A stretch of DNA of 62,271 nucleotides, counting the filler, from Platydemus manokwari (Eukaryota), in NCBI GenBank assembly GCA_037951405.1. It is 6 parts of 6 records of this genome, joined end to end, with 100 filler letters (N's around TTAATTAATTAA, not from the genome) between each part and the next. Parts side by side here need not be neighbours in the genome. Positions count along the whole stretch, not along the records: positions 42,358 to 53,332 come from JBBMOY011005525.1; 5 more parts are not named here. The stretch is one strand, 5' to 3'. The notes beneath the pieces are model-generated. The model had not been told where the DNA came from. It searched no databases and saw nothing but the letters and a program-made list of their open reading frames with translations. A program made the position numbers and the translations under genes. Shown piece after piece: positions 1 to 62,271 of the stretch (positions are counted from its first letter, which is position 1; each line of letters starts with the position of its first letter).

Positions 1-1820
1 AATCTGGTCAGACCTTATAATTTAATTATTAAATTTCTTATATAACACAATATGCAAATTAGTGTCCCGACTTATGAATAAAGCTTTAAAAATGTGTCGA
101 CAAACCAAAACCAGAAAAGTCAAAATATGATAAACACATCGACTCAAATATCAAATCGAAGAATCAGTGACAATCTCTACAAATATCTTGGAATGCCCTT
201 TGGTCAACCCAAGCGATCACTGGTCGACAACATTCTGGAATCAATCATCACATTTGAAGCAATCGCAGACTCCAGACTGCATCCTTCACAAAATTCCAGG
301 CTTACAATATTTTTCTGCACTCGAGATTGACTTTCCAACTCCGAATCCAACAAGTAGAAATTACCAAACTGGATTCAAGAAAACTGATCTAAAACCAAAA
401 TAATAAATCAGTACAATCATTCGACAAAAAATACGTCGAATGTGTCGCAAAATACTAAAAATGAACGGATCAAACTCAAGCAACAACAACTTCTTCTAAT
501 TATCTACCAAACTTGGCGGGATCGGACTCACTATGTCCCTCATGGAATATTGCATAAAGACCATTGTCGGTGCCTTCCGTTATCTCAAAAGCCAGGATCA
601 AGAATTTAGAACATACATGTCAAACCACATAACCAATATTGTGAAGCACCGAATGACTTATTCAAATGATCTCAAGACAGCACTTTACTGGATCTCTGAC
701 AAACTACCGGCTGAAAAACTATCGTCAGCAGCAACATGGTGGACCAAAGCTCGGTTTGCTGTCAGAAAACTTATGAAGAGCTGAATTGTTTGTGGAATTC
801 TACAACCAGCACACTGAAATTCTCCTGAAACTCACAAGACTTACCATTTCAACTTCGACAATCAGGGTAAACTCTCAGACATTCTACACGATTCGGTATC
901 AATGGATTCCTACAACAAATGGGTTACCATGAAAAAACAAGGAAGACTGGTTCACTGCTTCTCGGTCAGTCATCTCTCGCAAAAGCCTCTGAAAAACTTT
1001 TACTTGTCACCAGAAGCCTGAATTTTCATGTATCAGGTCAGAAACCACCTACTAATACTGAATTAGAAACCGTATTTCATGAAGAAAGGGAAATCAACCT
1101 TATGCCGACGATGCCAAACAGAACAAGAAACTGATGTCCACATATTCATCTATTGTCCAGCCGTCCCTGGTCTGGCACCAAAAAGACACTCAACCATTTT
1201 AGACCACCTGGGCAGCTACTTGCAATCACTCGTACTGGATATTGATACAAGCCCACCGGAACTAAATACAAGATTTATGACCGGATTAGATCATCAGGAA
1301 CAAAGCCAAGAGACATACCTACATCATTGACCTGAAGTTCCCGTTTGATATCTCGGACAACTTTGAGAAACATCGGTTTCTGAACTTTGAAAAATATCTG
1401 ACAATAGCAGCTGAAATCAAAACAAAAACCAGGTATGAAACATCACTGGATGTACTCTGTATTGGAGTACTTGGATCTTGTTACCCGAAAAACAGCAAAG
1501 TGCTTGCCAACAGCGGTCTAGACAAGCCTCAGGTCACCTTCATCACCGGGTTCCTCATTAGTACTCTACTGAAAGATTCCTTCGTAACATACAAGGTTCA
1601 CACGGACCAATAGAAACTGAAGCTCCTATCTTGATCCAAAGCATACAACCAGATATCTGCAACGACCATAATCTGATAGTTTAACTATTGATATGGAAAA
1701 ACGAGCAATTATAATCTTAAGAATTTCGGCAAGAATACTCATCGGTATAAGCGAAAATGTACATACTGTGAGAACATGTGCCACCGCATCTTGAAGAATT
1801 TTGTGTTTATATTGAATAAA
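1..1820 (+). mobile_element. 3' part of a decayed RLE-type non-LTR retrotransposon (NeSL/R2-like): end of RT, CCHC knuckle, restriction-like endonuclease, 3' UTR
   Basis: Frameshifted pieces read YKYLGMPFG (RT end, ~178-204), CRRCQTEQETDVHIFIYCP..RHSTIL (CCHC and RH motif, ~1100-1200), PD*IIR...IDLKFPFD...EKY (PD-(D/E)xK endonuclease, ~1282-1398) and LCIGVLGS. Stop at ~1613 and AATAAA at ~1815. Confidence 0.85.
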
Positions 1821-1824
1821 TTTT

Positions 1825-3400
1825 AGTTTGTTTGTTTTGTCTTTTAATGTGTCATTTGCTATGTAGCTGGTTCTCTGACCTTTGATGTTTTCCTGAAAAT
1901 TAGAATATCTGCCGTAGTCCTATTGAGCTTCTCGCAAATCTGTGGAAGGACTGAAGCGTGTAATGTAGTAGAATATGCTGCATAGTCGAGAATGTGTAGG
2001 ATGACAAATAAGCCGCAGTCCTTTGAGTTTATTTGCTTTGGGAGTTCGGTTATAATGGACTTTTGGAATTATACTGTTTCCTTTACTACCTGCTTATTCT
2101 GTAAGAGATTGTCCAACTGTGTCCACAGAGCTTTTTGTTCACCCTAAACGAAGAGGTTACAGGATCAATCTAATATTATTAGAGAGTATCCTGTCTGTGA
2201 TGTAGAGGTTGAAGTGGCTTCTATTCTACTGAATAAGTCAGATGAAAACTTTTAAAAATGAAAAAGAGTGGTCAAGTGTTTCGAAGTCTTGGTTGATAAT
2301 GGAGTTTGCAGGTTGCGGTTTGATGAAAATGAATTCAGTGGAATTGAAAAATTTTGTAAGGAGATTGAGTTCGATAGCAGAGCTTGATAATCATTTAGAC
2401 TGAAGATCTTCGTTTGTTAAATGAGTGGTGGCAATTGACTGGTTTGGTTTGTATGTTTTCAGTCTTGTGCTGGTCCGATGAAACAGCAGTAACATTGGAC
2501 AGCAAATTCAAGTGGCAAAAAGGCATCGTGGTTTTGTAGGAATTTTTTCGAGACAATTAATGTGTTGGTAAATGGAAAGCGATAGATCTTTGGACATAAG
2601 TTACACTGGGCATTACGATAATCGATTAGAGACATAAATGACGAGGTTGTTGGAGAACCGACATATAATTTCGATACGATTTGGTTGAGAGGAATATGAT
2701 CTGTTTGGATATTGTAGATTAATAGGTTTGGTTGGAGTTCATCGGCAGATTCTTCTTCACTTTACAGAGCATCGGTTGTTTATTTTGTTTTGGGTTGTTT
2801 CTTGGTACATTTTTTTGGGATGGACTTGATCAGATGAAAAGAGGTGATTAAGTGTTCTCGTATATTGCATGCATTCAGGGCACGCACAGAATAGAGCATC
2901 CAGGTAGTTGATGAGAAATGAAAAGTTTCTAATATAAGTCCACTTTTTCTCTTATTGACTGAGTTGCGTAGATCCTCATTATCGGGGTTAGAGTTTAGAA
3001 TTAGAGTTTATTAGATTGATAGCATCTTGGACTGAGTGGTTAGTCTTGAACGAGTTTTGGAATTATAGTTGTTTATTTATCAAATGAGATCGAGATTCTG
3101 GTCGATTTTTGGAACTTGTCTGGTCCTAAAATTGAGATTAAGGTTTTTATAACATCTCAATGACTGACAGGTTGACAGTGTCTTTGTGAAACATTGGAGA
3201 GTCGGCGTGTTATTTGGTATAGTTAACTTTTATAACATACCTTGTAGGTGCAAGGCGATTTATTTCAGTTCTCTTTCTTGTGATCAAGTAGCACCCAGAG
3301 GTTTTTGTGAGGATAGGCATAAGATGGATTTGCGGTCTGCTGGACCGGTTTATTTTGATTAAATATTGCTCTCTTTTACATTTGTTGCTTCCATGAATTT
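1825..3400 (-). mobile_element. Decayed N-terminal part of a NeSL-type non-LTR retrotransposon with Ulp1/C48 cysteine protease and zinc-finger remnants
   Basis: Minus strand reads ELPKQINSKDCGLFVILHILDY (QxNxxDCG catalytic motif, DCG at 2020-2012) and DLQSK*LSSSAI (degenerate WLxDxxI, ~2410-2370). CPEC and CPV* remnants at ~2885 and ~2610. Candidate ATG (MEATN) at ~3394. Confidence 0.7.
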
Positions 3401-4934
3401 CAAGACGGGTTCGTCAGGAGCTCATAAAATCTTGACACAAATAGGACGTAATCTTTAAATTTTCGACCATGAGACTATTTGATTTTGGGGAATGTTACGA
3501 GTGACGAAGTTTGGAATAGATGTGCCAGATTAAGATCAGATTGATTTTCATTATCCAACTAATTGTATTTTTGTAATGAAGATTTTACGAAGATAACAGA
3601 AAAAGTCTAAGAACGAGATCATCATTTAAAAGAAAATAATTGCAGAGGATCAGGGTGTAGAAATTGTACTGATTAGCTAGAAAACCAGTAATGTGATAAA
3701 ATAAGCGTATTAGCTCAGTTTTTTTAATATTATGCATGTGAAGGCCATTGGCGACCACGCTATTCAAATAAATGCAATTACAAGGAATCAACAGAAGAAG
3801 TAACTGCTGATAAGCATGGTATAATAACTCATTCGAAAAAGCAAGCAATGAGTCAAGTAGTTATAAACAACCACATACTATCTGTTTGCTTCAGATAGAG
3901 ATAGAAAAACGTGTTCGATGAAAGAAATAGCCTAGAAACTATACAATAAATGTTGAGGCATACCAGTACCAAAAGAAGAACGCTTGCGTGCAGACAATTG
4001 GTTCTGCAGTAGAGAAAACGGACACCAGAGAAGCTAGTGTCCGTTGAAACACGAATGTTTAATATACGGAGTAGAAAGTCATCACTTCAAATAGTGATAT
4101 TCAGAGCAGAAGGTAGAATTTTATATATTCATGACGAGATCAAGAAGCAATTTTATTCAATCGAAAACTCAGTGACGAGTTAGAAGATCAAAAAAACCAC
4201 AACATCTCTGACGCAAACATTTCTTCGGTGGAGTTGAATAAAAAGATACCAAGAAAACTCGATATGTAATTAAATGAAGGGAGCGGCAGGATGTGTAGTA
4301 TCGTGATGGTCAATGAATCTAAAGTAAAGATGTTGTGATATTTGTGGGCGTCTATGATAGTGAGGATCTAGAGCTATTTGAACAAATGGAAAGCCATAAA
4401 TTACAAAATAGCTTGATTACGTTTATTGTGGTGTTTTCAAGGGTGACAAACGCCCTACGAGGTATGCAGAAGTGATTGCCCAGTGGAGATGAATGAAACT
4501 CAGGGTTGTAATTGCAAAATGAATTTGTCCTGACTTTATCGGAATTTGACATTCGGGATTTAGGTGAAAGAGGTAGCCACAGTCGATTAATCACAATGTA
4601 ACAAAAAATATACTGATGAAGAAATATCGAAACAAGCACTGGAATCGATCAAGACTAGAAACACAGGTAGAATAGGAAGACTCATCATGGAATATGGAAA
4701 AATATTCATTGTTTCGAAATTGTATCTAGGCTGATATACGGAAAAACTCAGCTAGAATATTGTAAGTTGCCAATATTTTATAAAACATGCCCCGAACGCT
4801 AACTGAAAAGACATGACATTTAGTTATATATTTAAATACTATTAGGTAAATAATTAATATAATTTTATATAAAATCAAATTTTACACAAAATTAAATCTT
4901 TTAAAATTTCTTAATTCTATTTAAAATCCTCACA

Positions 4935-6150
4935 AGCATGAAGATTTACTGGAAGCCGTGTTTCGACGAATTCAAAAGTCGGGTTTGAAAGTGAATCCGG
5001 AGAAATGTACGCTTATCAAAGATGAAGTAAGATTTTTAGGCCACACAGTCAGTGCCAAGGGGATACGGACTAATTACGACAAAATCAAACAGATATGATC
5101 ATTTTTAGGCCTGACAAACTATTATTCCAATTCATCAAGAATTATGCTGTAAAAGCCGCTCTAATATGTGCCGACATCCATGGTCAGAATCATGTCAAAC
5201 AATTGTTTCGAAGCTAAAGTTAGCATCCTGTGAAACACCAATTCTGGATTGCCGGAGAGAAAACAGGATATTTGTACTCAATACGAATGCGAGTTTTAGT
5301 GCAATTGGTTTCGTTCTAAGCAAAGTTACCGAGAAAGGATACTGTGTTACCAGGAAGGAACTGCTGTCTATCACAAATATGCCATTTACTTTAGACAATA
5401 CTTATACGAATATTCATCAGAAAGCTCTTGTATTCTTGATCTCGACATGAAAACCGATCTGCCCTAAGTTTCAAACATGGATGGCGGCTCTGTCAGAATA
5501 CGATTTTGATTTAAGATACAGTAAAGGAGAGAATCATACCAACGCAGGTGGATTGTGTAGGATTGACAAGTCTCTATGTTTTCACTACTAGGCGAGACAT
5601 GATGGAGTAAAGACAGAAAAGCTTAAAACCAAATTTTTAGCCCAAATACAAATAAAATGGAAGACAATGCAGAAAATCCAGGAAGCACAGCATAAGGATG
5701 CAGAAATAGTGAAGACATTAAGATTTATAAATGGTGAAATAACTCCAACTAGCATGGAACTCTGAGATAAACATTCACTTTCGAGAATTACAGGTAAGCT
5801 GAAGGTGGTCCATAATATGTGGATGATGGATAAAAAGGAGAGATAATACCAAAAGATTTCGTGTCTCAATTTGTCAGAACAATTCACGAAGAACTCTGTT
5901 ACTCAGGCTTAAAGAAAACCTTCGCATTTTTGGACGGCAGTTTTTATTGGGTCGACATTTTTAACACCATCAAAGAGATACTGAAAGTATGTATTATCTG
6001 TGCAAAGAGAAAGGTTGATCAATCAAGGACTACGGAGTTTCTTCTGTCTCGGTTAGGCTCTGACTTTCAACAGCAAATCATGGTAGATATTGCTCAGGTT
6101 TAGCAAGTGGGTGAGAGTCATTGCTACATCTAAGAAAGACTAAAAGACAA
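4935..6150 (+). mobile_element. Ty3/Gypsy pol remnant (RT end, RNase H, integrase zinc-binding region), internally deleted
   Basis: LEAVFRRIQKSGLKVNPEKC..VRFLGHTVSAKGI; VLNTNASFSAIGFVLS..YCVTRKELL; WMAALSEYDFDLRYSKG..HTNA; IHEELCYSG..FYW..CIICAKRK. Many stops and frameshifts. Confidence 0.85.
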
Positions 6151-7150
6151 TTTTCCAGGTCATCTTAAACTCGTAGATTTATCGGTTTGGAAAACATTCT
6201 ATCTTATAACAGGAAACAATTTCGATGCAAATTTATGAGAGAGACTTGCTTGGGAATCAACCAAGAATTCAGCTCGCCGTAACGGTATCATGTCGAACGG
6301 ATTTATATCTGCAGGTTTTGGTATATTTTCTTGAATATATTTTTTAAAATTATCATCTATAGCTTTATTTATATTTTCCTGTTTGTAATTTTTCTTGATT
6401 TTGAATAACAAGTTTTAAAAATGGTTTTAAAAATTCGGAGATATTATGATTAATTAAAATTCATAAAATTGATATTATTTTTGACTACTTTTTGTTTATT
6501 CGGGTGTCTCTAGTAGAACCTGAAGAAATTGAAAAAAATTTTAGTTCAAAGTATAGTCTCAAAGACTGGTGGTCCCTACTTTTCTTTGAATGCTTTCTCA
6601 TATGTTTAAGTTCACTATTATTTGTTTCATATAATTTATTCAATGTCCTTGGTTTTTTTAAGTACTGCAGTAACAATCTCATGTGGTGACCACGAATTCG
6701 TATGAAGCTTCATAGATTTTTATACATTTGGCTCTTTAAAACTTATTAATTTACTATATTTTCATTGGTTGTGCTTTTATATCTTTTTCATTAATGAAGC
6801 ATCCAAGAAACTTAATTTCTTTTTCTACTTTCTGTATTGTTTATGTTATGATCTCCAAAAACTTTAAAAAATATTTTACACACTCTTCATTTTTGTTGTA
6901 TAACTGCTCTCTGTGCCTATAATTTGGTCTCTTAAAATTTTAACATATTTAAAGTATTTTCTAAAGTCCATTTATTTAACTATTTAAATTAGAAAGTATC
7001 TTGGTGCTTGCCCAATCACTCATTCGCTAAGAATCTAAACTCATCAAGTTTCCGTCCTCTTACCTATATAGTTGCCTAATTTCTTAAGTTCTAACTATCT
7101 TAAAATAAAAAAAATTGAGGACTTTTCAATTGTCTATTTAAGTCTCACAT
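6150..7150 (-). mobile_element. Possible highly decayed LTR-retroelement gag/protease remnant
   Basis: ORF 6199..6411 contains EFLVDSQAS, similar to the retropepsin xLxDSGAS motif. Upstream broken frames are Lys-rich. No other diagnostic motif. Confidence 0.3.
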
Positions 7151-9097
7151 AAATTAGTAACAGTTACTTAAAAACTCTAAGCAAGAAAACTGGTTATGTG
7201 TCAGCAAATATTTGTTATCATTTTATTTAATATTTATATCGATATTGTTGTATAACATTTGATCTAATAATTTTTTTAATTGCTTCTTTGGAGTCAGCAC
7301 AAAATGCATATTAATATTATTTTAACGAGCCAAATCCTTCTGAAGCTAAAACCAAGCAACTCATAATCCAAACATAATCTATGGATAGTAATACATTTTT
7401 ATTGGTTAGTCCTACACCTGCGTTAATTGAGCATTTTTTGGTTTCATTTTAAATCGTCTACGCTCATTTGTGAAATATTTGTGTATGTGATGCATTTAAC
7501 TGAGTTCGAAGAGTTTGCTATATGGTCCTTGTTTGAAGATCAGCTTAATTATTGACTTTTTTTTAACAGTTGTATTGGAAACTATAAAAAACCTCCAACG
7601 TCCTGATTTTATTTGGTGAGAATAATATTGGAAATTGTATATATTGGAATTTCAGTATATGTTGCGTACCCACCTAGCTTCAAAGGACTTTCATGTATTT
7701 CTTCCAAAGGCATTTATTTTGGGATTGTATTCATTTTTCAATTTTCTTTCTAAGATTCTTACAACGAAAATAGTAAAATATATCAAAACCAAAACCAAAG
7801 CAGCCGCTCAAAAATAACTTTCAGCCACGGGGAAATTAAAATGAAATATTAGTTATTAGACTTTTTAAAATTAGTTTCGCAGAAATCACCTAAATAAAAA
7901 TTAGTTATCGGGTGTCACTACATTTCTTCGATAGATCCAATAATTTCGGTATTTGCATCTTCAATAAATTTCATTGAATTAAAAACACCTTTTTAATCAG
8001 GATGGTCACTGATTGAAATCCAACCCATATCTAGTTATTTTTAGAATAGTAGACTGGTAACGTAGACACATAAATTGATTTATCAATATACTGAATTTTA
8101 TCAAAATTTCACATGTTTGTATTTCCATATTCAACACAGCTCAATGCGTCTAAGATCTTTCATTTCCATAATCAAATTTCATATCAAATAAATTTATTAA
8201 GTTAGGAGTTCTGAATGCAGTCTATCTGATGATTACTCTTCAGTTTCTCTTTGTATAATGTCATCTAGACAGTCGTTTGTCCATCTCAAACCATATTTAC
8301 TTTCTTCCCACTTATTGATTGTAGTATTTCAAAGTCAATTTTTTCTGGCAAACGATCGGCGTACTTTTAGTCAATATTTATACACAAATTCCAATGGCTC
8401 TGACATCTTCCAATGTGAAATGCACTAATTTCATTTTTAATGTATTTAACTTATATCATGATCCGTTGCTTTTAATTCTGGTGTTAAGATATTTAAAAGT
8501 GAAACATGATGTTAATAATTGTTTGATGCTCAGAGCTAAATATTTAAATTTCACCTGGAGGTAATGGTCCATCAGAATTCTTTTCTTTAATAGCTTCAGT
8601 AGTTTAGAATTAATTTGTATTAATAACAAAAAATTCTTGTGTTTCCGTATCCTATGACATTTTTTAAGAAATACACAATCCACCTCCTTTGTGTTATTGT
8701 GACTTCGTTCATAATCTATAGGTGCTTTTGTCAGATGATATTTGAGTGTTTCTCATTTCTTAATATCCTTTCGAAGGAATTATTTAAGATGTTTCAAATT
8801 TTCTACCGTTGGTTCATAATGCATAACTGAAGTGTTGAGATTCGATTTTCTTTTTGCTGGATTGTAATCTTCATATGGTTTCTACCTAAACTGCTGTAAT
8901 CTTCTCAAATTTAGCTAGAAGATTCTTATCCCACTTAAAATATTTTTAAATTTAGTTGGGAAACTTGATACTATTTATTATTAAGTAGATTTTCCACTCT
9001 TATTGATTGAATTGTGCCAAAACATTAATTTCAGTGGTGCAAATTCCTTCAAAAGTAATTTATTTTTTTATTTTATGATTTCAGTTTAATTGAATTA

Positions 9098-9197
9098 NNN
9101 NNNNNNNNNNNNNNNNNNNNNNNNNNNNNNNNNNNNNNNNNTTAATTAATTAANNNNNNNNNNNNNNNNNNNNNNNNNNNNNNNNNNNNNNNNNNNN
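9098..9197. other. Assembly spacer N44-TTAATTAATTAA-N44
   Basis: Identical 100-bp structure at five places in the window; the linker has stops in all six frames. Confidence 0.95.
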
Positions 9198-9977
9198 AAA
9201 CATATTTTATAAATTGTATAACTTGTTCAACAATTTTAACCAATTTTTAATATAAATAGAATAAATTAAATATTGAATAAATTAATTAAATAAATATTAT
9301 TAATTTTATTCAAGTATATTGTGCAAAGTAATTATTTTTGTTATGATTGTTTAATAAAAAGTTTAAGGTAAATTCTTCCGATAATATAATTATTCCGATA
9401 ATAATAATTACCCTAATAAAGTGTAATGCTTAGGTCATTATCGGCTTTGTTGACGTATATTAAATTTTAAAGCAAATTATAATGCGGTGATTTTAAAGAA
9501 TTAAATTTAAATTTGATAAACATAGTTTCATTGATTCGTAATAATATTAATGCACGATATAAATACTTTAACTCAGATAAATAAAAGGTATAGCATTAGT
9601 TACGCAAATTTATTTTCGAACATGATATTGTCAACCACTAAGGAATTACTGAAACGTTGATTTCCGACTTGCATATTGTTATGCTTTATTGAGTTTTGAA
9701 AATTAATATATAAATTTATGATTTGTAAAAATGAAATTAATAATTAAGTTATAAAGTGCGTATAAAACTGGTAATGATAGTTATTTAAGACTTACATTAA
9801 AATTTTTATAATTGATTGAATTTTTAGTTGAATTATAATAAAATGAACTCGAATAAAATCAAGGGTTCGACATAATTTGTATGTCTAATAAAAATCAATG
9901 AAAGATTGTGATTTTAGCTCCCAAATTAATTTGATTCTTTCAGAAAATTAGGAGACGTTTGATTACAATATATATAG

Positions 9978-10641
9978 TGTTAGGATCCGAATACAACCCA
10001 CAATGAGTCACATGAGCACATATCACGCCCACAAATATAATAATATAATTTAATTCCAAAAATAAACCAAATCCTATAAATAGAATTTAATAATTACAAA
10101 AATAGATTAGAATCTAAAAATAGAATTTATTAATTCCAAAAATAGATCAGGAGATAAAAATAGGATTTTAGAATTCCAAAATTAGAAAATTTATGATTGG
10201 GCACAGATATAACGAAAATTAGTATAAAAGCAGTCGGAGAAACAGAACAAATCGCCAAAAACTTTACTAGACAAACAGCTAACTGACACTTATCAGCTTT
10301 AAGCAGTGATCTACCAGAGTATTACAAGCAACGAGCAACTTTTTGTGAGAAAAAATACAACCCGTAAATTCTCCGTCACGAGCCAACTGACTAAGCAGCA
10401 AGGTAAAAAGCGACTCATTGAGTAAATTTCATACCGTGTCGATAGATTCGGTGTCAACTAAATATCTCTTCGTTTTCCTCCCATATTTTTTTAATAGGTT
10501 TTATTTCATTGTACGGTTCACTCGTATCGTGATTCTTGCCCTATGGTTAAGCAAGCCACGCTTTTAATCAGCGTATCATCGCAACTGCTAAAGCTTCATT
10601 GATTATAATAAAATTTGTTTAAAATTATTAATCGTAAAACA
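9978..10641 (+). mobile_element. Solo LTR-like segment
   Basis: Begins TGTTAGG; TGAGTCA site at ~10005; 40-bp tandem repeats at 10041-10190; TATAAAAG at ~10223; AATAAA at ~10607; possible ...ACA end. No target-site duplication confirmed, so the 3' boundary is uncertain. Confidence 0.45.
10041..10190 (+). repeat. ~40-bp tandem repeat, ~3.7 copies
   Basis: Units at 10041, 10081, 10121 and 10161, with consensus about TAGAATTTAtTAATTCCAAAAATAGAT.AG.A..TAAAAA. Confidence 0.8.
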
Positions 10642-13600
10642 TAAATTCAGCCCAAAGAGATTTTAATTACCAAAAATAATACTGGTAAAATCAATGGGTT
10701 TTATGAAGGTTTTTTGATGATCTAAATTTGACAACAAAATAATTATTTTATTTTCATAAGCACTGTTTTTTGACATTAATAATATAACGTTAAGTGTCTG
10801 TGAGTGCTCGAAGCAGCTCATTTCAAGCGGAGTGATAGCTATTTGAAAACAATGTGATCATTATAAATCCATTACCATTCGAAACTCTGACCTTATGAAA
10901 ATTTAATTCCACTTCATTGTCATCGACATCATTTTGATTTGATATGGTTCGGTGGTATTTATTGGTGTATTTGTCATAACATAAACAATCACCTCTGTAT
11001 TATAAGCATGCTATATCGTTTCGTAATCAAATCATCAAAATGATATCAACGAAAATTCATCTATGTTGTGACGAAACTAATGAATGATGAGAATTAACAA
11101 CGACCGGAACTTTCGAGATGACAAGCTGAAAACATAAAATTATCGTATCACATGTCTCGGATTATTTGACAAAATCTTATTAAATAAAAACCCATCAAAA
11201 ATCAATTATACAATACTTCATGGATAAAGCGCGATCATGTGTGCCACTATATCGATACTGTATAACATTCCTATCTTTACCATTTCTCACATTTACCTCA
11301 TGAATTAAGTTTATTAATGACCCTACCGATATCGATTTATGGCCAATTATTTCTTTTAATTTTTTTTAGAAGTTGATTTGAAATTTCTTTGCTAAATAGT
11401 AAGTATAAATAATATATGATATTTGATATTTCCCCTCCAACAAGCGAGAATTAAACCTGAAATATTCATTTGGAATTGTACGAATAGATATTTTAAAAAA
11501 ATATTAAAAAAAAAACTTTTTAAAAGAGTATTTACTCTGACAGAAATATTTACACAAACTCTTCTTCTCCTATTCCGATCAGTGTAAGAAAATAAAATGA
11601 GTTCAAAAATTTATAAACAGCTAACATCTAAGATATTAACGTACATCAAGTTTTTATGAGTCTATTTTTTTACAATGGATTATTAGAAATTATGCATATT
11701 ATTGTATTTATTCTAATTTAACGTAAATTAATATTAAATAAAGAGGCAAAGAAGAGAAAAACAAAAATAGTTTCTGGAGCAGAATTTTAGTAGTGTAATA
11801 TTGGTAGCGTTATACATGGAAATATAGGAAAATTATGAAATATATTGTAAATTAATAATTCTACCGGGCAACAGGACAGATTGTAAGTTCGGATCCATTT
11901 CCAATCTAACAACATAATAAAATGTTATTATAAAATCATTAGTAACTAATATATATATAATATTTATTTAGTTAAAATTAATTTAAATAAACTTTAATTA
12001 AATTATAATTTAAATTACTAAATCATTTTTAAATATTTTAAGATTTTTAAAGATTTAAATACGCGATAAATTTAATGAATATATAACTAGAAAAATTATA
12101 AAAAATAGAAAAAAATAACAATGAAAATAAAAAAAGAGTACTTTAAAAGATCCCAGCAGTTGTGGATTCGATTATGAGAATTGATATCGAACTTAACTGA
12201 TTTTCAAATCTGGCTAAAAGGAAGAGGCTCGAGATTCACCTTTAGCTGCTTTATATAAAAATATATCAAAGACAGTCCGTGATAATACAACAATGATTAT
12301 TGACCAACAACCACTCCGAAACAATTAGAAAATCTACAATTTTACTTTGATCTATTAAAAGAATAAGAATATTAAAACAAGCAATTACAAATTCCCTTTT
12401 GCATCGATGGTTTATTCAATGATTTATTTTTTCGTAAATATTTACCATTAAAGTCGAATTCACTTGTTTCAACTCTTCACTCTTACAGCCTTCACAACTG
12501 GCGTTGATAAAACCCAGTTGTATTTAATTTTTCCTTTGCCGATGGATCAAAAAAATAAGTTGAACTTTTTCAGTTCGAATATTTTAATTATTTATTTATA
12601 TCTCATTTGAAACACAGATACTTGTATTCATCATTTAAATATTCCGGTTTTCATTAAGATAATCCAATTTCAAACCAAACTGTGCCTTCGATTGATGAAA
12701 GCCGAACGGAAATAATTCAAAAAACCTAATCAAAAGATTACCGAAAAATCATCAAGAAACTAGTCTAAGGAGAGTTGGGAAAAGAAGGGGAAAAAACATT
12801 AACAATTTGATTTTTTGAAATGAAATTCAAATTATTCCGAAGAAAATATCATTAAAATGCTCTCAACAGAAAACGACAACAACGGCAACAATTTGCTATC
12901 GAAACAGTTTGATCTGCTGGTTAATCGAAAATATTATCCATAATTTATTTATTTCGAGAATATATTGGAAATTCATTGGAAATTATGACAATCGATATTA
13001 TATTATTTATTTATTTTTAATGGCCAATTGTGAACGACTACCAGTTCTTCGGTGTTTAAAAGAACAAAAATCGATATTCTGCTAAGAATAATTTAAGTTT
13101 GAGATGGAAAAACAAACTTGATGTTTAATGAGGTGAAAATAAATCATCTTTGTTTTAATAATATAATATCACCATGGAAACTGTGGGATAAAATTTTCCA
13201 AATTACCGGAAATAATGACAAAGCTACACTTGTAAATTGAGCACAATCTCAATTTCAATTACTATGATATACTTAATCTAAAAATAATCTGTACTACTTA
13301 TAAACCCTGTATTGTATTACTTACGAAACAGTGAATCATGATGTTTTTTTTCTAATTTCTTTGTCAGTGAGTCAATCATAAAATGGTCTTTTGATTTTTT
13401 TTTTCTCCTGTCACTTGCCAATAATCTTAATAAGCAAATCATATTTTACAACAATTTATTTTCAACATACAAAAATATCCCCAATCTTCAACAATAACCG
13501 GGCAACGATTAAGTCTTACAATTCCAATCAATGATTCGCAAATTATGTTTCCAAATTAGAAAGAAAAACGAAAAAAAAGAAAAACTCAAAATTTGGCTCC

Positions 13601-16490
13601 TTGCTTTTTACTGTTTTGCGCCTTAAAGTTTAACGATAGTGCAAAGCATGTCGTTCCAGACGAAATTTATTATTTTCCCATCCATTTGACATTAGTTCGT
13701 CAAGCTTTTTAATTTGTAACAATGCCTATTTGATGCGTAGTTTCCTGATATAAATATATGAGGAAAAAAAGAATTCCCCGGGGAGACACAACTTTCCGCT
13801 TGAATTTTAGCAAATTTTTTTTTTTTTCGTATTCAACAAAAAATTTCTAATCACAAATATTCATATTGATTTTTTCCCCTAATATTTCACAGAAAGTAAA
13901 AAAGAAAAAGAAAAATTGGTTCGAACATTGTTAATTTTAATTAAGGAAAAGGGTGATTTTTTTGTCAATTGGTTTTTTATTATCAGTTTGTATTTTAGAA
14001 AATCAATCTACAAAGTCTTGTGAAGGTGTCTGGCCAATTTATTTCTAAATGACTGTAAATAATTGTTATGTCGCTGGAATACAATTGCTAGAACACTGAA
14101 GAATTGCTTCTCGTCCAGTTGATTGTCTTTCACAAAATCTATCCCATTATTATCGCTTATTGACTGTTGGTGATTTGACTGTTTGTATTGATTTTTTTAA
14201 TAACTCTTATCAAATGGAGACAGCCAAAAAACTGGCAGTTCAATAATTCACTCACTGAATCTTCAAATTCTCTGACTCACATAATCTATGATTCTTATCG
14301 GAGAAATCTTCCATAATTCCGGTGACGCTTTCTGTATAAAACGATTCGTTGATTTTCGCTTGTTATGCTGACATTGTTATTTAAATTTTGACGTTAATTT
14401 TTTTAAAATTATATCATTTATAAAAATTTCAGAATTTTTTATTCGATAAGTAAAAAATAAAAATGAAAAATAGGAATAAACGAGAGAGAGAAAGCGAAAT
14501 AAAGAGAGAGAGAAATTATCTACAGAACATTGATGATGAATAATCGTTTTTTTCAACGGATGATTTTTTCAAATTTTTCTCCATTATCCGATTTGTTTAA
14601 ATCAATCAGATAAGGAAAGAATTTATTAGAAAACCATCATCAATGAATGGCACTGAAGTTTTCCATCAATGTTTTTTTTCAATTTTTTTGTTATTTATTT
14701 ATCTAATTCTTTTCAACTTTCAAAATCAAACAACATTAATCAATTGATAAAAACTGATATTGCTACATTTGGGTTTCGAGGAATTGATTTATACATAAAC
14801 AGTTTCTTAACTCATGAATTATCAATAAATAAATATATAAATATATAAATAAATAATAATATATATTGTTTAAATAAGTGATGCAGATAAACAAAGATAT
14901 GTCATGCTTGGATAGTCGAATTGATTGAATTTCTTAGCCCTATAATGTACATACAATATTTCTATTTTTGGCAACAAATATCTTTCAAATGAAATTTTTT
15001 TTGTTGCCTTCCTATCATTTAAACAACCTGCTGTTTCATGATAAATTAATCGAGGCCGTGGTGCTATTTCAGATCATTTATAAATTTTATTACAAATCTG
15101 GTATAAATCAGTACCAATAAAAATGACCATAAAATTTTATTACAATTTGATATATTAGTGATTTCTCTTCAGAGTCATTGAAAAATGGAAAAGCCAAAAC
15201 AAATCCAAGCTATGTAAAGTTAAAAAAAATATTTGAAAATAGATGTTTTTGAAGAAAAAAAGGAAAATTAGTAAGACTGTCATGGAACGATATTACCTTT
15301 GGGTTTCTAGATCGTGACACAAGCAATTCCAGATAAATTGACTCCAACTCAATCGGGAAAGTGTTTAAGAAGTCTTCATTGTTTTTATTTGAGCAAAGGT
15401 GTCTTAAATAAGATGACATGTGTTCTTTATCACTGTGGGGATTTGAACAATGATAAATATATATTTACATCAATTAATAAAACATTTCATTGGTCACTGC
15501 GACACAGTTAGATGACATCGAAACAATAAAGCCTAAATCAATAAGCAGCCATGCCAGACATCAAAAGTTTATATCGAACAAACCACTAGCAATCTTATAA
15601 AAAATATTCAATAAACTAAGGGTATCACGAGACATTTGTGCTGAACTCGTCTGCAGTTTGACAATCGAACTATAAGATGGTCTGTAAATCCAGCATCCGT
15701 GCATGAGAACATTCTTTACATTCTTCTTTCTAAAAATGATTTTTTGTTCATCGAGATAACTAAATTAAATCTACAAATTCATGCTATTGTCAAATATCGG
15801 GCTTACAGGTTTTTAAAATCATCACGTTTCTAAAGTTTCTTTTAGCGTGTTTTTTCTGGTTCTTTATTTATAATTGGCTAACCGTGACAGTTGGAACGCG
15901 ACCTTGAGAAAATGTGTTTTATCAGACTTTGTACAAAAGCCAACCAGCACAAATAACGTTCCAGTACTTCAAATCGGTTAACGAAAGAAAATCATAGAAT
16001 TTGCTCAATTCATTTCTTCAAACATCACCTCAAGCCAATTCTTCAATTTTTTCATCATTTTAAAAGAGTAAAATTCTACATTTACTGAGAAAAGAAATAT
16101 TATTATCTATTACTGATGGATTTATAATGATTTCGTAATTATCTCTTGTGGAATCAATTGACAATTTGCTGTAAAATTAACCAAACCTAACTGATTTTCT
16201 TTCTCACAATAATTATAATGGTTGTGAGACAAACATTAGGTGGTGTGGTCTGGATATTATTTTTGCAGATCATATTTACACTCATTTTAACGACGAATCT
16301 ATCTATTATATGATTTTCATATCGACGTGCCAGTAGGATTTTCTATTAGATATTAAAATTTACAAATTTCGTGATCCATTCGTGAATGTCAATTTTAATA
16401 ACTCCTTTATCAATTATTATATCTTTTACATTGATATCAGGTGTAAACGTCTGATAAAATTAAATATTTTGTAGGTCTTATTTTAAACCA

Positions 16491-16624
16491 NNNNNNNNNN
16501 NNNNNNNNNNNNNNNNNNNNNNNNNNNNNNNNNNNNNNNNNNNNNNNNNNNNNNNNNNNNNNNNNNNNNNNNNNNNNNNNNNNNNNNNNNNNNNNNNNNN
16601 NNNNNNNNNNNNNNNNNNNNNNNN
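16491..16624. other. Assembly gap (N run)
   Basis: Uninterrupted Ns. Confidence 0.99.
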
Positions 16625-16817
16625 TTTAAATAATCATTTTATAATTATAATGAAGGATAGTTTTAATAATAAATGAAATTAAACCACGTTATTTAAGAAA
16701 AATATAAATATGAATAAGTAAAAGCTGGGACTCTACACAATTTCTAATAATAACTTAATCGGTACAACCCTTTTATTTGGTATTAACCGCCCATATGTTC
16801 ATTTTAAAAAGATCCTC

Positions 16818-17100
16818 ATAATGATTATAATTATAATGATACACATGATGTTGATAATGATGATAATTGATAAAAATAAAAGTAATAATAATATTAATAA
16901 TAATGATGATCATAATAATATTCATAATGATAATGATATTTCAATTAATATTTATAATAATAATTGTTATAGTTGTAATGATCATATATTAATAATAATA
17001 ATAATAATAATAATAATGCTAATATTACTCTTGATAATAATCATAATATTTATAATAATATTAATGATAATTCTAATATTAATAATGATAATAGTAATGC
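16818..17100. repeat. Degenerate (AAT)n/(GAT)n microsatellite
   Basis: Trinucleotide periodicity; this explains the poly-I/N ORF 16821..17168. Confidence 0.9.
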
Positions 17101-17229
17101 AATGGTATTTATTATTCAGTGACTATTTAATTTCAATTATTAGAATTCATCACGTGCCTCTTCTTTAAAATTTTTGATTTTCTCCATATTTGTTGTTATC
17201 ACTGTCAATTTTCATTCCAAATATAACTT

Positions 17230-18060
17230 TTGTCGGACTAACGTTAATAGTATTGGTAAATGGTCCTTGAAAATTACCAGTTGCTGCTGAAAACTCTAAT
17301 GGCATCTTAAGTAAACATTATTGTCCATTTTCTGTTGAAAACGTTGTTTTTACTTGGGATTCTTCTATTTAATATTATGGATTGCGCAAGTCAATAGATG
17401 TAAAGTACTTAGAACCGTGGAATATATCTAGCTTTTCATCTACATTTGGCACTGGGAGCACTTGTCTTTCTGTTATCAAATTTAACTGTCTGAAATCAAG
17501 ATATAGTATAATTATTTTTCTTTCTTTCATGTACAAACAAGTGAAGTGTCCCACCACGAGATGCACTTAATTATGACATCATTTTGCTATAGATTCTTAA
17601 TTGTTTCATTTAATGTTTACTTCTATATTTAACGATCGTTTACGCGGCTTTATGTTTTGTTATGCCTTTTCAAGCTAATATAGCATCGTTTCATGATATC
17701 CTCTACATTGATATCGATAGCAACTATTTGGCTCTTCTCATTACAGTCGTGGCACGTTACAACCTTTGGACAATCGAAATTTCTTGAAATATTTGTTGTA
17801 GCATAAACTAGTTTCGAAGTTTTCCTTACTTATTTCCTTTACCTTATGAATTTGCTTCCTTTCTTGTTATCAATCGTGTTCACATTCTTCTGGTCTAGTT
17901 GACCAACTAAAACCAAATTCCTCAGCGTTTTGCTGGTTTTGTTAATATCGAAATATTGATTACAGTTTTTCATAAGTTATTCAATATCTTCCCCTAGCCT
18001 GTATTTGTCCAGCGTTTGTCCGCACTAGTCGATATAGAATTGCATCCAAATGTGTATTCG
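17230..18060 (-). mobile_element. Ty3/Gypsy RT remnant
   Basis: YLDFRQLNLITERQVLPVPNVDEKLDIFHGSKYFTSIDLR...KTTFSTENGQ*..MPLEFSAATGNFQ, matching the Gypsy RT N-terminal motifs. Confidence 0.8.
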
Positions 18061-18751
18061 ATATGTTAGCGTTAGCTATATCATTTAAATTATTTTAATT
18101 TTCTTATTCACTTATCATGACGTTTAGTATAATATGTTTTAATTAGAACTATTTAGGTATTAATTACTATATAAATTTTAAAATCAATTCTTAAATTTCT
18201 AATCAATTAATTTTCAATATTCCTCGCAATATTAATAATACTGTTAGCTGCTACTGTTTTATAAAGCACGCTTTGAAAACCAATCGAAACGTTACAATAC
18301 ATAAAAGTAAAATCTGAATAGAAATCATTTTCAAATCTTCACACACATTATTGATTGTATTTCTCAATATATTTTTTGATATCCTTTTGATCAAAGTTTC
18401 ATACAACCTTATATTGAAAACATTGTCCTGAATTTTCAATCAATATAAACCATTTTAACTTTCGAAATTATCTTTACCAATTGTTTATTATTTATTTACT
18501 GGCGATTATAATATTTGTTTTCCGGAATACAATTCATCTGAAAAGCCATAAATTTCGCTGGTTTTATTTCTGAGAGAAATTCATTTCACATTATTTATTC
18601 CACGTTTCGTTTTTAATTGCCAGTTTTTATTGCATTCACTGAACAAGTTCGTTGCTCGAATTGACGCCAATGGTTTTCAATTATAACAAAATAAATGATG
18701 AAAATGAAACAAAAAATAAACGCCTGATAATAATATGGCCCAATATATATA

Positions 18752-18851
18752 NNNNNNNNNNNNNNNNNNNNNNNNNNNNNNNNNNNNNNNNNNNNTTAAT
18801 TAATTAANNNNNNNNNNNNNNNNNNNNNNNNNNNNNNNNNNNNNNNNNNNN
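18752..18851. other. Assembly spacer N44-TTAATTAATTAA-N44
   Basis: Same 100-bp linker. Confidence 0.95.
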
Positions 18852-19060
18852 TAAATAATCTAAAAATATTAAACTATGAAAATCAGAGTAATAAATATTT
18901 TATTTAATTTAATTTTTTTTAATATCTCACAAAATAATATCTATAATGAAAAAATGAAGCTATTGACCTTGGATTTTGTTTTAATATTTTATTATAATTA
19001 AATTTTAATTTTATATTTATTTTAAAGTTTCTTAATTAGTAATTTCAGAATTTTAAGATA

Positions 19061-19879
19061 ATGACAGAATATTCCGATTCCACCTACGATGATTATGATT
19101 ATTTGATTAAACTTCTGGCTTTAGGTATGTTTTATCGATTGATTTGATAATATAATTAATCTTATTATAGGTGACAGTTCTGTCGGGAAAACATGTTTAC
19201 TCCAGCGATACATTGACAATGCTTATGCTCATGACTTTGGAAATACCGTTGGAGTAGACTTTAAACAAAAGCGTGTGAATTACAAACCACGAAGTAATAA
19301 TGGGATCGTTGAAAAAGATACCAGGCTCAATTTACAATTATGGGACACAGCAGGCCAGGAGAGGTTTGTGATGATAAAATTTACCAGATAATTGTCTAAT
19401 ATTGATCTATTCGTACCAAGATTCAAAAGTTTAACGGTTTCATTTTTCCGTGATGCAATGGGATTTCTTTTGGTTTTCGATTTAACCGATGAGCAGACAT
19501 TCATCAATTTGCGTGATTGGTTGCGATTATTAAAAATCAACTCCTATTGTGATTCGCCCGATATCGTTTTGGTGGGTAATAAGAAAGATCTGATAGCTCA
19601 ACGAGCAGTGACTTATGATACGGTTAGTAGTTTAGCCAAAGAACTCAAGTAACCATACCATTAACATTTTGGCAAGTTGCATAAATTGTTATTATCAGTG
19701 TGCCATACATTGAAACAAGTGCGGCTAGTGGTGAAAACGTTGAACAGGCCTTTACACTACTTATAGATCTGGTAATGGAACGAATCAATAAAGTTGTCGA
19801 TCAATCATTTTTACCCGTGAAAAAGAAAATCAGACCACCGACAAATGAAACTAATGGAAAACCTAAATGTCGTTGCTGA
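19061..19879 (+). CDS. Rab27: Rab27 small GTPase, 221 aa. Exons 19061-19124, 19171-19363, 19421-19648, 19699-19879; GT-AG introns of 46, 57 and 50 nt
   Basis: Spliced frame reads [87 protein letters not shown] and C-terminal CRC (CXC prenylation). [17 protein letters not shown]..PDIVL and the insert before LQLWD are Rab27 hallmarks. Confidence 0.95.
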
Positions 19880-20310
19880 ATTCATCACCGGGAAATCGAT
19901 CGATAAATATGACATTTAGGTCTATTCAATTAATCGTGTGCCCAGGTGCGTGCTCTGACCAAATAATGATCTGAGTATATTTGTGTGTGTGCGTGTGCGT
20001 GCGCGTGCGCGATATAAGTTGTGGTATGCATCTATTGGATGTGTGTAACTATTGTGATGTTGTATGCTGGCATTTCGCTCTGTACTCAATAAGCTTTACA
20101 TTGTTTGAGATCGATATATCGGGTTTTAATTTGTTGCTATTTTTTCTTTTTTACATTTTTATATATATAATAAATATTTGATGATATTGATTTCATTAAT
20201 TATTGATTTGTAATTTTATCCATTATTTATTGGATTCGTCAATTTTGTTTCGTTTTTTTTCGATGATGTTTAATGAAAACATTGTTTGCGTTGGCGTAAT
20301 TGATTGAACG

Positions 20311-20365
20311 GATCTGATGAAGATCTGATGAAGATCTGATGTAGATCTGATGAAGATCTGATGAA
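20311..20365 (+). repeat. 11-bp tandem repeat (GATCTGATGAA) x5
   Basis: Five adjacent copies, one with an A>T change. Confidence 0.95.
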
Positions 20366-20484
20366 TGGATGCTATGAATTTGAAGAAGCTTCAATCATAT
20401 AAGCATTTCAATTAAATAATTAATCAATATTTACAAAATTGATTTTTATTAATATTTGAAAATTTTATTGAAATTTTAACTAAA

Positions 20485-20744
20485 TAAAAGTAATTATTAT
20501 AATTAATGATAATTATTATTTATAATTATTACAGTAATAATACTAATAATAACAATAATAATGATAATAACAATAATAATAATAATAATAATATTAATAA
20601 TAATTGTAAAAATAACTAAAGTAATAAAATAAATTATAATAATAATAGTAATAATATTATTAATATTATTAATAATATTTGTAAAATTAATAGTAATAAT
20701 AACAATAATAAAAATGATAATAATAATGATAATTATGATAATAA

Positions 20745-20788
<44 letters not shown>

Positions 20789-20800
20789 TAATACAATAAC
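20485..20800. repeat. (AAT)n microsatellite, partly degenerate
   Basis: Pure AAT run at ~20744-20785 within a degenerate array; this explains ORF 20503..20802. Confidence 0.95.
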
Positions 20801-23702
20801 ATTAATTAAATTGAATGAGGCAGAACTAACTCATGTATCGAAATCAAATTGAATGCTCTGAGAAATAGATTTTTTTAATTATAATTTTAATCACATGTTG
20901 AAATAAATTTCCAGGTGTTTTTTATTAACTTAAATGCCTAATTGCTGTTATCAATAAACAGAAATTAAAATTTACGTCTGTTTCACTAAATTAAGCAATA
21001 ACAAAATTTAATATCAGATGTTTGATTAAAAAAATTACAGAAACACTTAGCAGCTAAAACTTTAAAATATTAATTTAAATTTGTAATTAAATTTGATTAA
21101 ATAATTTTGATTAGAAATTACATCAAAATTAGATTTTTAAATTGAATTAAAAGAAAAGAATAATCTCGATAAAAATATATGACAATCCCAACAAATTGTT
21201 CATTGGCATAACATTATCGAATTCCTTATACTCAAAGAATCTCGAATCCTACATTCTATAATTCTCTCACTCGCAAATACAAACATATTGTCACGTGATT
21301 GTATTATAACTCATAATTTAAAAATGGTGGAAAATAATCTAATATTTGTTTAAAATGGATGTATTTTAAATACATATGATTTTTTCGGTGAAATTATGTC
21401 TTTTGAATTAAAAATAAAGTCTTAGCAACTAACAATTGTAATAATTATAAAATAATATATTTTCCATCAGATAAATTTCTCCAATTTAAGCAAGACAAAT
21501 ATCAGGAAATCAATAATATTTGCTGATTGATTTTAAAATATGAAAAATCACTTCAAATAAATCTGTTGAACATGGTGTGTGCTGAAATATTATATCTGTT
21601 ATAAAATTATTGATGGAAATTTATTGAGTTTTGTCAGAAAAAAATCTAATTTCAAATTTTTTTGCTAAAATAGTATGTAAATCATTTCATTTGTTTTTTA
21701 CTCACGCTGAAATGGCCATCAGTGCAATCTATAATTTGCGATACCTGGGTCTTGTTTTGACATTTGTTTTATCAACAAATCCAGTGAGTTTGATAGGAAG
21801 TTCCGCGATGACAAACAAATTAAATAAGCGGTGAAAATTTTTCCCTAAACGATTTTAATAAGTTTCTAAAATTGAATTATTCATTAAAATAACAGTTTAG
21901 GGAAAATATTTTTATTATTTTTAATATTAAGAAAGTAGTGATGATGATACCTGCTGGGCCGGATCAGTTGAGAATGATTATTAATTTAGAATAACGTTCT
22001 CATCAAATATGTTAATTTCTGCCAATGCATTTTATCATTAATATTTTTAATAATATTTTAGTGATGTGTTTTAGTCAAAGTTTTGCACATTTTTTCAAAC
22101 TTCAATCGATACTTATAGATTATATTTGAATATTAAATGTCTTTCCTTTGTTCTCGATTTTGTATCAATATCATTTATCGTAATTTCCAGACTATAAGGC
22201 ACCCCTTAAAACAGATTTTTAGGATTTATTAAGACGGCAATATTAAAAAGAATTATGGTGATAATTTTAATATAAACGAATGTGAAATTTTAGATGATGA
22301 AAAGCATTAAATCTTGCGATACGTTTTTAATTTAATATAATGTATTAATTAGTCAACTCAGAGTTAGGAAAATACAGTAAATAACAATGTCTAACTAGGT
22401 GTTCTATTTATAACCACGGTTTCAATCCGAGTGCTCAAATGAACTTTGGAAAGTCTAATTAAATAAGTGTGTAAACAGTTCCATAAAATATCTCAAACTC
22501 ACTTTATCATCTTAATAAAAACAAAGAAGGCTCACTATCTATTTAAATTCGGAGTGTCTAATATTTGAAGGTTAATTTAAAATAATAAAAAAATATACAA
22601 AAATTATTAAAAAATTTAAAAAACCAATCATTATTTTATTATTTTAAACATTTGCACAAAAGTTATAAATTAACCAACATTTGAAATTCAATCCAATTAA
22701 AATAATGCCACATAAAACGGAATCCTTCATAGTAATAGTTGACATTCAGCAATAATAAGGCAATGACTCATATCACTGCGCTGGAATGGAATAAATCACT
22801 CTGTCATATTTCTATTATAATTACACACATTCTGTGACTAATCTGTCTCAATGTAACAGTTACATATTTCAGAATAGCAACAATTTTTGATCCGTCGAGC
22901 CCATTTAGTACTTTTGTTATTGTTAAACTTTACCAGTCAACTTTTGGATATATCGATTTTCTCTACTATGACTCAGTTACTGTACACAGGTGAGAATATT
23001 GTGATCCATTATTTTTATTATGTTTTAATCTAGTTCAATGTTAAATATTTTATGATATTGATTTTGAATAAAAAAATTTCAATTTGTCTTTAAATTTATA
23101 AGGGAAATTGTTTTTTAAAAATGTTGTGTTTGTTTATAGGAAAAATTTTATACATTCCGTTAAGATAAATATTGAGAACCATTTCAATAATCGTGATTAT
23201 GAAATAATTCAAGTATATTTATGTCCACGTGCGATGAGTTACATTTGGTGCGATAATATCAATATATATAGAAACAAATTCTATCGAAATTATTCTCATA
23301 GTGACAGTCTTAACTATCCCTCAATACATGAATACTTTTTATTCATATATATATGCACTTTGGATTCCATAAAATGTTTAATTATAACCTACATATAAGG
23401 ATTTCTTGGTTGTTATGATGAATTTATTGATTTGTTCATTTATTATAGTCTCATAAAACTTTGTAACAATGGTTTTTGCTGCATATTTTTTCAATTTTAA
23501 TTATTTCAAATATATTTTTGCTAAAATAAAATATGACATTACTGAAGTAATATCAAGGTCACGATGTCACTTTGTGAATGGGAAAACATGTTTTGATTTT
23601 TTGATTAAAATTTTTGGAGATGAAATAGGTATTATAATAATATTAACTATGTTGTTTATACATGTCACGTCCATTATAAGGTTGAATACACTCACATATA
23701 TG

Positions 23703-24265
23703 CCGTGCGATTCATAATTCTCCGTCTCTATAACTAAAATAAAACAACAAAACACAATATAATATATGCTCACATATTTATACTTATTGATATTAATTAT
23801 TATTCACTCATTAATGTACTTTATTTCTTATTTCTTATTAATAAGTTGCATTATTACAATATGCCGGAAGCAGTTGGTGATGTTAAATTTTCGATTGGGG
23901 TAGATTGTTTATAGTTAGCTATGCAATAGTGTACCCGAGTAGTGCCAAAGCTTGCCAATAATTTTAACATTTCAATCGTGCACAATCAATGAACTTGAAG
24001 AAGCAATTTCACATAAATTAATAAAAATCAATCAAGAAGTCGTTCTTAAATGTTATTCAAGTTTCAGGAATCGATGCAATCTCTGTTTGGAGCAAGATGA
24101 TGAACATTTTGAACAATTGTTATGAAATTGCTTATTATTTCCCGCTATTTGTTCTTTGAGTTATTGATTTTTGTTATGCATTAAAGCAACTCAATATATT
24201 TAGTTGCTTTATTACATTAATGTTGCTTTATTTTAGTTTTAGAGACAGACTTTCGAATCGCACGG
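23703..24265 (+). mobile_element. Internally deleted Tc1/mariner-superfamily DNA transposon
   Basis: Imperfect TIRs CCGTGCGATTC...GTCTCTA / TAGAGAC...GAATCGCACGG followed by TA. Transposase C-terminus TINELEEAI...SSFRNRCNLCLEQDDEHFEQLL* at ~23980-24125. Confidence 0.8.
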
Positions 24266-27200
24266 TACATATTCAATCGCAGCACATACAATGGGGTAAC
24301 CGTTAGGCAATTGAATTATTGAATGAATTATTCCATTCCCTATGCATTGTTCATGAATGTAAGAAACCATCCTGACTATAAATCCCATACATTATTCACT
24401 GGTGACATAATTGGAAAGTGCACGTAAATTCACTTATTAAACTTATTGAAAAATACTTAACCATATTAAACACAACACTCAATTTTAAACATAGAGATGC
24501 CTTAAACATAATTTTGAACATATAGTTCTCCATTAACCTTACAATCGTCATATAGAACAACGCAGGCTTATGATTTCAATGAGTTCTGGAAAACATATTC
24601 AATTTTCATAGCAGATTATAGAAATAACCATAAAATCAGATCCTTTTTCAGAGCCCAAAGTTAATTACTATTACTAAATATGGCCTTAATTAACATGCAT
24701 AATTTTATCGAAATAGTGGACAAAATTGTTTTGTGTGTGAGGACATTTTCGCCCTAATAAGTTATTAAAAACTTTTTCAATCCGTAAGGTGTTGGAAATG
24801 TTCAAAAAAGATCAGTTTGATGCATGTGAATCGCCATAATTTCGCGATAATACAACCTATTAAAAGTAATTATCATTTTCATCCCAAAGAATCAAAGGAT
24901 TTTAGAATAAATTATAATAAAACATTGTAATATTTTAAATTTATTAAGAGATATGTTGAGATCTCACATTAGGTCAGATTATAGTTTTCATTCTCTTATT
25001 TGAACTAGTTAGTTGGTTTATCCATGTCATATCGACGGACTTTCATGAATTATGGCAGAGACGAAAATGAAAACGTCCACAAATCATGGCCTGAGCGTCA
25101 CACGAGTCTTATTATTCACGCTGATTCACATTAATGAAAACTTTTAGATGTAGTTATAGTTGAAATTATAATATCTAGATAATTTGTATTCATTTTCATT
25201 TATTGAAAAAGAGATCAGTAACACCAATGTCTTTTTTATAACCACTCATATTTGAACATATACGCTCTAAATGAAGATCACACCCTTTAATTATAGTTAA
25301 AAATATTCGTAGAAATGTTTAACAGCTCAGTAATATATGTCTTTATTCAAAACTAAATGTATGACTTCAGAAGTGAGTGACTGGTGATCTATGAGAAGAT
25401 GTGCACTGTTACATACACAAACAATTTATATATAAAAATATATATAAAACTAGCTTTCAAATCGAGTAAAAAATCTTTAAAAATAACTCGATTATCGCCT
25501 GTATATGTCATTGCGGAGGTTGAAAAATAATAAAGTGAAAATCAAAGTTTGATTTTATCCGATCGTAAATTGTCTCTGTGTTTGTTATCTTGTATATGAT
25601 GAATTGATGAATCGGATTTGTCGTTATATCCAGTATGCATGTATGTAATTGATCGAAACAACTGTTCCGAGTCATAAAAATTCGATGATTTTGAGTAAAA
25701 TTCTTTGCACTATAATTTATAAAAATACAAAAGAAAAATTTTAGGTTTTTAAAATTTCATATCTTGAATTACCTTGAATTACAATAATCTTTTTCAGAAT
25801 GTACGGGTAACGAATCCAATATTCCGTTTCTACCAAACTATCAAGAGAAAAAAGTAATATATTATTTTTGAAGTGTAAATGCAACCGATTATTAATAGAC
25901 GATAATTATTGTTTATTATTAAGAATTATTATTATATTTACTAGCTAGATTATCTAAATATTACTAATTCACGAAAAATCGAATAAAATCAATGTAAAGA
26001 GACTCTTTGATAAAGTATGTTTAAAACAACTTCTTATCAAATCTTACGTGCAGACCAAAATACAAAAATCATTTCTCAAAATTCACGCGAATCTTAATAT
26101 TTGTGCAAGTTATAACGTAGCTTTTCTAGAATTTTGATTTGTCAGTCATTTTGTTTTTCATTACTTCATTTCTTGTGGGATTGAAAATCGATTTTAGCGA
26201 ATATTATGAATGTACAAGTTTGAATTGATTCCAAAACAAGCCCTGCAAAAAATAATGTCTGTTTATAATACATGTTGTCATTTTTTATCGAAAGGAAAAC
26301 AACAAATACCAAAACATTTTTAATGACAAGTTAATGAAAACAAAACGATGGTAGTAAAATAATTTAATCACAATATTAAATATAAATAATTCTCACTCCA
26401 GGGAAATAAAAAATCGATAATTAATAATAAATTTTCTGATTAAGAGTCACAATAATATCCTCAATTATTACTTCACTATATTATTATAAATATAATGCTT
26501 AATAATTGAAGTATAAAAAACTTGTGAAATACTCGTACGATATCAAATAAGATTAACTTCATCTGTTTTATGATAAGATGATTACTTAACTCTACACATT
26601 TAATAAAATATTCTCTCACTTTTTGTAAAATGAATTTGTGTGCAGACATTATTGTGCGTATAACAATGTTAGCCGATCGATTGTGCATTGTAGAATTGTT
26701 ACTGGAGTGCTTCGCGTTTTAACTACATAAGCTGAACTTGGCAGTTCACTGTTACGTAAGAAGAATTTATTTTTAAAATCCGAAGGTGTTTGCAAATCAT
26801 TTATTTCCAATGTTATTTGTGAAATTGGAATTATGACTTCAAGTGTAAGTTGTGGGCTTCATTCTTGTAATGTTTTTAGAAAATTTTAGATAACTCAATG
26901 AAGTCGATTTGATTTTTCATATTTGTGTAAATTTAATTGAAATTTTGTTAGAAAATTTTTATATAAAATAAAATAATAAGATCGATAAGGGGTAGTTTCA
27001 TACATTGGTTTTGCGATACCGATTATGATAGCGAAGAAAAACAATTATGCACTTGATCCAATAAATTTTTGGTTTCATGCTTATTTTCATAACTATTATC
27101 ATTAGTTAAGGTGAAAAATATTTATTCACAATATTTGATATCAATTTTGTTTATTGAGCTTTAATTTTTGTAGTAATTCAAATTGTTGGATACTGTTGAT

Positions 27201-27654
27201 ATACATATATATTCTTATTTAATGTTACAATTATACCGTCTATAACATCTGAGTTAATCTTGAATGCATGACTATGAATCAAAGCGTAAACTGAATCTGA
27301 TTAAAACCTGCATTCCACTACATAATCCAATTCGAATAAGTCAACAAAACCGATACTGTAGTCATTGTACGCATCATTTTAGATAAATCTTAAAGGATTC
27401 ATTGATTTTATTGGATTAATTCCTTCATTTTTGTATATCATTTTAATTGCCGTTATAAATTTTCGGTTTAAATAGTCAAGAGTTTATTGGTTATCAGTAT
27501 TTCCATGAAATGTTGTCGATGTCATTTGAAACTGATATCTTTTAAAGTAAATTAAACTCTTTTTGATAACGAAAACGATTTGTTTTTACAAAATCAAAGT
27601 TAGAATTACTATTTTCTACTTTTTCAGATTATTATAATTGTCAAAATTATTGAC

Positions 27655-28225
27655 TTAAGTTACGAAAAGGGGTCCTTTGACCTACTTTCGTAATAATGAA
27701 TTTTCGCGCATGAGATATTTTTATAACTTCTTGTTATATATGTTTGATTTATTCGTATAATTTAGTTAATATCTTACTTTTTAGGATACCGAATAAAGAC
27801 AAAACATAGTTTTAAATCTTCTATATGATTATTTGAATTTTTAAATTTAAATTTTTTAAATTATAAATGGAGTTAGTTAACTACAGACCTACTTAATAAT
27901 ATGATTGCTTATTTTTATAAGATAATTGTAAAAATCGAGAATATCTCTCAATTTGCTTCTAATGTTAAAAAAGGAATCCTCGCTAATTTTTAATAAATTG
28001 CAATTCGACCTACTTTGATCCCTTTTTCAAATAATTAAATTTGAGGATATTTTTAAGCTGTAGTGTATTTTGTGTCTGATTTCAAACAACTAAAATTCTT
28101 ATTAAGCATTTAAATAAAAACATTAAAATGTTTTTAAAGAATATAATTCAATAAACTATATACATTTTTGCAATACACTCAGCAAATTAAAATTTTTATT
28201 TTAGGACTCCATTTCTTAACTTTAG
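27655..28225 (+). mobile_element. ~550-bp non-autonomous TIR element (MITE-like), copy 1
   Basis: Ends GTTACGAAAAGGGGTCCT / AGGACTCCATTTCTTAAC; the body aligns by eye with 40131-40660 and the reverse complement of 58959-59516. Confidence 0.8.
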
Positions 28226-29854
28226 CCAGGTTATTCATACTCCATGCCGATATCTAAATTGATCTCTATAATATTTCTATCGTTAATTATATTTCTATGA
28301 GTTCTCTATATCTAATCGCTAATCATATTGAATTTTGTATACAAAATCTAACTTCTAATCTTTAAGAATCTTGGGAAAATGTTGATTGATTGTTAAGAAA
28401 AAATGAAAATATTGTACATCCTGGAAAATTACATGACTGATATGTAATGTAGCTTTCCAGTGAAGAATAATTAGACTCTTCTGCTAATTAATCCAAACTG
28501 CAGATGTTGTATGGTTTGGTTCATATCATTGATTTTTGGGAATATATTTCACAGCTGTAATTTTTATATATTACCCTAAATATGGTTTAATATTTTGTGC
28601 CAATTTAGATTTAAAAGAGCTTTTGAGATTTTTTTTCGGTCAGATATTTTTTATTTCACATCACTATTCAATGAAGAAATAATTTATTGCTATTGCATTG
28701 ACTTAAAATTAAAGATAAAGCTTTGAACACAAAAATACGTTTGATTTTCTGATTGGAGTTGGAGGCATTTTTTAGTTTATTCTTTTTACTCACTCGATTT
28801 ACTTCAAAATCTGAACAATTGTATAATAGTCAGTGCTAAATTCTTCGCTAAAAACTTATAAATTTGAGAAATGTAAAATATGAAAATCGATAAATCCGTA
28901 AAAATACGTTGGTTGCGTTATTAATGAATGAATTGAATAAATTGTTTATTTGTAGTAATGTTAAATATTTCTTGATTATGTGTGTGTGTGTGTAAAATAA
29001 ATGAATGCATCTATACATCACCTGCATGACATTTATTTGTAATAGTACGTTTTTAATATATGGAATTTCTATTTTGAATTCGAGATTATATTTAATTAGC
29101 GGTTAGGAGCCTTGTAGAAATTACGTGAAATTTGATACCGTCAAGTGATAAATGCCATATTGATTATATTTTGGTTTTGATCAGGTGAATATTTTGATAG
29201 TGGTGTTGGTTTTTTCTTGATCGGCAACCATTTTATTGTTTTATTATTCATTAAAGATTTACATAACACGTAGCCATGTTTCATGAAAACAAATCATTAG
29301 ATGTGTATTTTGAAAGAAACGAGTAGTTTTCTAATTTTAAAATTTTATTTGAAATTTTGTGAATTTCAAATATTCTAAATTCTTGTTTAAATAATATTTA
29401 TTTGCTATTAATGGTGTTTGGGATACAAATAATAATCTCTTCCTATCGAGGTAAATATGGAAAAATAAGCAGAATTTTATTATAAAAATTTAGTTTTTTA
29501 AAGTGATTTGAACTTTTTTGAATGATTTTTGTAAAATTCTTTATTTCTTCCTGAAAGTTGTAAGAATCTAGTAATGCATTCACTGTTAAGCCTTTGACTA
29601 AGAATGTGAGCAAAGTCTTATTGCTTCTTGGTCAATTTTAAATTGTCATGGGATAATGCGCGATTATTTCAAAAGAGACATGTTCTTCACCAAGAAAAGA
29701 AAGGAATATAATTCAACTATCTCTCAATCAATTTTTAAAGAAAGTACACGATACATATCAAATAAGTGTTTTTGATTTATTAGGGTGAACCAAAAGTTCT
29801 TTCCGATTTTTTATTAAAAATTTAAACATAATTTTACAACAAATGGAAAACAAT

Positions 29855-29954
29855 NNNNNNNNNNNNNNNNNNNNNNNNNNNNNNNNNNNNNNNNNNNNTT
29901 AATTAATTAANNNNNNNNNNNNNNNNNNNNNNNNNNNNNNNNNNNNNNNNNNNN
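29855..29954. other. Assembly spacer N44-TTAATTAATTAA-N44
   Basis: Same 100-bp linker. Confidence 0.95.
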
Positions 29955-31819
29955 TATTTGATTCTTACTTGAAACTTGACTGCAATACATTAAGATAAAT
30001 AATAATAATATAATAATAAAGAAATAAAAATAATAATAATTATTATCGTTTTAAAAATAATATTAATAATTAAACTAATTAGATAAATAAAGTAAATAAT
30101 CGAAAAATCAAACATAAAATTCATCGTTTCGTAACTTTGATGAAAACGCAAGGGAAATATACGAAACAAAACTGGAACTAACTGTTGAGAGTGTTTAAAA
30201 ATCATTGAGCTATTTTGAAAATAAATTTGAAAAAACAAACTAACCAGACCTTAAAGATTCAATGGCTTAACAATAAAACTGATGTTTTCTTATATAAAAT
30301 AGTTTTGGTTGAAGCTATTAAAATTGCTCTCATTACAAAACAACATTGCTAATATGATTATAGCATTTCCGTTAAATTTGTTGACAATATCTCTGAGACA
30401 AAGATTGTTTCGTAATGTGCATATCGAACATGTCAAAGATTTGTCGATGGATTTCAACATTTTCATCATAATCATTAACATCGTAGTTGGATATCGATTG
30501 TCGAAGTACCAATTAAAAAAGTGCTATATATAAATGAATCAGTTGGTAAAATCCTAATATGAATTCAAGAATTCATCAAATGAATACCGAACATGCAATT
30601 ACATTCCCCACATAAAACAATTTCTAATGAGCTTGAAAGAATAAAAATAACTTTCTGTTTTTCATTCATCAAAGCCAAAAGATGATTATCAATATTAATA
30701 TCTGACAGTTTTCAAATTTTTTTTAATCGCTTTCTGTTAAATCGATGAATTATATTGATCAGATTGTGTGTCAAGATTAGTCGACATCAGATTGTGTCAT
30801 TGTTGCTAACATTATTATTTATTCTAGTTGCTTAAACTTCTTCGTTTTTAATATTCAAATCAAAAGCCATGCTTTCAACATAATAGTTAATATATTTTGT
30901 CATACATCCATTTTCAAATAAATTTTAAAATTTAAAATTTATTTCCATCTAATTTATCTTCTTTTTAAAAATTTCAATAAAAATTTTTACATTTTTATAT
31001 TACATCTCTTAAAATTTTACTTTAGTTATTTTTAATAATTTTTAAAATTGAGATGTTAACATCAATTTTTAAAACAAGATCATTTTATAAATATCAATAT
31101 GATTTATTTATTTTTAATATAATTTTATAATTTCTTAAAAATATCTTTCAACTCAAATTTTTACAATTTTAATCTGATGTAAATTTTAATTATTCATAAT
31201 ATTTTTAAATAAACTTTCTCACAATTTATATTTACGAAAATAAATTACAAACGAAAATCCCATACCACAATAACAACAACTGAATAAAACAATCGTTGAT
31301 AGAATAATTCGATTTGTTTTATTTTAAGTTTTCATTAGTGTTTCATCAATGAATAATGAAATGAATTATTCTATCTCTTTGCAATTTTTTTCAATGCTCT
31401 CCCGTTATCGATTAAATTTCGGAATGACGATCAAATAAAACGAAACTTTTACATGAGAGCAACTTCAGATGATTACAGCTGAGATAAAATAAATAGCACG
31501 TTCTTCATTTTTTATTTTGGGTTTATATATTTTTTATATATAATATCAACATGATATTAATTTGACTAATATTCTTCAAAATAAAACGTGAATGACATTG
31601 TTAAACATGTTTCATTCTTCTTGCTATTGGAATAATAATAATAAATATTTATTTTAAAATCCCTCAGGCTAATAACATTTCGAGTCAATAACTGACTTAT
31701 TATTGTATTCGAATATTCATTCCAGGCACCATAGATTTTGATATTGATGATTTTACAATATTCTTAATAAATTTATGAGTGGTTATTAAATTCTTTCACG
31801 ACTGATCAAGCCCCTTTAA

Positions 31820-32052
31820 CCCTTTCAATACTGCGGGGATATATAAGTCCCAGATAATGTTCAAAAATTACTGATGCGAAAAATATTCGCATTAAACTAC
31901 TGCAGGGACATTTGTGTCCCAAGGCATTTTTTCAAAAAACCATATTTTCTAAAAATCTGAAATTATATAAATATGTTCCTTTATTTATTTGCAGTACATA
32001 TAGTTCAGTTATACTAAAATATTTTCACTGGCCAAAAGTCGTATTGAAAGGG
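31820..32052. mobile_element. Non-autonomous piggyBac-type element, 233 bp
   Basis: TTAA on both sides (31816-31819 and 32053-32056) and a perfect 12-bp TIR CCCTTTCAATAC / GTATTGAAAGGG. Confidence 0.9.
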
Positions 32053-32214
32053 TTAAAGGCTTTTTCAAAACCAAATAATTAACGGGTTCTAATTTGAAAT
32101 GAAGTGTAAAATATGTGAATGTTGAATCTTAATGAAGATTAAACAAAAAATAGGAACATATGTTCGCTAAGAGTTTAATTACAAAGAATTGACAACATTA
32201 ATAAATAAATAATG

Positions 32215-32420
32215 CATATTGACCAATCCCACTCATGTAAAAACTTAAAAACCCAATAAAAACATAGAAAAACAAATATCAAATCAAAATATGATACAAC
32301 ATGACACAAGAATACATACAGATCGCGAATATAAAAATCGATGCAAAGATGGCCAACTACCAGTTGAGTACCAATTTTTGGTTAAGATTTTATGTATTGT
32401 AATTCGTGTATTGATCAATA
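32215..32420 (+). repeat. Diverged dispersed repeat related to 42550-42710
   Basis: Shared collinear blocks ATTGACCAATCCC, CCAATArAAACAT and CTACCArTTG. Confidence 0.5.
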
Positions 32421-33569
32421 TACAGGGAAATATATTTACCTTCGCATTGGAATCAAGTTTTATTTATTGTTTATAATTACCCAACAATAATGTACAGAAA
32501 CTAATGGAAATCAGTGATCTTTGGAATTTCTAAGAAATAGGTAAACAGTATAAACTGTAATCAGGCAGCTTCATACATAATTTGTATTTAAGTATAAAAC
32601 TACATTATAAAGGTAGTAATTATCAGCTGAAATTTTTAATCAAGATACCACGGAGTAGAAAGTGTATAAAACATTTTCATGTAAACCGTATTATTAGTGA
32701 TAATTTTATTAATAATATTATTAAAAAGTAAAAAATAATTATATGAAACATGGAAATAAAAAAAATTATATTTCATAATAATAAGTCTAGCTGACATCAA
32801 GGTCAACCGGCATCGTAAATAAATTTGTTTAGGTGTTTTTGGCGGATATTGGAGTAATATAGCGGTAATTGCTATTTCCTACAACAAAGGTCGCTTTGTG
32901 GAGATGAGCTCACATAAAAAACCAAGTATCAAATCATTGAATGGAATTAATGATCAGATTTTTTTTAGAATGAATTCCATAATTACAAACGAATATTGAA
33001 TATTTTTATAACTCACCCAAGGCGATTATCGCATAAATCCAATCTAGATAGATAGAAATATTTTTTTTCTGATAAAAATTAATCCCACTTGGAACGCCAT
33101 TCATACTGGCATACTGGCAGTGATAAACGGCTAATTTAATGTATAGTTTTGAATTGATATGAAAAAATTTATGTTTAATCAATAACGCTGACGAAAACAA
33201 ATATCAATAATCAAATGATTAATTAGTTATTATTATTAGTACTATTATTATTATTAAATTTGAAACTATTCGTAAGAAAAGAAATCTATTTCTATATATA
33301 AATGCTATCAGATATTTTGGCTCTTATCGAGAGAAATTATTTTTTTATAAATATTTATTTCATTCAAAACTTTATACAGTGATATTTTATAAACATTAAT
33401 AATGCTTAAAATCCGGACTAAGTTCTAATGCCTGTTCTGGAGGTCTGAGATCAAGAACTCCTTGTGCTTGTCCAATAACACTTAACAACTGATACTGATA
33501 TGAATGTAACGAACTGCTACTATTATTTATTGATTAAAATTTTGTTTGATAATTAAGTGTAATGAGTAA

Positions 33570-33630
33570 AGCTAAAAGGGGTCCTTTGATATATTTTATT
33601 TATAATGACTTTTCTCGCATAACTTCATAA
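33570..33630 (+). mobile_element. Terminal fragment of the ~550-bp TIR family
   Basis: AAAAGGGGTCCTTTGA...ATAATGACTTTTCTCGCAT matches the left end of 27655-28225. Confidence 0.55.
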
Positions 33631-36600
33631 ATAAAATTTGTTTTATAAAAATTTTAGAAACAATTTGTCAGTATTAATTGAATTTCAATGTACATTCATT
33701 ATTCCAGTTACAAATGACTCAGTTTTCTGGATTGATTAAGCATTTTTAGAGCTTAACACCGTCCAGCTGATCAATTTAAATTTTAAGGATAGCTATAAGC
33801 TATAGCGGTATCTATATTCAATTAAATTATAATTACAATACATCAAACTTCATCCTGTAATTATGGCATTTAGGGTTGTCGTTTTGGTTTTGGGTTGAAA
33901 AATAGAAATTATAGTAATATCGACAAATTTTGTATCTTTGAATCTTTGTCTTATTTTTTGTAAATGTTTTTACCATTTTGATTACCTCTTGAAGTCCAAT
34001 TGACGATGCGCTCTGAGTGGTATCAAGGTACTTTAAAGCAAAAATGTTTATAATGTCGAATAAGAGCCAAACAAAATGTCCAATGAAAACAGTTTCCATT
34101 TGCTAGTTACATTGTCATTTATATGATTTTTTTTAATTTTGAAGAAATATTTGTAAGATTTCTGCAAGTACCTGCTTCTGACGACTTTTAACCTGTTAGG
34201 TTATCAATCAACAATTTAGACCTGGAAATTGTGTTAACTAAAACATTACAATCGGAGTCTCAAAAACAACAGCAAATCTTTTCACAATCCACAAAGTAAA
34301 TCACTCAAGTCGAGACTAGTGCCCGAAAGTCAAAAACAGGATGAAAAATAATCAAAAAGACTGATTACAAAAAATCACATATAAGCTAAGCACTCAAGTT
34401 ACTGACCAAAAAAGACTGGCAGATATCCATGGAACTCAACTTCTTTTATAGACTTATCGGACGGTTTCAGATTGATGTCGAGAATTTTCGTTTTCCATTT
34501 GATGAATTTGTTGGTGGATCGATTTACTTGAGATTTTCCTCGCATCTTTCATGTCATTGGTAGGTATTTGAGCTTGCAGCCTTTTTTAGGTATGTACCTG
34601 TCGATTCTCAGCTTCTAAATATGGATTAATATTAGAATGAATCTGATTGGTTAAAGGTACGTCTGTATATCGGGTCTATGTGCATTGACCCTTTTTAGGG
34701 TGCTTTAATTGCTTCTTGTGACTATTTTGATTGACTTGTGATTTACCAAACTATCCTATTTATGTTTTTATTGTCAACTTAATAAACTCCTGACATGTTT
34801 TAATAATTTAATATCAATTATCCGCATTAAATAAATGTAAAAAAATATTATACATCTATTTGTTACTAATTTAAAAATAAAGAATCTTGGATAATCGCCA
34901 TTTGTTAGCAAATTGAACTAATTGGATCTAATTTTCAAATAATGGTTTTTCTAACATTTTAAAAATCAGTTTATTCTATTTTTGATTTCAAACTATTGAA
35001 ATTCTTTCCAAATAATTAGATGGGAAATTTAAATTTTTTATAAATAATATAATGAAATAAAGTTATTTTAATAATTTCGATGTAAAAAATTAATTTAATA
35101 ATTATTGATTTTAAGAAGCAGTTGAAATCAATCCTCCAGGCGCACTTATTTAGGTTTGAAAGTTATTCTAAAATCTTATTTAGAATAGTACTAGTATTTT
35201 GAATTGATATGAACAAGAGTTGTGATTGATTCCATTGACGATATTGTATATTTCATTAAATATATATATCATTGCATTTTATAAGATCTAAGTCATTTGA
35301 TTTTATGAAGTCTTTAGTTCTGGAATGAAACTTAATTCTCAAGTTGAAAAACGATTTTGCGTTATATCCAACTTCTTCCAAGCGTTTGAGATTCACTTGT
35401 ACTAATTTAGTATCGAACATTAACTAAATCTTTGTCAACAATTTCGGAATTTAGACTGATTTTTAGCTCACAAGTTAATTAAATTAAATAAGTTTTATGG
35501 TCCTCTGTAGACTTTTAATAAATCGGTATTAGATTTTTCAGTATAAATTATTGGATATTATTTTTAATAAAATTTATTTTTGTTCGAAGCATAGATTATT
35601 CGAAACTTTTCGTAGTTGAATAGGTATATCTTCTTCCCTTGACATATCAAGGCAGGTTAGAAAACTTTTCCCAATTCCATGTTGACCACGTGTTATGAAA
35701 TTAATTAATTTGGCGACCAATAACTTTCTTTTAAGATTTATTTTTGTCGGTAATATCTTCAACCTACAATTTTAAAACATATACTTTGTCAACCTTCTAC
35801 TTAAGATTACAATTTTTGAAACCATTTTGATTAATAATAACATAATCAACCTCTTAGAAATTATATTTTCTGAGATAGTTCTTTGTGTAGATATTTAACT
35901 AAATCTAATTTCGAATTTGTTGGATCAACGATTCATTTGAGTAATTATTCTAATTAGGTATGAAAAATACGATCACAAGATATACTCACAATCAGTAAAT
36001 TTCCATCTGCCTTACTATAACTATATGATTGATTACCTTTAATAAAGACATGTTCTGGAGGTCACCAAAACTTCCAAAATGTTCGTGGGAACCATGAAAA
36101 TAAGTCTTAAAGGATTGATACACACATATTTAATAAACTTGCAGGTCAGTAGCCATTCAGATTCCCTCTAAAATCAATCTGTATTTAGAAGTTAATAATT
36201 GACTGGCGCACATCAACAAATAGCATCAAACACCAATATTCGCCAATGGTACGAGAGATGTAAGAAAAGTAACTAACATATGAATGTATGATTAAATTCA
36301 ACAAATATTAAACGAAGCTCCGCGACACACACGATAAGTATATAAAAGAGGTTGTATTCATTGTAAAACTGCCATTCTTTTTTTATCGATAACCTTCATT
36401 ATGTACTTTTTCCGATAGCCAGTCTTTTTGGTTATCTTCTATTCCGTATTTGACTTTCGGCTACTGACCCCGTCTCCAGTGACGATTTACTAGTGTGCTA
36501 TAATACAATTTTAATTGTATTTATTGACGTATCGAATTTGTGATTTTTGTAGTTTAAATTATAATTTTCAGATTTCATTGTTAGTTAATGCAAATATACA

Positions 36601-38468
36601 TAACTTTAAAAAATGTCTTTTCTACTTTCATTAAAAATTTTAGGCTAATAGTTGTTATAATTAATAAGCATATTAATATTTCAATGGTCTTTTGTTGGTC
36701 TTTTAATGATATTAATAAACACATATTTTTACCTCTTTTACCTTTTCATGTTTGAATCTTGACTTCAATTTATTCAATTCAGACTCGTATATTGTTTTAC
36801 TTCTGATGCAAAGTAATGCTACTTCAAAATTCCTCACTGCACAATTATTATTTATAAAACTAAGGTGATTTTATTAACCTAAATTATATAAAATCCTCAT
36901 TTCCTCTATTTATATTTCCATTCTATTCTACTAGTTTTCCGTAATTCGGATAGAGGATTCCGCGCATTATTATTTCATTTTGATGGTGCTTATTTCCATT
37001 TTTAATATTCGTCACTTATGGTTCTTATCTTAGAATCGAACGGATATCCTTATCACCTCTCACCGGTGGTTGGTTTTTATTATTTAATATTAATAGACAT
37101 GCTGTCCTTCTACATTCTCCACAAAGCAGACATACTTCTCACACTGCATTGTCTAGTTCTCGGAAAATTGTAGTTACTAATTTCTTATCAACTTACTGAG
37201 TTCTTATCAACCCTTCGAAAAAACTATAATAAATGAATTGACAATACTGTTGGATTTTCTCAGGCGGCTAGTCACAACTCTTCTCATTATAATAAGTATG
37301 ACCACAAAATCATTAATTTCTTCATTATGGCTCCTAACTTATTCATTTTATTTACAATAAGAGTCACTCCATTACCAATGAAGCACTACTAAACTAACAC
37401 CTATTATAAGAGAAAAACAAATCACAAAAGCAAAAATTTCTACTTGACATTTTACTATCTGAGATGATTGGTTGTTGAATTTCTCTAAATAATCTGGTTT
37501 CTCTTGTCGATGAATCAGTTTATTTTCTATCACAATACGTTTTGGGAAAATTTGATAAATACGTTTTGGTCACTTTCTTAAGCCATGAACCATTCAATGT
37601 TTCTTAAGTTATTAGAATTCATTTATTTTAATCGAGAAAAAAATAGTATTCATTAACTGAATAATTTGATAAGTCTTTGCGAAAGAACTCCGAAATTTAT
37701 TTGCAATTGTTTACTTAGACTTTGTATATTCTCCGTTAAAATCCTTTAGAATAATTATAAATCCAGAAATTGATAAATATTTTGAATTCGAAGAAGATCT
37801 GGTCCATATCGATACATATAACTTCGCTATAAAAATAAGTATTCCAATAATCTTTCTTGCAGCTAATAAAAGTGTTTCTTTTTGATAAGCAGCCAAATAT
37901 ACATTGAAATATTCATTTCAAGTAAAACTCACAAAATACCGATTAACAAATTTTCATTATCTCAGAACAAATCAAAGTAATATGATGTCCAACTATGATA
38001 GTTATATTCCACTATTACATGTTCCTGATATATATGAAGTCATTCATATTTTAAAATGGTGTCTTCTACAAGACAATAACTCTTTGAAACTATGGTCTTA
38101 TTATAAATCTATTTTATTGAATTATTGATCTTTTATATTTAGTATTGCATGATGATAATGATTGACATGCCACGTTTTTTAGCATGGTAAGGTTTTCGAT
38201 TGATTAGATTGATTGATTATTATTTACTTATCGTATCATGTGTTCTTAAAGGGATTCAATAATCCCATATGTTAACGAAAACATTGGAAATTTACTGAAA
38301 TCAAAAAGTGAATTAATGTGAGTTCATATTTGTGATTTTACAGTAACTGACTATCACTGTAACAGACAAGTACTGTTGATTGAGGCATAATTTGGAGGAG
38401 AGTATTACGATTAAAAATTTTCTTGTCATTGATATTATGCTGCTCTAACGTGTTGTGATTGAAAAATA

Positions 38469-38693
38469 CTGTAAAATCCTGAGTATAAGCTGCAGCTAAT
38501 ACATACATGACGGCAACATTTTTGAATTGCAGCTAATATGATATGCAGTTATACAACTAAAAAACAATTCAAATCGAAGATACGATTATTTATTTCAATT
38601 TTCAACATCACACTCCTCAAAACCTCAATGCATTTTTATAAGAATGTCATCTGCAGCTAATACGCGCTGCAGCTTATACTCGGGATTTTACAG
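38469..38693. mobile_element. Tc1/mariner (pogo/Tc2-like) MITE, 225 bp
   Basis: TA on both sides; 28-bp TIR CTGTAAAATCCyGAGTATAAGCTGCAGC with one mismatch; internal TGCAGCTAATA repeats. Confidence 0.9.
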
Positions 38694-40130
38694 TATTTAT
38701 TTATTTATTTATTTAACGATAAACGAAATGTTGGACGCTTATTTAACAAAATAGTTTGTTTAAATTGTATAACACATAACGAAAGTGATTTGTTACAATT
38801 ATGAACGATTGAAATGGAAAATGATTTATTTAGAATAACATGATTATAATAACCATCGAGATTATCACCTGGAAAATCAGAATGAATAAATTATTGTTAA
38901 AATATCGTGTGGAAACTTTCGATTTCTTTTGAAACTAATATGTGTTGCTAATATTGGAATTTCAAGTATAATTCTTTTAGAATATAAAATTAGATCAAAT
39001 AATATGTAGTACAAATATATTAATGTATCCCCGTCCTGGGTAGCATTTGAATTATTTAGCATGTTTTCTTTGCATTTCTTTCCCAATCTTTATCTATTAT
39101 TTCAAATAGTTCTTATAATTTCTTTATATTATATTTTATTTTCTTATATATTAGTTAACCTTTTTTATTACATGTTTTTATTATTACTTCTTTGTTACTC
39201 CACATTATACTTATCATTATTATTTATCATTATATTTATCGTTATATATTTTGTTATTTATTTGTTATTATTATTAATATCACCTGACTTATTTATTATT
39301 ATTTTTTTTATTAATAGCTATCTCATAAATCATCTCCATTTAAATCCTTCAGATTGCAAAAGACTCATGTCTATGATTTCTGTTCATAGTATTATAAAAG
39401 TGGCTGATTATCACATCAGAGAGAAAAAACAGAATTTAACAAGTAGTGTGAAAATTTTTATCTTGTTTAGAAGGCTGCACAAGGCAAAATGTTTAAGTGT
39501 CAATTGCAACCGAAAATGATCACTTCGGACATCAAGGGTGTAAGTGAAAGGTTAACAAGATAAATTTTCTACGTTAGTTGTGAGTACGGAATATTTACAA
39601 TTTGGTGATGAGCAAGATATGATCAAAAAGCCGCATTTAAAGCCAATTCCATACAACTTGACGATGCTATCAATATGATTTATTAAGTAATTATATTTAA
39701 CAATAAGAGTGTGATTGATGTCATAAATAGAAAAGAAGTAAATAAAAATGAATGATTAACACGAATAATTGCTTGAAAACCGATTATGAATTTAATGCTA
39801 ACGGTTTTGGTGGAAACAGGAACAAAAGTTTAAAGTATTCGAGTGTTAAGTTTTAATCAAGCTTTTTAAATTTAAATTAATTTAATTTTATAAACGAGAG
39901 ATTTGAAAAACTTTTAAACGGAAATTTCCTGTATATTTAATTATGTATATAATTTAAAATTGATAAAATTATTCTGATCGAAGCAGATATTATTTAAATC
40001 TCTTTGGGAATATTATTTTCATGTCAAGAAAATTTGTTTTAAATATTGGTTTATTAAAAATATATTCTATTGGATTTTTTACGGATAATTTGAATGATAT
40101 TGTTAACGATAACACAAAGGAAAATTGAGT

Positions 40131-40660
40131 TTAGGTTAAGAAAAAGGGTCCTTTGACCTACTTTCGTTATACTGAATTTTCGCACATTTTATAACTTAAT
40201 TTTATATATCACTGTTATGCTATTCGTATAATTCAGTTAAATTCTCATTTTTTAAGACGTCTAACAGTAAAACACCAACTTTTGAAACCAAACCCTACTC
40301 TAATCACAATACTTCTATATGATTATTTGAGATTTTAAATTGTTATAATTATAAATTGAGTTAGTTAATTACAGATATGTTTAATCATTTCATTGCTTAA
40401 TTTTATAAAATAATTGTAAAAATTGAGAATATCTCTCAATTTGCTTCTAATGTTGAAAAAGAAGTCGTCGCTAATTTCCAATAAATTGCATTTCGACCTA
40501 CTTTTTTCGTTTTTTCAAATAATCAAATTTTAGTAGAATTTTATGTTCTAGTCTATTTAATATTTGATTTCAAACAACTAAAATACTTCTTGAATACTTA
40601 AATAAAAAATTCAAAACTCAACAATTTAAAAATTTTATTTTAGGACTCTTTTAATTTTAG
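40131..40660 (+). mobile_element. ~550-bp TIR element, copy 2
   Basis: GTTAAGAAAAAGGGTCCTTTGACCTACTTTCG ... TTTTAGGACTCTTTTAATTTTAGCC; shares GAGAATATCTCTCAATTTGCTTCTAATGTT with copy 1. Confidence 0.8.
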
Positions 40661-42257
40661 CCGAAAATTGCTGTCAGATTTTTAAGTAAAATCTAGGCCA
40701 AACATCAAATTAATTGACGAAATGAAAGAATTTGAATTTTCATTTTGGCGAAAACAATTTCTTTACAAGTAATTTGCGGAATAAACTTGTTATAAAATCC
40801 ATTTCAGAATTAAGAAAAAAGTCGTATTTATGCCTTACAAAAAAGCATAATTTCTTCATTAAAAAGAAATGGGAAATTACTAAGATTAAAAACTAATGAG
40901 ATTACAATTTTAAAAAATAATAAATTCGAATTTATGAATATCGAACATAAATGTTGAGTTTGTAAAACAGATTGATTAAATTGTAATAAATAAATTGGAC
41001 TCAACATCTTCTAATTTATTTACTAATCTAAAAATTATTTCAAAAAGAAAGTTTTCGAAACTGTAACAAATCAGTGCTCCGGATTAATATTCTCGTTCTC
41101 ATATTTCAATACTACTTTCATTTAAGGAATTTTTAAACTTTTTTTTTAATAATTTTTCTCAATAAATATCAATATTATAGTAAATTTTCATTTCATTATT
41201 GATAATACTTGAAACAAATCGATAAATATCAAATATCACCAAACACCGTCAAAATTAGTCAGAAAATTCTAAATTCATTGAATTGATAATCGACAAAATT
41301 TGGTTTGGGAAAAAGAAAATTTACCGAATCAATATTTCTTTGTGATTTGTTGAAAGGAGATTCGAGATATTTTTGCTATTTCAACACAGCAGATTTATAA
41401 ATCAAAAGATACACCCAAATAATTCAAATCAACTCTTGATTTTATAAACATTCGGGAAAATGTTACTTTTCTGGTGTTAATATCAATGAATTGATCAGAT
41501 GTTTCATTTGCTACTATCAACCATCGACATTGAAAGAAAGTAATTTATCTTCATCAACTGTTCGGAATAAATTAGACAGGGCAGATGTTGGAAATTATTT
41601 ATGGTTCGAAATTTGATTGGGAAATTCTGAAGAAATGATTTTCTGTTTTTAATCATTTCGATATTTGTTTGAACCTACTCTTCTTAATCATCTGTCACGG
41701 AAGGCTTTTAAAGTATGGATAATAACTGATCTGATCCATTTAGTGAAATTAAAAGCGAATCACTATCTCATTTGGTTGTTGAGATATTGAATTGGTTATG
41801 GTGGATAATTAAATTTGATAAAGCTTGATAAAAATATAATTGTTGATGCCAACTAACTAGTTGGATCGGGTTACATTATTCCATGTTATAACAATGTCTG
41901 TAAGGAGAGAGAGAGAGAATCAAGGAGTGGTTGACCTAGATTGTTGTGGATGAAGAAATGAAAATATTATGAGTAAGATTCATGAATTAATAATTTCAAT
42001 GCTGGCATATTAATAATAATATTCACTAATGAGACTTAATAATATTATTCGAATATATTCTTTCAAGATATTGGGTCTATAACTTAATAACCGGAATTTG
42101 ACACTAGATGTAAACACTTGTGTGTGTGTGCTGTAGCAAATCATTAACATACACGTCATTTTGAAGCTCTATTCATAAGTTATCAAAATCAGTCAACATT
42201 GTTTGATTTGTTTATACGCATCATATTTGTTTTAATTATGGAACATTTTGAAAATTG

Positions 42258-42357
42258 NNNNNNNNNNNNNNNNNNNNNNNNNNNNNNNNNNNNNNNNNNN
42301 NTTAATTAATTAANNNNNNNNNNNNNNNNNNNNNNNNNNNNNNNNNNNNNNNNNNNN
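42258..42357. other. Assembly spacer N44-TTAATTAATTAA-N44
   Basis: Same 100-bp linker. Confidence 0.95.
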
Positions 42358-42549
42358 ATACTGCGTTTGATAGCTTATATAAACACCTTTCTAAAAAAGT
42401 ATTACCATACGACATTATATGCAAGCAATACTCCGAGCGACATCTTTTATCAAATCGAAATTTTAAGGTTATACACCCAATAATAATTTATTATTGTCTA
42501 TTTATTATTTGTAATTCGAAAAAGGGATATAGCTGCACAATAACATACA

Positions 42550-42710
42550 GGGATTGACCAATCCCGAGTATACAAAATCAATAAATCCAATAGAAACATG
42601 AGAAATAAAACGTGATACAAAAATTATGCAAAAATCTTGAATATAAGTACAGATCTACCAATTGGACGCCTAATTTTGTGTTTTGCTTTTACATTGATTT
42701 TGATAATTAA
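42550..42710 (+). repeat. Diverged dispersed repeat related to 32215-32420
   Basis: Same collinear blocks as 32215-32420. Confidence 0.5.
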
Positions 42711-43297
42711 AAGCTAAGTTTTTGGTTGTTTTCTATTAAATATGAACTGTTTTTCCAAGGTTAAAAGTTGTTGTATTCGTACTTAATAGTACGTGTTGGT
42801 GAAATACAGGTTGCAACCTTCGATTCTTTTGAACCCCAAAAATTATTTGGTGATTAATGCTGACGTTAGCCTTATTATTCGTCAAATATTTATTCTGGTT
42901 CTCACTAAGTGGTCGTGGATCGGTCAACTACAACTCAGGAGATACAGTGACCTCCTGACATTATATTTCATGAATGTCTCTACATACGGATGGACTGAAA
43001 AAAAATGGATGTAAATTGTTGTATGATATTCAAACATGTAGTTACTGGAACAATTATAGAGTCAAATATTTGGTGAGAATTATTCATCAATAAATAATTT
43101 TATTTCATAATCCAAGAGATAAAAACGAACTTGTCATATCAGTGTCTTTTCCAAGATTCTGTATTTCTTATTTTGTAAACTATTTATCTTTAATCATTGA
43201 AATATCAAATCGTCTATTAAATAGAATTTCAATTTCCTTTGCATTTACTCACATCTTTTTTGTTGGACTATTTTTGTTGAGTTTAGCACTCAACCCA

Positions 43298-43515
43298 ATC
43301 AAATAATCATAGAGAAGTGTTGTGATTAGAATGGGAACTTGGTTTTAAAACTATGTTTTGTCACTATTAGATATCTTTATAAAATGAGATATTAACTGAA
43401 TTATACAAATAAATTAAACATAGCAATTGTATATTAAATTAAGTTATAAAATTATCTCATGCTCGAATATTCATTATAACGAAAGAAGGCCATAGGATCT
43501 TTTTTCTTAAATTAA
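43298..43515 (-). mobile_element. ~550-bp TIR family, partial copy 3
   Basis: TTGGTTTTAAAACTATGTTTTGTCACTATTAG...AAAATTATCTCAT closely matches 59345-59462. Confidence 0.8.
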
Positions 43516-43836
43516 GTCCAGAAATCAATATAAATATATTGTACTTCTGATTCCAATGCAATTCCAAGGCAACATAAACATACTCTGATTCAGATACAAA
43601 ACCACTTCAGTAATAAACCGATCTGATGATCAAAATTCTTGAATTATTAGAATCTCATGAATATTTATGACATGAATAATTATCCTTTGTATGGATATTA
43701 TCTTAATTCTTTTAAATTATAAATCGATAAAAGATATTAATGGGAGGCCACAAATTCTAACTAAATGATTTAAACAACAAATAATAATTAAAGCAATAAT
43801 AGTCATATGATGATATTGATAATAAGAATAGTATTA

Positions 43837-43838
<2 letters not shown>

Positions 43839-43883
<45 letters not shown>
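43839..43883. repeat. (AAT)n microsatellite
   Basis: About 15 perfect units. Confidence 0.95.
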
Positions 43884-43886
<3 letters not shown>

Positions 43887-43954
43887 AAACAAATAATAAT
43901 AACTATTAGAAGTAAGTCGTTTTATACTGAATAATTTATTTAATACAATTGCGA

Positions 43955-44775
43955 TGTTATATACATAATTTTATTGTCGATGATGTAATAACGTCTTGGG
44001 AGATTTCTTGGGTTGTAGCAACTGAGAATTGCGCAATCATTAATCAGCATGCAATCAAACGACATATACACACCATACGTACGACGTTCACTTTTGGAAC
44101 ATTTGAATACATAGAATGTTTATACTTTTACATACTAAAAATAATTATTATGTGAAATTATCTTTTATCAATCAACATTGTAAAATTGTTCGCAAAACAT
44201 TTGGGTTTATATACTTTGATTTTTCTCGATTTTGATTGGTTAAAACTTTTTTACCAATATTTTGATTGGGTAACGAATTATTTTTCGACAGGGATTTTCG
44301 ATTTATTAAATTCGATTTTTATTAGGTGAAGAGTTATTGGGTTTTATATACAGGAATTTATTTCTATTTACAACTTTACGGCCGACCAATTTATTATTTG
44401 CAATTTTATTGTTCACTAGTTTATTTACAATTTTATTACCATATTTTGAATATTTACACGAGTTTTTAATATTTACAATTTTTCCTAGATTATTTCTATT
44501 TACAACAATTGATTTCCTATTTATGCTTTTTGTATTTACAATTTCATTCACTCATACCAGACTTATTTCTAATATATACAATTATACTACTATTATTTTT
44601 ACAATATACACCAATGTTTATATTTAAGCTACTATATACATCCATATTAATTTTGTCTATGTTCAATTTCATGCCCTGTAATTGTCAGGCCTCAATGACC
44701 CATCTATGGTAATCGTTTTTACGCATTTTACTATACACTTTATAACTCAGGATTATTAATACCAAAGTGGTCACA
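43955..44775 (-). mobile_element. Putative 3' LTR of the Gypsy element at 44776-50580
   Basis: On the minus strand it runs TGTG (44775) ... TAACA (43955), with U3-like short repeats (44340-44560), CCAAT boxes (~44268, ~44238), TATATAAA (~44212) and AATAAA (~43975) in the expected order. Boundaries are approximate and no clean PPT is visible. Confidence 0.6.
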
Positions 44776-44789
44776 CTTGTAATTACTAC

Positions 44790-46720
44790 TCCTAGAATTA
44801 TTGTGCCTATTTTTTTTTCCTATATCATTTGATGTTTTCCTAATTAGCATACTGGTCGTGATTTTCTCTTTAACTGTTATCGTTCTTTTTCTTAGTGTTA
44901 CTATAATCGTTTTCAATGTATTTCTTATCAGATTCTTGGGATGTATGATTAATTGTTCCCTATGTATTATTATTTTTCGATTATTCTTCTCGTAATACCA
45001 TATGTTTATTTGAACGTTTTAATCTTCATAAATTTCTTGGGTCAACACCCCCTCAGTTGATTTTATCAGGAATTGTTCTTTATTAACATGCATTCTAACA
45101 TTTATGCAATTTAATTCTTCCCATGTTATCTGTATCTGATTTAGAAATTTCTCTATGAACACTTTCCTTGGCATTTCAGGTGTTTGAATTATCATTGTTT
45201 TCATGTTTTTACCCTTTTTTATCATTGATTGGTAGAACACTCTCATACATTCTGTCATCAGACTTTCTCAAAAGACGCTCTTCTCTAACATTCATTTCAT
45301 TCAATAATTGCGCAACAAACTGTTCTTTATCGTTACTATCAATTAATGTTATCTGACCGTATCTTGAGTATGCCTTTATCTTTTCTTTTCTGAAATCCTC
45401 ATAAGAGAACATCATCATTGGGCTTTCACATGAATGAATATTGGGTAATACTAATAAGGCAGACATCATTGTTGCTATTCTAGGTAAGCGTCTCAATCTT
45501 ATTTCTGGTGGCTCAACTCTTTCTTTTTTAGCATACATTATTATAACTGCTATTATTATTACCGTAACCATAATGGTGAAACTTATTATACATGCTATTC
45601 TTAAATTTTTAATGTCCTTTTCGGTTCCCCTTATAACTTCAGTTAACATTATTCTTTCTTTAATCAGGTTACTTCTCCATTTTTGCTGTTCAATTTTCAT
45701 TTTATGTTTTAATTGATCTATTTTCCCCTTAACTATCTTTTCCCATTCTTCTCTCTTGATTTTATCTCTTATACTTCACATCCTCTGTTGATATTCTTTT
45801 ATCTTTTCCCATTCTCTATTTCTTACCGCTTTTTGTTCATTAATTACCCCATTATTCACCCAATCTGGTATGTTAATCATGAATTTATCCTCCTTAATTG
45901 CACATAACTTAAGATCTTTCTTACAATTACATTTAGAATCCAATGCATTCCATTGAAACTGCTTTGTTGATATTTTATGCAACCCCACTTTGGAAAGTAT
46001 TAAAGCTTGTTCTAACTCATCATTGCTCAGTGTTATCTTTACTTCCTTATCTATTGTTATTTTAATTGATGTTCCCATTAATGGTTGTAAATGATATCTT
46101 ATTTTCTTACAGTATGGTTCCCATGAAATTCCTATCCTTTCTTTTTCCTTTGGAACTTTAAATTTCCATTCATTTATAACCGGTTTTTTTCATTCATCAT
46201 TAATTGTAACCGTCCTATCGCTGATATTGTCATCTTTACCTTTCTTGGGCTCATGAATTCTATCATGACTACGAAATTTATTCTCCATTTTAGTTCTAAC
46301 TTTTCTTCCCACTTTCCTATTATTGTTATTTATCTTAATTTCTCTTTTTTACATATTTCTCCTAATCATTGATGACACTTTATAACTACATCTACCATTT
46401 TCCCCTTTTCATTAACTTATATTTCTTCAATTGTCCTTAATTTTCTTCAATTGCATTTATTTTGACATTCTATTCTTGCACGGTAGAATGAACTTTTTGA
46501 GTTCTAATTTATCAATTTTACAAACGGGTTCCATATCCTTATTTCTTATAAATGATAGTGTAGTTATAACATTTTCCACTTCATTCTCTTTCGTTTTGTT
46601 AAATTCCTTTATCGTCATGTTTTGTGGATTTATCGGGCTTATCATGGAACAAATTATCAAACAGATTATCACTAATTGACTTATCCTATTAATTGATATT
46701 ATTTCACATTCTTTCTCAAT
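44790..46720 (-). pseudogene. Env-position ORF of the Gypsy element (signal peptide, ectodomain, TM, second hydrophobic segment); frameshifted, family unrecognised
   Basis: LVIICLIICSMISPINPQ (signal-like, ~46675-46620); ORF pieces 46457..46672, 45776..46078, 45209..45700 and 45019..45258; TM IACIISFTIMVTVIIIAVIIMYA (45598-45530); IATMMSALLVLPNIHSC (45478-45428). Confidence 0.6.
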
Positions 46721-49700
46721 TTACTTTATGATGTTTATATTTAGGATATATTTCTGGGTTTGTTCTGGTTTCTTTCTTAAAGTATCTTTCCTATTTGCTA
46801 CTATTTGTGGTTCATATTCCGCTTTCTTAAACCTATTTACATGAACTACAGATGGGTCTTCATTTTTCTTCTTTTTAATAAACAGATTGGTATTAGTTAC
46901 TTCTACAACCTCATACGGTTCTTTATATGGTCTTTGTAATTTGGGTGAAATTCCTTTCTTAACCTCTGGGGCATAGATCCTAACCTTATCTCCTATTTTA
47001 AATCCATGACTGCATGCTTTTCTATCATGGTAATCCTTATATTGTTCTTGTTTGAATTTTAAATTCAACTTAGCATGTTGATACGTTTCTCCCAATCTTT
47101 CTTTCATTACAATTACGTATTCTTTTTCGTTTATTAATTGAGATGTCTTTGGCAGAAATTCAAGGTCTATTGGCAAATACGCATCCCTCAGGTGCATGAG
47201 GTAAAACGGTGAATAATTAGTTGCTTCGTTAATAGCTGTATTATATGCAAACCCCAATCAGTTGGCTTTTTATTTATGAAATTCGATAACGTATTTTGCA
47301 ACGTTTGATTGTAACAATCAAATAAACCATCTGCTTGTGGTCTATATGGAGATGTATTGATTTTCTTTATTTTAAAAGTCTCCGTTACTTCTCTAACGAT
47401 GTTACTTAAGAAGTCTTTCTCTCTATCAATCAATAATTTGCTGGGTGCTCCATATTGAAAAATTTTTTTTCTACTAGTAACTTGACTAAGGTCTCACTTT
47501 TATGATTTTTTACTGAGTATGCGAGTGACATTTGGGTGAAATAGTCACAGAATACTATTATGTATTTATTTCCTTTTTCAGTTATTGGTAACGGACCCAT
47601 TACGTCCATTGCACACATTTCCATTGATCTTCCTTCTGGTGGTAAAGGTTTTAACGGTATTTTTCTTATTCTACCGGTATTTTATCGTGTGATTGCACCA
47701 TTTCTCTATATCCTTTTTCATATTATCACATTAATATTTTGCTTTTAACTTTCCATGTGTTTTTCGTTTTGATAGATGACCTCCCAATGCTCCATCATGA
47801 TAGGATAACAACAAAAGGTTCCGTTAATCTTTTAGGTACCACTATTAAATTTTCGTCTCCATATGTTAGAATGTTTCCTTTATTTAACTTATATAATTTA
47901 ATTTTTTCACTATCTTCTCCTTTTTCTATGAACTATCTTATTTTTCCTTATTTTACTATCCTCTTTTAGCTCGTTTACAATCTCTTGCATGTCTATTTTG
48001 GTGTTAACAGTTTGTATAAGGAAATTTACAACATTTATTCCTAATGTCTTATTTTCTGATTTTTCAGGAATTCGGGACATCGGGTCCGCATTACCATTTG
48101 ACTTTCCAGTTCTATATATAATTTTAATGTTATGGTCTTGTAATTTTAACGCCCATTTAATTAATCGACTGCTGGTATCCCTGTGTTTCATTAGACTTTC
48201 TAATGGATTATTGTCGGTATTTAGTATTATTTCGCTTTCATAGATGTACTGACGAAATTCTTTTAATGCAAAAACTATTGCCAAACATTCTTTTTCTATT
48301 CCTTTTCAGATTCTTTTAACGATCTGCTTGCTCAAGCTATTACATGATCAGGTTGTCCTTCTTTCTGTTGTCCTAATACTGCTCCTAATGCCTCATTACT
48401 TGCGTCTGTCATGACTATGAATGGTTTTGTCATATCTGGGTATCTTAACACCGGTGCATGTGTTAGGTTATATTTTAGATTTTCAAACGCTTTGTTTATC
48501 TCCCCATCCTAATTTCATATTAATTTCTCCTTTACTTCTTTTTCCTCTACCTATTGTCTTGTCTATTTTTTTCTGTTGACCATGTTTTCTTTTATATTCT
48601 GCCGATGCCTTTTCATAGCATTATATATTGGCAAAGCTGTTTGTGCATATTTTTTCTTGAAACCTCCTATAATAGCCTGCCATTCTTAAGAATGTCTCAG
48701 CTTCATTCATTGTTGTCGACGCTGGAAATTTTTCAACTTTTTCTATTTTAGCGGGATCGGGTGCTATTTCTTTTGATGATATTATATGTCCTACGAATGT
48801 TACTTTAGGTTTAGCCAATCGACATTTTGTGGGTTTAATTTTTAATCCTGCTTTTTTTAACCGGAAAATCACTCTTCCTATGTCGATTAAATGTTCCTCG
48901 AATGTAAACTAATATATCGTTAATGTAGACCATTGGTAAATCGGTTAAAACGGTATTCATTAACCTTTAAAATGTTGCGGGAGCTCCATTTAAACCAAAA
49001 TACATTTTTACAAACTCATATAATCCTTCTCCTAGACAGAATGCTGTTTTTTCTATATCATCCTCTTTCATTTTAACTTGATTGATTCCCTTATTCAAAT
49101 TCAATTTGGTGTAAAACTTGGCTCCGTTTAACTTATCAAATATTTCCCTTATGTTAGGTAATGGAAATACATCCTGTTTTGTATTTTTATTTAATTTCCT
49201 ATAGTCTGCACAGAGTGTTATTTCTCCATATTTTTTCTTCACTGGGACCATATAGGTTTTAAATGGCGATTTACTTTTTCTTACAAGTCCAAATTCTTCC
49301 ACATCCCTAACTTGTTTTTCAGCTTCTTCTAACAACTTATACGGCATTCTCCGTGATGGTAATTTTATGGGTGTGTTGTCAGTCATTACTATTTCATGTT
49401 CTATTACTGCTGTTGATCCTACATCATATTCATGTTTTGCCATTAGGTCCTTATATTGGTCTATTACTTCTTGTAATTGCTCATTTTGTTCTAATGTCAA
49501 ATTTTCCTCTTGTATTTTTACTTCAGAATATTTTTTAATCCTATCAGGTGTATTAGCATCTACCATTGCTTCTCCTTGATGTATTATTTTATCCTCTGTA
49601 TCACAATTTATTATGTATACTGGAAAACATCCGTCTTTAACTTGTGCAAAGGTATTGATCATTTTAACATTTTCTTTAATCATTTTAGATTCTAACATGA

Positions 49701-50580
49701 ATGTCTTATCCTTATATTCCTCATTTATGAGTATGTGATATATCCCTTTACTCCATTTTGGGATTATCATGTTTTCGCATATTCTTATGATTTTATTCGG
49801 CTTTTCGATTTTATCATTACTTCTATTGGGCATATTTAAGTTCTTGTAATTTCTTAATTTTTCTATTTAATCGCTTGATTTTATTCGTAATGTACGCAAG
49901 TCCAAATACCATCCTTTAAGCCTTCCTAACAAATCCATTCCTATCAACACTGCAAATAATGCTTTTTCTATGACTTTAATCATGTGATCTCTTTTTATGT
50001 TTCCCATTATCAGACTCAAGACTACTTTCCCTACTGTTCTTATAGGTGCTCCTGTTGCTCCTGTTAATGTATCTGTGTCTACTTCTATTTTTTCCATTTC
50101 CTCCGTGTCTAATATTTTAGTGCTCACCAGTGATACATCAGCTCATGTGTCTATCAATGCTTTTACAAATCTTCCTTTTATTTGTACTATTATAATTGGT
50201 CTTGTACCCTTTTTAGGCGTTATTTGCACCATTCTTATTTTGTATAAATGGGGTTGTATTTGCGGATATAATGGTATGTTTTGCTATTTTTCACTTAATG
50301 CCTTAGTACTATCTATTATTTCTTCTATTTGCATTCTAGCCTGTCGATCTTCTAGTGCGAACATGGGTTTAATTCCTTCTACTGTTGGTGGTCGTTGGTA
50401 ATATTCTTGTGGATACTTATGACTTTTTACTTTTATAGGGTTATACATTGACTGTGGTTGTACTAATTGTAGTGGAAGTCTAGGGTTATTTTCTCCTGCT
50501 TTTAACAATTCTATATCTTTTTGATGTTTTACCTATGTTAGATGTTTTGCTATTTGTGGCCAGATGAAACACAAGCCTTG
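46721..50580 (-). mobile_element. Decayed Ty3/Gypsy LTR retrotransposon: gag C-terminus, protease, RT, RNase H, integrase
   Basis: Degenerate knuckle GLCFI..GH..AKH (~50575-50540); KALIDT*ADVSLV (protease, ~50165-50125); LCADYRKLNKNTKQDVFPLPNI, KTAF, YINDIL (RT); TDAS, EKECLAIVFALKEFRQY, RLIKWALKLQ, NADPMSR (RNase H); HDGALGGH, MDVMGP, SPYRPQADG, AYNT..YSPF, KLQRPYKEPY..VHVNRFK (integrase with GPY/F-like module). PR-RT-RH-IN order. Confidence 0.95.
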
Positions 50581-50583
50581 CTA

Positions 50584-52349
50584 AGAACACTTAAATACAT
50601 CCTTCAAGGTTTTTGCCGAAATGATCGATGAGAAAATCGCCTTTATCAATGCTATGATGTAGTATATTCCCAAGGAAAATGAAAATATTTCCCCAATTTC
50701 CTGAAAACCTCCGTAAAGACTATAGAACATTCCCTTAAAATGGTCTGCTGATAGCAACGCCTCATAATTGAGTGATCCGTCAATACTTCCTTGTAACACC
50801 TTATGCACCATATTCATTATGACTTTCTCTATTTGTATCGGAAACAACATATGCTTTCTAGCTTTTTCTATATCCTCAGCTGCGTATATTCCATTTTTAT
50901 CCATATTAGTGAATGGTTTAAAAGCTAAATTTCCTGTTGGTCCATTTGCTTTCAAGGTCTTAACATCACTACGCGGTTTTTTATCATCAGTTCCTATCCA
51001 TCTCCAATAATCAAATCGAAATACAGGATCCATTACATTTAAACAAGCGTCTATTGGAGGTGCCTTATAATTATGTCCTAAGATTATCCTAGTGACCGGT
51101 TGTAAGAACGTTTTTGGTTATTATATATTATTGGCATTTCGTTGGTACAATGCTCATGCTTCCTTATAACAAGATTGATTACTTTTTTGCACTTAAAGGT
51201 ATAAATTAATACTTTCCCTACTACTCGAGCAAATGTTCCTCTCTCCTCAAATATTATAGGTGCTACTAATTCCGGATTCGTTATTGCTAACGCTAACTTA
51301 GTTTTCAAGACTTCTCAACTTAACTTACAATCATTCAATATCAGTTCCATATAGACTTTCTCCATTAAATAGTCCAACTTATTGTTAAAGTATTGTGCTA
51401 GCTTCACATCCAACTTATTGACTTCTCTTTTGGCGTCTTTTATTTCATTCTCACTCAGGTATATTCCTTTATAGTTTGTTACTATAACCATTTGAGCACA
51501 TTTTCTATCTCGACCCTTATGTATAAACCTAGTTGCACTTTTTCCTTCTTCACTCATGTATACCGTTGGTGTTTCTTTCATTCTTATTTCAGATGTTTGC
51601 CTATTACTATTGGGTATATAACTTTCCGCAAACTTTGTCTCTTTAAATATTTTTCCATTTACTGCGTGCAACTTTCCTTTTTAATAACGTTAATAAACAT
51701 TGGTATGGATAAGCCTTATACATTATTAATGATGTTCCTGTGTCACATATTTCCTTCTCGTATTCACAATGTATCCATGCTGTCATTTTTTTAGTCTGAT
51801 CACTAAATGTAGCTTGGAATTCTCTTAATTCTATGATGTAATGTCTTAATGCTACTACATTTTCTAATGTCTTATTCCACACTTGATATTATGAACCCTT
51901 ACAGTAACCTTCTGTTCTTCTCCATCCTGCAGGTCCTATTGTTTGTCTTGTTATGCCTTTCCTTAATGTCATTGCATATCCTTGCGATGTGTAATATGTT
52001 CTTTTCTCAAATGATTGTTTACATTTTTCCTATGTTGGTATTTCTGGCATTGGTGCCCATGCAGGTTCTAATACTGTTGTATATGCTTCTGATGCCTATG
52101 ATCAGTGAAATATTAACTTCTCTGACTTTTTCAAACAGAAATTCGGACTCTTGAATACAGGTACATTTCCTTAGCTATTGATTTTGTTAAATGTACAGGG
52201 TATGATTCCGGACATTTATCAATGTCTAGCAATGAATATTTTTGTCCCCATCGTGGTTTTCCACAATCATATTCATCAATTCCTGTTTCAACACCTCCTA
52301 TTAATCCTACCAGATACATTGTAAGCAACGTTTGAACTATGGTGGTAAA
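50584..52349 (-). pseudogene. Chuvirus-like (Jingchuvirales-type) envelope glycoprotein, frameshifted and C-terminally truncated
   Basis: Collinear motifs across 5-6 broken frames: signal TTIVQTLLTMYLVGLIGGVETG; YDCG..YSLLDIDKCP; QESEF; PAG..EGYCKG..ENVVA; CEYEKEICDTG; KCAQ..TNY; YFNNKLDY..NDCKL; LALA..PE..GTFARVVG..FKC..CTNEMPI; GIY..DIEKARKHMLFP; FQEIG..LGIYYIIALIKAIFSSII (TM). Recognised from recalled family motifs, not from a database search. Confidence 0.8.
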
Positions 52350-53332
52350 CTTAGATTTTTGCTTAAGCTGTTTTTCTGATAATTTTATTTCATTTTGCAT
52401 TATGAGTTTTTCGTTCTCAATCATTTTTTCTAATATTGACTGTATTAATTTAAACCATCCTTGATTTTGATTAATTTCATTCTCATATTCATTTGATATT
52501 AATTCCGCTCCTTCCTCTTTGTCAATTATTTTATTATTCATTAAATTCATCGTCGTTTGCAGGGTTGTTATCATTCTTCCTGGTGTTTTCTCCTCATTTA
52601 AAATATTAATTACTTCCTTAGCTGTTTCCTTATCCGATATTTTGTTGCTTATTTGGTTTATGTCTTCTCTGTATTTACTCGTACAATGCTCTAATGCCTT
52701 TATTTGCAATCTTTCATTTTTATCTAAAGCGCTGGCTTCGCCACTAAGTGCTTGTAAATATTGTTTAATTTTTTCCTTTGCTTCTTCTCTTTGATTAAAT
52801 TCTTTAATTGCCTGTGCATGTGACTGTTTTTTCTCTAAATCGCGGATTTCGTCACTAAGTGCTTGTGTTTGATATTTGATTCTCCATTTAACTTTTTCTT
52901 CTATGTCAGAATCTTTAGGTGGTATGTCTCGTTCGCTTGATTTTAAAGGGTTGTCGCAATTTATGATTTTATTTTCGTCGAATGTTATGGGATCATCGTT
53001 GTTTATGATTTTATTTTTAATTTTATTCTTAACTCCTGGTGGTCTTCCTCTAGTTTTTCTCATTGTTGTTTCTTGATCTCTCATTTCCTTATTATCTTTT
53101 ATTTCTTCTTCTGTTTCAGTTCCTTTCTCTATCCTATCTTCTTCTCTTTTCCTTAACTCTTTTTCTTCATTCCATTTCCCTAACCTATTTTCTTCTATAT
53201 TTTTTCCTTGAACTTCTTATTCTATCATTTCTCCATTGTTACCATAGTTATATGCGACTAATTGATTTATTGGCTCATTTATAGCTTGAAATGTTCTTGA
53301 TGTTGATGGTATACATTCTTCTCTTATCATGT
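52350..53332 (-). pseudogene. Charged/coiled-coil segment with AT-hook, in frame with the glycoprotein signal peptide (probable polyprotein linker or integrase tail)
   Basis: ORF 52131..53084 runs RKTRGRPPG -> E/K-rich helices -> signal peptide -> YDCG without a stop. The same frame extends to the gap at 53333 with one TAA. Confidence 0.6.
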
Positions 53333-53432
53333 NNNNNNNNNNNNNNNNNNNNNNNNNNNNNNNNNNNNNNNNNNNNTTAATTAATTAANNNNNNNNNNNN
53401 NNNNNNNNNNNNNNNNNNNNNNNNNNNNNNNN
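53333..53432. other. Assembly spacer N44-TTAATTAATTAA-N44
   Basis: Same 100-bp linker; true gap size unknown. Confidence 0.95.
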
Positions 53433-54960
53433 AACCATTTCAGAGCTACATGATCAGTTCTCACAATAAATTTCTTACCATATAAGTAGTGCTTAAATTT
53501 TTTAACAAAAACATAGATGGCTAGCAACTCTTTTCTTGTTATACAATATTTACGCTGCACTTTTGTCAATACTTTTGATGCATACGCTATCACTCGTTCT
53601 TCACCGTTTTGTATTTGAGAAAGCAAGACTCATATGGCACCGAAAGATGCATCAGTTTCCAAAACATTTCCCTTCTTTGCATGGTAAACTTAGAATTGGT
53701 GGTGAAATTAATGATGTTCTAATTTGTGAATAGATGCAGTTGCTAAATTATTCCACTCAAATTTGCTTTCTTTCTTCAGTTATTGGTATAGTGGTTGGGT
53801 AATACCAGTAAAATCTATCATAAGCCGCCTAAAATAGCCACATAATCCCAGAAATACCTGTAATTCCTTGACACATTGAGGTTGTAACCATTTTTTTTTA
53901 TTACAACAAGCTTGTCTTCATATGTTCGTATGCCGTTTTGGTCAATCACATGTCCTAAATACTTAATTTGTTTTCTGAAGAAAAAACATTTCTTTGGAGC
54001 CATTTTCAACCCAGCTTCATCAATTCGATTTAAGACTCCTTCCAACATTTCATTGTGCTCATTGACTATTCTTCCAAATATCAGAATATCATCTAGACAG
54101 ACTTCGCAGTTTGTCCAATCTTCAGTCTTCAATACGACATTCATTAGTTTCTGAAAAGTAGCAGCTACTGAACATAATTCAAAAGGCATTCGATTAAACT
54201 GAAACTGTCCGTATCTAGTTCTGAATGCTGTTTTTTCTTTTGTTTCTTCCTCCAATTCTACTTGATGATATCCGTTCGCCAAATCTATTGTTGAAAAATA
54301 TTCTTATACAGCATCGAATATTTCTTCAGAGTTTGGTATAGGCAAAATTGGTCTGAACGTAGCTGCATTTAGCTTCCCATAATCTACGCACATTCTACTC
54401 GTTCCATCCTTTTCCTAACTAGCACTATTGGGAAATTCTACCCTGAATTACTTGGACTAATAACGTTTGATTCCAACATTCCATCTATTAGATGTTTAAC
54501 CTCTTCTAAACCCAATTCTACGAAGTTTGACAGCTATTGATTGATCAATGTTTGTTTTGATACTAAGTCCTCTGTATTTCGATAGAATTCTCATAAGATT
54601 ATTCTTATCCTCAGGATTCAGTTTATCATCTAAGTTCTGATCAACGTGTTTTAATATTTCATCTAATCGATTTTCTCTCTTTCCGGAACATAAATTATAC
54701 AACTCAACTGAATTCCAAATGCTGCTCTGGTTTATTTCATATACTCTTCTATCCAACCTAAATACATTCCAGTCTAAATTTTGTTGGTGCCATTCTCAAT
54801 TTGCTTCAAGCTTACTGAAACATATCCGTTATTTACTTTAATCAATGAATTGGCTATTATCAAATCCTTGCTACAAACACATACTCCAAAAACCTATCCA
54901 CTTTTCTGCTATATACGTCAACAACTATAGCTTTTACAAAGTAATCACCATCTTCCAACA
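53433..54960 (-). mobile_element. Ty3/Gypsy pol remnant (RT and RNase H) reading toward the gap
   Basis: MCVDYGKLN..PIP; DLANGYHQV..KTAFRTRYGQFQFNRMPF..ATFQ; CLDDILIF; KYLGHVI; ETDASFGAI; ERVIAYAS..YCITRKELLAI..FKHYLYG..RTDHVALKW. Confidence 0.92.
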
Positions 54961-55192
54961 GCACATACTTAAAGACTAATCGGACTATTATGAATCACTT
55001 ATTGGACTACATTACGAACGTGTAAAAAAATATTAATAATCGATTTACTTTTTACAGTCGAAAAAAATCCAAAGAAAATTAAAGTCGCTTTTATTAAAGT
55101 GCTTTTGGATTATAATTATAGTTGTATACACATATTATATAAATTCATTTGTTATCTACATAAATCAATACATATTATCAATTATAATAACA

Positions 55193-56491
55193 ATGAAAAT
55201 CATCAATATTTTGTCTATGCTTTGGAAATATTTTAATGAAATAATATTAAGTCAATGCGACGTGAAAAATAATTATCCAATATGTGAGCCTTGTAAGCAG
55301 AAAGTGTCGAAAAGATTCTTGACAAATAATTCTTCAACTCCTCCAATTAAAATTCGAAAATTAAATACCGTTGAAATCACAAATTCCTCAATGAATAACA
55401 ATGAATTAAAGACATTTATTTCATCAATTATCAAATATTTTAAATGTTCCAAATGTAAACTTTACGGAAAATCTTTTAAACAATGTTATATGGGTCACAT
55501 ATTTTGTCTTAATTGTATCAACGATCAAGGAGTTTACTGTGCGGACTGTAATGTTTTAGTGAAAACAAGTGATTTATCTCTTTGTATAATCCCTACCAAT
55601 GTTCAATCATGGATGAAATCCGATTGCCCTCTATGTCACAAAGAATATTTCCAAAATTATCTGGAGATACATCAAAACACAAACTGTCCAAATCGAAAAA
55701 CGATTTGCGATTTTTCCATTTTTGGCTGCACATGGTCAGGAACAGCAAATGAACAGACTCATCACAAAGACGAATGCCAATTTAAAAATCTCGAAGTGAA
55801 AAATGGTTTCGAAAATTATCAAAAGCATCTAGCTAATTTAAAAATATTGTATTCACCAGAGAATTATTTGCTAAGAGATTTAATCTTGAAAATCACCCTC
55901 CAAGAAAATGGATTGCGTGTAATCGTTAAAGAAACCTTGTTAACTAAAACCGAGATTTCTTATCTGACAAACTCAATTCAAGTAATTAAACACCAGAGCC
56001 CCATGATTGAATTACCTTTCAGTTGCTGCGAAGCTCACGGATTTTATTTAGAATTTATAATTGTTAACGACACCATTAAAAAAACACTAAAATTTCGTTA
56101 CACCTTAAAATCCGAAAGTACAACCAATGTAAATTTAAATTTTTGTTTATTAAATTTCAAATCTGATCTAATGGAAGAAGAATTAATATTCACAGACAAA
56201 TTTCATGGGCACCATTTTCAACAAGGTAACGAAGAATCGATTGCTTATGACATCAAAATATGTCACAATGATTATGTACCTGTAACTAATCATATCGTTG
56301 ATGCTAAACAAATCAGTTTTACTTTATGCACGCTGGCTAGATTTTTAAATAGATCTGTGACTAATCACGATGATTCGCATTCAACAGACATTGATAATTT
56401 TTATTCTTTATTAATCTTTTATTATTACTGTTTCACCAATCCAATATTAAGATTATTATTATCAATTTTTGGAATCAACGTGCATTTTTAA
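55193..56491 (+). CDS. RING (SINA-type) and TRAF-type zinc-finger protein, CYHR1/ZFTRAF1-like, 432-aa single ORF
   Basis: CSKC..QCYMGHIFCLNC..CADC (RING); CPLC..HQNTNCPNRKTICDFSIFGCTWSG..HKDEC (TRAF-type zinc finger); C-terminal KKTLKFRYTLKS..NFCLL..HF..NEE..DAKQISFTL resembles the CYHR1 C-terminal domain. Exact start and end are uncertain. Confidence 0.8.
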   Translation: MKIINILSMLWKYFNEIILSQCDVKNNYPICEPCKQKVSKRFLTNNSSTPPIKIRKLNTVEITNSSMNNNELKTFISSIIKYFKCSKCKLYGKSFKQCYMGHIFCLNCINDQGVYCADCNVLVKTSDLSLCIIPTNVQSWMKSDCPLCHKEYFQNYLEIHQNTNCPNRKTICDFSIFGCTWSGTANEQTHHKDECQFKNLEVKNGFENYQKHLANLKILYSPENYLLRDLILKITLQENGLRVIVKETLLTKTEISYLTNSIQVIKHQSPMIELPFSCCEAHGFYLEFIIVNDTIKKTLKFRYTLKSESTTNVNLNFCLLNFKSDLMEEELIFTDKFHGHHFQQGNEESIAYDIKICHNDYVPVTNHIVDAKQISFTLCTLARFLNRSVTNHDDSHSTDIDNFYSLLIFYYYCFTNPILRLLLSIFGINVHF

Positions 56492-58958
56492 TCATTTTAA
56501 TTTCATTATTAATATTGATTCCGGCTTTCATTATAATAATAATTTCTTTATGGGCTACAATTATTTGAAGTCTGAACTGGTTACTGCTAAAGCGAAAGGT
56601 TCAGTTTGAAAGGCATTTACAGGGTAATAACAATTCATTAAAATCTCAATATCTTTCAATATGGATAAAGAAATATTGAAGAGATTAGATTTTAATATTT
56701 TTAACTTGGAAATTTATTTTCTTTATTAGATGATTTTAAACAATTGATTTCAAGACAATGTCCTGATTTGATTTCGAACTATCATGTGAGCTCCGATAGG
56801 ACATTAAAGACGAAACAAGCCTAAATCATGGTATGTATCATTTACCTTTTAAATATGATATAACTATCATTATTAAGCTATGTTTTGCAGTATTAATGTG
56901 AGGATTTTTAAATCAATAATTAATTAAATGATCATTTTAAATAATAAAAATATTTATATTAAATCAATATCATTCGTTTGAATATTTTTGATAAAATAGA
57001 TTAGTTGGTTTGACTTTTTAAACATTTTCCTGTTCGTAATTTAGCAAATACCATCAGCTAACAATTAACATTGTCATTGTGAGGTTTTTTTAATACGATA
57101 AATAATAAAAATTTGCATAAAATTAAAATTATTAAAAATTGTACCAAAAGATATTTTTAAAAATGTTGATATTTATCAAATGATCTGGCTTAAAAATGCT
57201 GTTAAACTCTCAGTTTTAAAATTAGTAAACATAAATTTTAAATCTTTTTTTAAAAAAAAAGATGTAATATAAAAATGGGGGAATTTTTATATTTGGATTA
57301 AAAATGAAGACAAATCTGATGGAAATAATTTTAAATTTAATATTTTAAATTTTTTCGAAAATTGGTGTATTGACTAATATACTTTTGTTATGTTGTAGAC
57401 ATGACTTTTGATTTAAATATCAAGAATGAAGAAATTTTGTCAACTAACAGTCATTATTATTTTTAATACTTATAAATATTTTAATTATTTTTATTCATAT
57501 ATTATTAATATGAATATTTTTATATATTCTCATAATATTTTTAGTTCTTTTTATTTTTATGATTATGTTTTTATTACTAATCATCAATTAGTTTTTTATA
57601 TTTCAAAATTATTATTATTAACGATAATAGTTATTATATATTATGATATAATTTTACTATATTTAATTCGTTCACATCTCGCATTGAACCCTCCATGTTT
57701 CATTTTATAAAGACTTCTACTTTCAGATTTTATTCCCAAAATATCCACATTTTCATTAATAAAAGAACCAATTCGCTTCTGATCAAATCAAGAACATACC
57801 TTTCTTCACGACCCTTTATCAATATTGTGGAGTGCGTGGCAGCTTTAATTTGTGATATTCAAGTTCATTTTAAGAATTCAATGATCAGGAAATCTTCAAA
57901 TATCAATATTCTTAGGAGACAGTATCACTTCAAGTTGATACAAATCACCAAATTAAAGAAGGAATTAACTTTCGATTAACAATCGATTGGCATTCCTTAA
58001 AAATCTTCAAAAAGTCTAACTGTTTCGCGACAACTTCATAATTTATAAAAATTGTTTGACGTCGTGACATGGTTTAAACTGAAGAGACGTACACAAATAA
58101 AACAAATAATAATCACAGGTATTGGAATTTGTAAAATGAGTAGAATTTATTCCGATAAAACGAATGTCATTTTTAAATATTCAATGAATTTCTGAAGATT
58201 TTCCTTGGGAAGTGCAGTGTTGGACATTCTATTAAGCAACATTATTAATACATTTAACTAAAAATATCGTCATATTTTTTTGAAAGAAAATATAATATTA
58301 TTATTTGTTGTCCATAAATTCCACCATTATTTGTCAGAAATCTAACGACAATGAACATCAAATATGTCATATAGTCTAATAAATAATAACTGCATCAAAA
58401 ATCGCAATGTGTTCATTGAAAGCGGTAAAACAAATCATCAATAAATTCAAATAGTAACACAGACAGATTATTAAAGATAATCACAATCGGCTAAACAATC
58501 TTTATATATTCTTTTATTATTGAAGTTATTCGGTTATCTATTATACCAGAAAAACGAAATCATTTTATTGAAATAAATGGAATTATTTAATAGTTATGAA
58601 AATAAAAAATAATTATTAAATCTATAATAATAATAATAATAATAACTCACTGTTATTATAAATATATTGGAATAGAACATGGAATCTTCAAATCGATTGT
58701 TTTTGTTTGATGAGAATAAGAATATTTTTATCAAATAACAGTGTTATCCGTTCCACATCGAATTAGTTACAACGCTAAGCCGAGAAAAATATATTTATAT
58801 ATATATGAAATCATTCAAAGTTTAATAACAGGCATGCCAATTATCAAACTGACCAATCAGAGACATCGATCGTTTATTTATTATATTAATCCATGGAGAC
58901 GTAAATTCATATAGACTGTAAAATTCGAAAATATTTTTCATTTGAGTTTTTGACTACT

Positions 58959-59516
58959 GTTAAAAAAAGGGTCCCAAAATGAAATTTTTAATTTGTTGAG
59001 TGTATTTCAAAATTCTATATAGTTTATTTAATTATATTCTTTAAAAACATGTTGAATATTTTATTTAAGTACTTAAGAATTTTAGATGTTTGAAATCAAA
59101 TATTAAATACACTAGAGCTTAAAAATTGCGTAAAATTTGATTATTTGAAAAATTGAAAAAAGTAGGTCGAATGCAATTTATTGAAGATTAACGAGGAACA
59201 CTTTTTTTAACATTAGAAGCAAATTGAGAGAGGCAATGATATTATTAAACATATCTGTAATTAACTAACTCGATTTATAATTATAAAAATTTAAATTTAA
59301 AAACTCAAATAACCATATAGAAGTGTTATGATTATAATGGGAATTTGGTTTTAAAACTATGTTTTGTCACTATTAGTTATCTTAAAAAATGAGATATTAA
59401 CTGAATTATACTAATAAATCAAACAAGAAGTTATATAAAATTAAGTTATAAAATTATCTCATCCACGAAAGATCATTATACGAAAATAGGTCAAAGTGCC
59501 CTTTTTCTTAACTTAA
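58959..59516 (-). mobile_element. ~550-bp TIR element, copy 4 (inverted)
   Basis: Ends GTTAAAAAAAGGGTCCC / GTGCCCTTTTTCTTAAC; the body is the reverse complement of copies 1 and 2 (e.g. AACATTAGAAGCAAATTGAGAGA, AAGTAGGTCGAATGCAATTTATT). Confidence 0.8.
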
Positions 59517-61382
59517 ACCTAGAATTACTTCATTTTTTAAAGCGAAATCTGTGTGTTAAGTTGATCTGAAAATTTTGGTTGGTGAATTTATGATTTTCAA
59601 ATCACATTGGCTTGTGGAGATGTTTGTAGCATTGTGTATGAATCCATCATACAACAAAGTAGATCCAATTGGCAATTGTAAATTTCGAGATTTTTGGCAA
59701 TTTTTCTCAATGATTTTTCAATTTTATTTGTCGAAAATCCGAGAAGGAAATGTTTGGTATTGATAATTTTTTCAATATGGAAATTTATTCATAACGGTCA
59801 GTGTAAAGTTTAAAAAAATGACAAATTTTTATCAATTACCGTAGCGGGTATTGTGCTGATTTTATTTATGAGTGACTTCAACCAGATATAACTTCTATTT
59901 TATTTATATAGATTATATTATGGAATTTAATAAAAATTTGGAAATATATTATTATATCACGAGAGCTTCTACTTGTATCATATTTTTTATTCTTTGTTGG
60001 CTCTTTTGTCGATTAATAATCTCCGTCATCGAAAATTTCAGAGTCTCCATTCAGTGACGTTATTGGTTTTTAAATCGGTCATCAACTTTGTAAGACTCGC
60101 TTGGTATTTAGAAACAGAATAATTGTCGGTTTGATTTGATCCCGGAATTCTTCAGCCATTTTTTTAATTTACTTGAGCTGACATAGAATTCCTAAATATG
60201 CCTGGAATTGTGCAATTTTTTCTTATTTGATTATCTTTGAGTTCATTGGGATAGCTTGAGCATTTTTCCTTATCAACTTCGAATAATGTAGAACATTTCT
60301 TATGCTAGTAAATAACATGTTTATCATTTTATCGATTTGATATTTGATATTTTGTGGAGAAGATCTTCTTTTCTATTTGTCTGAAGATTGATCTGTGTTT
60401 TTGAAGTTGAGATTTGACATTTTATGTTGGCTTGGATTACCATATTCGGTATATCATCATGTGATTATGCATTAGCATTTGGTAACCAGGTAGGCTTCTA
60501 TTTCATTTTCGATTCCACATTTCCTGCAGAATCCTAGATTTGAGTCCAAGCTATCGTTAACTTGCAGCTTGTAAGTTCTGCATATATTAATGAAGTAGAA
60601 TTTATATCTTATATTTAATTTTTAATATACTTGTTGTAATATATATTTATCAAATAAAAGATGATATCCTTTATGATCAGCTTTTCTTTACAGTTTAAGC
60701 CGTACTTGTCTGGACGTATTAAATAAATCATCACATGCCAATGCATTTTTGAATGAGTTAAAAGTGATAATTAAAAATGTATTTATTCCATTATGATTAT
60801 GTCTCGGAGCTTGGACAAGTTAAAGTAAATCCTGAATTGGTTTTCATTTACCAACCTATACCGATTGTACAAACTTATTCACGGTCTATTTAAAGACATT
60901 TAAAATTTCCACTGAGTAAAAATTTAAAAGAATTCGTCAATCCAAATTTAATTTCTTCGTAATAATCAAATAAAGTATTCCCTGATAATTCAATGAATCA
61001 TTCGGATATCTTGTGGAGAACCGCTTCAAGAAATATATCCCGATGACAGGCATAACTTAATAAATATAATGACTCATTCTTTATTATTTTATTGTGTCTT
61101 TCTCCGATGGATTTGCTTAATTATAGTTTCTTCTTTTTGTTACTTGTATTCGTGGCTAAAATTCGATTTATATTTGCTTTCAATTTCTCTGAACTAGTTC
61201 TGTTATTTACGCATTATGAGAATTTTTAAATGAATTAAAATTATATTCCTAATATATATATTAAATGTATTGTTTTGTTTAAATTATTTGATTTAATATA
61301 TTTTTATGTGATTTGACTTTTCGATTCGATTTCAATGCGTGCTTTATAAAATAGTAGCGACTTACATACATAATGACAAATA

Positions 61383-61630
61383 GCCATGCATTAAATAAAA
61401 ATAATATCCATGCATTAAATAAAATAAATTACCGTGCATTAAATTCGCAGAGAAATTCTCTCTGCTTTAGTGGAATTAATTTCAGAGAATTTCTCACTGC
61501 CATGATAAATCATAGTGCATTAAACATATATGCACGGCATTAAATTAAATTTACAGAGAATATCTGTGAATGACTCGCTGCTGCCTATATAAGGCGGTGA
61601 CTGTAATCATGAAAGCCCACAATAAAGGAC
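61383..61630 (+). promoter_or_regulatory. Clustered short repeats followed by a TATA box (LTR U3-like or promoter)
   Basis: GCATTAAA x5 and CAGAGAA x3 (two in near-palindromes), then CCTATATAAGG at ~61584-61594 and AATAAA at 61621. Confidence 0.35.
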
Positions 61631-62271
61631 ACAATATAAGGGCACGATATACGAGAACACCAGAACATAATAGGCAGATTTTTTATAAGAACCTGAACGT
61701 AACATCGATGATTCATTGCCGGGACGGGGATTAGGATATGTCCAGTATTTTCTACTGGAAGAACAAACAATAAGATAATACATTTAAAATCACATATTCA
61801 ATTATATATAACGCATATTCTTCCTGTTTTATCTAGCCGAGCTCGAAAAAACCTCTGAAGAAACGGATACCGACCTAAAAGAACGAAGGGTAACTGTTTT
61901 GTTCAACACCTGCTTCCCTGAATTGTATATAAAAGTAGTAGTAAAATCATTTGAATATTGTGTTCATTGTTAATAATTGTATACAGTATAGTATAAGTAG
62001 TGATTTATAACCTCATGATTGTATAGAAGAAATAATTTGTGTATAATTATAATTAATAAAAAATCATTGTAATACACACATTGAATTGGTTTTAAATCTG
62101 CCAGTAGGCCTAAGACATTACAATTTCATGATATTTAATTCATTTGTCATTCATCACCTTTTTAAAGTTACTCTGGTCCATTATTAAGTGAGACTGATAG
62201 TAAGAATCAATAACATAAAAAATCAATATCATAAATAGGACAATAATAAAGGCAATTTTCAAAAATAAAAT

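Follow-up and report, generated by a model that had tools for sequence, protein, structure and literature searches.

A Gypsy element of the flatworm Platydemus manokwari with a gB-type envelope upstream of pol and a tandem pair of predicted type-I membrane proteins behind the integrase

The window analyzed here is a stretch of 62,271 nucleotides from Platydemus manokwari (assembly GCA_037951405.1), composed of six parts joined by 100-letter fillers, in which positions 42,358 to 53,332 come from record JBBMOY011005525.1. This part carries a decayed Ty3/gypsy element on the minus strand, in which a region encoding predicted membrane proteins (hereafter the membrane region) follows the integrase. 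The features of the element are listed below.

52330-53216, minus strand: K/E-rich leader with an AT-hook-like RGRP motif (ORF 52131-53216, in frame with the gB signal)
50580-52346, minus strand: gB-type (Monjiviricetes/chuvirus-like) envelope glycoprotein, broken in this copy (PF24664)
52346-52290 and 50688-50632, minus strand: gB signal and gB transmembrane segment (TM), by hydropathy
46724-50250, minus strand: Ty3/gypsy pol with protease, RT, RNase H and integrase, broken (Pfam)
46721-46723, minus strand: stop codon between the integrase and the membrane region, private to this copy (contig comparison)
46634-46684, minus strand: predicted signal-peptide-like stretch 1, in frame with the integrase (KD11 3.33)
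45860-46630, minus strand: ectodomain 1, distal part, ~255 codons with three frame changes and few Cys
45600-45860, minus strand: long helical stalk of ~85 residues, running into TM1 (AlphaFold helices, Trp spacing)
45530-45598, minus strand: TM1, 23 aa (KD19 3.02)
45529-45479, minus strand: basic cytoplasmic linker between TM1 and signal 2, the 17-residue tail 1
45431-45478, minus strand: predicted signal-peptide-like stretch 2, ending NIHS/C (KD11 2.36)
44820-45430, minus strand: ectodomain 2, ~200 codons with two frame changes and 2 Cys
44742-44810, minus strand: TM2 (KD19 2.66)
44540-44741, minus strand: cytoplasmic tail of protein 2, whose end is uncertain (a stop follows 44688)
44150-44540, minus strand: 3' untranslated or LTR-like region (candidate LTR) with six TGTAAATA repeats, CCAAT and TATA-like boxes

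The pol domains recognized by Pfam occur in the order RVP, RVT_1, RT_RNaseH, rve and Integrase_p58_C (PR-RT-RH-IN). Immediately upstream of pol sits the gB-type env, which shares the PR/RT frame: a single frame is common to the gB C-terminus, the protease and the RT, with 6 stops in 739 codons, such private stops being abundant in this copy. PF24664 matches the gB region twice (Pfam; E 8e-21 and 9e-4), over 51680-50584. No useful Pfam match to gag was obtained in the leader, and the N run at 53333-53432 cuts the 5' part of the element. The chuvirus-like G that the preliminary description had noted next to the membrane region is the element's own gB-type envelope, placed as in published GAG-ENV-POL elements of flatworms, and the term 'env', if taken to mean a fusogen, does not suit the membrane region, as the element already has this envelope upstream of pol. 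The linker leading from the gB TM to the protease (50580-50250, minus strand) is rich in Pro, Gln and Tyr and holds the motifs YNPI and LYPQI, which we take, as a motif class, to resemble viral late (budding) domains.

Elements with env ahead of pol have been described from flatworms, nematodes and bryozoans (PMC13524379). The Platyhelminthes GAG-ENV-POL errantiviruses of the HSV/gB type described there (Smed_errantivirus_1-6, entries of 14.5-18 kb; Chary and Hayashi, eLife, PMC13524379) likewise carry a gB-type env upstream of Ty3/gypsy pol and occur in many copies, and short motifs of the window gB resemble, by eye, the Smed_errantivirus ENV rows in supplement file 2 of that paper. In its main text, compared by text alone, just chromodomains are mentioned behind the integrase, and fibronectin, attachment and accessory proteins are not (PMC13524379). 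The single gB-PR-RT frame also parallels the in-frame env of Burro/GYPSM1, giant gypsy-like planarian elements in which a Mononegavirus-like env lies in frame between gag and pol, within a very long polyprotein with extra domains (PMC6431247). The window element is far shorter than Burro over the part seen, and the Burro extras listed there (MATH/TRAF, BIR, BCL2, ankyrin) are cytoplasmic, with no post-integrase membrane protein among them (PMC6431247). Our literature search found no description of membrane proteins behind the integrase in such elements, an earlier mention being possible; the element type is already known, and the tandem pair of post-integrase membrane proteins is a new form of it.

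The integrase ends in NINIIK and is followed by a single TAA (46723-46721), after which the same minus-strand frame continues with IEKECE...MISP, just as first described. Over 46720-45212 this integrase-continuing frame contains 7 stops in 503 codons, as compared with 48.8 +/- 6.7 expected (2000 shuffles, none as low), and the region is therefore coding sequence in decay. The best frame along it was picked with a codon-usage model, for which 1537 codons from known genes of the element served as training set; on the resulting frame map 7 stops occur in 637 codons as compared with 61 expected, a figure that is partly circular owing to this choice of frames. The model predicts five frame changes in all (near 46490, 46445, 46220, 45230 and 44870), with the integrase frame preferred from 46720 to ~46490 and again from ~46220 to 45230, whereas different frames are favored in the interval and past 45230. 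Codon usage fits the element's genes in 6/6 of the on-map segments, and both strand composition and codon usage of the membrane region continue those of pol. Contigs representing other copies (see below) become unlike at 46474-46482, where the map places a break, and show no difference at the stop at 46459, at a depth of ~1000, which fits the map because the integrase frame is non-coding there. The post-integrase region is genuine coding sequence. The preliminary description of broken coding sequence thus held as to coding, with the amendment that the reading takes five frame changes and extends past 44790, into a second ectodomain, a second TM and a tail that reaches ~44690 or beyond.

Other copies of the element were seen as contigs of one public run, possibly from the window's own sample, aligned to the window. 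At the codon 46723-46721, four of the four other contigs differ within the codon and have no stop (depth 64.2 of 77.6, the remaining depth being a contig identical to the window); just these four reach the junction at 80% likeness, as compared with a depth in the thousands over pol, and most family members go unseen there. The TAA, whose conservation had been proposed as a check, is private to this copy. Since the four other contigs have no stop, read-through is not needed and in-frame fusion applies instead, so that one of the two routes originally offered was retained and the other dropped.

The contigs cover the entire membrane region, at a summed depth of 190-1170 as compared with 230-7600 over gB and pol (most bins >1200), depth not being equivalent to copy number, and family depth runs on to ~44154. 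Diverged contigs (~80-88% alike) overlap one another from the integrase through signal 2 (46589-47251, 46517-46716, 46050-46543, 45509-46176 and 45407-45913). The layout up to signal 2 is therefore characteristic of the family rather than the result of an insertion in this copy, which goes against the unrelated insertion that had been named as a possible refutation. No long contig bridges signal 2 to TM2 among the contigs listed. Copies vary more in the membrane region than in pol, as seen from the lower depth at 80% likeness and from loose ends. A further contig, at a depth of 97, skips 44303-44973 (671 bases), which takes away the last part of ectodomain 2, the whole of TM2 and some of the 3' region; a subfamily with this deletion exists.

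Examining the differences between copies at 46511-46719 (22 differences listed at a share of at least 40%, with the stop-codon site and three integrase sites omitted) revealed 7, 5 and 10 at codon positions 1, 2 and 3, respectively. Eight are synonymous and none creates a stop, as compared with 1 and 3 new stops when the same differences are read in the other two frames. A selection test on these differences gave p values that ranged from 0.04 to 0.10 with the mutation model assumed; purifying selection, another of the checks proposed at the outset, thus shows a weak sign on the 5' part of the membrane region.

Along the frame map, four hydrophobic stretches (46684-46634, 45598-45530, 45478-45431 and 44810-44742) set the order signal, ectodomain 1, TM, basic linker, signal, ectodomain 2, TM and tail, over ~670 codons, with the signals judged by hydropathy alone. 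This signal-TM-signal-TM architecture very probably gives two predicted type-I membrane proteins, with ectodomains of ~340 aa (protein 1) and ~200 aa (protein 2). By KD11, signal 2 (2.36) lies below signal 1 (3.33) and above the element's own gB signal (2.09). The landmarks of the preliminary description were all located, namely CNCKKDLKLC (45931-45902, minus strand), the 23-aa TM, the basic tail and the second signal ending NIHS/C, and its idea of a membrane polyprotein behind the integrase is supported. The order that it gave, signal-ectodomain-TM-signal, was found as well and continues into ectodomain 2 and a TM2 (44810-44742) that it had missed.

AlphaFold was run on 46189-45212 from a single sequence (pLDDT 50) and left the distal part of ectodomain 1 unfolded, with ectodomain 2 helical at pLDDT <50. 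The helices H109-136 and H140-222 (pLDDT 65-84) place a helix of ~85 residues ahead of TM1. Along this stalk a Trp recurs every 22 residues (304, 326 and 348 of P0001), with two R-x-EWEKI repeats; periods of 3.75 and 5.5 residues reached p ~0.01 among the 11 periods tried and are not relied on. Strand patterns recalling FN3 occur in both ectodomains, by eye only (ERIGISWEP, GTSIKITID and PRKVFIEK...QIQITWEE), and beta periodicity reached a z of 2.2 in one of six ectodomain pieces of the window. Tail 2 would hold a YxxL motif at 44636, provided that the frame continued past the stop after 44688. Behind it, within 44540-44372 (minus strand), six copies of TGTAAATA, which is presumably a forkhead-type site, lie ahead of the CCAAT and TATA-like boxes, and no second copy of this LTR-like 3' region was found within the window.

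Searching with the integrase C-terminus yielded a sole relative among 150 candidates, the ENA protein P0003 (50% identical over 122 aa), in which the integrase passes without a stop into a signal, after which come an fn3-like domain, another beta-rich domain, a Thr-rich stalk, a TM and finally a tail. The fn3 match (Pfam E 0.0017) falls short of the curated cut-off. A single-sequence model of P0003 was poor (pLDDT 42), its top Foldseek rows including FN3-containing chains at E 0.03-0.06, and the VIA match to this model is confined to its C-terminal helix. The tail ends in T-E-V, which we take to be a PDZ-type C-terminus as a motif class. Residues 185-365 of P0003 appear to form two successive beta-rich domains, of which Pfam labels the first alone as fn3.

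In both P0003 and the window element, a signal and a type-I TM protein follow the integrase in the same frame. P0003 has one such membrane protein, of ~350 aa, whereas the window element has two in tandem (~670 codons), and the stalk is Thr-rich and mucin-type in P0003 but helical and Trp-periodic in window protein 1 (Thr content of 11.8% in P0003 vs 3.4% in P0001). No significant sequence likeness was found between the window and P0003 ectodomains: in 28 pairwise comparisons of window and P0003 pieces none reached p<0.05 (best p 0.056). The linker and signal 2 of the window element resemble, by eye, the linker and signal of P0003, and ectodomain 2 matches the P0003 ectodomain in size and position. 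With an integrase-signal-ectodomain-TM architecture that P0003 shares, the region is likely one version of a cassette that recurs in flatworms; the single cassette of relatives likely corresponds to protein 2, protein 1 having been added. Hence the new cargo family suggested at first keeps its novelty in sequence, in that no sequence relative was found, and loses it in architecture. The P0003 contig is 1978 bases long, too short to reveal any gB gene. An RT-based search for polyproteins of 1540-4900 aa gave one match, P0004, an ordinary gag-pol without env.

Searches on the membrane region itself gave little. No relative of the integrase-frame reading was found among 7994 candidates, viral contigs searched with the ORF from TM1 to ectodomain 2 and metagenome contigs searched with the integrase alignment and with P0003 gave no match, and an Atlas search with the two open frames gave no usable match. 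Pfam matched no fn3 in the membrane region of this decayed copy and no F or gB profile (PF24664 included), and tblastn detected no likeness to the window's own gB, in agreement with the initial remark that the region does not resemble the chuvirus-like G. In viral Foldseek the AlphaFold model, itself poor, had no match at E<=0.001. Several candidates were rejected: P0002, the one match among 1.84 billion proteins (73-aa tandem repeat, 41-aa chance match); a row at E 1.6, dismissed as chance, apart from which phmmer on the PDB gave no match; and Pfam rows at E 0.001-1 (Vma12, DUF2207_C, TubC_N and mSLOG), dismissed as composition matches.

Two known envelope types invite comparison. Phlebovirus-like Gn/Gc precursors of the nematode Atlas/Cer BEL elements are laid out as signal-ectodomain-TM-signal-ectodomain-TM, and the window proteins share this layout. 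Gn/Gc, which are class II fusion proteins rich in Cys, have roughly double the size of the window proteins, whereas the window ectodomains have few Cys (2 in the ~200 aa of ectodomain 2) and no Pfam match. As compared with the gB type, with its Cys-bridged ectodomain of ~600 aa, the window ectodomains measure ~340 and 200 aa and have no PF24664.

We assign a probability of roughly one half to the reading that proteins 1 and 2 are accessory surface proteins, likely for attachment or adhesion, beside the gB-type fusion protein, the function being a prediction. This reading is suggested because they are stalked type-I proteins, because their relative P0003 resembles an adhesion molecule, and because herpesvirus gB requires separate partner proteins for receptor binding and triggering. 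The Gypsy reading frame, whose 3' end is broken here, would pass from the integrase into the two predicted membrane proteins, and the resulting single polyprotein (leader, gB, PR, RT, RH, IN, protein 1, protein 2) would be threaded across the ER membrane several times. Signal peptidase, cutting behind each signal, would free gB, protein 1 and protein 2, with the enzymes remaining on the cytoplasmic side; coming from one polyprotein, the three would be produced in equal amounts. The ectodomains, likely degenerate FN3-type domains kept off the membrane by the stalk, may then bind the target cell, as P0003 and the analogy to herpesvirus gB suggest. If so, swappable membrane proteins behind the integrase, single in relatives and double here, are candidates for the means by which the gB of these widespread elements finds its target cell, and the contrast between single and double cassettes can be tested comparatively in tractable animals. 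A bolder version, which we consider distinctly unlikely, is a herpesvirus-like entry machine of flatworm gB-type retroelements, in which one polyprotein gives the gB fusogen and, in this lineage, two separate receptor-binding or gB-triggering proteins of a new family. To our knowledge envelope-bearing retrotransposons have been described with one envelope gene, and this would be the first with three envelope proteins.

Proteins 1 and 2 could instead be captured receptor-like cargo that manipulates the host cell, as decoy receptors or through signaling or trafficking via their tails, and has no role in entry. We regard this as possible, if somewhat unlikely: the Burro polyprotein carries host-modulating domains (BIR, BCL2-like, MATH/TRAF; PMC6431247), the region varies more than pol among copies, P0003 ends in T-E-V and tail 2 would hold a YxxL, but tail 1 has a mere 17 residues, the 85-residue stalk suits display at a distance, and co-translation with gB fits a role in the particle or at contact sites. 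Decoys of this kind would be receptor-like cargo co-translated with replication enzymes. There is little chance, in our estimate, that protein 1 serves as another fusogen or assists fusion, as a class I protein of new or degenerate type whose heptad region would be the pre-TM helix. The long helix lies immediately ahead of TM1, and a place behind pol is the usual env position. However, neither a furin site nor a hydrophobic fusion peptide was found in the lumenal parts of the frame map, in keeping with the initial remark on missing F-type env motifs; RxxR motifs occur outside the coding frame, within the cytoplasmic linker, or inside ectodomain 2 with no hydrophobic stretch behind them, and no hydrophobic stretch occurs between signal 1 and TM1. 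A periodicity of 3.5 residues was not clear in the stalk (p 0.43), the F and gB profiles and the viral fold search (on the poor model) gave no match, and the element already has gB.

Accessory surface proteins made by in-frame fusion also have to be set against two readings that concern the origin of the region. SIRE1, a plant copia element, expresses its env-like ORF by stop codon suppression (PMC2829016), and here too a single stop parts pol from an env-like ORF in this copy; here, by contrast, the stop is peculiar to a single dead copy. This codon is not a stop in four of four other contigs, and the window copy has many further private stops in gB-RT, which leaves expression by read-through hardly credible. 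We know of no report of TAA-ATT-GAG as a leaky stop context, which also counts against it. It would likewise surprise us if the region were an unrelated insertion or a neutrally drifting captured gene fragment: the missing homologues, the weak selection statistics and the deletion of parts in some copies would fit such an origin, but diverged copies bridge the integrase to signal 2, the region carries on from pol in strand composition and codon usage, and P0003 has the same architecture.

The window holds several other coding remnants. A different Gypsy RT-RNase H (53380-54480, minus strand), 38% identical to the element's RT and situated across the N run, probably belongs to another element. 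RING/zf-TRAF-like genes are expanded in planarians, and an intronless RING/zf-TRAF-like ORF of 483 codons lies at 55040-56491 (plus strand; weak Pfam matches to zf-TRAF and TRAF3_RING). An intronless Rab-type GTPase sequence at 19143-19649 (plus strand; Pfam Ras, E 4e-19 and 7e-17), which a stop or a change of frame interrupts, is possibly a processed pseudogene, Rab27-like by eye. The broken ORFs at 82-1610 (plus strand) look like those of a non-LTR retroelement that encodes a restriction-like endonuclease, with no Pfam match at E 0.01 in the three pieces scanned. Further Gypsy remnants include an integrase H2C2 segment at 5834-6100 (plus strand; E 1e-9) and an RT piece at 17270-17512 (minus strand).

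What the first reader, a model, noticed from the sequence alone, without database searches (positions are those of the whole stretch)
50584..52349. Chuvirus-like fusion glycoprotein embedded in a Ty3/Gypsy cluster: candidate new enveloped retrotransposon lineage
Seen: ~590 codons of collinear motifs (YDC..SLLD..C; QESEF; AG..G.C.G..NVV; C.Y..CD; Y.N.K; LA..P..G.A..G..KC; C.NE.P; GIY..HMLFP; TM LGIYYIIALIK) lie on the same strand as Gypsy pol on both sides and share the A-rich strand bias of the downstream element. Known: this motif series characterises chuvirus glycoproteins, and such genes have been captured as env by BEL/Pao elements (Anakin) in mosquitoes. Inference: here the carrier seems to be Ty3/Gypsy in a probably non-arthropod host. 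That would be an independent env capture, potentially giving an infectious retrovirus-like element. No chuvirus N or L remnants are visible, which favours env capture over a plain viral integration.
Basis: partly seen in the sequence, partly recalled or inferred. Interest (0 to 1): 0.9.

Follow-up and report, generated by a model that had tools for sequence, protein, structure and literature searches.

The report
Decayed env-carrying Ty3/gypsy retroelement copy
The chuvirus-like fusion glycoprotein gene is really there, but it is the broken envelope gene of a dead Ty3/gypsy endogenous retrovirus of an already described kind (envelope gene placed in front of the polymerase genes), so it is a further example, not a new class.

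Summary
On the minus strand, 52373 to 50581 encodes about 90% of a Monjiviricetes/chuvirus-type fusion glycoprotein (Pfam PF24664; best piece E 7e-18). It is followed directly, on the same strand, by protease, reverse transcriptase, RNase H and integrase whose best solved relative is yeast Ty3.

The whole env-to-integrase stretch aligns collinearly, at 33-39% identity, with single long predicted proteins from at least four unrelated public contigs. Those proteins have the same order, and two others have gag domains in front of env. Env and pol are therefore one element, not a viral integration lying next to a transposon. A predicted structure of the relative P0010 matches herpesvirus gB (class III fusogen) and, among viral models, chu-like virus glycoproteins.

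- Env lies upstream of pro-pol, not between integrase and a 3' LTR.
- This gag-env-pol arrangement in Ty3/gypsy elements is already published (Sacco et al. 2022; Chary and Hayashi 2026), as are gypsy elements with chuvirus-like env.
- The copy is dead: 26 distinct in-frame stops and at least eight frame changes.
- It is cut by the piece's edge. No LTR, no recognisable gag and no host identity could be obtained.

One side lead remains: a long helical leader precedes env, and the differently composed leader at that position in P0010 looks marginally Bcl-2-like.

The parts
53085..53332 (-). Stretch upstream of the leader, cut off by the piece's edge. It may be the tail of gag or more leader.
   Evidence: In the leader's frame this stretch is open up to the piece's edge except for one stop. 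It is rich in E and K. It has no family hit and no match to the gag parts of relatives.
52374..53084 (-). Leader in front of the Env ectodomain. It has a basic, disordered N-terminus, then about 200 residues of K/E/I-rich helices, and ends in a hydrophobic helix that would serve as internal signal or first membrane span. This part of the gene is intact.
   Evidence: ORF list. Composition and hydropathy. AlphaFold2 model with pLDDT 63.6 and helices at 61-263. No homologue in 5.8 billion proteins within the length range searched. No Pfam family. No demonstrable sequence homology to the leaders of P0010 and P0011.
50581..52373 (-). env: a chuvirus-type (Monjiviricetes) class III-like fusion glycoprotein ectodomain plus C-terminal membrane anchor and short tail. 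The gene is broken: 1-3 frame changes and 2-8 in-frame stops (mostly 2-5), depending on the relative used as guide. There is no large deletion.
   Evidence: Pfam PF24664 on three collinear pieces. tblastn of relatives gives the outer bounds and counts. Coverage is 0.87-0.92 for three relatives. Conserved residues at the ectodomain start, in the ORF's own numbering, are D273, C274, S284, L285, C291, P296 and Y310. Membrane anchor. The fold of relative P0010 matches herpesvirus gB at E 4e-13 and chu-like virus glycoproteins at E 4e-41.
46721..50580 (-). pro-pol of a Ty3/gypsy element: a linker, then protease, reverse transcriptase, RNase H and integrase, in that order. The gene is broken: at least 5 frame changes and about 11-13 in-frame stops. 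There is no large deletion.
   Evidence: Pfam RVT_1, RT_RNaseH, Spuma_A9PTase-like and Integrase_p58_C. The RT piece matches Ty3 RT (4ol8, 7q5b) at E 7e-23 and 4e-22. The region is collinear with PR-RT-RH-IN of P0006, P0022, P0042, P0044 and P0045 at 35-43% identity, with coverage 0.86-0.88.
44300..46720 (-). 3' part of unknown content that keeps the element's strand bias. It holds short open stretches, one with a strong membrane span, and presumably a 3' untranslated region or LTR. The lower bound is approximate.
   Evidence: Skew profile. ORFs. No Pfam, PDB or Rfam match. No similarity to the post-integrase tails of relatives. No second LTR copy in the piece to pair with.
42358..44299 (.). 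AT-rich flank without strand bias and without recognisable genes. It contains an (AAT)n microsatellite at 43780-43902.

Best explanation
The window holds one decayed, edge-truncated copy of an envelope-carrying Ty3/gypsy (Metaviridae) endogenous retrovirus of the non-canonical gag-env-pro-pol kind.

Reading the minus strand, the order is:
1. a long helical leader ending in a hydrophobic helix;
2. a chuvirus-type class III fusion glycoprotein with a C-terminal membrane anchor;
3. protease, reverse transcriptase, RNase H and integrase, after a short linker;
4. about 2.4 kb of unassigned 3' sequence.

In intact relatives these parts form one long reading frame.

The likely mode of action of an intact element is inferred, not shown. 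The polyprotein is made on the ER membrane. The hydrophobic helix in front of the ectodomain threads it into the lumen, and the C-terminal anchor holds it in the membrane. Gag and pro-pol stay on the cytosolic side. Signal peptidase and/or the element's protease separate the parts. The trimeric Env on budding particles then fuses membranes, so the element can pass from cell to cell as well as copy itself within a cell.

The copy in the window can do none of this. Both env and pro-pol are broken many times, so it is a fossil.
For: SHOWN:
- Env identity: PF24664 on three collinear pieces, best E 7e-18.
- Relatives: 40 in 1.84 billion representatives.
- Env and pol are one unit. P0006, P0022, P0042 and P0044 are single predicted proteins from different contigs. 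Each aligns collinearly with the window from about 52330-52370 down to about 46760-46826.
- Their Pfam order is glycoprotein, PR, RT, RNase H, IN.
- P0014 (zf-CCHC) and P0024 (Retrotrans_gag) carry gag domains in front of the glycoprotein.
- One HSP runs from the end of env into the protease region in a single frame, which fits an ancestral continuous frame.
- Env and pro-pol are about equally diverged from each relative, at 33-39%.
- Ty3/gypsy affinity: the RT piece matches Ty3 at E 7e-23, far better than retroviruses. Relative P0045 matches Ty3 Gag-Pol at E 1.9e-122 over RT-RH-IN.
- Class III fold in relative P0010: pLDDT 76.5 overall and above 90 over much of the ectodomain. Foldseek top hits are herpesvirus gB at E 4e-13, probability 1.0. 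The BFVD top hits are chu-like virus glycoproteins at E 4e-41.
- Decay: 26 distinct in-frame stops of all three kinds, aligned to many different residues, so they are not an alternative genetic code.

FROM THE LITERATURE:
- The GAG-ENV-POL order with gB-type ENV is reported in Ty3/gypsy elements of Nematoda, Bryozoa and Platyhelminthes.
- Gypsy elements with Chuviridae-like glycoproteins are reported in several arthropod groups (PMC13524379).
Against: - No LTR pair, primer-binding site or recognisable gag lies in the piece. The element runs off the edge, so its full retroelement anatomy is not shown for this copy.
- The relatives are unnamed metagenome-derived proteins of unknown host, only 31-46% identical to the window.
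- The class III fold was predicted for a relative, not for the window's broken gene.
- I could not read Sacco et al. 2022, so the match to their elements rests on the title and on what Chary and Hayashi say of it.
- Topology, processing and fusion activity are inferred from known class III fusogens and polyprotein viruses.
Confidence: 0.85

Rival explanations
1. One reading: a new enveloped retrotransposon lineage born from an independent capture of a chuvirus glycoprotein by a Ty3/gypsy element in this, probably non-arthropod, host.
For: The closest protein among 1.84 billion representatives is only 46% identical, over a fragment. Full-length relatives are 31-39% identical, so the lineage is deep and not closely represented. 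Dezordi et al. 2023 found no clear Gypsy capture in arthropods. The host is unknown.
Against: At least ten relatives carry the glycoprotein directly in front of protease, and four of them run through to integrase. Env and pol diverge in step, so env was already present in a common ancestor. The arrangement and the env type are already published for Ty3/gypsy.
Confidence: 0.1
2. A chance neighbourhood: a non-retroviral integration of a chuvirus glycoprotein gene (a plain endogenous viral element) that happens to lie beside an unrelated, 5'-truncated Gypsy fragment in a transposon-rich region.
For: Chuvirus glycoprotein integrations are often flanked by fragmentary Gypsy and Pao copies (PMC10084718). 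No LTRs or gag are visible here.
Against: The two genes share strand and strand bias and are separated only by a short linker that is itself homologous in relatives. The whole 5.6 kb is collinear with single reading frames in at least four independent contigs. There are no N or L remnants.
Confidence: 0.03
3. An Anakin-like BEL/Pao element with a chuvirus env, as in mosquitoes.
For: The env family is the same (PF24664). Anakin is the textbook case.
Against: The RT is closest to Ty3. Relatives carry RT_RNaseH, RT_RNaseH_2 and Integrase_H2C2, as Ty3/gypsy elements do. No BEL/Pao family appears in any scan. Env lies before pol, not after it.
Confidence: 0.01
4. A host gene: an env co-opted by the host as a cellular fusogen or antiviral factor.
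For: Captured env genes are sometimes domesticated. The first open stretch, holding the leader and the ectodomain start, is intact.
Against: The glycoprotein reading frame is interrupted by several stops and frame changes and is still attached to an equally decayed pol.
Confidence: 0.01

Closest known systems
Non-canonical nematode endogenous retroviruses (Sacco, Lau, Godinez-Vidal and Kaloshian 2022, J Gen Virol 103:1739)
   Same: A metavirus (Ty3/gypsy) backbone that captured an RNA-virus glycoprotein gene. Env and pol are in flipped order, with env in front of pol, as Chary and Hayashi report of that paper.
   Different: The paper is not in the library, so I compared no sequence and no detail. 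The window's host is unknown. This copy is decayed and lacks visible gag and LTRs.
'Ancient errantiviruses' with HSV/gB-type ENV in GAG-ENV-POL order (Chary and Hayashi, eLife 2026, PMC13524379)
   Same: Ty3/gypsy pol, a class III gB-like Env, and env between gag and pol. The ectodomain is flanked by two membrane-spanning or signal segments. The paper also reports 114 gypsy elements with Chuviridae-like glycoproteins.
   Different: Those are intact, mostly multicopy elements with LTRs and primer-binding sites in named hosts (Nematoda, Bryozoa, Platyhelminthes, several arthropod groups). Here there is a single broken copy of unknown host, at most 39% identical to any long relative I could retrieve.
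Anakin (BEL/Pao with chuvirus glycoprotein, mosquitoes; Dezordi et al. 2020, PMC7642597)
   Same: A chuvirus-type glycoprotein serves as env of an LTR retroelement.
   Different: The carrier here is Ty3/gypsy, not BEL/Pao. Env lies upstream of pro-pol.
Glycoproteins of Chuviridae/Jingchuvirales and other Monjiviricetes (Pfam PF24664)
   Same: Sequence family membership. The model of a relative best matches chu-like virus glycoproteins among viral models, at E 4e-41 to 1e-33 and 17-22% identity.
   Different: The gene is embedded in a reverse-transcribing element, with no N or L genes. A roughly 240-residue helical leader precedes the ectodomain.
Herpesvirus glycoprotein B (class III fusogen)
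   Same: The fold of relative P0010 matches: Foldseek E 4e-13, probability 1.0, about 600-730 aligned columns.
   Different: There is no significant sequence similarity; the profile against PDB sequences gives E about 0.5. TM-scores are 0.2-0.44, as expected for multi-domain proteins modelled in different conformations.
Drosophila gypsy / insect errantiviruses
   Same: A Ty3/gypsy backbone with an env gene.
   Different: Those carry an F-type (class I, baculovirus F-like) env downstream of pol. Here the env is class III-like and upstream of pol.

Membership tests
Pfam PF24664 Monjiviricetes_fusion (chuvirus-type glycoprotein) | Profile match above the curated gathering score | tested here: met
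   Two pieces score 34.3 and 64.3 bits against a cut-off of 27. A third scores 17.9 bits and is collinear.
Pfam PF24664 Monjiviricetes_fusion (chuvirus-type glycoprotein) | Near full-length ectodomain followed by a C-terminal membrane anchor | tested here: met
   0.87-0.92 of the domain of P0010, P0006 and P0011 is covered. A hydrophobic anchor lies near the C-terminus. The frame is broken.
Class III viral fusogens (gB / G / GP64 type) | Characteristic multi-domain fold with a long central helix | tested here: inconclusive
   Met for relative P0010: model pLDDT 76.5, central helix at 444-491, gB hits at E 4e-13.
Ty3/gypsy (Metaviridae) | Domain order PR-RT-RNase H-IN | tested here: met
   Pfam hits and collinear tblastn.
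Ty3/gypsy (Metaviridae) | RT closer to Ty3/gypsy than to other reverse-transcribing groups | tested here: met
   Ty3 RT scores E 7e-23, caulimovirus 4e-13 and spumaviruses 1e-5. P0045 matches Ty3 Gag-Pol at 1.9e-122. No BEL/Pao structure exists in the PDB for comparison, and no tree was built.
Ty3/gypsy (Metaviridae) | Long terminal repeats, primer-binding site and gag | tested here: inconclusive
   There is no direct repeat pair and no tRNA-related site in the piece. The 5' part lies beyond the piece's edge. The 3' LTR cannot be recognised without its partner.
gag-env-pro-pol endogenous retroviruses (Sacco 2022; GAG-ENV-POL errantiviruses of Chary and Hayashi 2026) | env directly upstream of protease on the same strand, collinear with relatives that have one frame | tested here: met
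gag-env-pro-pol endogenous retroviruses (Sacco 2022; GAG-ENV-POL errantiviruses of Chary and Hayashi 2026) | gag upstream of env | tested here: inconclusive
   Relatives P0014 and P0024 have zf-CCHC or Retrotrans_gag in front of env. In the window, the roughly 950 bases upstream of the ectodomain show no gag family, and then the piece ends.
gag-env-pro-pol endogenous retroviruses (Sacco 2022; GAG-ENV-POL errantiviruses of Chary and Hayashi 2026) | Host in Nematoda, Bryozoa or Platyhelminthes | not tested
   Establishing the host would need a look-up of the source contig or of relatives' contigs.
BEL/Pao (Belpaoviridae; Anakin) | BEL/Pao-type protease, RT or gag families | tested here: not met
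   No BEL/Pao family appears in any Pfam scan of the window or of relatives.
Plain non-retroviral chuvirus integration | Glycoprotein not linked to RT; N or L remnants possible | tested here: not met
   The gene is linked to pro-pol as in relatives. No N or L family was found.
Bcl-2 family (for the leader) | PF00452 above the gathering score, or significant similarity to solved Bcl-2 proteins | tested here: not met
   The window shows no Pfam or PDB sequence hit, and its leader is not demonstrably homologous to that of P0010 or P0011. Relative P0010 scores 20.1 bits against a cut-off of 31.4 (E 9.6e-4) and matches Bcl-xL at E 0.0099. The Foldseek hits of the window model are all above E 0.03.

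The most novel reading that the evidence does not exclude
The copy is a fossil of a deep, so far undescribed branch of gag-env-pro-pol metaviruses, possibly in a host group where none is recorded. In this branch the Env ectodomain is preceded by a long cytosolic helical domain. In the relative P0010 the segment at that position, which shows no sequence similarity to the window's leader, resembles the BH1-BH2 half of Bcl-2 proteins followed by a membrane anchor. That would be a captured apoptosis-regulator-like domain in a retroelement, which I found in no paper of the library.
Probability: 0.2. Interest if true: 0.65.

Novelty: new member of a known kind. Interest (0 to 1): 0.3.

Why it matters
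It adds one divergent fossil to a recently recognised and widespread group: Ty3/gypsy retroelements that carry a class III, chuvirus/gB-type envelope gene in front of pol.

Its value is descriptive. It is a data point for the distribution and age of these elements. It also shows that the public protein collections hold many unnamed relatives, and one of them is filed under a bacterial genome bin.

It does not open a new class, and this copy has no coding capacity left. The only part that might repay further work is the unexplained leader in front of Env.

Tried and rejected
- Alternative genetic code as the cause of the stops. Rejected: all three stop codons occur and align to many different residues.
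- LTR search inside the piece. No pair was found. There are no tRNA genes and no Rfam family.
- Homologues of the first open stretch. There are none in the allowed length range.
- Homologues of the P0010 leader. There are none beyond P0010 itself.
- A search with P0010. It gave four unnamed proteins.
- The post-integrase 2.4 kb. No Pfam or PDB match, and no similarity to the tails of relatives. The bacterial-type promoter/terminator scan is uninformative here.
- Host identification from the flank. Nothing is recognisable.
- Names of relatives. Nearly all are unnamed. P0022 is filed as a Flavobacteriaceae MAG protein, and the P0032 cluster is Trichogramma kaykai 'Glycoprotein'.
- A Bcl-2-like leader in the window. 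The Foldseek hits looked suggestive. However, the model's alignment contained P0010 and P0011, and a leader-only profile test scored no better than shuffles. It is therefore not claimed for the window.
- Sacco et al. 2022 could not be read. One literature search was badly phrased and wasted.

Slips I own up to:
- My first notebook entry repeats the bounds of open stretches as printed by the ORF listing. These coincide with some break places.
Full report
SCOPE. I worked only on the piece 42358-53332. I took no contig for human. Broken genes are given as single parts, with counts of breaks only.

1. THE OBSERVATION.

The piece is about 30% G+C. From about 44350 to its upper end the plus strand is strongly T-rich (AT skew -0.15 to -0.5), so the coding strand is the minus strand and is A-rich.

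The hits are in collinear order:
- profile 244-339 (E 8e-4);
- profile 346-408 (E 9e-9);
- profile 454-584 (E 7e-18).
Two of them exceed the curated cut-off.

Five of the six motifs that survive in the finding are present on the minus strand, in order, spread over three frames. One (C.Y..CD) is not there as written. The last piece ends in a hydrophobic anchor and a short tail.

With full-length relatives as guides, the glycoprotein homology runs from 52373 to 50581. It covers 0.87-0.92 of the domain in three relatives.

2. WHAT SURROUNDS IT.

Directly downstream on the same strand lie the following, found by Pfam and by homology:
- a short linker;
- a protease-like stretch;
- RVT_1;
- RT_RNaseH;
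- an integrase.

The RT piece is closest to the solved Ty3 RT (4ol8 at E 7e-23, 7q5b at 4e-22). Caulimovirus and spumavirus RTs are far behind. No BEL/Pao family appears anywhere.

Upstream of the ectodomain, the same open stretch carries about 240 further residues:
- a basic, disordered start;
- K/E/I-rich helices;
- a hydrophobic helix just before the conserved start of the ectodomain (invariant D273, C274, C291 and P296 in the ORF's own numbering).

In that frame the 250 bases up to the piece's edge are open but for one stop.

Downstream of integrase, about 2.4 kb keeps the element's strand bias but matches nothing. Below about 44300 the bias stops. The flank is AT-rich, has an (AAT)n run at 43780-43902 and holds no recognisable gene.

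There is no direct-repeat pair that could be LTRs and no tRNA-related feature. No N or L remnant was seen.

3. RELATIVES.

A full HMMER scan of 1.84 billion representative proteins with the C-terminal glycoprotein piece gave 40 hits. The best was 46% identical, over a fragment.

Many hits are long predicted proteins in which PF24664 is followed by retroelement enzymes:
- P0003: glycoprotein, RVP, RVT_1, RNase H.
- P0006: 2855 aa; glycoprotein, two protease-like domains, RT, RNase H, integrase.
- P0022 and P0042: the same order through to integrase.
- P0004, P0007 and P0011: glycoprotein followed by protease.
- P0014: zf-CCHC in front of the glycoprotein, which is followed by protease.
- P0024: Retrotrans_gag in front of the glycoprotein, which is followed by protease.

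tblastn of these proteins against the piece shows that P0006, P0022, P0042 and P0044 each align collinearly on the minus strand. The alignment runs from about 52330-52370 down to about 46760-46826. That is env through integrase as one unit.

Identity is alike for env and for pro-pol in each relative (33-39%) and ranks the relatives in nearly the same order. One HSP runs from the end of env into the protease region in one frame. This fits an ancestral continuous frame.

Env and pol therefore belong to one element and descend together.

Nearly all relatives are unnamed proteins from metagenome assemblies. P0022 is filed in NCBI as a hypothetical protein of a Flavobacteriaceae genome bin, on a 9-kb contig. 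The more distant stand-alone glycoprotein cluster P0032 belongs to the wasp Trichogramma kaykai.

4. FOLD.

Instead I modelled P0010, a full-length relative whose glycoprotein part is 34% identical to the window. I used an alignment of 33 relatives.

The model has mean pLDDT 76.5, above 90 over much of the ectodomain, and a long central helix.

Foldseek results:
- Against the PDB, the top of the list is all herpesvirus gB: E 4e-13, probability 1.0, about 600-730 aligned columns.
- Against viral models, glycoproteins of chu-like and related negative-strand RNA viruses lead: E 4e-41 to 1e-33 at 17-22% identity.
- At the sequence level, a profile of the relatives reaches gB only below threshold, at E about 0.5.

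'Chuvirus-like' and 'class III-like' both hold for the family. For the window's own gene they follow by homology.

5. STATE OF THE COPY.

Using several relatives as guides:
- env shows 1-3 frame changes and 2-8 (mostly 2-5) in-frame stops;
- pro-pol shows at least 5 frame changes and about 11-13 stops.

Pooled, there are 26 distinct in-frame stops: 11 TAA, 8 TGA and 7 TAG. They align to many different residues, so this is decay and not another genetic code.

There is no large deletion or insertion. Coverage is about 0.9 for env and 0.86-0.88 for PR-IN. The leader stretch is the only long intact part.

6. HOW IT WORKS.

Shown: identity, order, linkage and fold of the parts.

Inferred, from what is known of class III fusogens and of membrane-threaded viral polyproteins, for an intact element:
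- It would translate gag-leader-env-pro-pol as one polyprotein.
- The hydrophobic helix before the ectodomain would act as an internal signal.
- The C-terminal anchor would fix Env in the membrane, with gag and pro-pol on the cytosolic side.
- Cleavage by signal peptidase and/or the element's protease would free the parts.
- Trimeric Env on particles would mediate entry into other cells.

Chary and Hayashi note that gB-type ENV ectodomains of such elements are flanked either by a signal peptide and a membrane span or by two membrane spans. That matches the layout here. The window's copy is inactive.

7. COMPARISON WITH WHAT IS KNOWN.

Dezordi et al. 2023 saw many Gypsy fragments next to chuvirus glycoprotein integrations but no clear Gypsy capture.

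Two further works cover this case:
- Sacco et al. [quoted passage not shown] I saw only the title, and the paper is not held.
- Chary and Hayashi (eLife 2026; preprint 2023).

Chary and Hayashi describe:
- env-carrying Ty3/gypsy elements across Metazoa with F-type or HSV/gB-type ENV;
- a GAG-ENV-POL order in Nematoda, Bryozoa and Platyhelminthes;
- 114 gypsy elements with the Chuviridae-like glycoprotein in Coleoptera, Hymenoptera, Polyneoptera and Hexanauplia.

The window's element fits that kind in every feature I could test. See the membership table. Gag, LTRs and host remain untested or inconclusive because the piece ends and because of the steps I left out.

8. SIDE LEAD: THE LEADER.

For the relative P0010:
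- Residues 9-70 hit Pfam Bcl-2 (E 9.6e-4, 20 bits, below the cut-off of 31.4).
- The top PDB sequence hits of the whole protein are Bcl-xL (E 0.0099, residues 9-80 against 125-200).
- P0011 hits the same profile part weakly, at E 0.2.

For the window:
- The AlphaFold2 model of the first open stretch (pLDDT 63.6) gave a Foldseek list made almost wholly of Bcl-2 family proteins. The best E was only 0.038.
- The alignment used for that model contained P0010 and P0011, so the result is not independent.
- A leader-only profile of P0010 and P0011 scores the window's leader no better than shuffles: 1103 of 2000 shuffles do as well.
- The window's stretch alone finds no Bcl-2 protein.

I therefore claim a marginal Bcl-2-like signal for P0010 only. 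What the window's leader is remains unexplained. Neither the eLife paper nor a library search mentions such a domain in retroelements.

9. STEPS LEFT OUT AND SLIPS.

I did not look up or fetch DNA of the relatives' contigs or of the window's source contig. I did not scan the viral contig collection with the glycoprotein. As a result, host, copy number, gag and LTRs stay open.

10. VERDICT.

Novelty: a new member of a known kind. Interest: 0.3.

Noticed in passing
window 52374-53084 (minus strand); relatives P0010 residues 9-80 and P0011 residues 52-113: A roughly 240-residue helical leader precedes the Env ectodomain. In relative P0010, the segment at that position gives marginal Bcl-2 family hits (Pfam E 9.6e-4; Bcl-xL E 0.0099). 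The window's own leader shows no demonstrable homology to that stretch, and its Bcl-2-like Foldseek hits are weak and not independent.
   Followed up: partly
window 45209-45700 (minus strand), within the unassigned 44300-46720 stretch: Downstream of integrase lies an open stretch of 163 codons with a very hydrophobic segment (Kyte-Doolittle 3.0). It has no Pfam or PDB match and no likeness to the post-integrase tails of relatives. It could be an accessory gene, a remnant of something else, or chance.
   Followed up: partly
protein P0022 (relative, not in the window): This 2627-residue single reading frame carries glycoprotein, PR, RT, RNase H and IN. In NCBI it is recorded as a hypothetical protein of a Flavobacteriaceae metagenome-assembled genome (HBK71150.1), on a 9084-base contig. 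It is most likely a metazoan retroelement contig binned with bacteria.
   Followed up: no
relatives P0006, P0007, P0011, P0014, P0024, P0042: Several relatives carry two protease-like domains in a row between Env and RT. In the window I saw one clear protease-like stretch.
   Followed up: no
protein P0020 (relative, not in the window): Here the glycoprotein domain sits at the C-terminal end (1345-1952) of a 1963-residue protein, and the first 1340 residues gave no Pfam family at E 1e-3. This is a different, unexplained context for the same env family.
   Followed up: no
window 43780-43902: An (AAT)n microsatellite of about 40 units lies in the AT-rich flank.
   Followed up: no
protein P0002 (hit): This 2505-residue repetitive protein matched the query in four short stretches. 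It gives implausible, high-scoring Pfam hits with no accepted stretch (DASH_Ask1 and others). It is probably a low-complexity artefact, and I excluded it from the alignments.
   Followed up: no

Follow-up and report, generated by a model that had tools for sequence, protein, structure and literature searches.

In Burro/GYPSM1, giant gypsy-like LTR retrotransposons of planarians, env sits between gag and pol in the same reading frame as both and is preceded by a BCL2-like motif; the available portion of the Burro account describes decayed copies of the Burro type, with stops and frameshifts, in Dugesia japonica (PMC6431247). A GAG-ENV-POL design has also been reported for errantiviruses with an HSV/gB-type Env in Platyhelminthes, Nematoda, and Bryozoa, nine flatworm ones being given in the accessible part of that report (PMC13524379). 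The same chuvirus glycoprotein family has been captured by another LTR element, the Anakin BEL/Pao elements (PMC12440569, PMC10084718, PMC13524379; accessible portions), and for arthropods the part of PMC10084718 at hand states that no clear gypsy capture was found. Anakin, as outlined in these portions, is a mosquito BEL/Pao element, whereas the relatives matched by the pol region described below are gypsy-type and place Env ahead of pol.

We analyzed a 62,271-nucleotide stretch of the Platydemus manokwari assembly GCA_037951405.1 (the window), in which the segment at 52350-53332 borders a scaffold gap. This segment very probably links Gag and Env in a single decayed gypsy element of the Burro-like kind. 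The Env of this element runs into protease and reverse transcriptase (RT), and its Gag would be located within the gap or on the far side of it (Table 1). The element has a gB/mononegavirus-type Env that precedes pol and is in frame with it, and its pol domains follow the order PR-RT-RH-IN; these features are shared with the Burro-like/GAG-ENV-POL gB-type group, Burro and the published elements being compared here by description and not by direct alignment. The original prediction was a pol-env polyprotein with an internal signal peptide, of which the polyprotein and the signal stand and the order does not, since pol comes after Env.

Table 1 Features of the element and of its surroundings, in window positions
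Feature	Positions	Strand	Basis
Fixed 100-base scaffold gap with 12-base linker	53333..53432	.	Sequence
RT-RNase H fragment from another gypsy element	53435..54506	-	Domain search, alignment of relatives, identity comparison
Pre-Env linker, charged and helical, one in-frame stop (53217-53219)	52350..53330	-	Frame scan; placed like the pre-Env linkers of relatives, between presumed Gag and Env
AT-hook-like motif RKTRGRPPG	53034..53060	-	Translation; GRP motif of the same type before Env in P0003, P0006, P0057, and P0009
Helical region with a Q-G-W motif at its end (52463), positioned where relatives have a Bcl-2-like motif	52400..52772	-	Motif position compared with relatives
Internal signal-like hydrophobic stretch of Env	52296..52340	-	Hydropathy; aligns with the same stretch in relatives
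Chuvirus/gB-type envelope glycoprotein (PF24664), stops and frameshifts, TM from 50688	50545..52271	-	Pfam, four pieces
Aspartyl protease, in the frame of the Env end, one stop	49870..50220	-	RVP E 3.8e-7, X placed at stop
PR-RT spacer, in the position where the accessible part of PMC6431247 gives a dUTPase-like domain for Burro	49560..49866	-	Alignment of relatives
Reverse transcriptase, frameshifted	48660..49230	-	Domain search and alignment of relatives
RNase H, frameshifted	48060..48495	-	Domain search and alignment of relatives
Integrase, frameshifted	46826..47823	-	rve E 9.3e-5 and 0.023; pieces 32-57% identical to relatives
Second membrane protein, broken: signal-like stretch 46684, ectodomain, TM 45592, weaker third hydrophobic stretch 45478	45023..46720	-	Hydropathy; no match to the proteins of relatives

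Translation bore out the description of the segment as carrying an AT-hook core, an acidic region, and a charged helical run in frame with an internal signal and the start of the glycoprotein: the motif (read 53060-53034), the charged stretch, the hydrophobic peak at 52340, and YDCG at 52271 share one minus-strand frame. Over 289 codons the linker is composed of 21% aspartate plus glutamate and 19% lysine plus arginine, and the hydrophobic peak stands alone, with a 15-residue KD value of 1.83 compared to 0.36 for the runner-up. The frame had been said to run without a stop from 53332, which is incorrect; with the stop at 53217-53219 in frame, 315 open codons lie ahead of YDCG (353 counted from the gap). 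This stop is not common to all copies, since eight of the 98 contigs of run X1, a possible source of the assembly, that cover 52900-53332 differ at this codon and one is missing six bases there. Seven X1 contigs extend past 53330. Pfam returned no match for the linker, no second copy of 52350-53332 was found within the window, and word-index protein searches with the 361-residue frame and with the Env C-terminal piece found nothing, both being weak blanks.

Downstream of the signal, PF24664 (Monjiviricetes_fusion) matched four pieces in the order of the profile, with E values of 8.5e-8, 8.6e-4, 6.2e-10, and 8.3e-21. From 51117, the frame of the Env C-terminus and TM continues through the protease into RT over 717 codons with five internal stops, compared to 97 stops in one of the remaining frames and 75 in the other over the same stretch. 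The order downstream of Env is PR-RT, followed after frameshifts by RNase H and integrase (50220-46826), and Pfam was blank for the PR-RT spacer. The sequence is free of N throughout 42358-53332, and one X1 contig spans 50068-50526 with no differences, an agreement that is not independent of the assembly. With its many stops and about ten frameshifts, this copy is dead and unable to make the polyprotein. No LTR pair was found in 42358-62271, and the gap cuts off the 5′ part of the element. No ankyrin, BIR, or MATH domain was found in the pieces scanned by Pfam, and neither a Gag domain nor a zinc knuckle is present in the window between the gap and Env.

The Env piece, used as query in a full search, retrieved 55 matches, from which 14 long and high-ranking ones were domain-scanned; 13 of these bear the glycoprotein, and P0013 is without it. 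Protease or RT follows Env in the same chain in nine of the 13, and a pol domain precedes Env in none. From Env through integrase, the window is collinear with P0003, P0018, P0057, L001, and L002. CCHC knuckles lie ahead of Env in P0009 (three of them), P0011, P0017, P0018, P0056 (a near copy of P0017), and L002, the last being a single frame of 3703 codons that reaches from the Gag region with its knuckles through Env and pol to the post-integrase TM and includes a ubiquitin-like stretch (E 0.0026). The distance from knuckle to Env in these relatives is about 235 residues at the shortest and over 800 at the longest, so the 353 knuckle-free codons of the window fall within the range. All alignments that reach into the window linker include the signal and the Env start, and the linker alone gave no significant match to relatives. 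In further pattern searches, two of 132 matches in metagenome contigs and none of 125 in viral contigs were confirmed.

The segment had been taken for an integrase C-terminal tail, with the rest of the integrase concealed by the gap and the order being RT-RH-IN-tail-signal-G. The RT-RNase H beyond the gap (54506-53435) does lie on the same strand and read toward the segment, as had been noted, so that strand and order agree across the gap; the gap, whose stated length is nominal, could hold the roughly 1.3 kb needed, and an integrase followed by an in-frame signal does occur in this family. However, Env is continuous with the pol downstream of it, pol before Env was found in 0 of 13 relatives, and the proposed order would require two pol genes on one chain. 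The gap itself consists of 44 N, a 12-base linker, and 44 N, identical at five places in the window, and as a fixed 100-base linker it gives neither a size nor proof of adjacency. Moreover, the RT-RNase H beyond it is of a different lineage. On shared positions with each of six relatives, the copy downstream of Env is 48-55% identical and the copy beyond the gap 41-44%, whereas the two window copies are 32-36% identical to each other; the downstream copy is nearer the Env-bearing relatives in all six comparisons, by a modest margin of 7-14 points. Judged by these identities, the RT-RNase H regions on either side of the linker belong to different elements. A tree of eight RT rows with no outgroup had long branches and was uninformative.

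The AT-hook had been interpreted as fitting an integrase C-terminal tail, a reading that the relatives contradict. Leaving aside eight stand-alone glycoproteins, the pre-Env part is long in 13 relatives (11 proteins plus L001 and L002). An AT-hook-like GRP motif lies before Env in four of these, which form three independent clusters, P0006 and P0057 sharing one; it is absent in the other nine. In P0009, three CCHC knuckles are followed by the motif and then by the Env signal. Because it is found in the pre-Env linker of relatives, and in P0009 behind the knuckles, the motif is no marker of an integrase tail; at the level of sequence it is a feature of the Gag-Env linker. An RGRP arose in 17 of 20,000 shuffles of the segment, a frequency to be read with the motif having been picked after it was seen. 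No literature on an AT-hook in a gypsy retrotransposon integrase polyprotein was found. We therefore consider an integrase tail very improbable; the segment is likely a linker behind Gag, because the Env frame continues into the enzymes downstream.

If the segment is such a linker, an intact copy would encode one chain, Gag-linker-signal-Env-TM-PR-RT-RH-IN-signal-ectodomain-TM. Gag and the linker would reside in the cytosol, the internal signal would thread Env into the ER and would likely be cut by signal peptidase, and the Env TM would bring the chain back to the cytosol for PR-RT-RH-IN. The second signal, after integrase, would export a further type I membrane protein. With signals and TMs alternating in this manner, Gag and pol would be cytosolic and both ectodomains would lie in the ER lumen, while signal peptidase and the element's own protease would separate the parts of the chain. 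The AT-hook-like motif would remain on the Gag side, where it could bind nucleic acid or chromatin.

Env might instead be made independently of Gag, with translation starting at a methionine shortly ahead of the signal on a message that is spliced or begins internally, which would leave the linker mostly untranslated or dispensable. In-frame methionines do lie just ahead of the signal, at 52424 and 52400, and the pre-Env linkers of relatives vary greatly in length and content. Nevertheless, 289 open codons precede the signal despite a GC content of 28% in the window, and the relatives keep a single frame from Gag to pol. We regard such separate production as an improbable replacement for a polyprotein; it could occur in addition to it.

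Taken as a Gag-Env-Pol element, the locus requires a corrected annotation, in which the glycoprotein is assigned to the pol gene that follows, and it represents one more broken copy of an already published GAG-ENV-POL design. Like Burro/GYPSM1, as set out in the accessible part of PMC6431247, it combines a mononegavirus-like env in frame with pol, a PR-RT spacer, and decayed copies. It differs from Burro in being compact from Env to RT, with one protease and with ankyrin and BIR not seen, and the view given by the window ends without Gag or LTRs. The BCL2-like motif that precedes env in Burro is weakly seen in the relatives found here, and the same part of the Burro account names neither an AT-hook nor a post-integrase membrane protein (PMC6431247). 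With the gB-type errantiviruses, as presented in the portion of PMC13524379 at hand, the element shares a Ty3/gypsy pol and a gB-type Env located before pol, and comparison by eye of a 42-residue stretch of Env with the printed sequence of Smed_errantivirus_2 gives 22 matching residues; those elements are intact, whereas the window copy is broken. The terms "AT-hook," "Bcl," "fibronectin," and "polyprotein" do not occur in the accessible main text of that report (PMC13524379).

A GGW motif lies 50-80 residues ahead of the Env start in P0005, P0008, P0021, and L001, and its counterpart in the window is a QGW 62 residues ahead of the Env start. Pfam Bcl-2 matches to P0005 (E 9.6e-4) and P0008 (E 0.2) were both under the cut-off, and an alignment profile matched Bcl-2/Bcl-xL chains over 24 positions with E values of 0.1-0.3, ranked behind designed helical proteins. 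Predicted structures of the window helices were poor (pLDDT 59 and 58). Bcl-2-family chains made up six of the 25 matches listed by Foldseek for the window model (best E 3.1). A model of 52931-52272 built from the sequence alone (pLDDT 59) had its matches solely among generic helical bundles (best Z 7.6, rmsd 2.8, 74 aligned), the best VIA match of a second window model was unrelated (Z 5.7, rmsd 4.0, 68 aligned), and no Bcl-2 chain was among the 50 VIA matches listed for either model. Atlas searches gave no usable match for window residues 150-290 and scores all below 0.9 for P0008 residues 1-125. When the linker was compared with relatives pairwise, its scores were equalled by 51 to 114 of 500 shuffles; against a five-sequence profile, the score was equalled by 283 of 499 shuffles, a number that fell to 14 of 499 when composition was left uncorrected. 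There are hints of a Bcl-2-like domain in the linker, but it is not shown.

At the other end of pol, the signal at 46720 had been presented as a separate case of the same in-frame pol-plus-signal design. A signal-led membrane protein does follow integrase there, and its hydrophobic stretch at 46684 is in the integrase frame, but a stop at 46721-46723 intervenes, and the signal belongs to the same element as the glycoprotein. The glycoprotein and the protein at 46720 are accordingly two slots of one element and not alternative cargoes of a single swappable C-terminal slot. In each of the five relatives that extend beyond integrase, a signal-like stretch is followed by a TM; the signal of L001 is visible in one scan and below the threshold of another. 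Their post-integrase proteins also share a Cys-Leu-Thr/Tyr motif (5/5), which we take to be fibronectin-III-like; Pfam FN3 did not match the post-integrase cargo of L001 or L002. The window protein follows this layout (46684, 45592) but is without the motif and has no match to the five relatives (best blastp E 5.4; profile E at least 0.2), and a word-index protein search with a piece of it found nothing, again a weak blank. A search for literature on a fibronectin type III transmembrane protein downstream of integrase in LTR retrotransposon polyproteins found nothing on topic. Since the post-integrase proteins of relatives hardly match one another, with L001-L002 the sole significant pair, swapping and divergence are indistinguishable here.

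We tentatively suggest, with more doubt than confidence, that these elements have two exchangeable slots, the Gag-Env linker and the post-integrase membrane protein, and that the window fills the second with a protein different from the fibronectin-like one of its relatives. The linker modules would then be AT-hook, ubiquitin-like, or Bcl-2-like in different mixes, the window post-integrase protein would combine a helical stalk with a third hydrophobic stretch, and the swappable slot would exist after integrase and not for the glycoprotein. If the post-integrase protein is swapped cargo, the elements would exchange surface proteins independently of the fusogen, which would offer a testable handle on cell-to-cell movement.

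Several observations concern the relatives themselves. In L001, an additional signal-ectodomain-TM module lies after Env and ahead of the last protease (residues 1585-1771 of the long frame, about nt 4750-5320). It shows weak similarity to the module that follows integrase in L002 (E 0.007-0.02), indicating that a membrane module can occupy a second position. L001 and L002 each contain an RNase T-type exonuclease domain in a separate downstream frame (L001 10617-12107, plus strand, E 1.4e-5; L002 12085-13473, plus strand, E 0.0011). Several protease-like repeats per chain are found in P0057 (seven stretches), P0009, and P0008, and P0057 additionally has ankyrin and C2H2 domains. The Gag-Env-Pol chain of P0018 is labelled as a Flavobacteriaceae MAG protein and is likely animal DNA in a bacterial bin.

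Elsewhere in the window, plus-strand frames at 500-1613 resemble by eye a putative non-LTR retrotransposon that ends in a restriction-like endonuclease, and additional decayed gypsy RT/RNase H fragments lie at 4931-6013 (plus strand) and 17219-17506 (minus strand). An uninterrupted frame of 483 codons at 55040-56491 (plus strand) contains Cys/His-rich stretches that resemble a RING and a TRAF-type zinc finger (zf-TRAF E 0.028), has no PDB match, and may be either a host gene or an accessory gene of an element; TRAF-related and RING motifs are carried by Burro, according to the accessible part of its description (PMC6431247). Finally, a direct repeat of about 200 bases occurs at 43299-43504 and 59305-59506, 16 kb apart and outside both pol regions, its copies being 76-93% alike in pieces.
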